A DNA stretch of 63,837 nt, the filler included, from Hausera hauseri (lineage: Eukaryota), in NCBI GenBank assembly GCA_046269625.1. It is 12 parts of 12 records of this genome, joined end to end, with 100 filler letters (N's around TTAATTAATTAA, not from the genome) between each part and the next. Parts side by side here need not be neighbours in the genome. Positions count along the whole stretch, not along the records: positions 1 to 4,304 come from JBJURY010646553.1; 11 more parts are not named here. One strand, 5' to 3'. The number at the start of each line of letters is the position of its first letter. Position 1 is the first letter of the stretch. Shown in pieces: positions 1-63,837 of the stretch. Made by a program: the position numbers and the translations under genes. The notes beneath the pieces are model-generated. The model was not told the origin of the DNA. It did no database searches and worked only from the letters and a program-made list of their open reading frames with translations.

Positions 1-1008
1 CTATATTGATGTGAAAAATTGGGTGAATGCTTGTGAAGTATGTGCGACTAAACAAAAAAGACAAAAAATTACATGGCAGAACTAAAACCAATTGATGTGC
101 CCGACAGGCCCATGCAAGCCATGTCGATGGATATAGTAGGACCTCTCCCTACGACTCACAAGAACAATAAATATATTTTAACATGTATTGATAGACTAAC
201 TCATTTCGTCGAGTTGAATGCATTAATTGATCAAAAGGCAGAGACTTTAGCTGAAACCGTAGTAAGAAGGATTATTTGCCGATACGGGCCCCCAGACCAG
301 ATACTCACAGATCGAGGAAGAAATTTCACCAGCGAACAATTCGAGAAAATCACTAAGATATTTGAAATTGAACGACTAACAACTACCGCGTATCATCCTC
401 AGTGCAACGGAATGGTCGAGTGAATGAATGCCACTGTCATATGCATATTATCGGCAGTAGTAGTAAAGGACCAAAAAGATTGGGACGAATTTTTGGAAGG
501 GACTCAGTTTGCTATTAATACCACACCACATCCAGCAACAGGGTTCACTCCATTTTTCATGATGTATGAACGCGACGCCGTGTTGCCCACGGACCTAGGA
601 ATGACGCCATACACATTTAATCCAGAAGATTTATAGCAAAATTTCGCAGAAGTATTGCAAATGCGTTTGCAAAAGTGTTTGGAGATCGCTAAAGAATTAC
701 CCCAAGAACATCAAGAACAATTTAAAAAGTAATATGATAAGAAAGCAAAGTCGCATGATATAGAACAAGGAAATTGGGTTTATGTACACTATCCTGTAGC
801 TAAAAAAGGCACCTCATTGAAATTGACCCGTACAGGCAGAGGACCGTACGAAGTAACCAGAGTTACGCCAACTACAGTATATATTAACAAAAATGGAGAG
901 GAAGAAATCGTATCAGTACAAAAGGTTGTCAAGACAGAGATACGACCCAATAAACGTTACAACTTACGCCAACGCGAGATAAAAGCTTCTTCAATAGTTG
1001 CTAGGCCG
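1..1008 (+). mobile_element. Ty3/Gypsy integrase, 3' part of pol, disabled by in-frame stops
   Basis: One frame carries WVNACEVC (end of Zn-binding region), MDIVGP (D), TDRGRNF (D), TTAYHPQCNGMVE (E), TGFTPFFMMY, GRGPYEV (GPY/F motif) and RYNLR. Stops at 421-423, 634-636 and ~730. Confidence 0.93.
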
Positions 1009-2407
1009 ATATCGTACCTTCAGATAGTTTTAGCATTATCGCTAATTGCTTCTTACATTCCGGCAACACAAGCCAAATGGTGGCACGACGAGTCGACGCT
1101 AGGAGATATATACGGAATTCGGAAGAGTGGATCAAAATCGGAAACTATCAAAACGGAAAAGAAACCAACAGCCGAAGAAGTTCAAAAACAAGAAGACACC
1201 AAGTTATTGCAATCAATGACAATTCATTATTATTCACCAAACTACGTATGTGTTGGATTTAAGGCTTCGAAACCGCATCACGACTTCGGAAGATTTCAAA
1301 TTGTCTTACTTGACATAACCACAAAAAAGCGAGAAAAGAGCCTGGAGCTTATATAAACTGTTGTGACAAAAATTTTGGACGCACTTATAACCTCACCTAT
1401 GGCCTATACTTACCAGACTCATCCGAAGTTTATATTGAAACGAAGCCACAATTCCAATTAGTCGTCCCTGCATGGAACAGACATCATGGAGTAAAACCTA
1501 ACAAAATGTTGCGATCCACTGACCCAAATATAAGAATATTAGACGAAAATATCCAGAGAATCTCTGTGAATAAGGAAAAACAATGTATTTAAGTAGATGC
1601 TGGAACAGGATTAACTCTTAGTCAGGAAATTAGTATCACATTCGAAGCAGTAATTGGACCGACCCCGAAAATAGGACATTGTTTTATTCGTGCAGGCGTG
1701 CAACATCCATGTTGTAAAATACCCGTGAACTAAGAATTCAAGATAAAATTTGACTTACACAAAGTACAGCATAACAAACCAAGTGTACAACTCCGAACTT
1801 ACTATCCAGAAATTAAAATTTGGAAAATTTTAGTGGAAGCCATGACCAAAGAGTCGACCACTACGGTTAATTCCTCTACTCGTGCTGTTACAGCAAGTAA
1901 AATACCCGAAGCAGAATTGGAAAGCACATCGATCAAAATTTCGGCACACCGGTATAAAATCGTGTTCTTCGTGGAAAAGAAACAAAATTACGATATACAC
2001 ATAAGTTGTCGAACAATGTACAATAATCAAATTGTAATATTATCTAAAAACACTTATCAAACAGAATGCAATTTACTAAAACCACAATCTGAATACGTAA
2101 TACAAATACATGCACAGAACAAACCCAAACGATTACATTGCATACCTTAGACGAAATTCACGCAGAGTCACATACGCATGAAAATATAGACGACGAAATT
2201 ACAATATCATTTACTACTCGAGCACCACTAGGATTAACTGCCTTACCGATTGCATCTATTACAGTGCTGTCAACGTTTGCTCTCATTATATTAATTGCGA
2301 TTTTTCGACTATTTATTAAAAATTGTTATTCCAAGCGTCATAAAAATTCAGAATGGGAATTAAGGGAATTGAAAAATCCTGTGGATCCCTATGATAAAAT
2401 ATCTTGA
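1009..2407 (+). pseudogene. Env-like type-I membrane protein continuing the integrase frame: signal-like segment, Cys-containing ectodomain, S/T stalk, FN3-like domain, TM helix, short tail
   Basis: Hydrophobic ISYLQIVLALSLIASYIPATQA at 1009-1074. Manual translation of ~1340-1833 gives a continuous frame with 2 stops that joins ORF 1833-2150. LLKPQSEYVIQIHA from ~2073; TM LPIASITVLSTFALIILIAIF at ~2243-2310; terminal YDKI. Confidence 0.6.
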
Positions 2408-2527
2408 CAATTACAGATCAGGTCACGCTGTCATTAAACAAAGAATTGGTTTTGGTTCAAAACAATCCTTTATTTAAAGATTAACCTTTATATTTTCTTT
2501 TTCAGATTAGTAAGTAATAAGACCCAG

Positions 2528-3306
2528 ATGAACCCGAGCCAACTTGGAATCGACACCGAGGAAACTGTGAGTCGACTTAGTATCGACGAATTTTTACAGC
2601 AATATGTGACCGTACGAATCCCAATTCAAAAGCCATCTATAGGCAAATCAGTAGAGAATTACAAGGAAAGAACTTCATTTAATACAGAAAAGTTTGCGAG
2701 AATCCAAACAGTTTGAAAGGAACAACTGAAGAGGCCAGAGCTATATATTTATATGCCTGGAGACAGGATAAAGATGCCAGAGCATACCCTTTGAAACAGA
2801 TCACCCAACACCAAGCGAATAAGAAACAGAGAATATATGTACATTTGGCTGACGGGGAAATCTACTATAGGCTGAAGGACCAAAAATGGAACTCTTTCCA
2901 AGGAAAGTAAAGCCGGTTTAGCACTTTTGTATTTGACAGTAGGAATTTCCACAACTACGAATTGGAATTTTGTGTAGCCGCCTTACCTGTAAAAATGATG
3001 GTCGAAATAACTGAAGAGGAAACAATATCCATCTCATTGCCGCCCTTAAAGTTTAGGCAAAGGCCAAATGAAGAACAGGACGCACATCTACATTCGTTTA
3101 GATTAGTAAACGATGACAGGAATATCAGAATTGCCGCAATAAACTACGGAGAAAGGAAAGAAGGAAATTATATCCCGATCGAAATATCCATCCGAGAAGA
3201 AAATGGGGCCAAAGTCTATTCGAAAATTATTAACCCGAGGAAGAAGGTACTAGAAACATATGCAGAAGTTACCGGTATTAAAAGAAAACAATGGCTCTCC
3301 AGGTAG
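2528..3306 (+). pseudogene. Unknown ~260-aa accessory ORF, probably part of the same element (1 frameshift, 1 stop)
   Basis: ORFs 2713-2910 and 2962-3306 share a frame and are separated only by one TAA. ORF 2528-2716 overlaps in another frame. Same A-rich composition as the upstream element. Preceded by a splice-acceptor-like tract ending at 2505. Confidence 0.45.
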
Positions 3307-3814
3307 TCTATTTCTGAAAGGACAAGAAAAGCACTTTATATGCAAACTGTACCAAGTGTATTTAAATAACCCCTATATGCCAGTCCATTTTGTGTTCTCC
3401 AGCCTTTGCTGATTCCCTCAGCCTTTTGTCCAACCCACCCCAATTCCTGGCAGAATGAATATCTACACTCTGCTGCAACACAGGGGGTCTAATGTGTGTG
3501 TGCTGTAAAATAGGAGAAAGCATTTAGACAGCATATGTATGCTCTAGCACTCGAGCAACAAGCACTTTTTCCTCTACATACACACATACACAAAGGTTAA
3601 TAAGACCACTAGCCATGGGGCGTGGCTGCATAGTCCACCCTCCATCTTGCCAGCCAGGCTCCATGCTGAGCCACCACACCCACCTGACATTATGCATCCG
3701 CCTGGCTACGACAGCTCACATATGGAAATCTGGCACCACTGGTGGGGAGGGGTCCCTCACGACCTTCCGATTACAACACTCCTTTGTAACAACTACGGCA
3801 AAAAAATAGTTAGT

Positions 3815-4304
3815 CATTTTAAATGTAATTAAGTTTAAAAATATTTTCAAGACCCCACAAGCCTTAGGATCAAATATAAGATTTAAACATAAAATTCAGA
3901 CAGAAATAGAAAATTCTAGATCGCAAAACTTTACTCCTGAAAAAAGTATTGATGATATTGAAGCAAGAAAAGGATTTAAAGAATAACAGTAACATTATAT
4001 AGTAAAGAATGTGAGCCGAATAAACTAAAATCGCTTAATAAAGATGATCTTATGATGTACATAAGTTTAGATATAATAATAAAATGAATTGAATAAATAA
4101 TAAAAATGAATTGAATGTGTTTAATTTTCAATTATGTTGTAAAGTAAGATATAATAAACCAGATGAAAAACGAATACATGATAACTATTTCATATCTTCT
4201 AAACAAATTATTAAAACATTTGATGATATTGATAATCTTTTAAATAAATCATTAAATGATGTAAAAACTAAAATCAAAGAAGTAGAATTAGATTCATCTG
4301 GATA
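3815..4304 (+). pseudogene. N-terminal fragment of a Polinton/adintovirus-type protein-primed PolB ORF
   Basis: Degenerate C2H2-like FKCN...IFKTPQALGSNIRFKH, then ...LNDVKTKIKEVELDSSG at the contig end, which resembles ESQDTKSGW in the PolB at ~30670. Confidence 0.5.
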
Positions 4305-4404
4305 NNNNNNNNNNNNNNNNNNNNNNNNNNNNNNNNNNNNNNNNNNNNTTAATTAATTAANNNNNNNNNNNNNNNNNNNNNNNNNNNNNNNNNNNNNNNN
4401 NNNN
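4305..4404. other. Artificial contig linker (44 N + TTAATTAATTAA + 44 N). Identical linkers at 9266-9365, 13627-13726, 18173-18272, 22695-22794, 26982-27081, 37205-37304, 41248-41347, 45700-45799, 52229-52328, 59370-59469
   Basis: Same 100-bp structure each time; the 12-mer has stops in all six frames. Confidence 0.98.
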
Positions 4405-5959
4405 AACTTGATTGTTTGTTAAATGCGGCATTGACTTGTTTAACAACTGGTTGAAATTTTCATCTCTATTTTCACGCTGATTATTTTCGATTAACTCATA
4501 TTCATCGGACAACCGAGTCTCTGGAGATGGAATCCCTCGTTCGAATCGATAACGAAGTTCTAGTATGATTTCCGTCTATATTAGAGAAAATATTTTATAC
4601 CATCGTTTGGATGACTGAACAAAATAGTTAGACACACGGCAATCCTATGAAACAAAAACCGGCAGTTAGCATTACTAAACCGTTTCTTTGATTTTTCATA
4701 ATTCAGTAATTTGGTATCAGGATTTATAAGGTAAGACTCCACCGGGCATTTTGTTTGACTCGATCATGCGTCAGGAAATAAGTATAGAAGAATTTCTTGG
4801 ACAGCCTTGTGCTCTAATAATGAGGTTCGGGAATTATCGGAGTAATTGCTTAATATCTTCGGATAATTTGCTTGACTAATAATGTAACTGGATGAGCCTC
4901 ATTGCTTATGGAAGACTTTGTAAATTTCAGTAATGGTTTGATGATTTGATAATAATCGAGGTCTTGTGGTTTGTTGTTCTTCAGGATTTTGGAAGACATT
5001 TGAGCAACCAAAAAAGATTTCAGCAGTTTCCTCAAAGTTTTATAAAAAGCCCCATTGTACGAATTTTCATTTCGAACTGAAGTATACCAAATGCCTGCAG
5101 ATGATGTGGAAGACTCACGTATTCCGTATGAGAAAATATGATTTTAGAAACCTGGCTCCAATGAACTGATAGAGTGATAACATTAATCAGATCGGTAGCA
5201 AATCCTACAGGGAAATATTGAAAGAAATGCATTTTTTTTGAACTAATATATCCTTGAAAATATGTCGTTTCTATGAGGAGAATTATCAATGAAATATGCA
5301 CATCTACTAGACAAGACGATATCATCATCCAGTATGTAACCTTTACCCAATTTTTCCTGAAATATACGCCTCAATCCGGACAAATTATTATATTGTTTTG
5401 GTGTGTATTTTACAGCCACTGACTGCATGTTTGTCCGAATATCACCGTTTAATGATAAGTCATAAAATTGGGGCCAATTACGTGCTCCATATTTAACAAT
5501 AAGTGTCAGTTGACATTTCACATTTGTAACCACTATCATGATAGAACTCATTAACTGATTAACATGCACTTCACCATAAATGGATGTTCGTGATGATGAA
5601 GTTATCGCCAAAAATTTCCGTTTTCCAAACCATTTTGATATCTGCCAGTCAAATTCGTTTTCAAATTCCGATTGTACAACTTTGTCTTCTTCCAAAATAA
5701 GTGCGTTGGAGATATCAAAACAATTTGACTCATCGGTACCTAAATTGCCATTTACACATTTTATACTAGGATTTATTAAACCAACCAACAATTAATAGCG
5801 GACAAAGCTAATTGTATGAACGACTTTCTGTTGATTATCTGTTAATTGGTAATTTTCCAACTTTGTGAAAATATCCCCTAGTTTTGATATAAAAAATTTC
5901 CAAATGGTTGCATTAGTATAGTTCGTTGTTTCAAATACTTCAGAATCCTCCAACTCCAT
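4405..5959 (-). pseudogene. RAB3GAP1: Rab3 GTPase-activating protein catalytic subunit, N-terminal half, intronless and disabled
   Basis: MELEDSEVFETTNYTNATIWKFFISKL (cf. recalled human ESEVFEITDFTTASEWERFISKV), KWFGKRKFL, PKQYNNLSGLRRIFQEKLG, FPVGFATDLINVITLSVHW, ILELRYRFE. Stop at 5792-5794 and frameshifts; runs off the contig. Confidence 0.85.
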
Positions 5960-6175
5960 TTGAATTCTTAAAATTTTGTAGCACAAAAAAATCCCACTTC
6001 TGACACCAATTTGTTGATCGGCTGTGGCTATATCAGAATTGAAGTAATAAATCCAAGATAACAACGTTTATTCCTTTTAAAATTAAATATTAATCAATTC
6101 TTCTAAATCAATTTTTTATGTCAAAATATATATTTAGTCAAACTAGAGAACGAAACTGCAATCAATAAGAAGTTC

Positions 6176-6290
6176 AAGGGAAGATTGTAAAAGTGTGAGA
6201 TAACGTAAATTTTGGTTTGAAACAACATTCGTGTCTATATTCTTCTGCCTGCTGGAAGGGAATATTGTAGAAGTGTGAGATGACGTAAAT
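6176..6290. repeat. Imperfect 35-bp direct repeat (6176-6210 and 6256-6290)
   Basis: aagggaagattgtaaaagtgtgagataacgtaaat vs aagggaatattgtagaagtgtgagatgacgtaaat. Confidence 0.8.
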
Positions 6291-6329
6291 ATCTTTACAA
6301 AAGTTATTTGCAAGGACATTTTTTATTTG

Positions 6330-9265
6330 TTGTTAGCCAGGATTTTTAAGGAAATCCTTATGGTGCGATGAAATCTCTCGAGAATACCATTTGCTTGGGG
6401 ATGGTACGGCGTCGTATGGAGATTGGTTATCCCCAACTGCTTTACAAGAGATTTGAAAAGATCAGCTTCAAATTAGCATTCTGGTCCGTTATGATGTGAC
6501 GTGGTGAGCCAAAACGGCTGACCCATACATTGATAAATGCATCTGCTACTGAGTCAGTGTTGGTTGATCGAAGCGGAACGGCTTCCGGCCAGCGAGAAGC
6601 TCGATCCATCATGAATTAGATATATTGATAGACGTTGTCGGATGGTAAAGGACTGACACGATCTAAATGAACAGTGTAAAACAAGATGTGCAATTGAAGT
6701 GGTAAAGTGGTGGTTTGAGGTGTTTGTGAACCTTGTATTTCTGGCATGCTACACATCCCTTAACCCAGATTTGTACATCTGTACGCATAGTTGGCCATTT
6801 CTCGTGGCGTTGCAGTAGACGGAATGTGGCTTTTTAACCCGAATGATGAAAAGAGTGAAAGTGATTGAAAGCTGTCTTTTGTAGCGATGGAGCAAGAATG
6901 ATTTCATTGTTGGTCGAGTTTGAAGTGTCATAAGCGATGCCATCGATCATTTCAACAAATTTAAAAGCTTGGAGAATATTAGATGATGGCTGATTGCTTC
7001 TCATGACCTTAGATGAGAAAAGTGGCTGAATTGTAATTGAGTTAACCGACCGAGAAAGAAAATCCGCTACTAAATTTTTGGTGCCTGAAATATATTTCAT
7101 GGAAAAACTAAATGTCGACAGGTATGATATCTGTCGTTCTTGCCTGGGTGAGGGTTGTTTCAAAGTCACTATGTGAAGTAGAGGCTTATAGTCGGTTTGG
7201 ATAATAAATTGACGTGAAAGAAGCAAGTACTTGAAATGTTTTACCACTAGAACTACAGCCAAAAGTTCACGATCGAATGTTGAGTATTGGCTTTCAGGTT
7301 GCGTGAGCTTTCGAGAATAGAATTCTAATGATTCATCGACGCCATTGCATATTTGGTGTAATATCGCACCATTTGCTGTGGTTGAGGCATCGGTAATTAA
7401 TATTATTTCAGCGTTTGGCTTTGAAAAGGCCAAGATTTCTACAGTTTTCAGACCTCCACGAAGGCGATCAAATTGGTTTACTAGATCGGGAGTCCAATAA
7501 ATTAATTATCTTTTCTTCCCAGATGATAGGTGTGCGAAAGGTTCCGTTAGTTCGGAGCAGTGTGGCACGTATTCGTGTACGAAATGCAATGTTCCTAGAA
7601 AACTCGTCATATCGGTAGTAGTAGTTCGCATCGTTACATTTTTTGACTGTTGTAAGCGATTGGGCTGTGGCGAATGCCCTTCAGTAGTTTTTATGTGGCC
7701 TAAGAAGTTGACGCGTTTCTGGAAGAAATTGAATTTGGCAAAATTAATTTGCAGGTTGCTTTGATGTAATCTGTGGAAGATAATTCTAAAGTGCTCATGA
7801 TATTGTTTGATGGAGCTGGAAGCGACTAATATGTCATCTATATATGGGTGAGCGAAATTAATACCAGAAAAAAGTGTCAATGTGGCGCTGAAAGGTCTGA
7901 GATGCACTACGTATGCCGAAAGGCATGAAGATGCATTCAAAGACCAAATGGCGTGATGATAGCAATTTTTGGAATGGCATCAGGGGCAACAGGAATTTGA
8001 TGGTAAGCTTTGTGCAGATCAGTGGTGGAATAAGTATGCAACTGAATTCCTGCTTAAAAGACAGCTGTATTTAAAATCGACCAATAGATCATGTGTGGCG
8101 AGAAAATCTGAACCTATTATGGGAGATTTAATGTTGGCCATGTGGAACTTCCAGACAAATTTATCCGGCAAGTTGGCGAATGTGAAAGTTAATTCCGTGG
8201 TTCCTGCAACATGCAACGGTTGACCATTGGCAGTAAAAAGCGGTGGACAGGAAATCATAGTCTATGTAGGAACGAAGGACAATGAAAGGAGCGAAAAGGC
8301 AGCTCCTGAGTCTATAAGGAAGTCGATATGTGAAGTATTTCTGCATAACAGTACAGCTTTTAACAGAAAAACTGCAGAATCGGTGTTGAAAAGGCCAGAA
8401 GATTGAGCAATATTGCCTGAGCCAGAATGTGCCGTAAAATCTGGCGGCGTTATTAGTTTTTTGAAGGTTTTGGAGGAAAGGAAGAGGAGGAGGAAAAGGA
8501 AGGAGATTTATCTTTGTAATGTTTACAATTAGGCACACATGATCTAGCTCGTGACTGAAACTTATTGTGATAGACGCAAATGGGGTTGTCAACTGCGTAC
8601 CGGTCGCTTTAGAACCGACAATCCAAAAAACATTTCCGAGCATCCCTTCGAAATCGCGTGTGATAAAAGTAAGGCATGCATCCGCCAGGTGAAATGGATC
8701 GAGCAGAGTGTATGGAAATGCTTCTTTCCCTTGAAGGTATGGTTTCACTTTGTCGAGGCCCATTAAGATTATTTAGTTGGGTAGTAATGGCCAAAATCGA
8801 CTGCTATAACTCGTCAAACCGTTGCTGCATCATTTGCAATTGTTGTGAAAATGAAGTGTTATCTGTGTATGAAGGTATGTGAGCGGTTGCTGCAGCTATT
8901 GGTTGTTGACTATTAGATTGCAAAATGTCAAAGCTTTTGTCTGCCAATAAGGCTAGCTTTTCAAGGGTCGTTGAGTCGTTTATTACAGTGAGCAGCGCTC
9001 TGATGGAGGTCGGCAAAGATGAAAGAAAATACCGACGAAGAAGATCGGCATTGTTTATAGGAGTGACGCCTAACAAACTCAGTTGAGATATTGCAGTTTT
9101 CAGGAAGTCCGATGGTTTTTGATTTCCGATGGCATGTTCATTAAAGTATTTCTGAATTATGCTGTCAATTGAAGGGTCGGTAATGTGTAGAACTGATTCA
9201 TAAAGCATATCATATGGATTTGAAGAGGTTAGTATGTCGGCCAGATTATTGATTTGCTGCTTGAT
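6330..9265 (-). mobile_element. Decayed Gypsy LTR retrotransposon (CsRn1/Boudicca-like): partial gag, PR, RT, RH, partial IN
   Basis: Gag KPSDFLK and CHCC-type YHTRFRRDARKC; protease FLIDSGA region; RT HPYIDDILV; RNase H TDAST...YSTFDRELLA...NLVADFLSR; IN WPEAVPL. Closely similar to the 52329-56600 copy. Confidence 0.93.
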
Positions 9266-9365
9266 NNNNNNNNNNNNNNNNNNNNNNNNNNNNNNNNNNN
9301 NNNNNNNNNTTAATTAATTAANNNNNNNNNNNNNNNNNNNNNNNNNNNNNNNNNNNNNNNNNNNN

Positions 9366-10018
9366 CGTCTACTACAGTTCTACATGCAGCTCGGTGTACG
9401 CGTCACACAGCTGCATCGTGCAATCCGATTCGGTCAGGCTCCCATATTCAAGGCGTACATAGATGGAAATTCGGAGAAACGAGCCACAGCTTGTACAAAG
9501 TTCGAAAAGGACTGATACAAACTGAAAAACAATTTTCAGTATGGAAATACAGTAGAGAATCTTAAAATCGGCTCAATGTATGCCTATGCAACAGCGAAAA
9601 GCGGTTGGTAACGTACACGAGTAAAGCGCAGTTTCGGCGGTCAATGCACATTGCCGATGAATTGGTTGCGGTGCTGTTAAACTGGGAAGAAGTCGTTCTG
9701 GACCGGCCAAATTACATCGGACAAGTTGTATTGGACCTGAGCAAGTTGTAAATGTACGAGCTCCAGTATCGCGACTCGGCACGTTACCGGCAAATGTTCG
9801 ACGGCTTTGAGATCAGTATCGTTGCCGATGACAGAGACAGCTTTTTTCTTAAGCTGAAAAACGTCAACCGCGGCCAACTGCTCCGGCAAATGATGGCAGA
9901 TGAACTACTGGACACGTTCAACTATCAACCGGATCATCTGTGGTACAGCAGTGCGATCACCAACAACATCGGCTGCTTCAAGGATGAAAGTGAAGGTCGA
10001 GTCCAGTATCAGAAATAG
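9366..10018 (+). pseudogene. C-terminal fragment of a Polinton/adintovirus-type family B DNA polymerase
   Basis: Manual translation RLLQFYMQLGVRVTQLHRAIRF...YIDGNSEKRA...FEKD*YKLKNN..YGNTVEN; IGQVVLDLSKL*MYE; DRDSFF (degenerate DTDS); IGCFKDE. Confidence 0.85.
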
Positions 10019-10143
10019 ATATTCCTACTCCCAATGTGCTACAGTCTTCTGACGGACTGTGGATCGAAAATGCGTATTAGTATATTCTTTGTTGATCAAT
10101 ATACCACGCGTATGCGACTGCAGCAAAATATTCCCACAAAACG

Positions 10144-10791
10144 TTACCAAATCGTCACAGAACAATTTTTTAAATTTTCCTTTTGGTATCCTAGTGGCAT
10201 ATAAACAGAAGAAATCCAAATAGAAAGCTGTTTGACACAAACGGCAACAACAGCAATCATATCGGCAAACCCTTCAGTGTAATATCGATAAATCCAATTA
10301 ACAATGTAGAAGACCCGACAAATACCCAGTGCAAATAGATAGTGATACGTTGTTGTTTCGGCGGTACCAGATTTTGTCATCATGAACAATTGTGGTAAAA
10401 TGGCCACTGATTCGAGATATATGAAAAATGTCCATGGAACATCTAACGTTTCCATTTTATGATTTTCTAGAAACGCCAAACTAATTGCAAGAATAAGGAG
10501 AACTTCTATTCGAAACGTGTAATCTTCTGCATTAAACGTCGCCGGAAATTTCATGTACATGAAATAAATGGCGATGTAGATGAGCGTGATGAAAGTTACC
10601 TTCATGACCGTATTGCATACCGATACGAACGACGTGAAAAAGTCCAAATATCGTGTCGTAAATACCAACGCAAACAAAATCTGCGTCCTACCAGACAGAC
10701 CTGCACATGATCCTGTTTTCATCATTTTCATCAGTAGCACGATAATGGCATCGAGATGCGACAAATCACCAATAAGTCGGAAAATATTCAT
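10144..10791 (-). pseudogene. KDELR: ER lumen protein-retaining (KDEL) receptor, intronless, frameshift near the C-terminus
   Basis: MNIFRLIGDLSHL, SCAGLSGRTQILFALVFTTRYLD, WTFFIYLESVAILPQLFM, HYLFALG, NWIYRYYTEG. The canonical tail QTAFYLDFFCLYATRIPKGK is in another frame (ORF 10025-10240). Confidence 0.92.
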
Positions 10792-13726
10792 TTTTTGACG
10801 AAATATGACGTATTCCAAATTCGAAAATCTCAACAAAATTGTTTACTATGGCGGATAACAATTCAAGAAAAATTGCTAAAAAATTTGAATTGCATTGAAA
10901 AAATTTATTATTATTTAAACAAAAAAATATGCACATTTGTTAAATACCTTGCGAAATCGCCCCAAGTAGACCAAACCAAATCCAAAAGGGAAACCAAAAA
11001 ACGCAAACGCAACAGAAATTATAAATAAATGGCCTAAATGACAATGACGCAGATTACTAATGTTAGAAGGTTAGATATCAACGATATTAGAAATGAAATA
11101 TTTACAAGGTTCTGCTTTTACAAATGTTTGAAATCAAAATCAACAGTTTTGGGTTTTAATATTTCACACTCAAAATTGCAATTGATCGCACGAAGTCAGG
11201 AAATATCCATACCGATACGATTACTGATAATGAATCAGAAACTTTGTGTCGAAATGTAAATGAGTTCGACAGAGGGGAAATCGTCAAAAATCTCTAGAAC
11301 ATATTGTTGAATCACGGAGTACGTTAGTCTAGACGAAGAGATTTGTAAATTAAAGAAAAACTGTCTAAAATTGCTTTTATGTGTTTAACCGAAGTAAACT
11401 GTGTAGGTTTTCGAAAGTTCATCTGGGGTGGTCGAATTAAGACGGATTGTTATAACGATTAGAATTTTCTGAATTTTGTTTGGGATTTTTGTACGGAACG
11501 GTTTCGGCAACTTTGCAAATGTACGACGGTTAGGTTTGTAATAGGGTACGTAAAATCCGAGTACTTAAAATTTTTCCGTAATGCAGCAGAACGCTGAATT
11601 ATAATGAAGTTTGGATTCGGCTCAAAGGCACATTGCCAAACTTTCGTATTGCAATCGTGTACATTATTGTCTGGCGTGACATCGAATAAAATGGAGTGGA
11701 TCGTAGTCCGGTGTTCTACCGTTCACAAGAAAACCATTGCTATTGGATGTGGGTTTGAATATTTGACTGATAAATAATGTGACTGGTACACCGACCAACT
11801 TTGGTACAACTTTCCTTTGCTTGTCTTTTTCCATCACGTCATCAATAACTTTCTGTAGAGTTTCTCGAATACTTGAATATTCATCTGTTTCTTCGTTACA
11901 AGAATTAACAAAGCCATAAACTCGTTTTTTAAAGGATGCTGGTCCGGGTCTCGTCTTTGAAACGTCACGAGACTTGTATTTTTTATCATCAATATTAGCG
12001 ACGGAGTCGGCAGCCTTCTTTGACGATGACAAGAGGTAGTTGCTGAATTACGGCTTCTGCTGTTAAATAAAAAATCTGGAAAAGAAATTTTCATACAGTC
12101 ATTATCGTCATCCAAATTTCAAGCGTCAGCAGTACTGATCTGAAATGCATAGAACGAATTTGTACCTGAATAATCTTTGTTCATTACGTAAAAAACAAAT
12201 TGCCTGCAGTTTCACTTGTTCGAACTTAATGACAAATTTAATACTTTTGAAATTCAATAGGAGAAATACATAAAACTTTAGATGGAGAAATTTTTAAGGC
12301 GGAAGATCGGGCCCGACTATGGGCCCGACGCGGCGGCAGCGGACGCCCGTCTGTGCCCGACCAAATTGACCAAAGGGCACCGGCCGCTGTGGGCACCACA
12401 AATACCAGTTCCATTTTCTGATCAAACACAGCGTACGTACTTCTATTCGAACTATGATGCAAATGTTATCTACGTATGATGGTTGTGTTATTGATTTGTC
12501 TAATTTCATACGTTGTCCTTGGTTGTTTGGCTAGATCATTAAATTTTTATAGTATTCAATTCTTTTTTTATTTCTGCATATAATATCGTTACTCGACCAC
12601 ATATTATGAAATAAATGTAAGTTATTAACTTAACAAGGGACTATATTGTATCGCAACTCCTAAAGTCGCGTTTCTAAAATCACACTAATTAAGGGGAAGA
12701 GTGGACCACTGTGCCTCCTGATGTCGGATTCTAACACTAAGACCAAGTCGCAACAACCCACAGGTTTTGAGGTCGAAAGTCCAAAATCATTTCTGATCAT
12801 TAAAACTTAACACATTTATTGAATTTTCTATTAAGAAAAACAAGTTGGACCAATGCACGAGTTACTTTGAAATAACATTTTTCAGTCAGATAGTCTTAGA
12901 CTCATTATCTCAATATTTTGCTGTATCAGTTTGTATTCATAACATGTAATATTCAAGCATTCGACACCCATGTCAAACATTGTTACGTGATATTCATTAA
13001 TTTTCTGTTTGATAAACTTAATTTCATTCGAATGATTTGATAATTTATTAATATTGTTCCTGATACATTTTGCATCTTTTATTTTAATAAGTGCTAAATG
13101 ACGTAACATTTAGAAGTGAAGAATGATTAACTGATTTCTCATTTGATTATTTGAGATATTTCGAAAATTCCGTACATTATGTTTAACAAATTCCTTTTGG
13201 TAATTGAAGATTTTTTATGTATGTTTCTTTCGACAATTAAACTTTTGAACTCGACGGTAATAAAAAATAAAAACACGTAACTTAATTAACATTATGAAAA
13301 TCAGTAACTACATTTTAGTCTTTTAACAAGAAATACTCGTAGTAACATCTCGAACCACCCAAATGCACAATCTCCTTCTTTCTTCTGCATCGAATAAAAC
13401 AATCCGTAGATTATCTCTATGTGCTATTTTGTTGGTAACATTCTTCCGATTCTATTAATCCAAATTCGCCACACTTAAACTGTTCGATATTTTAAACAAA
13501 TACAATGACAATGCACTCTTTGCGGGTATTTAAGTCAATTTAAAAGGGTGAGACTTAATTTTTAATGCATAAATTAAATTTTCGGCTGAACAAGAAAGAG
13601 TAGATATTTTATGTATGAGATTCTTANNNNNNNNNNNNNNNNNNNNNNNNNNNNNNNNNNNNNNNNNNNNTTAATTAATTAANNNNNNNNNNNNNNNNNN
13701 NNNNNNNNNNNNNNNNNNNNNNNNNN

Positions 13727-16700
13727 ACATCGTCGAGTTTATTACCGTTTCGTCTGTCTTCTTCGCTGTCAAATAGTCTTGATCAATTTACTTCGTAGAG
13801 CAATCTTCTTGCTGCTTTTCGTGCTAAACGTACAGCTCTATTGATTTCATTCTCTCGATTAGGGTTGACTTTGACAGCTAATTATAGTAATACTTTTCTT
13901 AATTCCTCGTTGGTGTTTTCTATGATGATCTTTTCGATCACTCCTTGGTCGGTTAGATTACTCTTCGATAGTTTAAAGCGTGAACTTCTCATCATTTTAG
14001 ATGCATTGAAGATTATCTTTTCTTTTTCATCGTATATATCGCCTTGAAGGCTTGAATAATTTACAATTCGTATTAAATTCTTCATTAACTCGCTTAATTC
14101 CTCATTATTTGTACTGAGGGTCGGAGTCGACATCTGTCTCAGTTCCTTAATTCGTTCTCCATTGTAATCGAATTCTTTTCGCGTCTTCTTAGGCCTACCG
14201 ACTGGACGTTTCGGCCTGGGCCCTTTTGTGGTTATTTCACTCAGTGGTACTAAATTTATGTCGTATTGTTACTTATCCTCATCTGTTTGCAAATACTCAA
14301 AATACATGGCAGCGTCTCGGACTCCAATAATTTGTCCTACACATTTTCGGTTTTGCTTTACGTGTGGCTTCCTCTTTCGTTTGCTCGTTCGCTATCGTTA
14401 CTACTATCCTACTTGTTTCATTTGGAATAATCCCGACATCTATTAATTGTTCCATATCGTCGAGTATTCTACCTCTAAAGTAAAATCTATAATTTAACTC
14501 GTGTGATCCGCCATTATTTAATAACCATTCTATCACGTCCCTTACATAGGAATATGTGGTTAACTCACATTCTTTTTCGTCCATCCACTCGGATGATACC
14601 ATTACCTTCATCGCTACCTCAGGTTTAACCCTTAAAATTTTAGCATATTTCCTTATCAAAAGTTACCGTACTATAAATTGTATTCGCACTGGACAATTTA
14701 GTCAAAGTTGGAATAAGTTGTATTAACTTATTTTAAGTAATATTTACGTTAATTAGTTTAATTAAATCTTTTTCAGTTAGCGCTGAGTCCAGGAGCATCT
14801 CCACATCGAATCTATTGTTCTGCGGACACGTTTCTATCTCATTTATTTTTACTAGGGTCATGGGTTTTTCAACCAGTATTGCGTCGAAGTACGCGTCCCA
14901 CTCCGGCTCATTTCCGACATCTGGAAGTCCAGCGCCTACCAAGGCTACACTCGTTCTTTGCACATTTTCTCGAATTTCTTTCAACCTGGGCTGTATTTCT
15001 TTTATTTGCGTAGTCCGGAAACCTACTCCATTTCCGCAGGCATACTGAATCATTTTCAGTAATTCGCCGAATTCATTGGAATCGACGAGTTCCTTTTGGT
15101 GATAATCCGTTAATTCAATAATTACATCCTTTTGCCATCTTTGTACGAATTCTCGCTTATTTTTGATTTCTGATTCTGTAAAAGCATATTTGTTTCGGTA
15201 ACTTTCGAGTTCTTTTGTTAATTCATCTAGTCTCGTTGCTCTTTGTTTTGTTTTGATGCACGTTTCTTCTACTTGCTGTAATTTGGGCATCAGTTGCCTC
15301 ATCCTCTCGCATCTGACAATTTCTTTACGAACTTATATTACTGAAAACAAAGATGTTGGTCATTTCTTATCTTTATCAATTCGGTATGGAAGTTATGATC
15401 TGATCCGGTCATCCATTCTTGGGGTTTATGCAGAAATTTTATCGCGTCAGTTAAAGCGGCTCGGTGCTCCGGACAAATGTCTAGAGTTTAAATATCCTGG
15501 ACAGAGATCTCGATAGGTTTATCTGTTAAATGTTGAACTCCTAATCAAACATTTCGCAATTTTGGATAAAAATTGCAAGCCATATTTCGCTTTTCAGTAA
15601 AATCCGTCTCTTCGATCATTTTATATATCTTCCATTATCGTCACTTCTTGTTTATTCATAAATTTAAGTCGTCGTAATGCTTCGAATCTCGTTCGTATGT
15701 CTATTACCGCTAATATCGTATCTAAATTACGTACACTTTCTTCTAACTGTTTACCGAAGGCTCGCTTTCTGGAAATTCTTTCTTGCGGTTTTTCACTAAT
15801 TTCCTTAATCGCATTACTAATTTGGACCATTCAGACAGTTGATTGGCAATTATTGGCTTTGCCATTATAGCCTTATCTAGCATCTTATGCATCTTTTAGC
15901 TCATCATCTTGCCCTCTTAAGAAATTCATAATCCGGCCGATATAACTAAACTCGTCCTTGTATTCACCAAATTCTACGATACAAGCCTTTATTACGTCTT
16001 GAGCCTCCTCGTGATTTGGGGACATAATCCGGTTTCTCAAACTGCAAATCTGTGCACGTTTTTCATTTTCTATCTTAATTCGATTTTCTAGGTTTGTATA
16101 TTGTTTGGGTATCGCAAATGAGATTTTTATCATCTCCATCAAGGGAGGAATATCTACTGGGTCTATACCCAATATTTCCAAATCAATATTACTTCGGTTG
16201 CTAACCGGTTTCTCTCTAAGCCGATTAATCATTGCGCAACGAATTTCATCCATCATAATTTCTAAATTCCGGGTTACTCTCTTCAGTTTTGGGTTTGATT
16301 CTAAGGTGGACAGTAGCGTTTGAGCTTTAGTGACTTTTACGTCGACACTATCTTCATTCTTGCTCCATCATTCTGAAAATTCGACTCCACTTTTAATCCA
16401 TGATTCTGATTCATTCTTCCATTTTAACATCCTTCCAGGTGATGACCCTTCGGGTTGTCTTAAGTCGATCGCTTCATTGAGCTTCCCTTCACTACATAGT
16501 TTTAAATTTTTATATAACCTCTCAGCATACTGTTGCTCTTTTCCGAATATATCTACTTGTTCGCTAATCTGCTTAAGCCTCTCTAAATTTCGCTGTAGGA
16601 CTTCCGGGTTGAGATACCTAATTCTCATTCTCTTTAGCTCATCGGCGTTCTTCCATGAACGTCGGACTTTCCATTTTTTGGATCAAAATAGTCAGTATTT

Positions 16701-17901
16701 TCCATTTCTTCCTCACTAATGGGAAGTGGATAAATCTCGTTAATCTCGTTAGTTGATCCTAGACTTCGCGGTTCCGACAGGCGTGAGTGATCCGATTTCT
16801 AGTGTATTTATATTATGTCCTATGACGTCTTCCATGACGATGTTTGAACTTCCCGTTTCTTCAATACTCTCTCTAGTTACTTGTGAACGTTAACGACTCA
16901 TACGCTTTGCCTTAAATGAAGGGCTACGGCCTCTATTTTTCGTAATTTTAAGTATTAATGGCTCCATAAATTCCTTTTCTGCTGTGTCGTCATCAGTAGA
17001 CTTATCCACTTTTTCAACCGTGAACTCAGGCTCTGCATCTATGTCGACTGCTGTCGATGTGTCTGGTTTATCCGATGGTTTATTACTTGTCGGAACACTT
17101 ACGTGTCATATCGCCTCGCTTAGGTGCTATCGCATGCTCGTAATCAGTTTCTGGTTGTGCTAAACCATGATATACTTCTAGTAGTCTCAGCTTCTCTCCG
17201 TATTCTTTTCTAGCCATCAAAATTTGTGGATTAATAGATTCAGGCTGATCGTCTAGGAATTTCCGCAAATCTTGTATATCTATGATGGTACCTGTGTCTC
17301 CACGAACACCATACTTTGCTTCTAAATTGTAGTTAATTCTGATCGTGCTAGTCTTATTTGGCTCCGTAAATGAAGTGCTACGTGGGTTTGGACATGACCT
17401 TGAGATATGCCCCTCTTTACCGCAAGTAAAACAGACTAAATTCCCATTTCTACCAATTCTTTGTCGATCATCTTCGTTCACAGGTGACTTAGACCTATTT
17501 ATACTTTTATTATACTGGTTTGACACGCTTTGGGCATTATCTGCATTTCTTCGATTGTCACTATTTCGGTTATCGCCGTTTTGATTCGAGCCCTTATAAT
17601 ATCCTCTATTCTTATCCCAGTTAAAATCTGATCTGTTCGTATTAGTATAACTATGGCCTCCGCCATTCCTGTAACTACTATTATTATTTCGGTTCCCATA
17701 ATTCTTGTTACCCGTAAATCGTCTGTCATCTCTTCCACGATTGTCGTTCCGATTTCTGTCGTTGCGATCACTTCGATCATTATTTCTGTCGTTTCTATTG
17801 TTGTATCTGGCGTATCTGTCGAGTGCCATTTCTAAATCTTGAGCTAACTGTAGAGTTCGTTCAAAGTTTTCGGGTCTAGCCAAGATTAATTGTTTAACCA
17901 A
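13727..17901 (-). mobile_element. Retroelement Gag with CCHC zinc knuckle followed by a >1000-codon decayed extension (charged/coiled-coil segments, Ubl domain, AT-hook-like motif)
   Basis: RPENFERTLQLAQDLE (Gag capsid C-terminus-like), N/R/D-rich linker, CFTCGKEGHISRSC. A chain of co-oriented broken ORFs continues to the contig end with no protease or RT seen. Confidence 0.7.
14399..14611 (-). other. Ubiquitin-like domain (integral type, no terminal GG) inside the Gag extension
   Basis: MKVMVSS..EKECELTTYSYVRDVIEWL..GG...YRFYFRGRILDDMEQLIDVGIIPNETSRIVV aligns by eye with ubiquitin MQIFVKT..TITLEVEPSDTIENVKAKI..EG...[31 protein letters not shown]. Confidence 0.7.
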
Positions 17902-18308
17902 ATCTCGTGACCAAATACCATGGATTGAGTCGTCATCATGACATCTAGATCTTGCGGTGTTGCCTTTTCTGCGGCATCACGTTCCGCATCTGCTTTGGCT
18001 CTAGCCACATTTGCTATCCTCAATGTGTTTATATAACTATTAGCAAGTTCAACGCAAATGCGAACTGGGTTACTGATTCAACCCTCTGTTGCACTCTATT
18101 TTGAAATGCCATAAGTTTCTGTTGTGGAGTTACGGTCGGCAATAATTCGCGGTTTAACGCTCCTACCCGGGANNNNNNNNNNNNNNNNNNNNNNNNNNNN
18201 NNNNNNNNNNNNNNNNTTAATTAATTAANNNNNNNNNNNNNNNNNNNNNNNNNNNNNNNNNNNNNNNNNNNNAAATTAAAAAGTAATAGCCTGGAAAATC
18301 GCTGCATA

Positions 18309-19448
18309 TTGATTTCTTACTGGTCAAACAATTATGGGCCATACCCCTTGCGACAAATCTTAGACCAACAATTTTCCATCCAAAACTTCCCAACGCAACC
18401 AAAAGATATCCGCTTGTCTGTTATTCAGGGATTTATTGTATTAGAGATCCACAAACCACCCTTGCCCAAATATAAAGTATATTTGTCTTCGTTTAAATCT
18501 ATTCTTTTGACAGCAGATGTTTGGAGTTTACATTCCTTTACTATCCTAATCAAACAGAACTCAGTTATGTACGTAGAACTGGAACATGTCGATATTCTAG
18601 CTTGGAGTCGTTACCTGGGCACTTCAATTAATGGAAAATTGTCCCTAAATGAACTCGACTGGCTTTCCCAACCCTCGAATCCTTCCCCACATTCTTATGT
18701 TCGAACACCTTATTCGTACCCTACCCAGGATATTATTTTCGCCGGCTATGCCATGGCATTTTCTGGCAGTCTCCCTGTACTAATCCACATCTACCAGGGT
18801 GATCTTAATACAGATCCTGATGGTCCATTCGCTGTAAAATACAAGACATTTGTTCGCCCTAGAGAAAAGATCGGTAATGTGGATAAACGTTGTCATAGTA
18901 TATCTCTAGACGACCTGGATCATGCACCAGACTTCGCTCTTTGTAGAGCTCATGTCCAAAGTGCCATACATGGCAGAATATTGGTTACCTTCGATCCACT
19001 TTATTTCCTGAACCTGTGACACCTGTCATCCAAGTTATTATTAGGGTATATAAACCTCAATTATAGTCAAAATGGTTTTAAACCTTTCTCTGTCCTATAC
19101 AAATCGACCGATTATTTTATACCGGGTAAAATGGATGCTGAATACATGATATTCATTGTCCATGACATTTACAAAGAGAGACGCCGTTTTAACTGGCTTT
19201 TACCTCCGTGGCGTCCACAAGCCCTATCTAACATGGCAACTACACACCGCATAAACCCCTATCCTCACTTCCACAGTGCAGTTGGGAACACTTTTCCTTC
19301 CTTGAGAATCCACCATCAGATCTTCTCTTGTCATCCTCTCAAGTGCCAACGGATGCTGATAGCTCCGATATGCAATTATTACCACTCAGTGATTTTTATC
19401 ACTAAGCACGGAAAACCTTTTAGATATTTCAAACAGGAACAGTGCTGA
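18309..19448 (+). pseudogene. Unassigned ~380-codon reading frame with one internal TGA
   Basis: ORFs 18309-19019 and 19131-19448 share a frame with only the stop at 19017-19019 between them. No motif recognised. Confidence 0.35.
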
Positions 19449-20789
19449 CAATTTATTATGCAGAGATGTTACCATCGCTTCCAATTCTATATTACCAACT
19501 CAATCAAAAACAGGCGATACTTTGAATATGGATACTTTGCCACTCGGTGGATGCTCTCAGAAACACATTCCTGTACCAAAACCCATCCGATCGTTATTTG
19601 ACGATTTTTCTTCATGGACCGATCAAATTGTATTAGACTCACCTTAGTTATGATTTCATCGTCAGTGGTAGACGATATCTTCGAACCCCCTTGTGTTGAG
19701 ATAGAGAGAGGAATTACTGTATCTAATGATTAATTTATACGACAAATCAGAAGTCTCGTTTTATAACATTATTTCTTAAGCACATGTAATTGTTACGTAC
19801 TGTTGTTTTATTTACAAAAAGGTTTAATTAGTATTTGTGAAATAATAGTGTTATGAGAACATCGTCGTCTGTTGCTTCCTTGCTTATTGTTGTAGTGAAT
19901 AAGGAGTAATAATCATCCCCTACAATTGTCATATTTTTTTAAATTAATGCTATATATTGCTGATTAGAAATTGTATTTGACATAAAAAATAGAAAGCAAA
20001 TAAATTGTATAAAGCTAGTTGTCTTCGTTGAGCAGAGGACCAGCAACTTATAATCACGAGTCATTTTTTGGGAACCTTCGACAGGATGGCATTATTTACA
20101 AGTGGGTGTTAATCTCTTTCCTTTAATTTTTTGTGATTCTTTAATTGTCCTTTTTGTTAAGCAAAAGGCCCTAAATAGTTTGATTGCAAAAATCGTTGAG
20201 TGTAGTTAGAAAAATTGTGGACTATTTGTTAACTGGCCACAATTTTCTAATTGTGATTGGCAAATTTTTTTGAGACTTTGATAAAATCACGTTTGTCTGC
20301 CTTTCATTAAGCGGGCCTATATTACTGCGGTTGTCTTCGTTTTATTTATTCTCGACCGGGTACGAGATAGTTTACAGTTGTTGAGATTAGGTAGAATCAA
20401 ATAAAGACAAAAAGGAGGCCAAAAGCGTTGAAAACGGTTTATATTAAAATTGAGTCACTGTTACAGAAGCTCACGAACTTTCCAACGCTTTGAGGCGTTA
20501 TCGGAGTTGAGTAAAACGAGGCGTCTGGCCATTCGGGTGCTCCACTTTTGCAGTATTTCTCCATACGTGATTGGGGAGTTCTCGTGTTACCAACTTAGTC
20601 GGTAAGATTTGTGAGATACGTAATTGAACGAGTGATTGAAGAATTATCTTTTTCTAATAATAACAAAATAGTGAAATAAAATCTAGACTAAAATCAAATA
20701 AATTATAACGAATTGCTCTTAGATTTGGGAGACAACAAATAAACATAGGAGAACACTAGCACAGTACAGAAATTTTTAACACATGGCTT

Positions 20790-21210
20790 TTATTCATCGT
20801 TCTCTGTTTCTGTTGTAATTGGCCACTGCAATATATTTTCATAAAAATACTTCTTTGCATCAGAAATGTACTGCACAATTTTGGTTACATCTTCTATTTT
20901 CTTCACATTTATGGGTAACTTATCCATATAAGATTTTGCTCTTGGTAATTATGGATTGACTAGCGGTTTAATGAGAAAACTGTACCTCACCAAACCATTA
21001 ATGAACTGATTGGCAGTGACATATCCATGCGGAGAAGATATATATTCGAGATGCCTATATTTGGAAATAGAGAGAACTTTTGTTTTATTCGTAGACTTGC
21101 ACATATTCTTGAAGAAATTTTGTCGGTAATTTTTGAAATCGTAGATATCATCTGAAGTAATCGGCTTGACTGAAAATCCAGTACTTTTCGCTCTAGCAAT
21201 CATTTCTTCA
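20790..21210 (-). mobile_element. C-terminal fragment of a putative DNA-transposon transposase (superfamily not determined)
   Basis: IYDFKNY...LSISKYRHLEY...GYVTANQFING...KLPINVKKIEDVTKIVQYIS...FYENILQWP resembles C-termini of invertebrate transposase-like proteins. No catalytic core in view. Confidence 0.4.
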
Positions 21211-21890
21211 TATTCTTACAACAATGCTTATATTCATTTGTCTGGTAATTTTTTGCAGTAAAATCTTTTTTCCATTTAAACCATGAATGCACGACGTGTG
21301 ATAGATTATGAGAGGGGTGTCTTACATGGTAACAAGATTAGCTATGCTATAACTGAAATAACTTAGAAAGATCTGCACCTTACATGTATAACATATATGA
21401 AACCGGCAAAATGTAAACAAAATCGGAAATGTGTACAAATTGCATCAGGGTTCCAATATTCATTTTTCCATAAGTTTTTAAAAGGGAATAAATACTGGAG
21501 TTATTCCTTTTTTATAACTTATGAAATGTTTGACCCCCTAAAGAATTCAGTAAACTCAGATTTTCATTTATTCATTTCATATTTCTTATCGATTAAGGTA
21601 CCTCTGAAGAAGCCATTTCCACTCAACTAAATTTCGCATTTTTTGGCGTTTATTTCCTTTTAAAAACTGACGGTTCAATTCTCAACAAAAAAGCAATCGG
21701 CAACGAGCAAGAGACCTCTAAAAGGACTCTTCCAACTTTTTCAAAACAAATTCTTACATCATTCTTATTTTCAAAATTCATGTACTATCACAATATATCT
21801 GTAAAAGAAGCCAAGAAAACAATTCAGACTAAAAAAACACCAATGCTCAAGAACTGACCCTCAATTCTTCGTTTGTCGTCTCCAACAACT

Positions 21891-21998
21891 GCCGAAAATA
21901 TGATCACTGAAATGGTGGAATTATCAAGAAATACCGTCAAAGGCAATGACAAAGCCCGAATTATTCCAAAAAGAAATGTCTATGCGATAATACGATAA
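21891..21998 (+). pseudogene. Degenerate histone H2A-like fragment
   Basis: AENMITEMVELSRNTVKGNDKARIIPKRNVYAI vs H2A [33 protein letters not shown]. Confidence 0.45.
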
Positions 21999-24900
21999 AC
22001 AATACGGCGTCGAGGATATCTCTGCAAACCACTCACCCGGTGCCGAGTTCAACTCCACCAGCACAATCTACGACGTCGAAATCACCTCTGTCAAAATGTT
22101 TCTGTGAACAATAAACCTTCTAACCTGGAATTATTGTTTTCTATTACATTTGTACCAGTCGTTTTATTCGACTGGATTATAGTACTTGTACTATGCGGCC
22201 AATACAAGGGTTTTGCACAATACGAGAACATTAAAGTATAGTAATAATAATAAGTAGGATAATAGTTATATATTTCACATTTTAAAGTTACACAATTTGA
22301 TATTTTCTTTGTTAGATACACAAGACGGTAAATACATAATTATATGAAAAATATGCATTGTGCTTCTTGCCATTATACCATTATGGTTATGCGTAATTTT
22401 CGACACCCCTTCATGTACTTTAATTAATTTGTAAGTAGTCCTCAATTTAACAGTCCCATGAAAATGATTGGAAGAATAATCAACTTGTTTCCAATATACA
22501 AGTTCATAATTCTAGTTCATTGGGTTCGAATTCGACATAAAACATGTTTCTAAATTTTTCTTCGTAAAGAATGTTATTTTATGGGACGAAAATAAAGTCT
22601 TTTATCGAGTAAAGGTAAGGTATCAATAAATTATATAATAAATGTGGGTGCTGAAGCTAGAATGATATAAGGTATTATAATTTTTCTAGTTCATNNNNNN
22701 NNNNNNNNNNNNNNNNNNNNNNNNNNNNNNNNNNNNNNTTAATTAATTAANNNNNNNNNNNNNNNNNNNNNNNNNNNNNNNNNNNNNNNNNNNNACCGTT
22801 GTCTGGAGGAAGAGGGCCAACGATGTCAATATGCACGGACTCGAAACGCGATGTGCAGGGAAAGTGGAATAATGGTGGCTTTAAATGCATAGCTGTTTTG
22901 TATTTTTGGCATGCTACACACTCCTTAACCCATGCCTGCACATCAGAATGCATTAACGGCCATATTACCTGTCAATGGAGTAGACGAAAAGTGGCTTTAG
23001 CACCAGGATGGTGTAATGAATGCACGTGGTAAAATGCTTGCCTTTGCAATGAAGGTGCTAGAATTATTACTGAATGACCTAGTTTGGAGGTGTCTAAAGC
23101 CACGCCGTCAACGATTGTGCAAGATTGGAAAGACTTAAGCATGTCTTGAGGTGGCGGGTTCTGTTGAAGTTGTTCTTGCGTAAAGATCAGAGAAAAATTA
23201 ATCGAACTAACCGACCTCGATAAAAAATCAGCAACTAAATTGTTAACCCCGTTGATATGTTTAATATCGAAATTAAATGTCGACAAGTATGATATTTGTC
23301 GCTCTTGGCATGTGGAGGGGTGTTTCATGGCCATGATGTTAAATAAGGGTTTGTGATCAGCTTGTAGAGTGAAATGACGAGCGACAAGCTGGTGTGAAAA
23401 GTATTTTAAAGCGAGAACGATTGCCAATATTTCTCGATCAAACGTGGAATACCTGGTTTCCGGTGCGGTTAGTTTGCGAGAGAAAAATTCCAATGGTTGG
23501 TTTTCTCCCTTGTAGATTTGGTGTAGTACAGCGCCTACTGCGGTGGTTGAGGAGTCTGTAGTGAGGATAAGTTCTGCATCAGGTTTGGGAAAGGCTAGAA
23601 TATCTACGGTTTTGATGCCGTCACGTAGTTTGTCGAATTTGTCAACCAATTCAGGTGTTTATTGGATTGGTTGATGTTTTCTGCCGCCGCTTATGTGTGC
23701 GAATGGAGCTGTTAATTCCGAGAAATATGGCACATATTTATGTACAAAGTGGACTGTGCCAAGGAAGCTACGCATTTCGGTGGTCGTACGTGGCAATTGG
23801 ATGTTTTTTAAGAGCTTCGACTCGGTCTGATTGCGGAGAGTGGCCATCTGGTGTAATAACGTGGCCTAAAAAGTTAATGCGCTTTTTGAAAAATTGGCAT
23901 TTGTCAAAATTGATTTGTAGATTATGGTGGTGGAGACGTTGAAATATTGCACGAAGGTGTTCTTCCTGTTGTTTGTCCGAAGATGAAACGACTAAAATGT
24001 CGTCGATGTAAGGGTGTGCAAACGAGAAATCGAAAAGAATGGAGTCAATGTGCCGCTGAAAAGTTTATGCAACATTCTGCAAACCGAATGGCATAAATAG
24101 ATATTCGTATAAGCCAAAAGGAGTGGTTACTGCGGTTTTTTCAAAGTCTTCTGGTGCTACCGGTATTTTATTGTATGCTTTAGCTAGATCAATGTTTAAA
24201 TAGATGGTGGTTGAATTACGGCGATACAAAATATCCTTGATGAGTGGTAAAGGATATGCGTCCATGACAGTCAAGTTATTAAGCTGTCGGTAGTCACCGC
24301 ATGGTCTAAGGTTACCATCCTTTTTTGTACAACGTGTAACGGAGATGACCAAGAAGATTTGGAACGGCGTACTATGCCGGAACGTTCGAGCTCAAGAAAT
24401 TCGTCTTCTACGGCATGTCTTCGACAAGGTGACAGAGGCCGTATCTTTTGGCGCATTGGACGTGGGTGCTGTGTGACTATGTGGTGTGAAGTGCTGTTTG
24501 CGTGAGTAAAAGAACGGTCTTTTTTAAGTACGCGTGGACAAGATGTGTTGACGAACTGTTGTACAGTTGTAGGTAACTGTGAGAGATTTGGTGAAAGTGG
24601 TGGAACGGTTTGAGTGGTAGCTGATGCAATGTGTGAGTTGTTAGGTGATGTGCAATCAAGTGGTATTTGGTGTAAGATGGTTGAATTGAAGATGGTGTTG
24701 GATGAAGTTACTTCGCTGAATGAAACAATGTTAGTGGCAGTACCACACTTATCGACATCAAATCTCGATCGTATATCAATGTTATTGTTTAAAAATTTAC
24801 AAATATAATTATTATGAAAATTTGAATTAATCGTTGATTTTTTTAAGATTGATTTCCGCCCCACGGTCGACTGGGCGGTAGTCGAAACGCTATTTACATA

Positions 24901-26415
24901 TACAGAAATGTCGCCAACGGTGCCATTCCTCAAACACAGCTGGCTAAAGTCAACCAGTAAGTTATAGTGTGAGAGAAAGTCAGATCCTAGGATTGCCGAC
25001 TGGACGTTAGCGACTGTGAACGTCCAGCGGAAAGATGTAGAGAAATTTAATAATGTGAAAGACAGTGTAGCAGTGCCCGAGATGTGCAGCGGCTGGCCTA
25101 AAGCAGTATATAAAGGCTTAAGTTTGAATGGAGAATTTAGTGTAGGAAAGGTTTGCGGTAATAGAGAAATTGCGGCCCCTTTATCAATAAGGAAGTCAAG
25201 AGATTGAGTTGTAGGGGCAGTGATTTCAGCCTTTAGAGTAAAGACTGCAAAAGAAATGTGTCGGCGGTCAGAATGTGAAAGAGTGCCTTTGCCAGAGTTT
25301 GCCGTGACCTCTGGCGGCGAAGTTAGTTTTTTTGGAAAGATGAACTGGAACGACTGTGAGAAGTGAAGGCAGTACATCCGTCGTTCGTGTTGAATTTGAA
25401 GGTACAGCCAGGAATACATTTACATGCTTAATTTTTGAATCTCTCGTGGTAAATGCAAACAACGGTGTCGGAGGAAAACTTCTGGTTATAAAATTGGCAA
25501 CCTAGGCAGAATTTCTGAGCATTTTTGTTGAATCTGCTGTTGTAGTAGGAGATCGATAAACGCGCAGGCGATGGTGAGCGGTTTCGTGGCGTAGAGCGGG
25601 TACGGGAAACGGCAAAACCCCCTCGTCGGGACAAAGACAATTCATTTATTTTATTATTTATGTTGTTGATAACTATAATATTTAATATTATAATATTTTC
25701 AGCTCGTAGCTGATTACGCTGCAGTTCTATGGACGTGTTAGTTGTTTGTATATCGTTAGCAGCAACTGCTGCTGAAACTACTGGTTGCGAATTTGTGTAT
25801 GACATCGAATGTCCTATCGGCCAATTTGGCCAATTTTTCAATCTGCGTTGAGTCTCCAACCACGGTAAGAAGGGCCCGGATTTGGATAGTTAGAGCATTC
25901 AGAAAATAATAACGTAAATCCGGGTTATGTTCCTTAGTTACTCCCAGAGTATGCAAGTGTGCTAATGAGGTGCGTAAGAAGTCACTTGGTTTTTCTGTAC
26001 CTATTGCATTTTCGTTAAAAAACGCTACATTATGGAGTCAGTTGAAGGTTCGGTCTGTTTTACGACAGCGTCGAATAATTGGGTATAAGGGTCAGGATGT
26101 TGGAAGATGTCCAGTAAGTTTTGATTGAGGCCTTTATGGCGTTTGGAAGAAGATAGAGCAAGCTGTGGGCTTTCGATAAGGTGTCTGTTATGCCATTAGA
26201 TTGTAACCAGAGTTGATGAATATGAAGCCACGTTTTACTGGACTTTTCATTATCTATAAAGCATTCAGTGCAGTGTGGAGTATTGGTAGGATGTTTATGG
26301 GGATTTGCATCGATTGAAGAAAGTGGAGGGTTTGGTTTAGAGTAGTAGAGAATGGGTATTGACTTTTTGTGGTGGTGGTTGTATCCGTGGTGTTGATAGT
26401 TGGTGGGGAATTCAT

Positions 26416-26625
26416 TCCACCACGGATATGGAGATGTATGTTGAAGCAAGCGTGATTTGAAAAGGAATGTAAAATTTCCTTGAGGTGTATGATGGTACCG
26501 TGATGGCTAAGAAAGAAGTCTGAAGAACTAAGGATAGAAGAAGGTGGGTTTGAAAGGTGGGGATATGCGGGTGTGTAGTATGGAGGGTATATATGTGAAT
26601 GTTGTTATAAAAAAAGAAAATGGAG
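26416..26625 (-). other. Ubiquitin-like domain ending in IRGG, N-terminal to Gag (one frameshift)
   Basis: Manual translation SIFFFYNNIHIYTLH...(frameshift)...SDFFLSHHGTIIHLKEILHSFSNHACFNIHLHIRGG|MNSPP, with an ATG at 26415-26413 directly after GG. Confidence 0.65.
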
Positions 26626-26719
26626 GTGGGGCAGTGATGGGCTTGGGGGCGTGATATAGAGCCGACATCGAAGGTGCCCGCGACCGACCGGCGCGTGGTT
26701 GGCGGTCGGGACCTCCACC

Positions 26720-26741
26720 CCGGCAGGTCTGGCACCAAAAT
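26720..26741 (-). promoter_or_regulatory. Putative LTR 3' end (..CCCTGCA) and primer-binding site (TGGTGCCAGA..)
   Basis: Minus strand reads GCACCCTGCA-TTT-TGGTGCCAGACC, the CA/spacer/TGG arrangement, just upstream of Ubl-gag. The tRNA was not identified. Confidence 0.5.
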
Positions 26742-27081
26742 GCAGGGTGCCCGATTTTAAAGTTTCAGTCGGAAGCATTGTGTCTGAAAACTTGATAAAC
26801 GGAGAGAAATTCAATGCAGATGTACGCGTAAAACCAATACTTATATTTGTATTGTTGTAAACAAATTTTGACGATTCTGCTAGAGGGGTCGTGATTGACG
26901 GATGTACTGATGTATCGCCGCTCATAATAGATGTAGTCAGAGGTCCATATTCCTCATATGTTGTTATAATATTATCGAATANNNNNNNNNNNNNNNNNNN
27001 NNNNNNNNNNNNNNNNNNNNNNNNNTTAATTAATTAANNNNNNNNNNNNNNNNNNNNNNNNNNNNNNNNNNNNNNNNNNNN

Positions 27082-27345
27082 CTCTAATATTTCTATCTTA
27101 CTAAGATCTTCGTCAGAAATCATTGGTCGGGCAGATATTTTGGCACGAACTAAGCGATGTCTACTGATATTTTTGAACTACTCACACACGATATATTGTA
27201 CTCTAGGTATATGCGTGTACCTAGAGCACAACATATTTTGTGTGAGAGGTTCAAAAAGATGAATAGGCATAGCTTATTTTGTGCCGAAATATCTGCCCGA
27301 CCAATAATTTCTGACGAAGATCTTAGTAAGATAGAAATATTAGAG
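27082..27345. repeat. Loop-less imperfect palindrome, 264 bp, centred at 27213/27214; left arm cut by the contig end
   Basis: 27082-27159 is the near reverse complement of 27268-27345. Inner arms also pair (tttttgaactactcacacac / tgtgtgagaggttcaaaaa; ctctaggta / tacctagag). Confidence 0.9.
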
Positions 27346-27679
27346 CGTTTAGCAAAGAACGCCAGTCGAATTCTGCAACATCGTTGTCCTCCATAAGACA
27401 TGTATGTATAGTTATAACCTCATATCTTGCTCCTAAATAACCCTACTGTTTACTTCATTTTACCAATACAAACACACACTATAAAAATGTTTATCGTTAT
27501 GCCAAAGTTATATTGTTATGAAATAAATGTGTTATGAAATTAGTTGGCCTTATCCTACATAGTAGTTACATAGTTTTACTTGGCCTTTTCCCACATTACT
27601 TGATCAAGAAAACAACACGATATTTCTACACAAGATTTATTAAGCAAAGAATAACAATATGTAAATATTTACAATGACA

Positions 27680-30600
27680 CATATCAGTGAGGTAGTGTCT
27701 GGATTCCATCATTCAGAATCTGACTCCTGTCACCAATCTAATCTAGGCTGTTCTTCTGTAATGTTACTGTTTCAATGTTATGATACCTGGACTGGATCCT
27801 TCGCATCTCTGATATGATGTGAGTCTGCTCATGCACAACTCTCATATAATCCGCAAAAGTAATATTCTTGGCTAAGGTAGTTCTATAAATTCCCTTATCT
27901 CTCTTTTTGATCTGACCACATACATCAATGTCATACATTATGGACCTAAGATATACAAATTTCGAGATGATTGCCCCATTAAACTTATATTTGAATTTCC
28001 CAGGGACTTTCTTGTTGGTAATTGAATAGTTGGAATGATCCTTCAGATAGTCAGACGTATACACATGTAGAGCCAACTTAGTAAAGTCTTCATAAATGTC
28101 CTCATTATGGATCTGATAGATGAAACTATCAGTATCCATACACATCAACTGCATAAACTTGAACTTGGGGACCATGATGTCATCATGGAATCTGCACATC
28201 AAGGTCTTTGATAGATCCAATATCGCTATATCCACATACATGGGCTTGTTGAATACCAGTGCTGTTTTCAGCATATGAATGCTGACCAAGTTCTCAGCAT
28301 ATATGGTGCTGCTGTGGAAATTGAGCTTGGCAATAAGCTTCTTCGTCCGCTTCCACTCATAGACCAGTTCGATGTTGAACCTGTTGTGGATATTCTCCAT
28401 GGTCTTGGCAAAAAAACTCTGTTGTTGTACAGCTTGAACTGGTCCTTCTCAAAGTCGTTTTTGGAATTTTCCACAACTTCGTATTGAGATGTATGTAGGG
28501 CTGCAACGATTTATACTGGCTGAACTGCAGGGCCCGATGGATCTTAGTAATGCGGAGTCCATTCCTGACCGCCTGCTGGAGATTGATGTAGTGGAATACA
28601 TACCTCTCCCTATTATCCAGATGGCAGAGCAGCTTTCTATGATTTCCATTGGCGGAAGCTTACTTTCAGGGGAAAAAAGCAGCTGCTCATATCTTTGTAC
28701 ATAGAAGCCGGATATTTTATATCTACCTCCAGTATGTATCCGGTATCTCCAGTGGGATCCAGGTCCAGTATAAGGATGTTATTAGGATGCTCGACACACT
28801 TGAATTTATAATATGGCAATGCGGAGCTCATTGCCCATCCACATAGGTTGTTGGCATCCATGTATGATATATATGAAGATTCATTGGATGGATCAAACTG
28901 GGTCATATGCTTGTTGTTGGCCTCGTCATACCGGTAAATTTCCTGGCATATTCCGCCTCTAATGTCTCTCTCAATTATGAGATCATGTCGTTTTCCTTTA
29001 TTATCTGCAGACTAATACCTCTATATCTCAGCATAGCGGCCAAACTAATCCCTGGAGCTGTAAAGAAATGAGCTGGATCTAATGCATAGCTCTTCAACGT
29101 AACATCCCCGAAACTCTCAAAGACATCCGTCAGCACAGCACGTCCGTCGTGAGGTATATGTCGCTGTATTCTCCTAATGTTCGGCATTGAAATGCATCCC
29201 AGACGTTTTGAGCATACTGGTAGTCCTATTATTGATATCGAAGTTAGAGACTATACTGCAAAAGTCCTTCTGCGCCGGCAATGAAGTATCATCCAGTGTT
29301 TTCCGTAAAGTTATATAGTCATAGGGAAACACGTCTTTCCTCATGACAAGATCAAATACAGTGGGATAGAACGGCTTCGTTTCCTTGAGTCCTTCTGCAC
29401 GGAGGTTCTTCACTAAACTGTCAAGTGAATGCAACATGAAACGGAAACTACCTATGAAACGTAGCCTGATTTTTCCAATATGCTGGGTAAATGTGTTTCA
29501 TTTTTCCTCACTATTAGGGATCACATCAATGTTTCCTTCAATGCTGCCCAGTTCCCGAACAACGAAATAGGAATCATAGCTACTAAGATTATAAAACACT
29601 ACAAGCACATATGTACATGTTTTGCAGCGAAGATTGCAGTTGTTGCATGCTGCGCCCCGATATTTGCCTGTAAAATGGAAATGATTCCTAACTTTATGAT
29701 TCTCCTTGGTGAATGATTTGGAGCACAAGTAACATGCTGTTGCCTTGCGCCATTCTTCTTCTTGCTGCTTCGACATGCTCATTGTATCCTTATGCTGCTG
29801 CTGCATATCTCCATTCCTATGAGCCATATCTTCAAGTACTTTCATGAAATGTGCTGCTGCATCTGGACCTCTAAATAGATATGGTTCACTGTCCAGTCCT
29901 TTGGCATATATGCAATATGACGAGAGTTCATTATATTGGTATGCCGTTGTGCTGCTATGTTGGGGATTAGGACTGAAACTCTGAATTGCACGCAGAATAG
30001 ACTCAAAGTCGCAATAGATAACTATTGGGACCTTGATCTTCTTCTCGAACTCCCTGAATTCAATGTAATCCTCCTTGCGAAATTCCGGCCTGATACAATA
30101 ATTGTTGTTGCAGTACATTTTGTGCTCTTTCAGCTTTAATACAACTACGTCGCCGCTGAAATGGGACAAGAATCGTTTACATATTTCTATTTGTTCATTA
30201 TGTTTTGTAATTTGTGATCTGACTTGTCGCTCAAAGTCTTGGATTCAAACATAATGCTTCTTTTCTCCATCGTCTAGCAGGAGCAGGTCCATATGATCTT
30301 CGAATTCAGTATCGCATATCTGCAGGGGATAAAATTTATCATCCTTTTTCAATCCCAAGTTATTGATGGACATGTTGACTTTTCCAAATTTTTAACTGCA
30401 TCTATGAATGGAGGGAACTTGATACATTGGAAGTAATAGTTGTGCTGCAGTTCATTATATAACCAAACTCGATCTACTGCATGATTTTGATCCCGTACGA
30501 GTTTACATAAAATGGCATACATGAAACACTTGTTGTCATCATTATAGACATTGACACACGCTTTTTTATTAGCGATCCCATCAGGGAGCTGAATATATGA

Positions 30601-31760
30601 ACTGCCCTGCATGGGAGAGTACTTGTAAACATACACAATCAATCTCTTAATTGTTGCCAGTGTCCAACCGCTCTTCGTATCCTGGCTCTCCCCGGCTTCA
30701 CGGATCAGCTTCTCGTGCACCTATTGTATCCATTTTGCTATATTGGTGTTTTTGAATGTTGGTCTATTTTTGGTCTTAAAGGCCATATTGTATTCTTCGC
30801 CATCAACATTGACGTATGTGGCCTCCAGTTTCGTATTCACGTTAAGGGCTTTGAGCTCAGCCATGTTGTCCTTAAGAATCCCCTCTGTCTAGTCCTTCGT
30901 GTATAAGAGGAAATCTTGGAGGGTTGTTTGACCAGTTGCCTCAATAACATATCTGCGGCATTTTTTCTTTATTGCTGCCGCATCAAATGGCTGCTGTCTT
31001 TGACTTTTTGATGGAGACAATGCGTCTGATGTGGCTGTGCCCGATGCTGATGCGCATGATGCGGCTGCGTACGAGGCGGCTGCGCGCTTTAATTCTCCAA
31101 TATGCTGCGTAGCTGCTGCACCAGATCCAGCAGCATAATATGAGGCAGAATACTGCAGAGCATTATACTGTGAAGCAGATGCATCAAAATTATGTTGGTC
31201 ATTAAAAATGGCCTTCTTTGACTTTGATGCGAAGTGACTCAAATGATGTTTGTGATGATAATAGAACTGTGTGTAATCTGCGCCGCATACAGTCTCACAT
31301 CCTGGGCATATATAATACAGGAACCTATTAAATTTATATCCATAAAAGCTCCTTATGGCATTATGACAGTTTTGAGGGTTGTGTATTGCACATGTGCAAT
31401 ACACGTATGAACTGCATCTTTGATTTTGCTTAGGCATGGAAGTAATTATTTGCATAGTGGTATTGAATATTTGTTTTTTCGACTTGTAAAGGGAATCAGG
31501 TGTTGTTTATGAGCATTGTAAAAGTCATCATATTTGGTCTGGCACACTACCTCACATGTGGAGCATATATAATACTCAGCCCTGTTGTATAGATAGCTAA
31601 AGTATTTCTGCATAACGTTGTGGCAATTTCCAGGCTCGTGGATTTTTGACAAGCACTGTTTGTGTAGATTACACATCTAAAAATCAGCCAATTATTTGAG
31701 GAGCACAAATAAAACTCTCGCCATTCGTAGAAGTGATTTAGAAAATAATGAAGCATATCA
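27680..31760 (-). pseudogene. Near full-length disabled protein-primed PolB of Polinton/adintovirus type, with endonuclease VII-like insert and N-terminal Cys/His repeats
   Basis: SGW..., GSSYIQLP...NKKACVNV...KCFMYAIL; IYCDFES (Exo I); CYLC...KVRNHFHFTGKYRGAACNNCNL (EndoVII-like); YNLSSYD (Exo II); FPYDY; YMDANNLCGWAM; FKLYNN; MDTDS. Many stops and frameshifts. Confidence 0.92.
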
Positions 31761-32599
31761 ACACATACTGCCTCATTTATGGATTTTTAACCTTTAAACA
31801 TTCTAGAACACTTTGTTTTAATGAATCAAAAAAATTAAATGCACTTGGGCTCCAAATAGATTTTCATACATGGGAAATCAATTAAAGCCATCAGATTCTT
31901 CGAATAATGCATGCTTGACTAAATATTATCGAATTTTTCAATGTTTTGTTCATTTCGAAACACTTGTAAATACTTTGCACACCAATTTTTAGTTGACAAA
32001 GGTTTCTGGACATGGAAAATCCGATGGTACTATTCAAATATTGGAAATGGATTGAAAAATCGGCTTTTTTATTTAAGCCTCTATTCGAATATCTGACATC
32101 ATATTCGGATTCTCCATATATGCATTTCTACCCCTCTACGCTTTTAGATTTTTCGATTTTTCTTTCTAGTCGAATAGAAAATCAATTATTCGAAAAGTTC
32201 GACTTATATTCAAGTTTTAGAATATCTGATGTCATAATCTGATGCAGCATATGTTACTTTCTATGCGTGCACGCTTTTACATTTTTAGATTTCAACTTAC
32301 TTGTGTGCTAAAATCAACTTTAGAGGTTTTATCGCAAAACCATTATTATTGGTTAAAGCACACTTGTTCATGTACGGCACATCTGGAAAGTGCTATATAT
32401 ATGCACTAAGACATTGCGAATCGACTGGCGCTCTTAGATTTTTCAAAAAAATTATCTGTGTCAACATAATCGATACTATTTGGTGAAAATTGATATTTAT
32501 TCGAGTTGTTCACCGAATTTCGGAAATCTGAGATGGAAGAGCCGAGTTACAATGTGGCATTTCCTATCTGTTCCCGCTTAAACATTTGTCGAATTTGGA

Positions 32600-32950
32600 C
32601 TCCTTAGGGCCTAAAAAAACTATGGGAAGTTTGCACCAGTTGCAATTTGAATCGATATTATTCGAAATCGACTCGATCAATTTAAATTCTAATTGCACAT
32701 TCCCATAGAGCATTGTATTTCCAATCGATTGCACCCGGTGCCATGTGCTAATCATCAATATTGGCAATATTGAAAAACCGATATTATTGATTTTTGCACA
32801 CTTGCACATGTGCTACACACCTGCACTGTGCACCAATCGATATGGACTAAGGTGCGCTATCGATTGGCACTTTATCCTTATCGATTCTATTAATTGCGCA
32901 ATGTGCAGCAATCGATTTGTAAAATGTGCAAAATGTGCCTAGCAACGGTG
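32600..32950. repeat. Palindrome-rich MITE-like segment
   Basis: ctatgggaa...ttcccatag inverted pair at ~32620-32709, with dense TGCACA/TGTGCA and ATCGAT words. Confidence 0.35.
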
Positions 32951-33039
32951 CCCAATGGCACCATTGCCTAGCACAATACCGATCGATAATGCTTCATATG
33001 CGGGGGGTGGTGCAGACTTTCCATTTTTACCCTACTATA

Positions 33040-34990
33040 TCACTGGAAATTTCAAAGCAGCGGCACGCAGTTCATGCAATTTACTATATCGAGCAGTCAG
33101 CTTTATTTCTGTTGTTTTTCACAATTTTATTGGGTCTGATTCCCACTTTCATATCACAACATTAGGTGAAGCTGCGAGAAAGATTTATGTCATCCCTCAC
33201 AGTACAGAAAAATATGTATAAATAACAAAACATGTTAGGAAAATAAGTCTCCGATTTATTGACAGCTTCAAATCTATGAGTGCATCACTTGACAGTTTGG
33301 CCAAAAGCTTTCTACCGGATAACTTAAAAGAAACAAAATAATTTTTTCCTGCAGCACTTAGTAAAGCGTCAAGGGGTTTTCTCCTGTGATTACATTACAT
33401 CATGGAAGAAATTAGATGAAAATTCTCTACCAGGCAAAAACAAATTTTACAGTTCACTATGAAATTGAGATATTACCGATGATAATTACACTCATGAGCA
33501 TAATGTATGGCAGGCTTTCCATTATAAAACGATTGGTAAATACAGCGGTACATATTTTAAATCTGATGAGTTACTACTCTCCGACGTATGCGGAAGCTTC
33601 AGGGATGTTAACATAAAAAATCACAAACTGGACTTCACACGTTTCTTTACTGCTCTGGGAATGTCACGGGCAGTAAAGCTCAGATATACTGGAATGAAAT
33701 TGCAGATATTCAAGGACTACTATATGATATCTTTGGAGGAATTTTTCAGGTAGTCCATCGACATGCAGAGATAAATAATCATTGTTTATTAAATTATGAT
33801 GAAACAAAACCATCATCTTTCATTGAATATCTGTATCCTAACAACTTGTACGGTTGGACAATGAGCTTAAGCCTTCCATACGATCATTTTAAATAGGTAG
33901 GATATCCGAATAGTATAGATATCATGAGCATTAACGGGTTTATCTTTGAGGTAGATATTCGCTACTATTGGCTTTATCATGCCAAAACATGGTCAGTTGC
34001 CTTTCCTACCAGAATAAAAATTAATACCTGGTGGAAAGTTCAGAAAACTGTTAACTCATTTGGGTGATAGGAATGGATACATAATGCATTGTATAAAATT
34101 TCATCAGGCTATCCTCAATGGTCTTATTGTCACTAGAGTGCATATGGCTTTGTAATTCTGTCAATACAAATGGCTTCAGCTATATATTCAATTCAATACA
34201 GATCTTCAAACAAATGCAAAAACAATTTTCTAAAAGATCAATTCAAATTGTACAACAGCGTTTTTGGTAAACCATGGAAAATATAAGAAATAAGAAGTCA
34301 ATTGACTTGGGCAACGACTGGAGAAGAGCGAGAAAGTTAATTACAAAGACAAATTTTTTACACAGCATTCTTTATTCTAAATATCTTGCTAGTATCAAAA
34401 TGCAAAAAAATGATTTTGAATTTAAACAAGCTGATTTATATTGAAATGTCGATACTTTATTTGTCAAAAACATTCATGTACGACTTCCATTATAATATCA
34501 TAAAGCCAGTTTTTCCAGACTATACTATATCTATATAAATACGGATTGATTCATAAATCATATCTAGTCCGTTAAAATATTTAACGATTTTTATAATTTG
34601 GCATATTTTTGGATACATCAGATTATCCGAGTGAACATAGGAACTTTTTTGTCACACAAAAAGTTTTAGGGAAATATAAGGACTACGTAAACTACAAAAT
34701 TTTTACTGCGTATGTTGGACTTCATCCGAAAATATACTCTCTTAATGTGGATGGACAAATCAAGAAAATGGCCAAAGGAGTTTAGAGCGCTACACTTCGC
34801 AAACATATCTGGTTTGAAGATTATATAAGGGTCCTTAATAATCAATCGACTCTATTATCAGGCAAGTAGCGAATTGTGTCACATGATCATGTCGTGACGA
34901 CAAATGTACTATAAAAAGTGTCTGAGCTTCTTTGATGACAAACAATATATTCAAGCATATGGAATATCAACATTGCCTCATAGACACTTA
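33040..34990 (+). pseudogene. Second, more decayed PolB copy (exonuclease to C-terminus), head-to-head with the first
   Basis: AARSSCNL, VVFHNFIGSDSH, IPHSTEKY, LRFIDSFKSMSASLDSLA, FFTALG, NNLYGWTM, DQFKLYNSVFGK, KMAKGV, TLPH. Colinear with 27680-29650. Confidence 0.88.
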
Positions 34991-35447
34991 CTTTACAAAA
35001 TTAAGTATAATTTTGCATATTGTATGTTGTCACTTGCATAGTATTGTTTTAGTTCTTTTAAATTACTTTTGAATTTAAAATTTTCATAATGATGTTACTT
35101 TGTAAAGCGAAAGAAAAGATGAAATAGTATTTTATACATTTTTATTATTTTAATAAAAAGTACATAACACCAAATCCAAGTACAGTTGCAAATAAATTTA
35201 CAATCACTGTCTTCTGTATTTGTCTTTCTGTAGAAATACTTTTACGTGCTTTTTTAATCATAGTGCTTCGATATGATTTCTGTATTTTGATAAAATGTAC
35301 GAGGCTCGATCAATAAGTTTTTGCCCTCATGTAGAAAGAGTTAAGATAAATCAACCAAAATTTTATATAATGTGTCAATATCTTATGAGATTAATTTGTA
35401 AATTTTGTTTTCCTAGGTGAAAGAATTTAGGAGATATCAGATTCAAA

Positions 35448-35552
35448 ATGAGTAAAAGTGAATGCATTCCAAAAAGTGAATACAGAACTGTGATCAAGTT
35501 TTTCCATTTAAAAGGACTGAAAGCCTCTGAAATTTGTTATGAAATGAAACCA
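35448..35552 (+). mobile_element. Mariner transposase N-terminal HTH relic
   Basis: MSKSECIPKSEYRTVIKFFHLKGLKASEICYEMK matches the mariner HTH pattern EYRxVIKFxxLKGxxAxEI. Confidence 0.6.
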
Positions 35553-35999
35553 TTTGAATGAAGCATTTTATAAAAATTAACTGTCAATTAGAAAACGTTA
35601 AGAGAACAGCTCCTGAAACATTTACCCCATTAAAAATTTATGAATCTATATATCACATTTCGTAATTATATACACACAAAATTCCAACATTTTGTTTTGA
35701 ACATAAATATCCAGTGAAGTTGCGAATTCTCAAACTATGTAATTGTATAGCAATTGGATAAAATACGTAAAATTCCCTTTTAACAAATAACATTTCGCAA
35801 TACCGTCAAAAGATAAATTAACAATTGAATAGCAGTTATTTTATTTAAATACGACTAATGAATAACACAAATTACCATCTATACGACATCAACAAAAATC
35901 AAATACGGATAGAAATAAACTAAACGACACCAACGGGGGAATAAATCAAAATACTGAAAGATACCGACGTATAAAACCAACGTATTCTACAAACTGGGA

Positions 36000-36732
36000 A
36001 AATGGTAACTTTTTTCATCTAATCGAAAATGGACTTTCAAATGTGTTATGACATTGCTCAAAATGACGTAATTTTCTTTGGAAATACCGAATCGAATTTT
36101 TTTTGCTGACACCGCGTTTCTTTACACAAATGGCACAGATAAATACCAGTGTATCGCGGTCCTTCTTCGGCTGGATGGTTCTCCACATCTAGATCGAAAT
36201 CCGTCTGGTACAATAATCGAGATGCTGGATATTTCTTCATGACTCGTTCGGTGATGTTTTCCGCCCAGCATTTGAGAATTTCCAATTTCTTTTCAACATC
36301 GACAATCATTTGACTGGGCGATTTCGGTAATTCTGGTGACGGTACGTTAATGTTCGTTGAATTGTTCAGAGTTGACGGTAAATTATCCGGTGGAACGTTT
36401 TCCTGTTTAACGATAATGTCTCGCTTAGTCGCCGACATGTGTTCATTATGGTCCCGTAATATAATCTTCACGGCCCGAAGAATTCTCAATCGTGTCCCGG
36501 GAGAAAACAGAAACACATCGCCATTGAATAAGAAATGTAATTTATCAATGTAATTTTCGACATTTTCAACATTCGATAAAAAGTCGAATATATAATGTTC
36601 CATTTTCGTTAGAATATGATCATTAACACAGATTATATCGCTAATATCGACAATTCCACAGATCTCAAACAATGTGATCAGTTTTTCAGATCTAACAACA
36701 TTCAGCAAAATACTTTTCGATAAATCATTCAT
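36000..36732 (-). CDS. Unknown protein with a SAM-like N-terminus and a frameshifted C-terminal C2H2/BED-like finger; probably transposon-associated
   Basis: 224-aa ORF. LFEICGI...FSPGTRLRILRAV resembles the SAM helix-5 pattern. CHLC is in the ORF; NVITHLKVH follows in the shifted frame. Confidence 0.4.
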
Positions 36733-37304
36733 TTGCTATAAAACAAATTAATTTAAAAAACAATTTTTTCATAAATTTAATTAAATTAAAAATTGTTAAT
36801 TAAAGTTATTAAACATGCCAAAAATTGATTGCCTAATTTCAATGTATTTGAAAATTTTACGAAAATTACAGAAAAAAAATGGAAACTTGAATTGACATTT
36901 GTTCGTATGTTTATTTATTTAATTTGATATAGTTTAAATTTCAGACGTAGGGTAATTGGACTGTTAATTAATTTGTTAAAAAATAAAGAGTTATTCTGCT
37001 TTATATATATTATTTAGTTTCGTATTTCAATATTTTTGAAATTGTATAAATAAAATCGAAGTTCACTTTTTCTCTATAAACTCTTAATCTATCATCACAT
37101 TTACTATCATGCGACATTTTCACTGTATATTTGTTTTAAATAGTTAAGTAAAAGGGAGAAAGTATTCATGTAATGTAAAGTTGTATACATTAATGGAAAA
37201 TATGNNNNNNNNNNNNNNNNNNNNNNNNNNNNNNNNNNNNNNNNNNNNTTAATTAATTAANNNNNNNNNNNNNNNNNNNNNNNNNNNNNNNNNNNNNNNN
37301 NNNN

Positions 37305-48900: not shown

Positions 48901-51254
48901 TTTGAAGTTGGATATGAGGCATTGAAGACCACTCTCAACTTCGTGGTGCATTTATCGGGTCTGAAAACACCATGGTGGGGTAAATAATATGCGGCTGAGG
49001 GTTTATAACTTTCGTGAACTTCCTCCATGTGGCCCAACTCTTCATACTCTTTCATGAACGACGTATACAGTCCTAAGAGCTCAGATGATTTTGATATACG
49101 TTTCCACAAACAATTTAAATTTCGTAAAGCTGACGATCTGGATTCTCCTAAGCAAGTTGGATCCTCCTTGAATGGCATTTCTACTACATATTTACCCGAA
49201 CTATCTCTTGTATGTGTGTCCTTAAAATGCTCTTCGCAAATGATTTCCTCTTTAGTTTTCGTAGCCTCCGTATCTTCCAGATACGAATTCTCTATCTCCC
49301 AGAATTTTCTCATTGATAAATTTAAATCATCTTCCCTATTACTAATCATTCCACAATGTGTTACGTCTACTGAGTTAAAATCACAAAGAGCACCTCCTAC
49401 TATATAACCAAACAAAGAATCTTGGAATATTAAATTGGAATTTGGAAGGCGTATTTGTTCAGATTTTAAAATTTCAAAAAAACATTCTGTTCCTATCAAC
49501 ATATCTACCTTTCGAGGTCTGTTGAATTCAGGGTCCGCAAGTTTCATGTTTTCTGGTACTTCAAAAGTTGTAAAATCGAAATATTTTCTTGGGACAACAT
49601 CATTTATTTTTGGAACAACCAAAAATTCTAACGGTCTAGTGTAACCTTCTTTATTTGAGATGACCGTTTTTACCTTAACATTTATTACTAAAGATGTTTC
49701 GTTTAAACATGAAACTGCCACATTTATTCTTTCTTTCTTTATTCCTAACATATTTGCAAAGTCACGTGATAGAAAACAACTTTCACTACCGTTATCGCAT
49801 AAAGCTCTACATGGCAAATAATCACCCTGACAATTCTTAACATATACCATTGCAGTGGATAAAATCGTTATTTTTGTTTTTGCCTGAGAATTATTTATAG
49901 AGTTTCCTATAAACTGATTATTAGTGCGAGCATTCAAACTCTCAAAATGTTTTGCATCAGCATTTAAATCGGTGTTTGAAGTTATAGGCCATGTGGCATC
50001 ACTCCTTTTCTCTGTGGTCGAACATTTTCTGTCTGGCGCCTCTACGTCTGGGAGGAGTATAGTTTTGGATTCCTGCTGTATGTGTAGGAGCGTATGATGC
50101 CGTTTCCCACAGATTGCGCAAGAATTATTAGAGTTACATGATCGTACAGAATGATTTGCGCTTGATAAGCAATTAAAACAGATTTTATGTTTCTTTACAA
50201 GATCCAGTCGTTCGTTTACATTCAGTTTTTGGAATGAGATACACTTATATAAATTATGAAACTCAGATTTACAACAAAAGCACTTTAGATTATAATTTTT
50301 TACACTAGTAGTAAGTGTAGTCGACTTCTGGGTTTGACGCGGCTGATATTTATTTGTTGAACACGTGATGTAATTAGGATTCTTTGAAGCCTGTATTGTT
50401 CGAGAGTAATCTTTTAGGAACGAAATAAGTGCGGAAATCTTCGGTAGCTCATCCCTTTTCGATTCCCGTTCCCACCAAAGTTTCGTAGATGAATCTAGTT
50501 TTTGTAACAACACATAAGCCATTAAAGTTTCTGAGAAGCCATCTATTTTTTGTTCTAACAACTCTAAAGATCTTATGCACTCATTAACAGTATCAACCAA
50601 TTTCAAAATTGAATATGGGTTCTCAGTTTGAACAGGAGGTATTGTCATAAATCGTTTTAAATGAGCAAAAACTTGATCTCGTGTATTGGAATATCTCTCT
50701 TCTAAGAGATTCCATGCGATCTCGTAATTCGCGTCAGAAATTGAAATAGCGTGAATTATTCTCGAAGCGTCACCATGCAATGACAGTTTAAGATAAGATA
50801 ATTTTTGTGAGGCAGACAAATGTTTATTATTATGAATACTTGAACGAAACAAATCTCTAAAACTCAACCAGTCCTGAATATTACCGCTAAATGACGGTAA
50901 ATTGAGCTTAGGTAATCGAACATTTTCGGCACTATTATTTACTTCGGTTTTAGACAAACCAGAACTGTTAACGGTTACTCGCGAGCTTTTACTCTTGACC
51001 AAAATCCATAGTTGATCAATATTTTCTTGAACGGTTTGCTGTTCACTAATAAATTTATCTAGTTCTGTTTCTTCACAAATGCCAAAAAGTTCATCAAAGG
51101 GTTGAGAACATTCTCGTTCAAATTTACCACATTTGTTTTCATACAATTGCAATTTAACATTATCTAGATCGCCTTTCTCTACTTCATTGGTAGCTTTCGT
51201 AATGCTAGCTTTAAGGACTCTTTTTTTTGTTAAAAGACGATCCATTTTATACAA
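45978..51254 (-). CDS. BEL/Pao Gag-Pol polyprotein, intact 1758 aa
   Basis: LPKLNLPSFSG (BEL Gag), three Cys/His knuckles, RALCDNGS (PR), YYLPHHGV/KLRVVFNAS/YMDD (RT), HGFSDA...SIPRLELCAA (RH), GVDFAGP/SDNATTF/GGLWEA (IN), LTPGHFLIG. Confidence 0.97.
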   Translation of the reverse strand: MYKMDRLLTKKRVLKASITKATNEVEKGDLDNVKLQLYENKCGKFERECSQPFDELFGICEETELDKFISEQQTVQENIDQLWILVKSKSSRVTVNSSGLSKTEVNNSAENVRLPKLNLPSFSGNIQDWLSFRDLFRSSIHNNKHLSASQKLSYLKLSLHGDASRIIHAISISDANYEIAWNLLEERYSNTRDQVFAHLKRFMTIPPVQTENPYSILKLVDTVNECIRSLELLEQKIDGFSETLMAYVLLQKLDSSTKLWWERESKRDELPKISALISFLKDYSRTIQASKNPNYITCSTNKYQPRQTQKSTTLTTSVKNYNLKCFCCKSEFHNLYKCISFQKLNVNERLDLVKKHKICFNCLSSANHSVRSCNSNNSCAICGKRHHTLLHIQQESKTILLPDVEAPDRKCSTTEKRSDATWPITSNTDLNADAKHFESLNARTNNQFIGNSINNSQAKTKITILSTAMVYVKNCQGDYLPCRALCDNGSESCFLSRDFANMLGIKKERINVAVSCLNETSLVINVKVKTVISNKEGYTRPLEFLVVPKINDVVPRKYFDFTTFEVPENMKLADPEFNRPRKVDMLIGTECFFEILKSEQIRLPNSNLIFQDSLFGYIVGGALCDFNSVDVTHCGMISNREDDLNLSMRKFWEIENSYLEDTEATKTKEEIICEEHFKDTHTRDSSGKYVVEMPFKEDPTCLGESRSSALRNLNCLWKRISKSSELLGLYTSFMKEYEELGHMEEVHESYKPSAAYYLPHHGVFRPDKCTTKLRVVFNASYPTSNGLSLNSLQLNGGVVQDDLFSIMLRFRTYRYAYTADIEKMYRMILIKPEQRDLQRILWKNCETDAVKTYRFNTITYGTTSAPFLATRALKQLAIDEESKFPLAAPIVLNSFYMDDVLSGAQDQSTAKELVCQLTELLHKGGMKLHKWCTNEPQILEGISNNAREYSFSCPNETKVLGILWRTETDSFSFKVSIFERDSNTKRSVLSDIARIFDPLGVVGPVVLKAKIFMQRLWLLAIDWNDSLPYKENKEWHEFVVSLKTMNNVLIKRCILIQDYVHVHIHGFSDACEDGYGAAIYVKSISVTGEIAVNLLCSKSRVAPLKKLSIPRLELCAAVLLAQLLQKLLKCLQVNISDVYLWSDSTIVLAWIRNCSQALKTFVANRVHHIRTLTDSYQWRHVRSSDNPADLVSRGIDPDKILHNNLWWHGPSFLHQTELPVDVIDNSSMDREEYFCELKGHPKSKQETDQTVTVSLTVYFNADSFFSEIVNCSNKYAKILRVLAFVYRFCHNVKCPTGRLVGPLTSKEITFAENSLVSYIQRLYFQGEVHNLEKGRCVSVKSKLKSLNVFLDDNKVLRVGGRLKHAAVSYLQKYQAVLPGNARFTRLIVEYVHNKYFHAGPQALLSYVRQKFWPISGRSLCRKVAHDCVVCVKAKPVTSEQIMGDLPPERVKPTFPFNVTGVDFAGPFSVKKNSHRKAVFSKIYVAVFVCFVTKALHLEMVSDLTSEAFIASLKRFFSRRGKSLRIFSDNATTFVGANSELKRLHKLVRIPDKNLAYYLSEEGVDWSFIPPRAPNFGGLWEASIKSFKYHLKRIVGNAHFTYQEFETIIVQVEAILNSRPLVPLSSDGDDFEVLTPGHFLIGRPITALAEPELIDVKDTRLSRWQRTTKVVQSIWRLWSQSYLSTLQQRTKWMFQKSNVQLGALVLIKDERLPVNKWSLGRIIGLCPGSDNRIRVVEVKTAKGIFKRSISKICILPVKF

Positions 51255-51420
51255 ATTTTCACAAAACAGAAGAAAAGAAGGCTCACCTTGTATTCAGGAA
51301 ATGCAGATTCACAACAGTTAATCCATGAGAGCAGACACAGGCAGAGTACATAATTGTCAGTGAACACGACGATTTCAACCATAGGACGATGATTCTTTCT
51401 CCGGCTCTGACGGCCAAGAA

Positions 51421-51702
51421 TGGCGCGTAGATAGCATTGACGTAGGCACAAATAAAGGCTTGGACTGTAGCTTTATTCACAATTATGTTACATTAATTTC
51501 TTACTCAATTACAAGAAATACACTGCACCTCACAGGGTGCATAAGCAGATTCGGTGGTGAACACTCTGGTCACCCAACCGAAGACAACAAAAAACAAAAC
51601 ACATCTGCTCTCTCTCGCGCAACGCGTAACAGAACGGACTCGTCGATCCGTGCGCCCTCTGTGGACAAAGGATAGAGCTAGTTGCGAGGTCGGGCTCCAA
51701 CA
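51421..51702 (-). repeat. 5' LTR of the BEL element (~282 bp, TG...CA), followed by a PBS-like TGGCCGTCAGAGCCGGA at 51416-51400
   Basis: Begins TGTTGGAGCCCGACC, like the 3' LTR; has AATAAA near its end; ends CGCCA before TTCT-TGG. The PBS resembles the tRNA-Tyr type TGGTCCTTCGAGCCGGA. Confidence 0.7.
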
Positions 51703-52055
51703 GATAACAATCATAATATGAAGATGCTCATCCTCGACCTTCATTCTACTATTATTTATTAAACAAATACTACCTCACTCCCACTTGGCTTTGACCACTG
51801 GAGGAGATGAAGATGGATGTTTTAGTTCCCTGAACCTCTTTCTTTTGCAACCTGACTATGGATAAACGGAAGAAAAAGGAGATGAAGACATAATTTTTAT
51901 TCTATTTGCACCTCTGATAGGAAAGCACTCAAATATTTCAAATTAAAGCTTTTCCATCAGCCTGTTTCTTGTACCCTGGAAAACAATGTTTTTGTAACTA
52001 AACTTTGGTTGATTAAAAACAAGTCATGTATCAAGATGTATCTCTTTTAGGAGGT

Positions 52056-52075
52056 TAAGGCCCTGTCCCACTGGA
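52056..52075 (+). mobile_element. Possible PIF/Harbinger terminus (TAA + GGCCCTGTCCCACTG)
   Basis: TAA target-site-like trinucleotide followed by a Harbinger-style TIR word; the partner end is not in the contig. Confidence 0.3.
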
Positions 52076-52328
52076 CAAATTATGGCAACTTATGAAACAT
52101 TTTTTATGTCGAAATTGCTAATAATTTGATCAGTTTGTTAGAATTACATTATGTACGCACCGAAAAAAATCCTGTTGATGTTCTTCAATTTCATCTTCAA
52201 TGTAAATGTCTTAAAAATGTTCCTAAGGNNNNNNNNNNNNNNNNNNNNNNNNNNNNNNNNNNNNNNNNNNNNTTAATTAATTAANNNNNNNNNNNNNNNN
52301 NNNNNNNNNNNNNNNNNNNNNNNNNNNN

Positions 52329-55300
52329 GGATGGCGTGTTGCGCCAACCGAGTAGGACAAAAGGAAGAATTGAGGTCCAGTTATAATTGTTGTTTGCCAG
52401 GATTTCTAAGGAAATCTTCATGGTGCGATGAAACCTCTCGAGAAGACCATTTGCTTGGAGATGGTACAGCCTCGTATGGAGATGGGCTATCCCCAAGTGC
52501 TTTACAAGAGATTTGAAAATATTAGCTTCAAATTGCGGACCCTGGTCCGTTATGATGTGACGTGTTGAGCCAAAACGGCTGACCCATATCTTGATAAATG
52601 CATCTGCTACTGAGTCAGTGTTGGTTAATCGAAGAGGAACGGCTTCCGGCCAGCAAGAAGCGCGATCCATCATGGATAGGATACATTGATAACCATTGTC
52701 GGAAGGTAGAGGATCCACAAGATCCAAATGCACAGTTTCAAAACGAGAAGTGCAATGGAAGTGGTAGAGTGGTAGTTTGAGTTGTTTATGAACCTTGTAT
52801 TTTTGACATGCTACACATCTCTTGAACCAGATCTATACATTGACACGCATAGTTTGCCATACAACGTGGCGTTGCAGTAAACGAAATATGGCTTTTGAAC
52901 CCGTATGATGAAGAGAGTAAAAGTGATTGAAAGCTGTCTTTTGTAGCGATGGAGCAAGAATGATTTTTTTGTTGGTCGAGTTGAAAGTGTCATAAGCGAT
53001 TCAATCGATGATTTCAACAGATTTAAAAGCTTGTAGAATATCAGATGATAGCTAATTGCTTCTCAGGATCTCAGAGCAGAAAATTGGTTGAACTGTAATT
53101 GAGTTAACCGACCGCGAAAAAAAGTCTGCTACTAAATTTTCGGTGCCTGAAATGTATTTCATGGAAAAACTAAATGTCGACAAGTATGATATCTGTCGTT
53201 CTTGTCTGGGTGATGACTGTTTTAACGTCATCATATGAAGTAGTGGCTTATTGTCGGTTTGGATGGTAAATTGACGTAACAAAAGCAAGTGCTTGAAATG
53301 CTTTACCGCTGGAACTACAGCCAAGAGTTTACAATTGAATGTTGATTATCGGCTTTCTGATTGCGTGAGCTTTCGGGAATAGAATTCTAATGGTTCATCG
53401 ACGATATTGTATATTTGGTGTAATATCGCACCAGTTGCTGTGGTTGAGGCATCGGTAGTTAATATTAGTTCATCGTTTGGTTTTCGAAAGGCCAAGATTT
53501 CTACAGTTCTCAGGCCTTCACGAAGGCGATCAAATTGGTTTACTAGATCGGGAGTCCAATGAATTAATTGTCTTTTCATCGCAGATGAGAGGTATACAAA
53601 AGATGCCGTTAGTTCGGAGCAGTGTGGCACATATTTGTGTACGAAATGCAATGTCCCTGAAACACTCTTCATATCGGTAGTAGTAGTAGTTGGCAACGTC
53701 ATATTTTTTAATTGTTGTAAGCAATCAGGCTGAGGCGAATGACCTTCGGGAGTAATTATGTGGCCTAGGAAGTTGACGCATTTCTTGAAGAAATTGCATT
53801 TGGCGAAATTAATTTGCAGGTTGCTTTGATGCAATTTGTGGAAGATAATTCTAAGGTGCTCATGATGTTGTTTGATGGAGCTAGAAGCGACTAATATGTC
53901 ATCTATGTATGGGTGAACAAAATCAAGATCAGAAAGAATGGTGTCAATGTGGCGCTGAAAGGTCTGAGATGCGCTACGAAGGCCGAAACGCATGAAGATG
54001 TATTCATAAAGACCAAATGGTGTGATAACAGCAGTTTTTGGAATGTCATCAGGGGCAACAGGAATTTGATGGTAGGCTTTGTGCATATCAATGGTAGAAT
54101 AGGTATTGATTTTGTTAAGGCTATGAAACATAACTTTAATGAGTGGTAGTGGATAGGCATCTGTAATAGTTAAATTGTTTAATTGTCGATAGTCGCCACA
54201 TGACCTACAGGTATTATCTTTCTTTACCACTACATAAAGAGGGGAAGCCCACGGAGAATTCGATCTGCGAATGATGCAAGACCTTTCCAGTTCATTAAAT
54301 TCCTGTTCCACAGCTTTACGTCTGCATGGTGACAAAGGTCTGACCTTTTGTTTGATCGGCCTCTGATGTTCTGTTACTATGTGATGATAAGTTATAGATG
54401 GAGGTTTGAAGCTGACGTCCCTTTTAACTATGCGAAAGCAAGACGTTGTGACGTATGATTTAAGATTGAAGTCCAGAGACAAGAATGCATGAGGCATATC
54501 ATTAGAGAGAACAGCTCCAGGGATTGACGAAAAGCAACTGGCATCGCTACTGTCAACGCATAATGTGGATTTTTGTTTTAAAATAGATTTATTATTTCGT
54601 TCATAAATGAAATATTACCGACTTTATCGGAAGTTTTTTTATAGATGGCGAAGCGTTCAACATATTCACAGATGAGTGTAATGAATTGCTCACTAAATTG
54701 TCTACGAGACACATGTTTGGAGTTGCAATCGACTTCCTGCTTAAAAGACAGCCGTATTTGCAATCGACCAATAGATCATGTGCGGCAAGGAAATCTGAGT
54801 TTATTATGGGAGATTTAATATTGGCCACGTGGAACTTCCAGACAAACTTATCTGGCAAGTTGGCAAAAGTGAAAGGCAGTTCCGCGGTTCCTGAAACATG
54901 CAACGGTTGTCCACTGGCAGTGAAAAGCGGAGGACAGGAAATTAATGTGGATTAAGGGGTGAAGGACAACATAAGGAGCGAAAAGGTAGCTCCTGAATCT
55001 ATTAGGAATTCGATATGTGAGGTATCTCTGCATAACAGTACAGCTTTCAACAGAATGACTGCCGTGGCGGTGTTGAAACGGCCAGAAGATTGAGCGATAT
55101 TACCTGCACCAGAATATGCCGTAAAATCTGGCGCCATTATTAGTTTTTTGAAGGTTTTGGAGAAAAGCAAAAAAAGGAAGAAAAGCGAGAAGATTTGTCG
55201 CTGTAATGTTTTCAACCAGGCACGCATGATCTAGCCTGTGACTGGAACTTATTGTGGTAAATACAAATAGGGTTGTCCACAGCGTACCGTTCACTGTAGA

Positions 55301-56600
55301 ACCGACAACCCAAAAGGCACTTCTTAGCATCTTTTCAAAATCGCGTATGATAGAAACAAGTCATGCATCCGCCAGGTGAAATGGATGCAGCAGAGTGTTT
55401 GGAAATGCTTCTTTCTATTGAAGGCCTGGTTTCACTTCGTCAAGGCCCATTAAGATTATTTAGTTGGATAGTAATGGCCGAAATCGACTGCTGTAACTTG
55501 TCAAACTGTTGCTGCATTATTTGCAGTTGTTCAGTAAAATATGTTGTGTCTATACTTGGAGCACATGTGGTTGCAGCCGCAATAGGGAGAGAACTGTTGG
55601 TATGAAGGATCTCAAAGGATTTGTCAGCCATTATTGCCAGTTTTTTGATAGCAGTGGACTCCTCGACAATGGTGAGTAAGGCTCTGATTGAGATGGGCAA
55701 AGACGATAAAAAATTACGGCGAATTAAATCCGCGTTATTTGTAGGTGTCACTTCTAGCGGGCTGAGCTGCAGAATGGCCGTTTGAAGAAAGTCAGATGGC
55801 TTTTGATTTCCTATCGCGTGGTCATTAAAATACTTTTGTATTATATTGTCAATCGAAGGATCCGTGACATGCAGTACTGCTTCACAGAGTGTCTCGTAAG
55901 GTGTCGAAGATTCTAGCAGCTCGGAGATATTAATAATCTGCTGCTTGACGTTGGAAGGCAGAAGAATTAAGGGGCTATTGGCTCGCACAAAAGAATCAGT
56001 GATGTTGTTCGATTTTAGCCACTGCTGGTGGAATTGGAGCCATTGTTTGCTGGAGTTGCTTTTGTCGAGGAAAAATTCCACACACGGTAAATTTAATGAC
56101 CCTCGTGACTGTTGGGAATGTGGCAAACGACAGACGTTGCCTGTATTCGTGGATTTATCATCCGAGAAGGATGGATTTGAGTACGATCCTCCCCGAAGGC
56201 GAAAATGGAGCACCAGATGAATGATGGGACGTTCGTGGCATGTTAAATGCAAAAGGGAGTCGGAAGGATGTATTATAAGCCCTTTATATGTGAAATAGAA
56301 ATTAGAAGCGTTATACAATGAGGACAAAGCATTATATAAGAACTGTACTGTCTCGTTGAGTGGAGCTTTTAAGGTTGTAATATGTTGATTGTAGCTAAAG
56401 ACCGGGAAAGATAATTGTAATGAGGTCGTCCCAGGGAAACGATGAAATGCACGAGGCTTGGGCGATTACCTTTTGGGTTAAGAAGCGGTTCGAGCGCACA
56501 GCAGGGATGGCGGTGACAAGTACTGAATGTGATGAAAGAATATCTAAGGTTTTTGAGCTCAAAAGGTTTTCAAAATTGAGACTGGTGTTTGTCATCAAAG
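52329..56600 (-). mobile_element. Decayed Gypsy (CsRn1-like): Ubl-gag, PR, RT, RH, IN
   Basis: IEFLIDSGATFSLL (PR), SNSPWASPL...CGDYRQLN...HPYIDDIL (RT), TTDASTT (RH), HLDLVDPLP...WPEAVPL...ITDQGPQFE...NGLLERFHR (IN). Confidence 0.95.
56187..56430 (-). other. Ubiquitin-like domain ending in RLRGG, in frame with Gag
   Basis: YNQHITTLKAPLNETVQFLYNALSSLYNASNFYFTYKGLIIHPSDSLLHLTCHERPIIHLVLHFRLRGG|SYSNP... continues without a stop into Gag (ORF 55440-56327). RLRGG is at 56201-56187. Confidence 0.8.
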
Positions 56601-56699
56601 ATATGTAAAAGCGCAAAAAATGGCCAAACTGGTGGGCGCAAACAAGTGAAAGAAATTTCACCCACCTGTGTCTAGATGCCTCTGATGATGAAGTGTCTG

Positions 56700-59369
56700 C
56701 CGGTCGATCAGTGAGGTAGCTGTCAACTTGCAGTACGTCCATAAAATCAATACGGTGGTCTGGTCCAGAAAGTCCAGTCCAACACATGTCAGCGAGCGGA
56801 GATTGGACAGACAGACACGTGTTTCTGGTGAATTGCACATTGGGAAACCGCTGGGACTGATTCTTTTTTTATTATTAAGGCCACTTTGGTCTTGCCACGA
56901 ACAAGTTGCTGCTAACTGACTGGCTCGCCGCCACAACTGAACATCCTCTTTTCGACTGGCAGCTGGATAAAAAACAATGTTATTCACTGCTTGAATTAGT
57001 TCAAATTGGACAACACATTTATCGAGCAATGATGCAAATGTGTGAATTTGATTATCATTTTGTTTACCCCCATCTTCTGAATCAGATTTGTCTTTTGAAG
57101 TATTTGGCTTCCATGTTAACAATTGATGAGTAGACAACTCGAAAACATCTGTTAACAAAATACATGCTTTCCCCCAAATATCGGAACTGAACTTATCATT
57201 CGATATAATTACTGTTTCCAGACAACTTGAGCCGGACCTAACTAACTGCTCGTGATCTTGTAAACAACACTATTTCAGTTTATTGAGCAAGTTATTCAGA
57301 AGAACTGTGTAAAACGTCGTAATACTGCGAAAATACATCAACAACAGCATAAAGCGTATGATTGCAAGTGGTATTTAACCATTCACGTCTGTCATTCAAA
57401 GGAAAATATTTGGCTGAAGCATGCGTTGGTCCGGTAATACTACTCGCTGCCGGTACATGTTGAAGTACCCGAAAGACTAAATTAAAATTATCCTGCCACA
57501 AACGAGACCTGAATCCACTCCCGTAACCTTTTATTATTACAAAGAATACTGTCAAGCCTCTCGTACGAACGTCAAGTTTGCAGTTGCTAATCACTCTAAA
57601 AAGTTCGCATAGAACTGGCATCCAGCCTTTTATCCAAATTTTATCGTCATCATCAATTTTATCATATGACAAAACCGTGCCGGATTTCTCTATAGGACTA
57701 AGGAAACTTTCTTGTGACGAAATTTCTTTGAACAAATGACCTTGCTCTTCAATTAATCCGGCACACTGTCGAATCAATCGTATAGCTTCCATGTTAATGT
57801 CCGGAAAATTTGTGTCACAAGCAAATTGAAGTCTTAAAGACGTCTTTCACAATAAAAGACAAAGTTTCGAACGCCATTTTAACGATTAGTTCCTGCTCTA
57901 ATAATGCACCACTAGCAGCCCGTAAGAACACCATGAGAACATTAGTCGATTCAGACCGAATGTTGCTCCAGAGATTGTACAAATTGTGCGACACAACGAA
58001 CAACCATGTCTTCCACATTTTTCGATAAATTTTCCTTACCTTCCGTAACACTGACAAATGGCCTAAAAAAGTTTTTTGAAAATGGAAATTGGGGAATTCA
58101 CCCTTTTCAACAGATTCCCCTGCTAATTGCCGTAACGAATCCATAGCGAATATTGCAACTTCTTCATTAGATGACCTACCAGCATCTGTAAAATGTTCAC
58201 CGATTATTTGCCACATGCGAGACCATTGAAGACGTATTCGTCCCATATTGTAATAAGATATTTCTACCAGTTTTTGTAAACTGAATATTCGAGGCTGAGG
58301 TAGAGAAAGTCCATCTTTGCTCACCTGGCATAGGGCTTTGACAAAGTCAACAATCGCGTCTATCTGGTCGGACAGAACCAGTAAAAACTTTATCAACTGC
58401 TACGATAACACTTTGAGAACCGGTTTTACCCATAACTTTTTGAAGCAAGGCGATGTTCTTTTGTATATCAGCTAATAAAGTTGTTAAATTAACTGTAGAG
58501 ATCCCATCCACATCCGAGAAGCTTGATTTAGAAGTTTTTGATACCTGGTTGCCAATATATTGTATACCATCGGACTTCGTAATAGTTTTTGGATACCAGC
58601 ATTAAAAATCTTTGAAAATATTTGTGTTGCACGACTCTCTTGAAGCACTTTGGCGGTCCAGTACTACAGATCAATTGAGCTCATTCCGTTGTTCCATTAT
58701 TTTTATCTACCAACGTGTCTTCGTCAATTCTTTCTGACACATCAGCAATACTTTCGTTTATTTCCATCACTTCCGCTGTAGTTTCTTTTTCCATTTTATT
58801 AACGATGGAATTGAGCATTTGAGTAAGAGTTGCTTTAGCAGTTGTTTGGTTAACCTGATCTCTGCTAGCTAGATAAATGCCATAGCACGTGCGGACCATG
58901 TTAATCAGATTATTTTCATGAACTTCTAATGTTGGATTGATCACAACTGTAAGAATACCTTTAATGATTTGCAATTGTACAGTATCACCTGATTGACCGT
59001 TTTGACGACATTCACAAATGTGAGTAACAACTCGTTCAATCGATTGCTCTTTTTTGTTTCCATACACAGCATTGTTGGAAATGTGGCCAGATGCAATAAA
59101 CTTGTGTACACAGTCCAGAGCAACAACAACGATGTTTTGTGATTTTGAAGTAAACGCTAATTCGAATGATTCAAAATATTTTGCATTAGACATCAAATCA
59201 TCGACTTCGGAATTTACTACTGGAAGCACAGAACCGATGCCATTTCCAAAAACTGATTTGCCATCGGATTGAGTTTTATTTTCATAAGGGAACTCTGGTG
59301 TACATGTGACCAGAAGATTGCTTACGTTACTATTGACAGATACCGAATTTAAAGTAAAATCTGTGTACA
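56700..59369 (-). pseudogene. ARFGEF1: Brefeldin A-inhibited ARF-GEF (BIG1/BIG2 type), intronless, disabled, missing the HUS-Sec7-HDS1 block
   Basis: DCB: KYFESFELA..SKS..IVVVALDCVHKFI, VQLQIIKGILT, NQTTAKATLTQML. HDS: GSQSVIVAVDKVF, FSLQKLVEISYYNMGRIRLQWSR, MEAIRLIR, CKLDVRTRGLTVFF, EWLNTTCNH, KCVVQFELIQ. BIG1 vs BIG2 not resolved. Confidence 0.9.
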
Positions 59370-59699
59370 NNNNNNNNNNNNNNNNNNNNNNNNNNNNNNN
59401 NNNNNNNNNNNNNTTAATTAATTAANNNNNNNNNNNNNNNNNNNNNNNNNNNNNNNNNNNNNNNNNNNNTGTTTGATAAAGTGTTTCCAAAGAAGTATTT
59501 TGGATTATAATAAAATTGTCGACAATTGGTGTTACTTGTCAATGAGCAATTACAAACTCTTCAAATTCTGATTTAGCGGATAAACCAGGAAGCGGGAATT
59601 TTCCAACCCTACCCAAGCTGGGCGACGAGATGGACGACGTGAATGCGTCCGCGGCCAACACAGATGAGTTCAGATTATAAAAGGCTACGGAAACACTGA

Positions 59700-62090
59700 A
59701 AATAGATCAACAGAATCCGTTGTTTGATTGCGTACAGAATTATTGGTCGATTTTAATGGCCGATAGATGGGATATATTGAAGACCGATGTGGTACGGCGT
59801 ATGACTGGAACGACGGGAGAATTATTGATGAAGTTGCGACATCAACCCGCTCATCTAGAAAAGCGTATAGACGAGCCATTACAAATATTGAAAAGCATAG
59901 AATCATAGAAAAATATGCATCTCCGTGGAATGCACCGTTAGTTTGTGTGTGAAATAAAAAATCGAAATACGACTTTGTTTGGACTTAAAACAATTAAATA
60001 AGATTACAGAAATGCCCGCATTTCCCATGCATAATATTGAAAAGTTGGATACTTTAAAGGGTATAAAATATTTTAATGCGCTAGATCTCGGTAATACTTA
60101 CTACCAAGTAGAGTTCGACGAAGCTTCGAGAACGAAAACAGAATTTTCTACAAAGGATAACCAATATTGTTTCAGGATGATGCCATCTGGTTTAGCGCCA
60201 TAGCCAGCTACTTTCCAAAAGCTTATAAAGTTCTGAATGATATGATATGAAAAGATAACATGGTATATTCAGATGATATATTAATATTCTCNNNNNNNNN
60301 NCTCAAAAATCAAAAAATTCGAAATTTTTCCAGAGGGTACAAAAGGCAGCATTAAGGATCAATCCTGAAAAGTGCAGATTATTTCAACAAGAATTAACAT
60401 TATTGGGGTATATCATAAACAAAAACGTTATAAAGAAAGAGATATAAAGTGAAGGTAATTCAAGAATTCGGCATACCATAATGTATGAAACAGCTCAGAA
60501 GAATCTTAGGAATGTAATTATTATCGAAAATTTATTAAAGACTATTAAAAATAGTCAAGAACGTTGGAATGCCTCTGTAATAGAATTTTGGATAAATTAT
60601 TTTGGAACGAAATGCGTGATAAAGCATTCCAAAAATTTAAAATAAGCTCTCATTGTAGCTTCCGTACTTAGATTTCCAGACTTCTCAAAGAAATTTATTT
60701 CAGACACAAATGCCTCTTTTCACACAATATGGGCTGTACTATCCAAGATGATGAAGATACGGAACAAGTTATAGCTTATGGATCCGTTGTGATAAACATA
60801 CATAAATTGAGACATCGCATTACTAGGAAGGCACTGTTAGCCATACACTACTTTACCCAACATTTTCGTCATTATTAAAAATGAGAGATTCACGTTAAGG
60901 ATCGACCACAAAGCCATTACGTTCATGTTAACAACGACGAAGTCGAAAACACCCCAGTTCCAAAATTTGCTCAACTGCCTGAATAGTTTAGACATGCGAT
61001 TAGAGTATCGTAAAGGAATTCTACACTCAAACGCCGATACTTTATTACAAACTATTTGTGATGTGTACTCAATATCGGTTGAGACATACAGATGCTAAAA
61101 CAGGGAGGCAAAAAACTAAACTCCTAACTGCGGCAGACAATTCCGCAATTCAATAAGCAAGAAAATAAAGTAATGGATAAATCATTGCAATAAAAAGGAC
61201 GATAATAAGACGTGGATTCAAGACGAAAATTGCATAGCATTTATTAAACAAATTCATAAGGAATTGCATAACGATGTGCTTAAAAAGCTTATAATTATTT
61301 AAAAAAAACGTTTTGAAGGACTTTATGAGAATAGTTAAAGAAGTATTACACGATTGTGATTCATGTCAGAGGTCGAAAGCCGGTACGATAAAGCAAAGGA
61401 AATCATCCACTGACTAGATAAAGTATACCCATTTCAAGCAAAATCTGTTGGTTCTGTATGGGATAATTGACCATTGTAGCCGTTACATTTTGTTATCGAC
61501 GGATACAAAACAAGATGAAACGACTATTAGTACTATTGTGAATAAGTGTATATACCGATTCTACGTTCCGAACGAAATACATGTCGATCGCAAGCGTACA
61601 TTTGCATCAGATGGAATGTGACGATTGGCGGGAAGATATAAAATCAGATGATGTTTCTCGAGTCCATATCATTCTAGTGCAAACAGAATCATCGAAAGAC
61701 AATTCAGAGCGATTAGAGATTACTTAAAAGCCACTTTAAAGAATTCAAAAGGGAAAACGGGTAGACATCCTTCCAGCCATTAAATTTAGTTTAAGCGCAA
61801 CCCATCAGGGCTCAATCGGATGTAGTCCCAATGAAGTCATTTTTGGTAACAATTCAAAAGATGTCATCAATTTCGGAAGCCAAGCATGCACAAGACAATC
61901 GTATATAATAATGATAATAGATTTAATTTACAGTTGGGATATCGTTTTGTTAAAGAAAAATGCGTGTAAGAGCACGGATAAATATGAAGGGCCGTTCGAA
62001 ATAATTCGTAATTTGTTTTATGGAAGCTACAAACTTTCCGGGTAATTAAGATCAAAACTCATTCGCAACGTTGAATGGTTGAAATCTTTT
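59700..62090 (+). mobile_element. Heavily degraded Gypsy pol (RT, RH, IN)
   Basis: SPWNAPLVCV, YFNALDLGNTYYQV, MMPSGLA, YSDDILI, LRFPDFSKKF, DHKAI, YRKGILHSNAD, SPYHSSANRIIER. A 10-N gap lies at 60292-60301. Confidence 0.85.
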
Positions 62091-62126
62091 AAGCAATATT
62101 ACTGTTACACAATATTAATGTGTATA

Positions 62127-63068
62127 CATTACTGGTAAAAGTTTAGAAACACTTCCATAAAACTGGATATACAAAAAACAAAGACCATTAATCAAATTTA
62201 CTGAGTTTAAACTTAATCATTTTTACTTTACATATAATATTAGTACTTCTTATGCAATAATGACACCGCATATCATAAATTGCACATTTGGCAAACCGTC
62301 CAATTAATATTTGGTGGACTTTCCCTTGTTTCTCAGACAAGCTTGAATACGCCGGGCCATGGATTCCACTAGTTCCAGGCAGCAGTTTGCAGTTATTTCA
62401 TGTATCCAAACCTCTGTAATAACAGATCTGAGATCAACAATAGAACCATGTGACTTTTCCTGGACTTTCTTTTTGACCTGAAACCAATAATTTTCGATTT
62501 GGTTCGGGTCTGGAGAATTTCCAGGCCAGTTCTGTAGGGTCTGGATGTTAGCAGCATTCAATCAAGGTGTAAAGATTTTAGCTCGATGGGGTGCAGCTGA
62601 AATATGGAGTTGAAATATGTATGTATTCCGAATTTCCATGAATGGAGGAATTTTTTCCTGGATAATTTTTAGGTATCTTTCTCCATTGATGGTCTCACCT
62701 GCTAAAAAATGAAGACCACAAGGACCAGAAGCTGATATAGCCCCCCCCATCATTACTGTCGGAGTGGAGCAGACTGTTGGAATGGTGTAGTGTGGATCAA
62801 ATCGCCTATTTTAGGATGTCTTACAAAAGATCGATTACTATGAAATTGAATGATAGTGGTTTCATCAGAGAAGGTAACAGGACACCAATCTTGTGCTATC
62901 CAATTAATGTACCGATGGCAAAATGCCAATCTGTCCTTCACATTTTTGATGTCGAAAGTGGTGTTCTAGTTGGTCTGTATGTTTTCAAATGAAATTCATT
63001 TGCAAAGCGCTTTCTAACGGTATATCCTTATATATCTTTTGTATATCCAAAACTTTTTGCCAGTACTG
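62127..63068 (-). mobile_element. Tc1-like DNA transposon, internally deleted, with TIRs and TA target duplication
   Basis: VTFSDET, AAPHRAK, WPGNSPDPNQIENYW, SMARRIQACL..KG..TKY. Ends: TA|CATTACTGGTAAAAGTTT and AAACTTTTTGCCAGTACTG|TA. Confidence 0.88.
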
Positions 63069-63837
63069 TATAGTAAAATAAAATACGCTTTTCAATTTTA
63101 AACGCGTTTAACAAAGAAATAGCGCATGCCAATTGGTAACTATTACTAAATTCTCTCGATCAGTATTTTCTAATGCCATTAAGAATATACATTCCGACGC
63201 TTCTTTAATTTAATTACGGAAAGTTTTCCTAATAATAGTAATTGCAATATTTTAGTTTTTTATGCCACGTACTTAATTAAAACTAGTGTTTATTTTTCTA
63301 AAACTAAAGTAACTAAAGAAATTATGTCTTCAAGATGCTGACTTCATCGAAAAGAATCATCTACTACTACAAAGACATACACACGCCACTACTCAACACA
63401 CCAGAGTCCCATCACCCCTAACTAACTAATCAACAAAAGAATGATCACGAAAAACCTGCTAATGACAGGTCTTGGTCACTAAAACAATAATGCCTTATAA
63501 AATAACACCACTACACACGTCCCTCGCTCTATTACCCCTAACTACACATAAAAATAACGATAATTAAGAACTTTAAACAACACACTACGCCTAAAAAAAT
63601 ATACGGGCCCCTTTTACCTATAGAACACCTGCCCATAAGACCCTCTTGACCTAATTTCCTGGTACCAACCTCGCGACGTCACATGACCCCACCCACTGAC
63701 GACACCATACTTATCAAGTATTACATAACACGAAACACCTATTACCTAACAATTAACTATTAAATTTATACAAAACACAATTACATAACTATTATTTAAA
63801 TAAAAAATAAATTTTACAAAACACGATTTCTTAATTA

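Follow-up and report, generated by a model that had tools for sequence, protein, structure and literature searches.

The stretch of DNA analysed here, the window, comprises 63,837 nt, filler included, from Hausera hauseri. Twelve N44-linker-N44 spacers and one short gap join contigs of ~4–10 kb in it, and adjacent contigs are not genomic neighbours. The locus described below lies on the first contig, which ends at position 4304 and whose left edge falls inside an integrase gene. The segment at 52–420 matches Pfam rve (E = 2.3e-16), and the integrases of foamy virus and Ty3 are the top PDB sequence matches; the C-terminus carries what we take to be a GPY/F module. Three stops, at 421, 634 and 730, interrupt the gene. 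Used as a tblastn query, the integrase matched Gypsy-like ORFs in the window and gave no match to the window's BEL-like ORF; it is 27% alike to another Gypsy-like integrase within the window. It is of the retroviral (rve) type and of the Gypsy/foamy kind, as is characteristic of Ty3/Gypsy elements (Metaviridae). Searches by tblastn and blastn within the window returned no second copy of the locus, and an Rfam search over 1–4304 gave no match. The features of the contig are listed in Table 1.

Table 1. Features of the first contig, in window coordinates.
Feature	Position	Strand	Basis and remarks
Gypsy-type integrase, core and C-terminal GPY module	1–993	+	Pfam rve and PDB sequence matches; cut by the left edge of the window
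Predicted signal peptide, sharing the integrase frame and lacking a Met in this copy	994–1074	+	Hydropathy; likeness to P0003
Predicted FN3-like domain 1 (4 Cys in P0003), approximate borders	1216–1473	+	Mapped from P0003 76–165; frameshift at ~1315–1340
Predicted FN3-like domain 2 (4 Cys), approximate borders	1545–1832	+	P0003 189–284; stops at 1590–1592 and 1731–1733
Ser/Thr-rich stalk	1833–1919	+	S+T 0.37 in the matching part of P0003; disordered in the model
Predicted FN3-like domain 3 (2 Cys), approximate borders	1920–2150	+	Model and fold search; weak Pfam fn3; frameshift at ~2124–2131
Single transmembrane helix	2249–2315	+	19-mer hydropathy 2.66 at 2249; a TM helix occurs in P0003 and P0004 too
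Short basic cytoplasmic tail ending YxxPhi, then stop	2316–2407	+	Y-x-x-I in 3/3 sequences
Splice-acceptor-like tract, AG at 2504–2505, donor-like site four bases behind	2486–2515	+	Simple score
ORF B, ~260 codons, one frameshift, one stop	2528–3306	+	ATG at 2528
LTR-like stretch, TGT...ACA ends	3348–3791		GC 0.49, CpG o/e 0.24

No stop interrupts the frame at 733–1356, which leads from the integrase C-terminus (GPY at 841, RYNLR near 955) into a hydrophobic stretch with a best 19-mer hydropathy of 1.82, at 994; an in-frame Met occurs in it at 1216 only. Frame +3 (1314–2150) carries the gene onward, as the piece that holds both stops, and is followed by frame +2 (2093–2407), which ends in PYDKIS. 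It is thus broken into three pieces by two frameshifts and two stops. An ORF with a signal peptide and a TM anchor following pol is the arrangement seen in Ty3/gypsy elements that carry env.

The middle piece, its stops written as X, was searched by phmmer against 1.84 billion representatives. Only two matches were obtained, P0003 (479 aa, E = 5e-45) and P0004 (189 aa, E = 1e-21), both unnamed singletons encoded on ENA contigs (4.9 kb and 16 kb, respectively). P0003 is intact and covers 997–1314, 1323–2123 and 2132–2404 in order, runs continuously across both frameshifts of the window and tiles the gene without any need for introns. The three pieces score 73.6, 180 and 28.9 bits against P0003 by tblastn, the best of 200 shuffles being 29.6; the last piece, weak alone with P0003, reaches 52.4 bits with P0004. 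Identity between P0003 and the window is 36% (161/451), and 64% between 994–1134 and the P0003 N-terminus. Ten of the 12 Cys are kept; of the two that are not, one falls in the zone of the first frameshift and the other in the TM helix. P0003 has its own Met directly ahead of the signal peptide, where the window has none. A profile search returned only P0003, and word-index protein searches for longer, fused relatives found none, which is weak evidence. Locus searches of viral, metagenome and prokaryote collections yielded no relative, and PDB sequence searches with P0003 and with the profile gave 0 matches.

These results agree with much of a preliminary description of this DNA, which had the integrase frame entering a signal-peptide-like stretch with neither stop nor Met, followed by a gene in need of repair at 2 frameshifts and 2 stops. 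It named Cys pairs, sequons (here at 1389 and 1869), an S/T-rich stalk and an FN3-like motif, and each of these is present; the sequon at 1389 has no counterpart at that place in P0003. The one TM helix and the tail ending in PYDKIS are likewise found, and Y-x-x-I stands 4 or 5 residues from the end in all three sequences (window, P0003 and P0004). The YxxPhi motif is a sorting motif.

The window was compared with contigs of a single DNA run, X1. X1 holds 0.37 of the sampled words; it might stem from the source organism and might not be independent of the window. At 80% likeness, 8,835 X1 contigs fall on 1–4300 and 2,861 on 940–2420, mostly less than 95% alike, numbers that do not represent a copy number. 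The divergent contigs on 1–4300 make the region a dispersed repeat, as is the case for Ty3/Gypsy elements. One X1 contig spans 764–1083, from the integrase to the signal peptide, with 59 other letters and 0 gaps, which indicates equal spacing and not a stop-free junction; another joins 1059 to 2575. At the two stops of the gene, 59 and 52 contigs differ from the window, with summed depths of 2299/2490 and 4912/4977. No small indels are listed among the X1 contigs on 940–2420. As many divergent contigs lie over the integrase and the gene, one of them bridging the two and most lacking the stops of the window, the surface-protein gene most likely belongs to a repeated element. Fourfold-degenerate sites point the same way: the A/T fractions are 0.47/0.19 in the integrase, 0.42/0.24 in the surface-protein gene and 0.40/0.20 in ORF B, and the A-over-T bias common to the three suggests that they have long resided in the element. 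The integrase's bias is not seen in four other genes in the window (0.28/0.37, 0.36/0.35, 0.31/0.27 and 0.31/0.36).

Among the 40 best-supported of 229 differences between the window and X1, 10 are synonymous, 28 are non-synonymous and 2 lie at the stops. The synonymous share (10/38) shows no excess over the expected 31% (p = 0.77). Since these differences are almost fixed against the window, neutral decay of this copy is their likely cause, and they are mute on selection in the family. That the gene was under protein-level selection at some time is supported by the intact relative with its kept Cys and by the contigs differing at the stops.

Several other features were seen in the window. At 13727–18172 (−) a Gag-like CCHC knuckle (PF00098, E = 9e-7) is followed by ~3 kb of broken, unassigned ORFs, which have no protease or RT match and one weak ubiquitin match (E = 0.04). 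Its fourfold A/T of 0.40/0.23 is biased like that of the locus described here, so that it might form the 5′ half of a comparable complex element; nothing links it to the first contig. An uninterrupted ORF of 1,771 aa at 45981–51293 (−), presumably a BEL/Pao gag-pol by its motifs, has no env extension. The stretches at 27741–30244 (−) and 41552–43554 (−) are what we take to be Polinton/Maverick DNA polymerase and capsid-like pieces. Neighbours of the BEL/Pao and Polinton kinds suggest that the DNA is an animal's. An apparently intronless copy at 56398–59421 (−), broken over several frames, is possibly a processed pseudogene and presumably Sec7/BIG-like; an intronless ORF of 232 codons at 10147–10842 (−) we take to be KDEL-receptor-like. 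A 480-codon open frame at 38034–39473 (+) has a weak SPT16 match (E = 0.00026) that lies below the cut-off.

The fold of the surface protein was predicted from P0003. The AlphaFold model (5-row alignment, mean pLDDT 53, pTM 0.28) is of modest confidence and displays three seven-stranded beta domains (76–154, 193–282 and 328–398), a disordered S/T stalk and a TM helix. Domain 2 (189–284) is modelled best, with pLDDT blocks of 64–82. Domains 1 and 2 are internal repeats (0/1000 shuffles), and domain 3 is weakly like domain 2 (26/1000 shuffles); a separate attempt to align domain 2 with domain 3 gave no alignment. Modelled as a single sequence, the window piece gave nothing usable (pLDDT 35), and the best Z of 4.0 in its fold search is meaningless.

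Foldseek with the P0003 model yielded 311 PDB matches at E up to 0.001, the best at 9e-9. All 41 matches listed are FN3 fragments or what we take to be FN3-containing receptors, with E of about 1e-8 to triple-FN3 fragments. The global TM-scores are low because the packing of the domains is not resolved in the model. Single domains matched by VIA-align with Z of 7–8.6 and rmsd of 2.3–3, mostly to FN3 proteins and in some cases to other Ig-like folds; domain 2 aligned with the Tie2 FN fragment over 88 residues (Z 7.8, rmsd 2.7). A VIA Z of 7–8 is within reach of unrelated models or of a common arrangement, and the top row is a de novo Ig-like protein. Pfam fn3 scores 12.6 bits (E = 0.16) at domain 3 of the window and 13 bits (E = 0.12) in P0004, against a cut-off of 25, and finds nothing in P0003. 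The ten best named matches in the ESM Atlas all belong to the FN3 family or clan (score 0.89, with features overall at 0.85–0.89), which we regard as a lead only. A match to the Zika NS3 helicase (E = 0.03) was rejected as chance. From the model and the fold searches, the ectodomain very probably contains three FN3-like domains. The FN3 fold of the preliminary description is therefore retained, and its single domain gives way to three predicted ones.

The hallmarks of F-type env, a furin-type RxxR site and a fusion peptide, were not found. P0003 has no RxxR site, and no 15-mer of its ectodomain exceeds a hydropathy of 0.65, hence no fusion peptide could be located. In the model, residues 75–402 of the ectodomain are taken up by FN3-like domains, linkers and stalks. 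The fold-search matches listed include no viral fusogen, and the top rows from the viral library are FN3-bearing phage and algal-virus proteins; the combined AlphaFold and Foldseek check that had been proposed thus returned FN3 matches for the model. A heptad scan of P0003 gave a best 28-residue score of 0.43, with no control. The net charge is +8 for domain 1 and +9 for domain 2. Because it has neither an RxxR site nor a fusion peptide, the modelled protein appears to be built like a receptor or adhesion molecule rather than like an F or gB env. What was called env-like holds for position and topology, and not for cleavage site and fusion peptide. The idea of an independently acquired, element-borne type I membrane protein of receptor- or adhesion-like kind, with a predicted FN3 fold and a conserved YxxPhi tail, is supported.

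Downstream of this gene, the AG at 2505 ranks first of 226 AG sites in 1–3350 by an ad hoc simple score. The donor-like motif behind it is kept in 3/3 divergent contigs that show it. Only four bases, 2506–2509, separate the acceptor-like and donor-like sites and could be a micro-exon. The ATG of ORF B is found at the matching place in 6/8 divergent contigs listed, and long X1 contigs cover 2547–3200 within it. By hydropathy, ORF B has no signal peptide and no TM helix, and a family search in Pfam and PHROGs gave no match. ORF B is likely a second accessory gene. In the LTR-like stretch beyond it, CpG is depleted (Table 1) against an o/e of ~1.0 in the adjoining coding DNA. There is no partner LTR in the window and no abutting polypurine tract, and the flanks do not form a target-site duplication. 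The stretch may be the 3′ LTR of the integrase-bearing element or the LTR of another element. X1 contigs give no cover of 3313–3744, which proves nothing.

Two routes of expression were weighed for the surface protein. We lean slightly towards a start of its own, most likely on a subgenomic or spliced RNA, over an extension of Pol with an internal signal and release by signal peptidase. A separate start would fit the Met of P0003, the spliced env described for Drosophila gypsy (PMC4276936), and Cer1 of C. elegans, whose 3′ ORF is numbered within the polyprotein yet expressed as a spliced exon (PMC10309623). A Pol extension would fit the missing Met in the window, the precedent of Atlas virus and the want of a strong acceptor before the signal peptide, where the AG sites at 997 and 1023 rank 77 and 9 of 226 by the ad hoc simple score; single Gag-Pol-Env polyproteins are described for nematode belpaoviruses (PMC9094657). 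The earlier suggestion that Pol reads directly into the gene is upheld for the open frame in this copy, and the one gap-free contig agrees in spacing. As a polyprotein it is called into question by the Met of P0003.

Taken together, we consider it about an even chance (probability roughly 0.5) that a repeated retroelement of Gypsy type has left its decayed 3′ half in the contig, with a predicted triple-FN3 membrane protein in the env position, likely serving attachment or adhesion and not fusion. The likeliest use of such a protein in the env slot would be attachment that brings particles, or the cell producing them, against a target cell. This role is proposed from the adhesion- or receptor-like anatomy, with its signal peptide, predicted disulphide-rich FN3 domains, stalk, TM helix and sorting-type tail, together with the env position in a retroelement. 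A shared fold alone shows no function. The FN3 protein would reach the cell surface and be sorted or recycled through its YxxPhi tail, and the basic domains 1 and 2 would bind the neighbouring cell or its matrix. Binding would hold particles or the donor cell against the germ cell, host machinery would carry out fusion or uptake, and ORF B would likely be a separate intracellular accessory protein made from spliced RNA. A precedent for env-independent, contact-based transfer is described in PMC11952523.

Several other explanations must be set beside an attachment protein. Some large DNA viruses make decoy receptors, and the protein could be an element-borne decoy or dominant-negative receptor, whose short-tailed FN3 ectodomain would soak up or internalise a host signal or immune ligand. 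The short tail, the want of a catalytic domain and the kept YxxPhi would suit this, and class II cytokine receptors (IL-20R2, IFNAR2, IFNGR and IL-22R1) are among the VIA rows with Z of 7.1–8.0, tied with other FN3 proteins. We nevertheless find it unlikely, as these rows do not outscore fibronectin, Dscam, NCAM or Tie2, sequence searches matched no receptor, and the env position and basic surface suit attachment equally.

Lower in our estimation, though worth naming, is an attachment subunit that would sit on enveloped particles and work with an unseen fusogen, either EFF/AFF-like from the host or encoded in the unseen 5′ half, the subunit itself possibly being a Pol extension like the Atlas Env. 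The env position, the type I topology and the open frame from the integrase without a Met agree with it, as do the belpaovirus polyproteins (PMC9094657), and GAG-ENV-POL layouts in non-insect elements (PMC13524379) mean that a fusogen could lie upstream. Against it, the protein is without fusion hallmarks, ORF B has neither signal peptide nor TM helix, and no fusogen gene is linked to the contig.

The FN3-TM architecture is typical of animal receptors, this copy is dead, and the window also has other apparently intronless host-like copies; these points fit a captured host receptor retrocopy riding along without function, or a host gene adjoining a single insertion. This we regard as improbable in view of the many divergent contigs with a gap-free bridge to the integrase, the element-like codon bias, the 36%-identical intact relative with kept Cys, and the phmmer search, in which neither of the only 2 matches is a named host receptor. 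That the protein is a membrane fusogen of a new structural class is most improbable: it is the sole membrane protein seen in this half of the element and lies in the env position, but the predicted FN3-like domains, linkers and stalks account for the ectodomain and there is no cleavage site or fusion peptide.

Going beyond the contig itself, we tentatively raise the idea, doubtful as yet, that an animal Gypsy lineage swapped its viral fusogen for a triple-FN3 attachment protein, in frame with Pol and accompanied by a second, spliced accessory gene. If true, metazoan Gypsy 'envelopes' would come in a third kind beyond F and gB, with the germline reached by adhesion. An FN3 gene kept in the env slot would mean that retroelements, like large DNA viruses, can take up cellular adhesion or receptor modules for use as surface proteins. 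P0003 would provide an intact natural protein for studying how fusogen-less elements cross from soma to germline or modulate the host. Searches of open-access papers on retrotransposons and fibronectin or FN3 turned up no description of such a gene.

The locus resembles Ty3/gypsy elements with an env gene in that a Gypsy-type pol is followed by an ORF with signal peptide, ectodomain, conserved Cys and TM helix, and in being repeated (PMC13524379). The survey of Chary and Hayashi, which was seeded with known env baits, sorts the env genes of invertebrate Gypsy elements into F-type and herpes gB-type fusogens, which are both viral in origin, and the word 'fibronectin' occurs 0 times in its main text (PMC13524379). 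Unlike these, the protein described here has three predicted FN3 domains and neither a furin site nor a fusion peptide, and another ORF lies behind its gene. In Atlas virus and the nematode belpaoviruses the envelope gene is continuous with Gag-Pol in one frame, a likeness to the open frame in the window, whereas Atlas virus is a BEL/Pao and not a Gypsy element, has a class II phlebovirus-like fusogen and is a case where the polyprotein fusion was shown (PMC9094657). The CERV protein of Cer1 is a nuclear RNA-export factor and not a membrane protein (PMC10309623); the analogy concerns the expression route and ORF B.

Comparable in its proposed use is sORF2 of the MDG1 group, a non-env membrane protein linked to the passage of a Gypsy element from soma to germline through cell contact; sORF2 is short and FAST-like, whereas the protein described here is predicted to be a 480-aa glycoprotein with folded domains (PMC11952523). 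The LTR elements of bdelloids are similar in that Gypsy-like elements capture varied third ORFs. The ORF3 types described in the available text comprise F-type env, small TM proteins, a GDSL lipase and a DEDDy nuclease, none of them FN3, and that text warns that TM helices and sequons alone are no proof of env (PMC5408684).

Finally, the protein is like animal FN3-TM proteins (fibronectin, contactins, Dscam, Tie2, gp130 and RPTPs) in the tandem FN3 fold predicted across its ectodomain. It differs from them in its low identity in structural alignments (8–16%) and want of a PDB sequence match, in being intronless and carried on a mobile element, and in having two domains with a four-Cys pattern that includes a CC pair.

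Follow-up and report, generated by a model that had tools for sequence, protein, structure and literature searches.

Why would a Gypsy retrotransposon place a ubiquitin-like domain (Ubl), complete with a ubiquitin-type RLRGG tail, ahead of its Gag? The question is raised by a minus-strand Gypsy element (the focal copy) on contig 52329-59369 of the 63,837-nucleotide stretch of Hausera hauseri DNA analysed here (the window; assembly GCA_046269625.1), which consists of short contigs with N spacers between them. By translation, a stop-to-stop frame of 341 amino acids at 56465-55440 on the minus strand includes the segments quoted in a first-pass annotation of this DNA, and from IHLVLHFRLRGG onward it contains no stop before Gag, as that annotation had stated of an RLRGG-ended Ubl running in frame into Gag. 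The first methionine of the frame occurs only at residue ~280. The Ubl itself occupies 56187-56420 (minus strand, 78 amino acids) and has no initiator methionine. Its RLRGG tail (56187-56201), followed by serine, is a predicted cut site for deubiquitinases (DUBs), judged from the translation and from relatives, and the disordered linker behind it (56094-56186; pLDDT below 50 over residues 93-124) is the predicted N-terminus of mature Gag.

Single-sequence comparisons identify the focal Ubl only faintly. PF00240 is its sole Pfam match (E 0.13, profile positions 8-71 of 72) and a phmmer search of PDB sequences with the domain alone returned no ubiquitin, results that favour reading it as an artefact, that is, as a chance likeness or a one-off ubiquitin pseudogene beside a Gag. 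AlphaFold2 run on the focal sequence alone gave a poor model (pLDDT 48). Supplied with a 40-row alignment, it returned a beta-beta-alpha-beta-beta-alpha-beta order over residues 17-88 (pLDDT 74-94 over 21-90), followed by the disordered linker, a helical capsid and a long helix. Foldseek placed ISG15 and ubiquitin on top (TM ~0.8, rmsd 2 Å) and VIA gave a Z of 11.6 to ubiquitin, so the beta-grasp fold expected by the first-pass annotation was recovered, in a model that is not independent of homology because the alignment included near-canonical ubiquitins. In the ESM Atlas, the named neighbours of the focal Ubl are ubiquitin/SUMO-like clusters (0.90-0.92), with unnamed clusters ranking higher (0.92-0.93). 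A profile of the relatives' Ubls built without the focal one ranks it first in a six-frame search of the window (E 4e-13).

The window holds two further family members. One, at 4405-9265, has 85-92% DNA identity to the focal copy in pol and is cut inside Gag; the other, at 22795-26981, is a more divergent second element (64-67% DNA identity) with a Ubl ending in HIRGG ahead of its Gag (26416-26624, minus strand, with frameshifts), identified by pattern and profile search. The region 26257-26604 of this second element ranks next after the focal Ubl in the profile search (E 2e-5), and the GG-tail pattern, which was written after both occurrences were seen, turns up twice in the window, compared with 0.03 times on average across 60 simulated ones. 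In the contigs of run X1, which contain 0.41 of the sampled words, the summed contig depth (not a copy number) is 26-56 over the upstream flank, 478-791 over the leader region that precedes the Ubl, ~2,500 over the Ubl and 4,000-17,000 over Gag-pol, which places both Ubl and leader inside the repeat. The artefact reading is almost certainly wrong, since the same architecture recurs in the second window element, in more than 30 independent proteins and at 14 loci examined as DNA, and the Ubl bin rises far above the flank in run X1. The focal Ubl with its RLRGG ahead of Gag is a genuine, lineage-wide observation.

The breadth of the lineage emerged from a phmmer search of 1.84 billion representatives, in which at least 150 relatives were taken from 232 matches; the query included the focal Ubl and so favours Ubl-bearing matches. 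Among the matches listed together with P0002, a ubiquitin-type xxGG tail ends the pre-capsid stretch in 31 of the 34 proteins whose capsid is preceded by 100 residues or more, and in 36 of the 46 for which this figure is 60 or more (these 36 include one false positive, P0054). Capsids of the Ubl-bearing relatives are ~22-69% identical to the focal capsid, and PF00240 was found in 14 of 66 related proteins scanned with Pfam among the matches listed, usually beside DUF7041. Word-based homolog searches, which were insensitive (2, 4 and 13 matches), contributed four further relatives. The predicted sequences of the named relatives (a sponge, a wasp) contained no Ubl, and the architecture was found in 0 of 64 candidate stretches in a metagenome scan with the window protein and in 0 of 17 viral contigs. 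The Ubls range from near-canonical (P0103; L001, L003, L004) to undetectable by Pfam (L005, L010). At the near-canonical end, P0103 shares 57 of 76 positions with ubiquitin (~75%, counted by hand) and PF00240 matches P0103/L001, L003 and L004 at E 2e-20 to 4e-26, which supports descent from ubiquitin; at the other, fold and tail persist at less than 25% identity to ubiquitin. L010 retains the GG tail and P0125 lacks it. At the DNA level, the Ubl-GG-Gag frame is present in 14 of 17 loci, with a primer-binding site (PBS) also visible in 10 of those 14, and five relatives (L001, L003, L005, L013, L014) have LTR, PBS and polypurine tract. L013 additionally holds two nearly identical element copies head to tail at 1-8349 (a 3.4 kb repeat, 99.85%).

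Codon counting, with small numbers and many pairs saturated, gave a dN/dS of 0.15-0.50 for the Ubl in the seven pairs where it was estimable, and, again on small numbers, 0.03-0.16 for the capsid in five pairs. The family behaviour anticipated by the first-pass annotation, a Ubl-GG in frame with Gag evolving at dN/dS below 1, is borne out in this material, and the comparisons support a GG-ended Ubl fused in frame to Gag as a lineage-wide trait under purifying selection. In seven predicted proteins (P0003, P0167, P0019, P0020, P0033, P0080, P0143), pieces of host genes are joined to Ubl-Gag: Rrp44/CNOT1, a methyltransferase, histone H2A, SCC3, 5'-nucleotidase, SelO/dynein and RING. These are probably gene-caller chimeras, with host mRNA capture near elements also possible; as gene callers fuse Ubl-Gag frames to upstream host genes such as CNOT1, histone H2A and the methyltransferase, the frames lie hidden in databases as chimeras.

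The rest of the focal copy shows what the Ubl is attached to. Behind the linker, AlphaFold places a helical capsid region of divergent DUF7041 type (55593-56090, minus strand; PF23055 is matched by relatives and not by the focal copy) and a long helix, probably a coiled coil (55452-55547, minus strand), which lies ahead of a stop at 55442-55440. In the structure searches, the capsid part had no clear fold match, the result lists being filled by the Ubl. The first-pass annotation ended Gag at 55440, where the stop proves to be premature: the zinc knuckles and the true end of Gag lie beyond it, at 55358-55140. Translation of this part reveals two tandem CHCC knuckles (55212-55358, minus strand), broken by stops at 55337 and 55214, and gag ends at an A-run heptamer plus stop (55140-55151, minus strand), probably a -1 frameshift site into pol. 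All nine loci checked have pol in the -1 frame after this junction, and the three window copies share the junction; Gag-Pol would therefore carry the Ubl cassette too. Pol itself (52329-55230, minus strand; Pfam and translation) encodes protease, reverse transcriptase (RT), RNase H and integrase, and survives in pieces, with stops and frameshifts, up to the contig end that cuts it. Searches for an LTR and a PBS in the focal copy found neither, the copy being 5'-truncated.

The pol order PR-RT-RH-IN with a YxDD motif is that of Ty3/Gypsy. An assignment to the CsRn1 clade, implied in the first-pass annotation, holds for one diagnostic and fails for the other. That clade is described as having a CX2HX9CX3C Gag motif and a Trp-type PBS (PMC2582038). 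The CHCC motif is present here, doubled in the larger of the two Ubl-bearing groups distinguished below (group A, in all complete relatives counted) and single in the smaller (group B), whereas the PBS is of Leu type in all 10 related loci that have one. The family is therefore not filed as CsRn1. It shares with CsRn1, PwRn1 and AgCR the knuckle motif, the DUF7041-type helical Gag, the PR-RT-RH-IN order and a -1 gag/pol overlap, the last as in nine AgCR elements (PMC2582038), and departs from that clade in its two tandem knuckles (group A), its Leu-type PBS, an ORF1 opened in the LTR and the ubiquitin cassette; the word ubiquitin is absent from the main text of that paper. A Leu-type PBS is also found in Steamer (PMC8905726). 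The focal RT is 47-49% identical to that of Ubl loci and 35-48% identical, over differing lengths, to that of three plain DUF7041 elements.

Where does the frame that carries the Ubl begin? The first-pass annotation began Gag with the Ubl, and the relatives contradict this. Of 43 full-length Ubls, just one has methionine at ubiquitin position 1, a residue that is gone even from four of the five near-canonical copies. Taking the PBS as an independent reference point, the stretch between it and the Ubl contains no stop in the Gag frame at 9 of the 10 loci that have a PBS (62-166 codons; shuffle P 0-0.004 each). In these nine the frame continues without a stop for another 37-129 codons into the LTR and includes one or more ATGs there in every case, the other frames being mostly interrupted by stops. 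These 10 loci represent ~7 families of one subfamily, with capsids ~30% identical to the focal one; among the closest kin of the focal element, evidence for an LTR start comes only from the second window element. There, a frame in phase with the GG is open from the LTR through a PBS-like site at 26737 (26608-26979, minus strand; ATGs at 26925 and 26778), the site having 3 mismatches in 12 to the relatives' PBS and LTR, PBS and polypurine tract being only partly recognisable. In five loci with a defined LTR, an ATG lies near the end of the AT-rich part. The sequence comparisons indicate that ORF1 starts not with the Ubl but in the LTR, the Ubl being internal to this longer frame.

The leaders so defined are 124-247 residues long and unconserved, and four of four scanned had no Pfam match. 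Different elements read the PBS in all three frames; it is therefore the frame, not the peptide, that is kept. In the best pair, L007/L014, dN/dS is 0.29 over the post-PBS leader and 0.82, near neutral, over the LTR part, the ATG is kept, and indels preserve the overall frame. The near-neutral LTR part counts against the LTR-initiated precursor proposed below. A membrane anchor in the leader, as in MLV glyco-Gag, was considered and rejected, as hydropathy did not exceed shuffles in any of nine leaders. Some translated leaders carry short tandem duplications that keep the frame open, some of them inside the LTR (L001 1119-1230, L003 1306-1473, L005 2315-2488, L012 472-637), and long overlapping second-phase open frames cover the leader or the 3' end of gag in L007 (97-1726), L014 (2733-3005) and L013 (1734-2300).

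In the focal copy, the corresponding region is open in a different phase. An upstream frame of 157 codons (56398-56868, minus strand; methionines at 56742 and 56595) overlaps the start of the Ubl in another frame; over 56762-56427 (112 codons), stops number seven in the Ubl frame, five in the second and none in the third, the chance of any open frame being 0.018. It has no Pfam match at E 0.01 and, from the comparison with relatives, is probably the remains of a translated leader, whose phase implies a frameshift near the leader/Ubl junction. Length variants occur near this junction in the run X1 contigs, and L011, the tenth PBS locus, likewise has the open stretch one frame off.

These broken leaders bear on a reading in which Gag starts at its own downstream or non-AUG codon and the leader-Ubl is a regulatory upstream frame or a relic of a captured ubiquitin mRNA. 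The frame is interrupted in the focal copy and in L011, many related predicted proteins (98 of 163) start no more than 60 residues from the capsid, and in 8 of 50 members methionine follows GG directly, where Gag could possibly start, which counts against the model that we prefer. Against such a start, the other 42 of 50 have no methionine after GG and the focal frame reaches residue ~280 before its first one; in L001 and L006, the LTR ATG is the sole in-frame ATG between the first ATG of the frame and GG; and fold and tail kept at such low identity are unlike a relic. We consider this reading quite improbable.

A model that joins the observed fold, architecture, LTR-open frame of relatives, purifying selection and residue bias after GG (below) would run as follows. 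Translation would start at a putative AUG inside the 5' LTR and pass through the PBS and the packaging leader, which need merely stay stop-free, giving an ORF1 precursor with an LTR-initiated leader, a ubiquitin-derived domain ending in GG, and Gag, with Gag-Pol made by -1 frameshifting. A host ubiquitin-specific protease (USP) would recognise the beta-grasp and the R-L-x-G-G tail and cut after GG; leader and Ubl would be discarded, and Gag and Gag-Pol would gain a defined, stable N-terminus with no need for a gag-adjacent AUG. We judge it reasonably probable that the family makes such a precursor, is cut by a USP-type enzyme, sheds the leader and sets a stable Gag N-terminus in this way, and put at the same level the reading of the focal copy as a decayed Gypsy (Metaviridae-type) LTR retrotransposon with an ORF1 of this kind. 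That a host DUB cuts at GG seems more probable still.

The residue after GG points to such a cut. Fifty members remained after 10 near-duplicates were dropped; GG is invariant among them because they were chosen for having it. The next residue is Ser in 20, Met in 8, Asn in 6, Gly, Ala and Thr in 4 each, and otherwise Asp, Val, Gln or Lys. Proline, which blocks DUB cleavage at this position, occurs in 0 of 50 against 11.8% in the linker background (P 0.002), as a DUB-processed fusion requires; a primary N-degron residue occurs in 1 of 50 against 24.7% (P 1e-5), and a small residue or Met in 41 of 50 against 37% (P 1e-10), all three P values overstating independence because the members are related. 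The bias at this position resembles that of a newly made N-terminus, such as a cut by a host DUB would leave.

The same data weigh on the proposal that the Ubl remains attached to Gag, or that the element's aspartic protease alone removes it, and that it adjusts the amount of Gag as an aid to folding, a degron or a tag for trafficking. Retroviral-type proteases favour hydrophobic residues at the cut, which counts against removal by the element's own enzyme, and an uncut precursor would leave a variable leader of more than 120 residues on every capsid subunit. The Ubl fold is conserved, the element does encode a protease, and engineered ubiquitin-Gag fusions route Gag to the proteasome (PMC3914991), all of which speak for such a tag. 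A DUB cut predicts the pattern observed, an invariant GG that is never followed by Pro and hardly ever by a destabilising residue, and we regard a retained tag as improbable.

A second question is whether the cut, if it takes place, serves to make Gag or to free the Ubl. The first-pass annotation had proposed the release of a divergent Ubl with an exposed GG, to be conjugated or to act as a decoy. As the LTR-initiated frame extends upstream of the Ubl, a cut after GG would release the leader still joined to the Ubl rather than a free modifier. Among 38 diverged Ubls, the hydrophobic core is kept and R72 and L73 are retained in 27 and 28, whereas the position of I44 is T, S or C in 29, so that the I44 binding patch is lost, R42 is mostly Tyr, and no more than 19 have R or K at position 74; G47 is kept in 20 and K48 in 18. 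A core and R72/L73 kept while the I44 surface is lost fit a domain retained for recognition and cutting, not signalling, and the changed I44 position and often non-basic position 74 leave the conjugation and decoy roles weakly supported. A position 74 that is often non-basic also counts against the precursor model.

In its fullest form, that alternative accepts cleavage and holds that it serves to free a leader-Ubl, which would be joined through its exposed GG to proteins of the host or the element, or would act as a decoy for ubiquitin enzymes. The retention of R72, G47 and K48, the recurrence of near-canonical ubiquitin on separate branches, a Ubl evolving faster than the capsid as a conflict protein might, and the conjugation of Fubi itself to a few substrates (PMC10611586) all suit it. 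The state of positions 44, 42 and 74, the 124-247 unconserved residues borne by the released piece, and a dN/dS below 1 in every estimable Ubl pair speak against it, and we think it doubtful, to about the degree of the retained tag. The precursor model, in which leader and Ubl are shed, remains our preferred reading.

How did ubiquitin enter these elements? In a FastTree capsid tree of 163 rows, from which near-duplicates, a chimera, a repetitive protein, L003 and short matches were left out, Ubl-bearers fall into the large group A (tandem knuckles, including the focal element) and the small, well-supported group B (single CHCC knuckle), which sits among plain DUF7041 Gags. An AU test (46 rows, 29 versus 17, on a quick tree) rejected one common origin for all capsids that bear a Ubl (p 0.0006), with the groups named only after the first tree had been seen. 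Ubiquitin was probably captured more than once, and P0080 may represent a third origin. In one subfamily, the Ubls of elements whose capsids all share 68-69% identity with that of L004 are either 62% or 23% identical to the L004 Ubl, and in a 10-row RT tree a diverged-Ubl element is nested among near-canonical ones. The Ubl evolves faster than the capsid, yet near-canonical ubiquitin occurs inside a deep radiation, from which we infer fresh capture or swapping. The broadest statement of this history is that CHCC-type Gypsy elements took up host ubiquitin on at least two occasions and, within a lineage, exchanged it for fresh copies, using it as an internal host-cleaved linker in an ORF1 that starts in the LTR and translates through PBS and packaging leader, with a host deubiquitinase as the first maturation protease of Gag; we hold this to be somewhat favoured and no more.

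The closest working analogues are the host fusions FUBI-eS30 (FAU) and SDE2. Fubi is 36% identical to ubiquitin, Fubi and the SDE2 Ubl are removed by USPs (USP36/USP16 and USP5, respectively), and Fubi cleavage needs the GG (PMC10611586, PMC8354635, PMC13572447). These proteins share with the family a divergent beta-grasp with a GG end ahead of a functional protein, USP release being predicted here; unlike them, host genes with an N-terminal Ubl, the present Ubl is internal, resides in a mobile element behind a variable leader and was apparently re-captured. Transposons of the Ginger, Helitron and Mutator types carry their own OTU, Ulp1 or C19 proteases (PMC2836005), and these, like Burro (PMC6431247), tap the ubiquitin system by encoding enzymes or adaptors, whereas Ubl-Gag encodes a substrate tag. 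Pfam found no Ubl protease in the pol of the Ubl-Gag element. Pestivirus (BVDV) polyproteins contain ubiquitin or Ubl inserts as internal host-protease cut sites that make a new N-terminus, sporadically and in RNA-virus isolates. The captured ubiquitin is similarly internal here, with a predicted cut, and it is fixed in a deep lineage of retrotransposons, where it precedes the capsid protein. In the yeast Copia element Ty1, GAG starts in the LTR and the PBS lies inside the coding region, the N-terminal segment is kept and there is no Ubl. ORF1 of the Ubl family is likewise open from within the 5' LTR and across the PBS, in a Gypsy element and with a Ubl. Ubiquitin is also reportedly fused to some protist L1 proteins; a literature look-up for such a fusion found nothing. 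A natural Ubl-Gag retrotransposon was absent from the literature matches listed and from the available text of two transposable-element reviews (PMC6431247, PMC5718144), while PMC2836005, as far as its available text goes, covers only element-encoded proteases and no Ubl-Gag; annotation in Repbase, Dfam or GyDB is possible. The architecture is apparently undescribed for such elements.

Gag processing in retroelements is usually credited to the element's own protease. If the precursor model is right, the first cut here would be made by the host ubiquitin machinery, tying particle assembly to host DUBs and offering a possible host control point, and the family would represent a third answer to the problem of translating Gag past a long structured leader, namely to translate the leader and then cut it off. 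The Ubl series, from a 75%-identical ubiquitin to less than 25% with the tail intact, is a ready panel for DUB specificity, and its dozens of diverged members would, on the same condition, reveal what DUB cutting needs once signalling surfaces are free to decay.

Several other features of the window were recorded. A degenerate, apparently intron-less BIG1/Sec7-family fragment (57292-59367, minus strand) lies directly upstream of the focal element; it has DCB and HDS domains with no Sec7 domain between them, and several variant contigs in run X1. A by-eye idea that 56880-56760 is a scrap of BEL integrase was unsupported on checking and was dropped. A BEL/Pao element with one intact 1771-amino-acid frame occupies 45978-51293 (minus strand); elements of this type are associated with animals, and its presence points to an animal source. 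On contig 13727-18172, a decayed multi-ORF element in which no RT was seen carries a Gag-like region with a CCHC knuckle (17086-17976) and, downstream of that region, an unrelated weak ubiquitin-like frame (14300-14662, minus strand; PF00240 E 0.039, no GG tail). A KDEL receptor (PF00810) in a single uninterrupted frame at 10147-10842 (minus strand) is a possible retrocopy or intron-poor host gene. Polinton-like pieces, identified by eye with Pfam matches to endonuclease VII and rve, lie at 27082-31506 and 41348-45699, and a 128-nucleotide inverted repeat (27082-27345) sits at a contig end.
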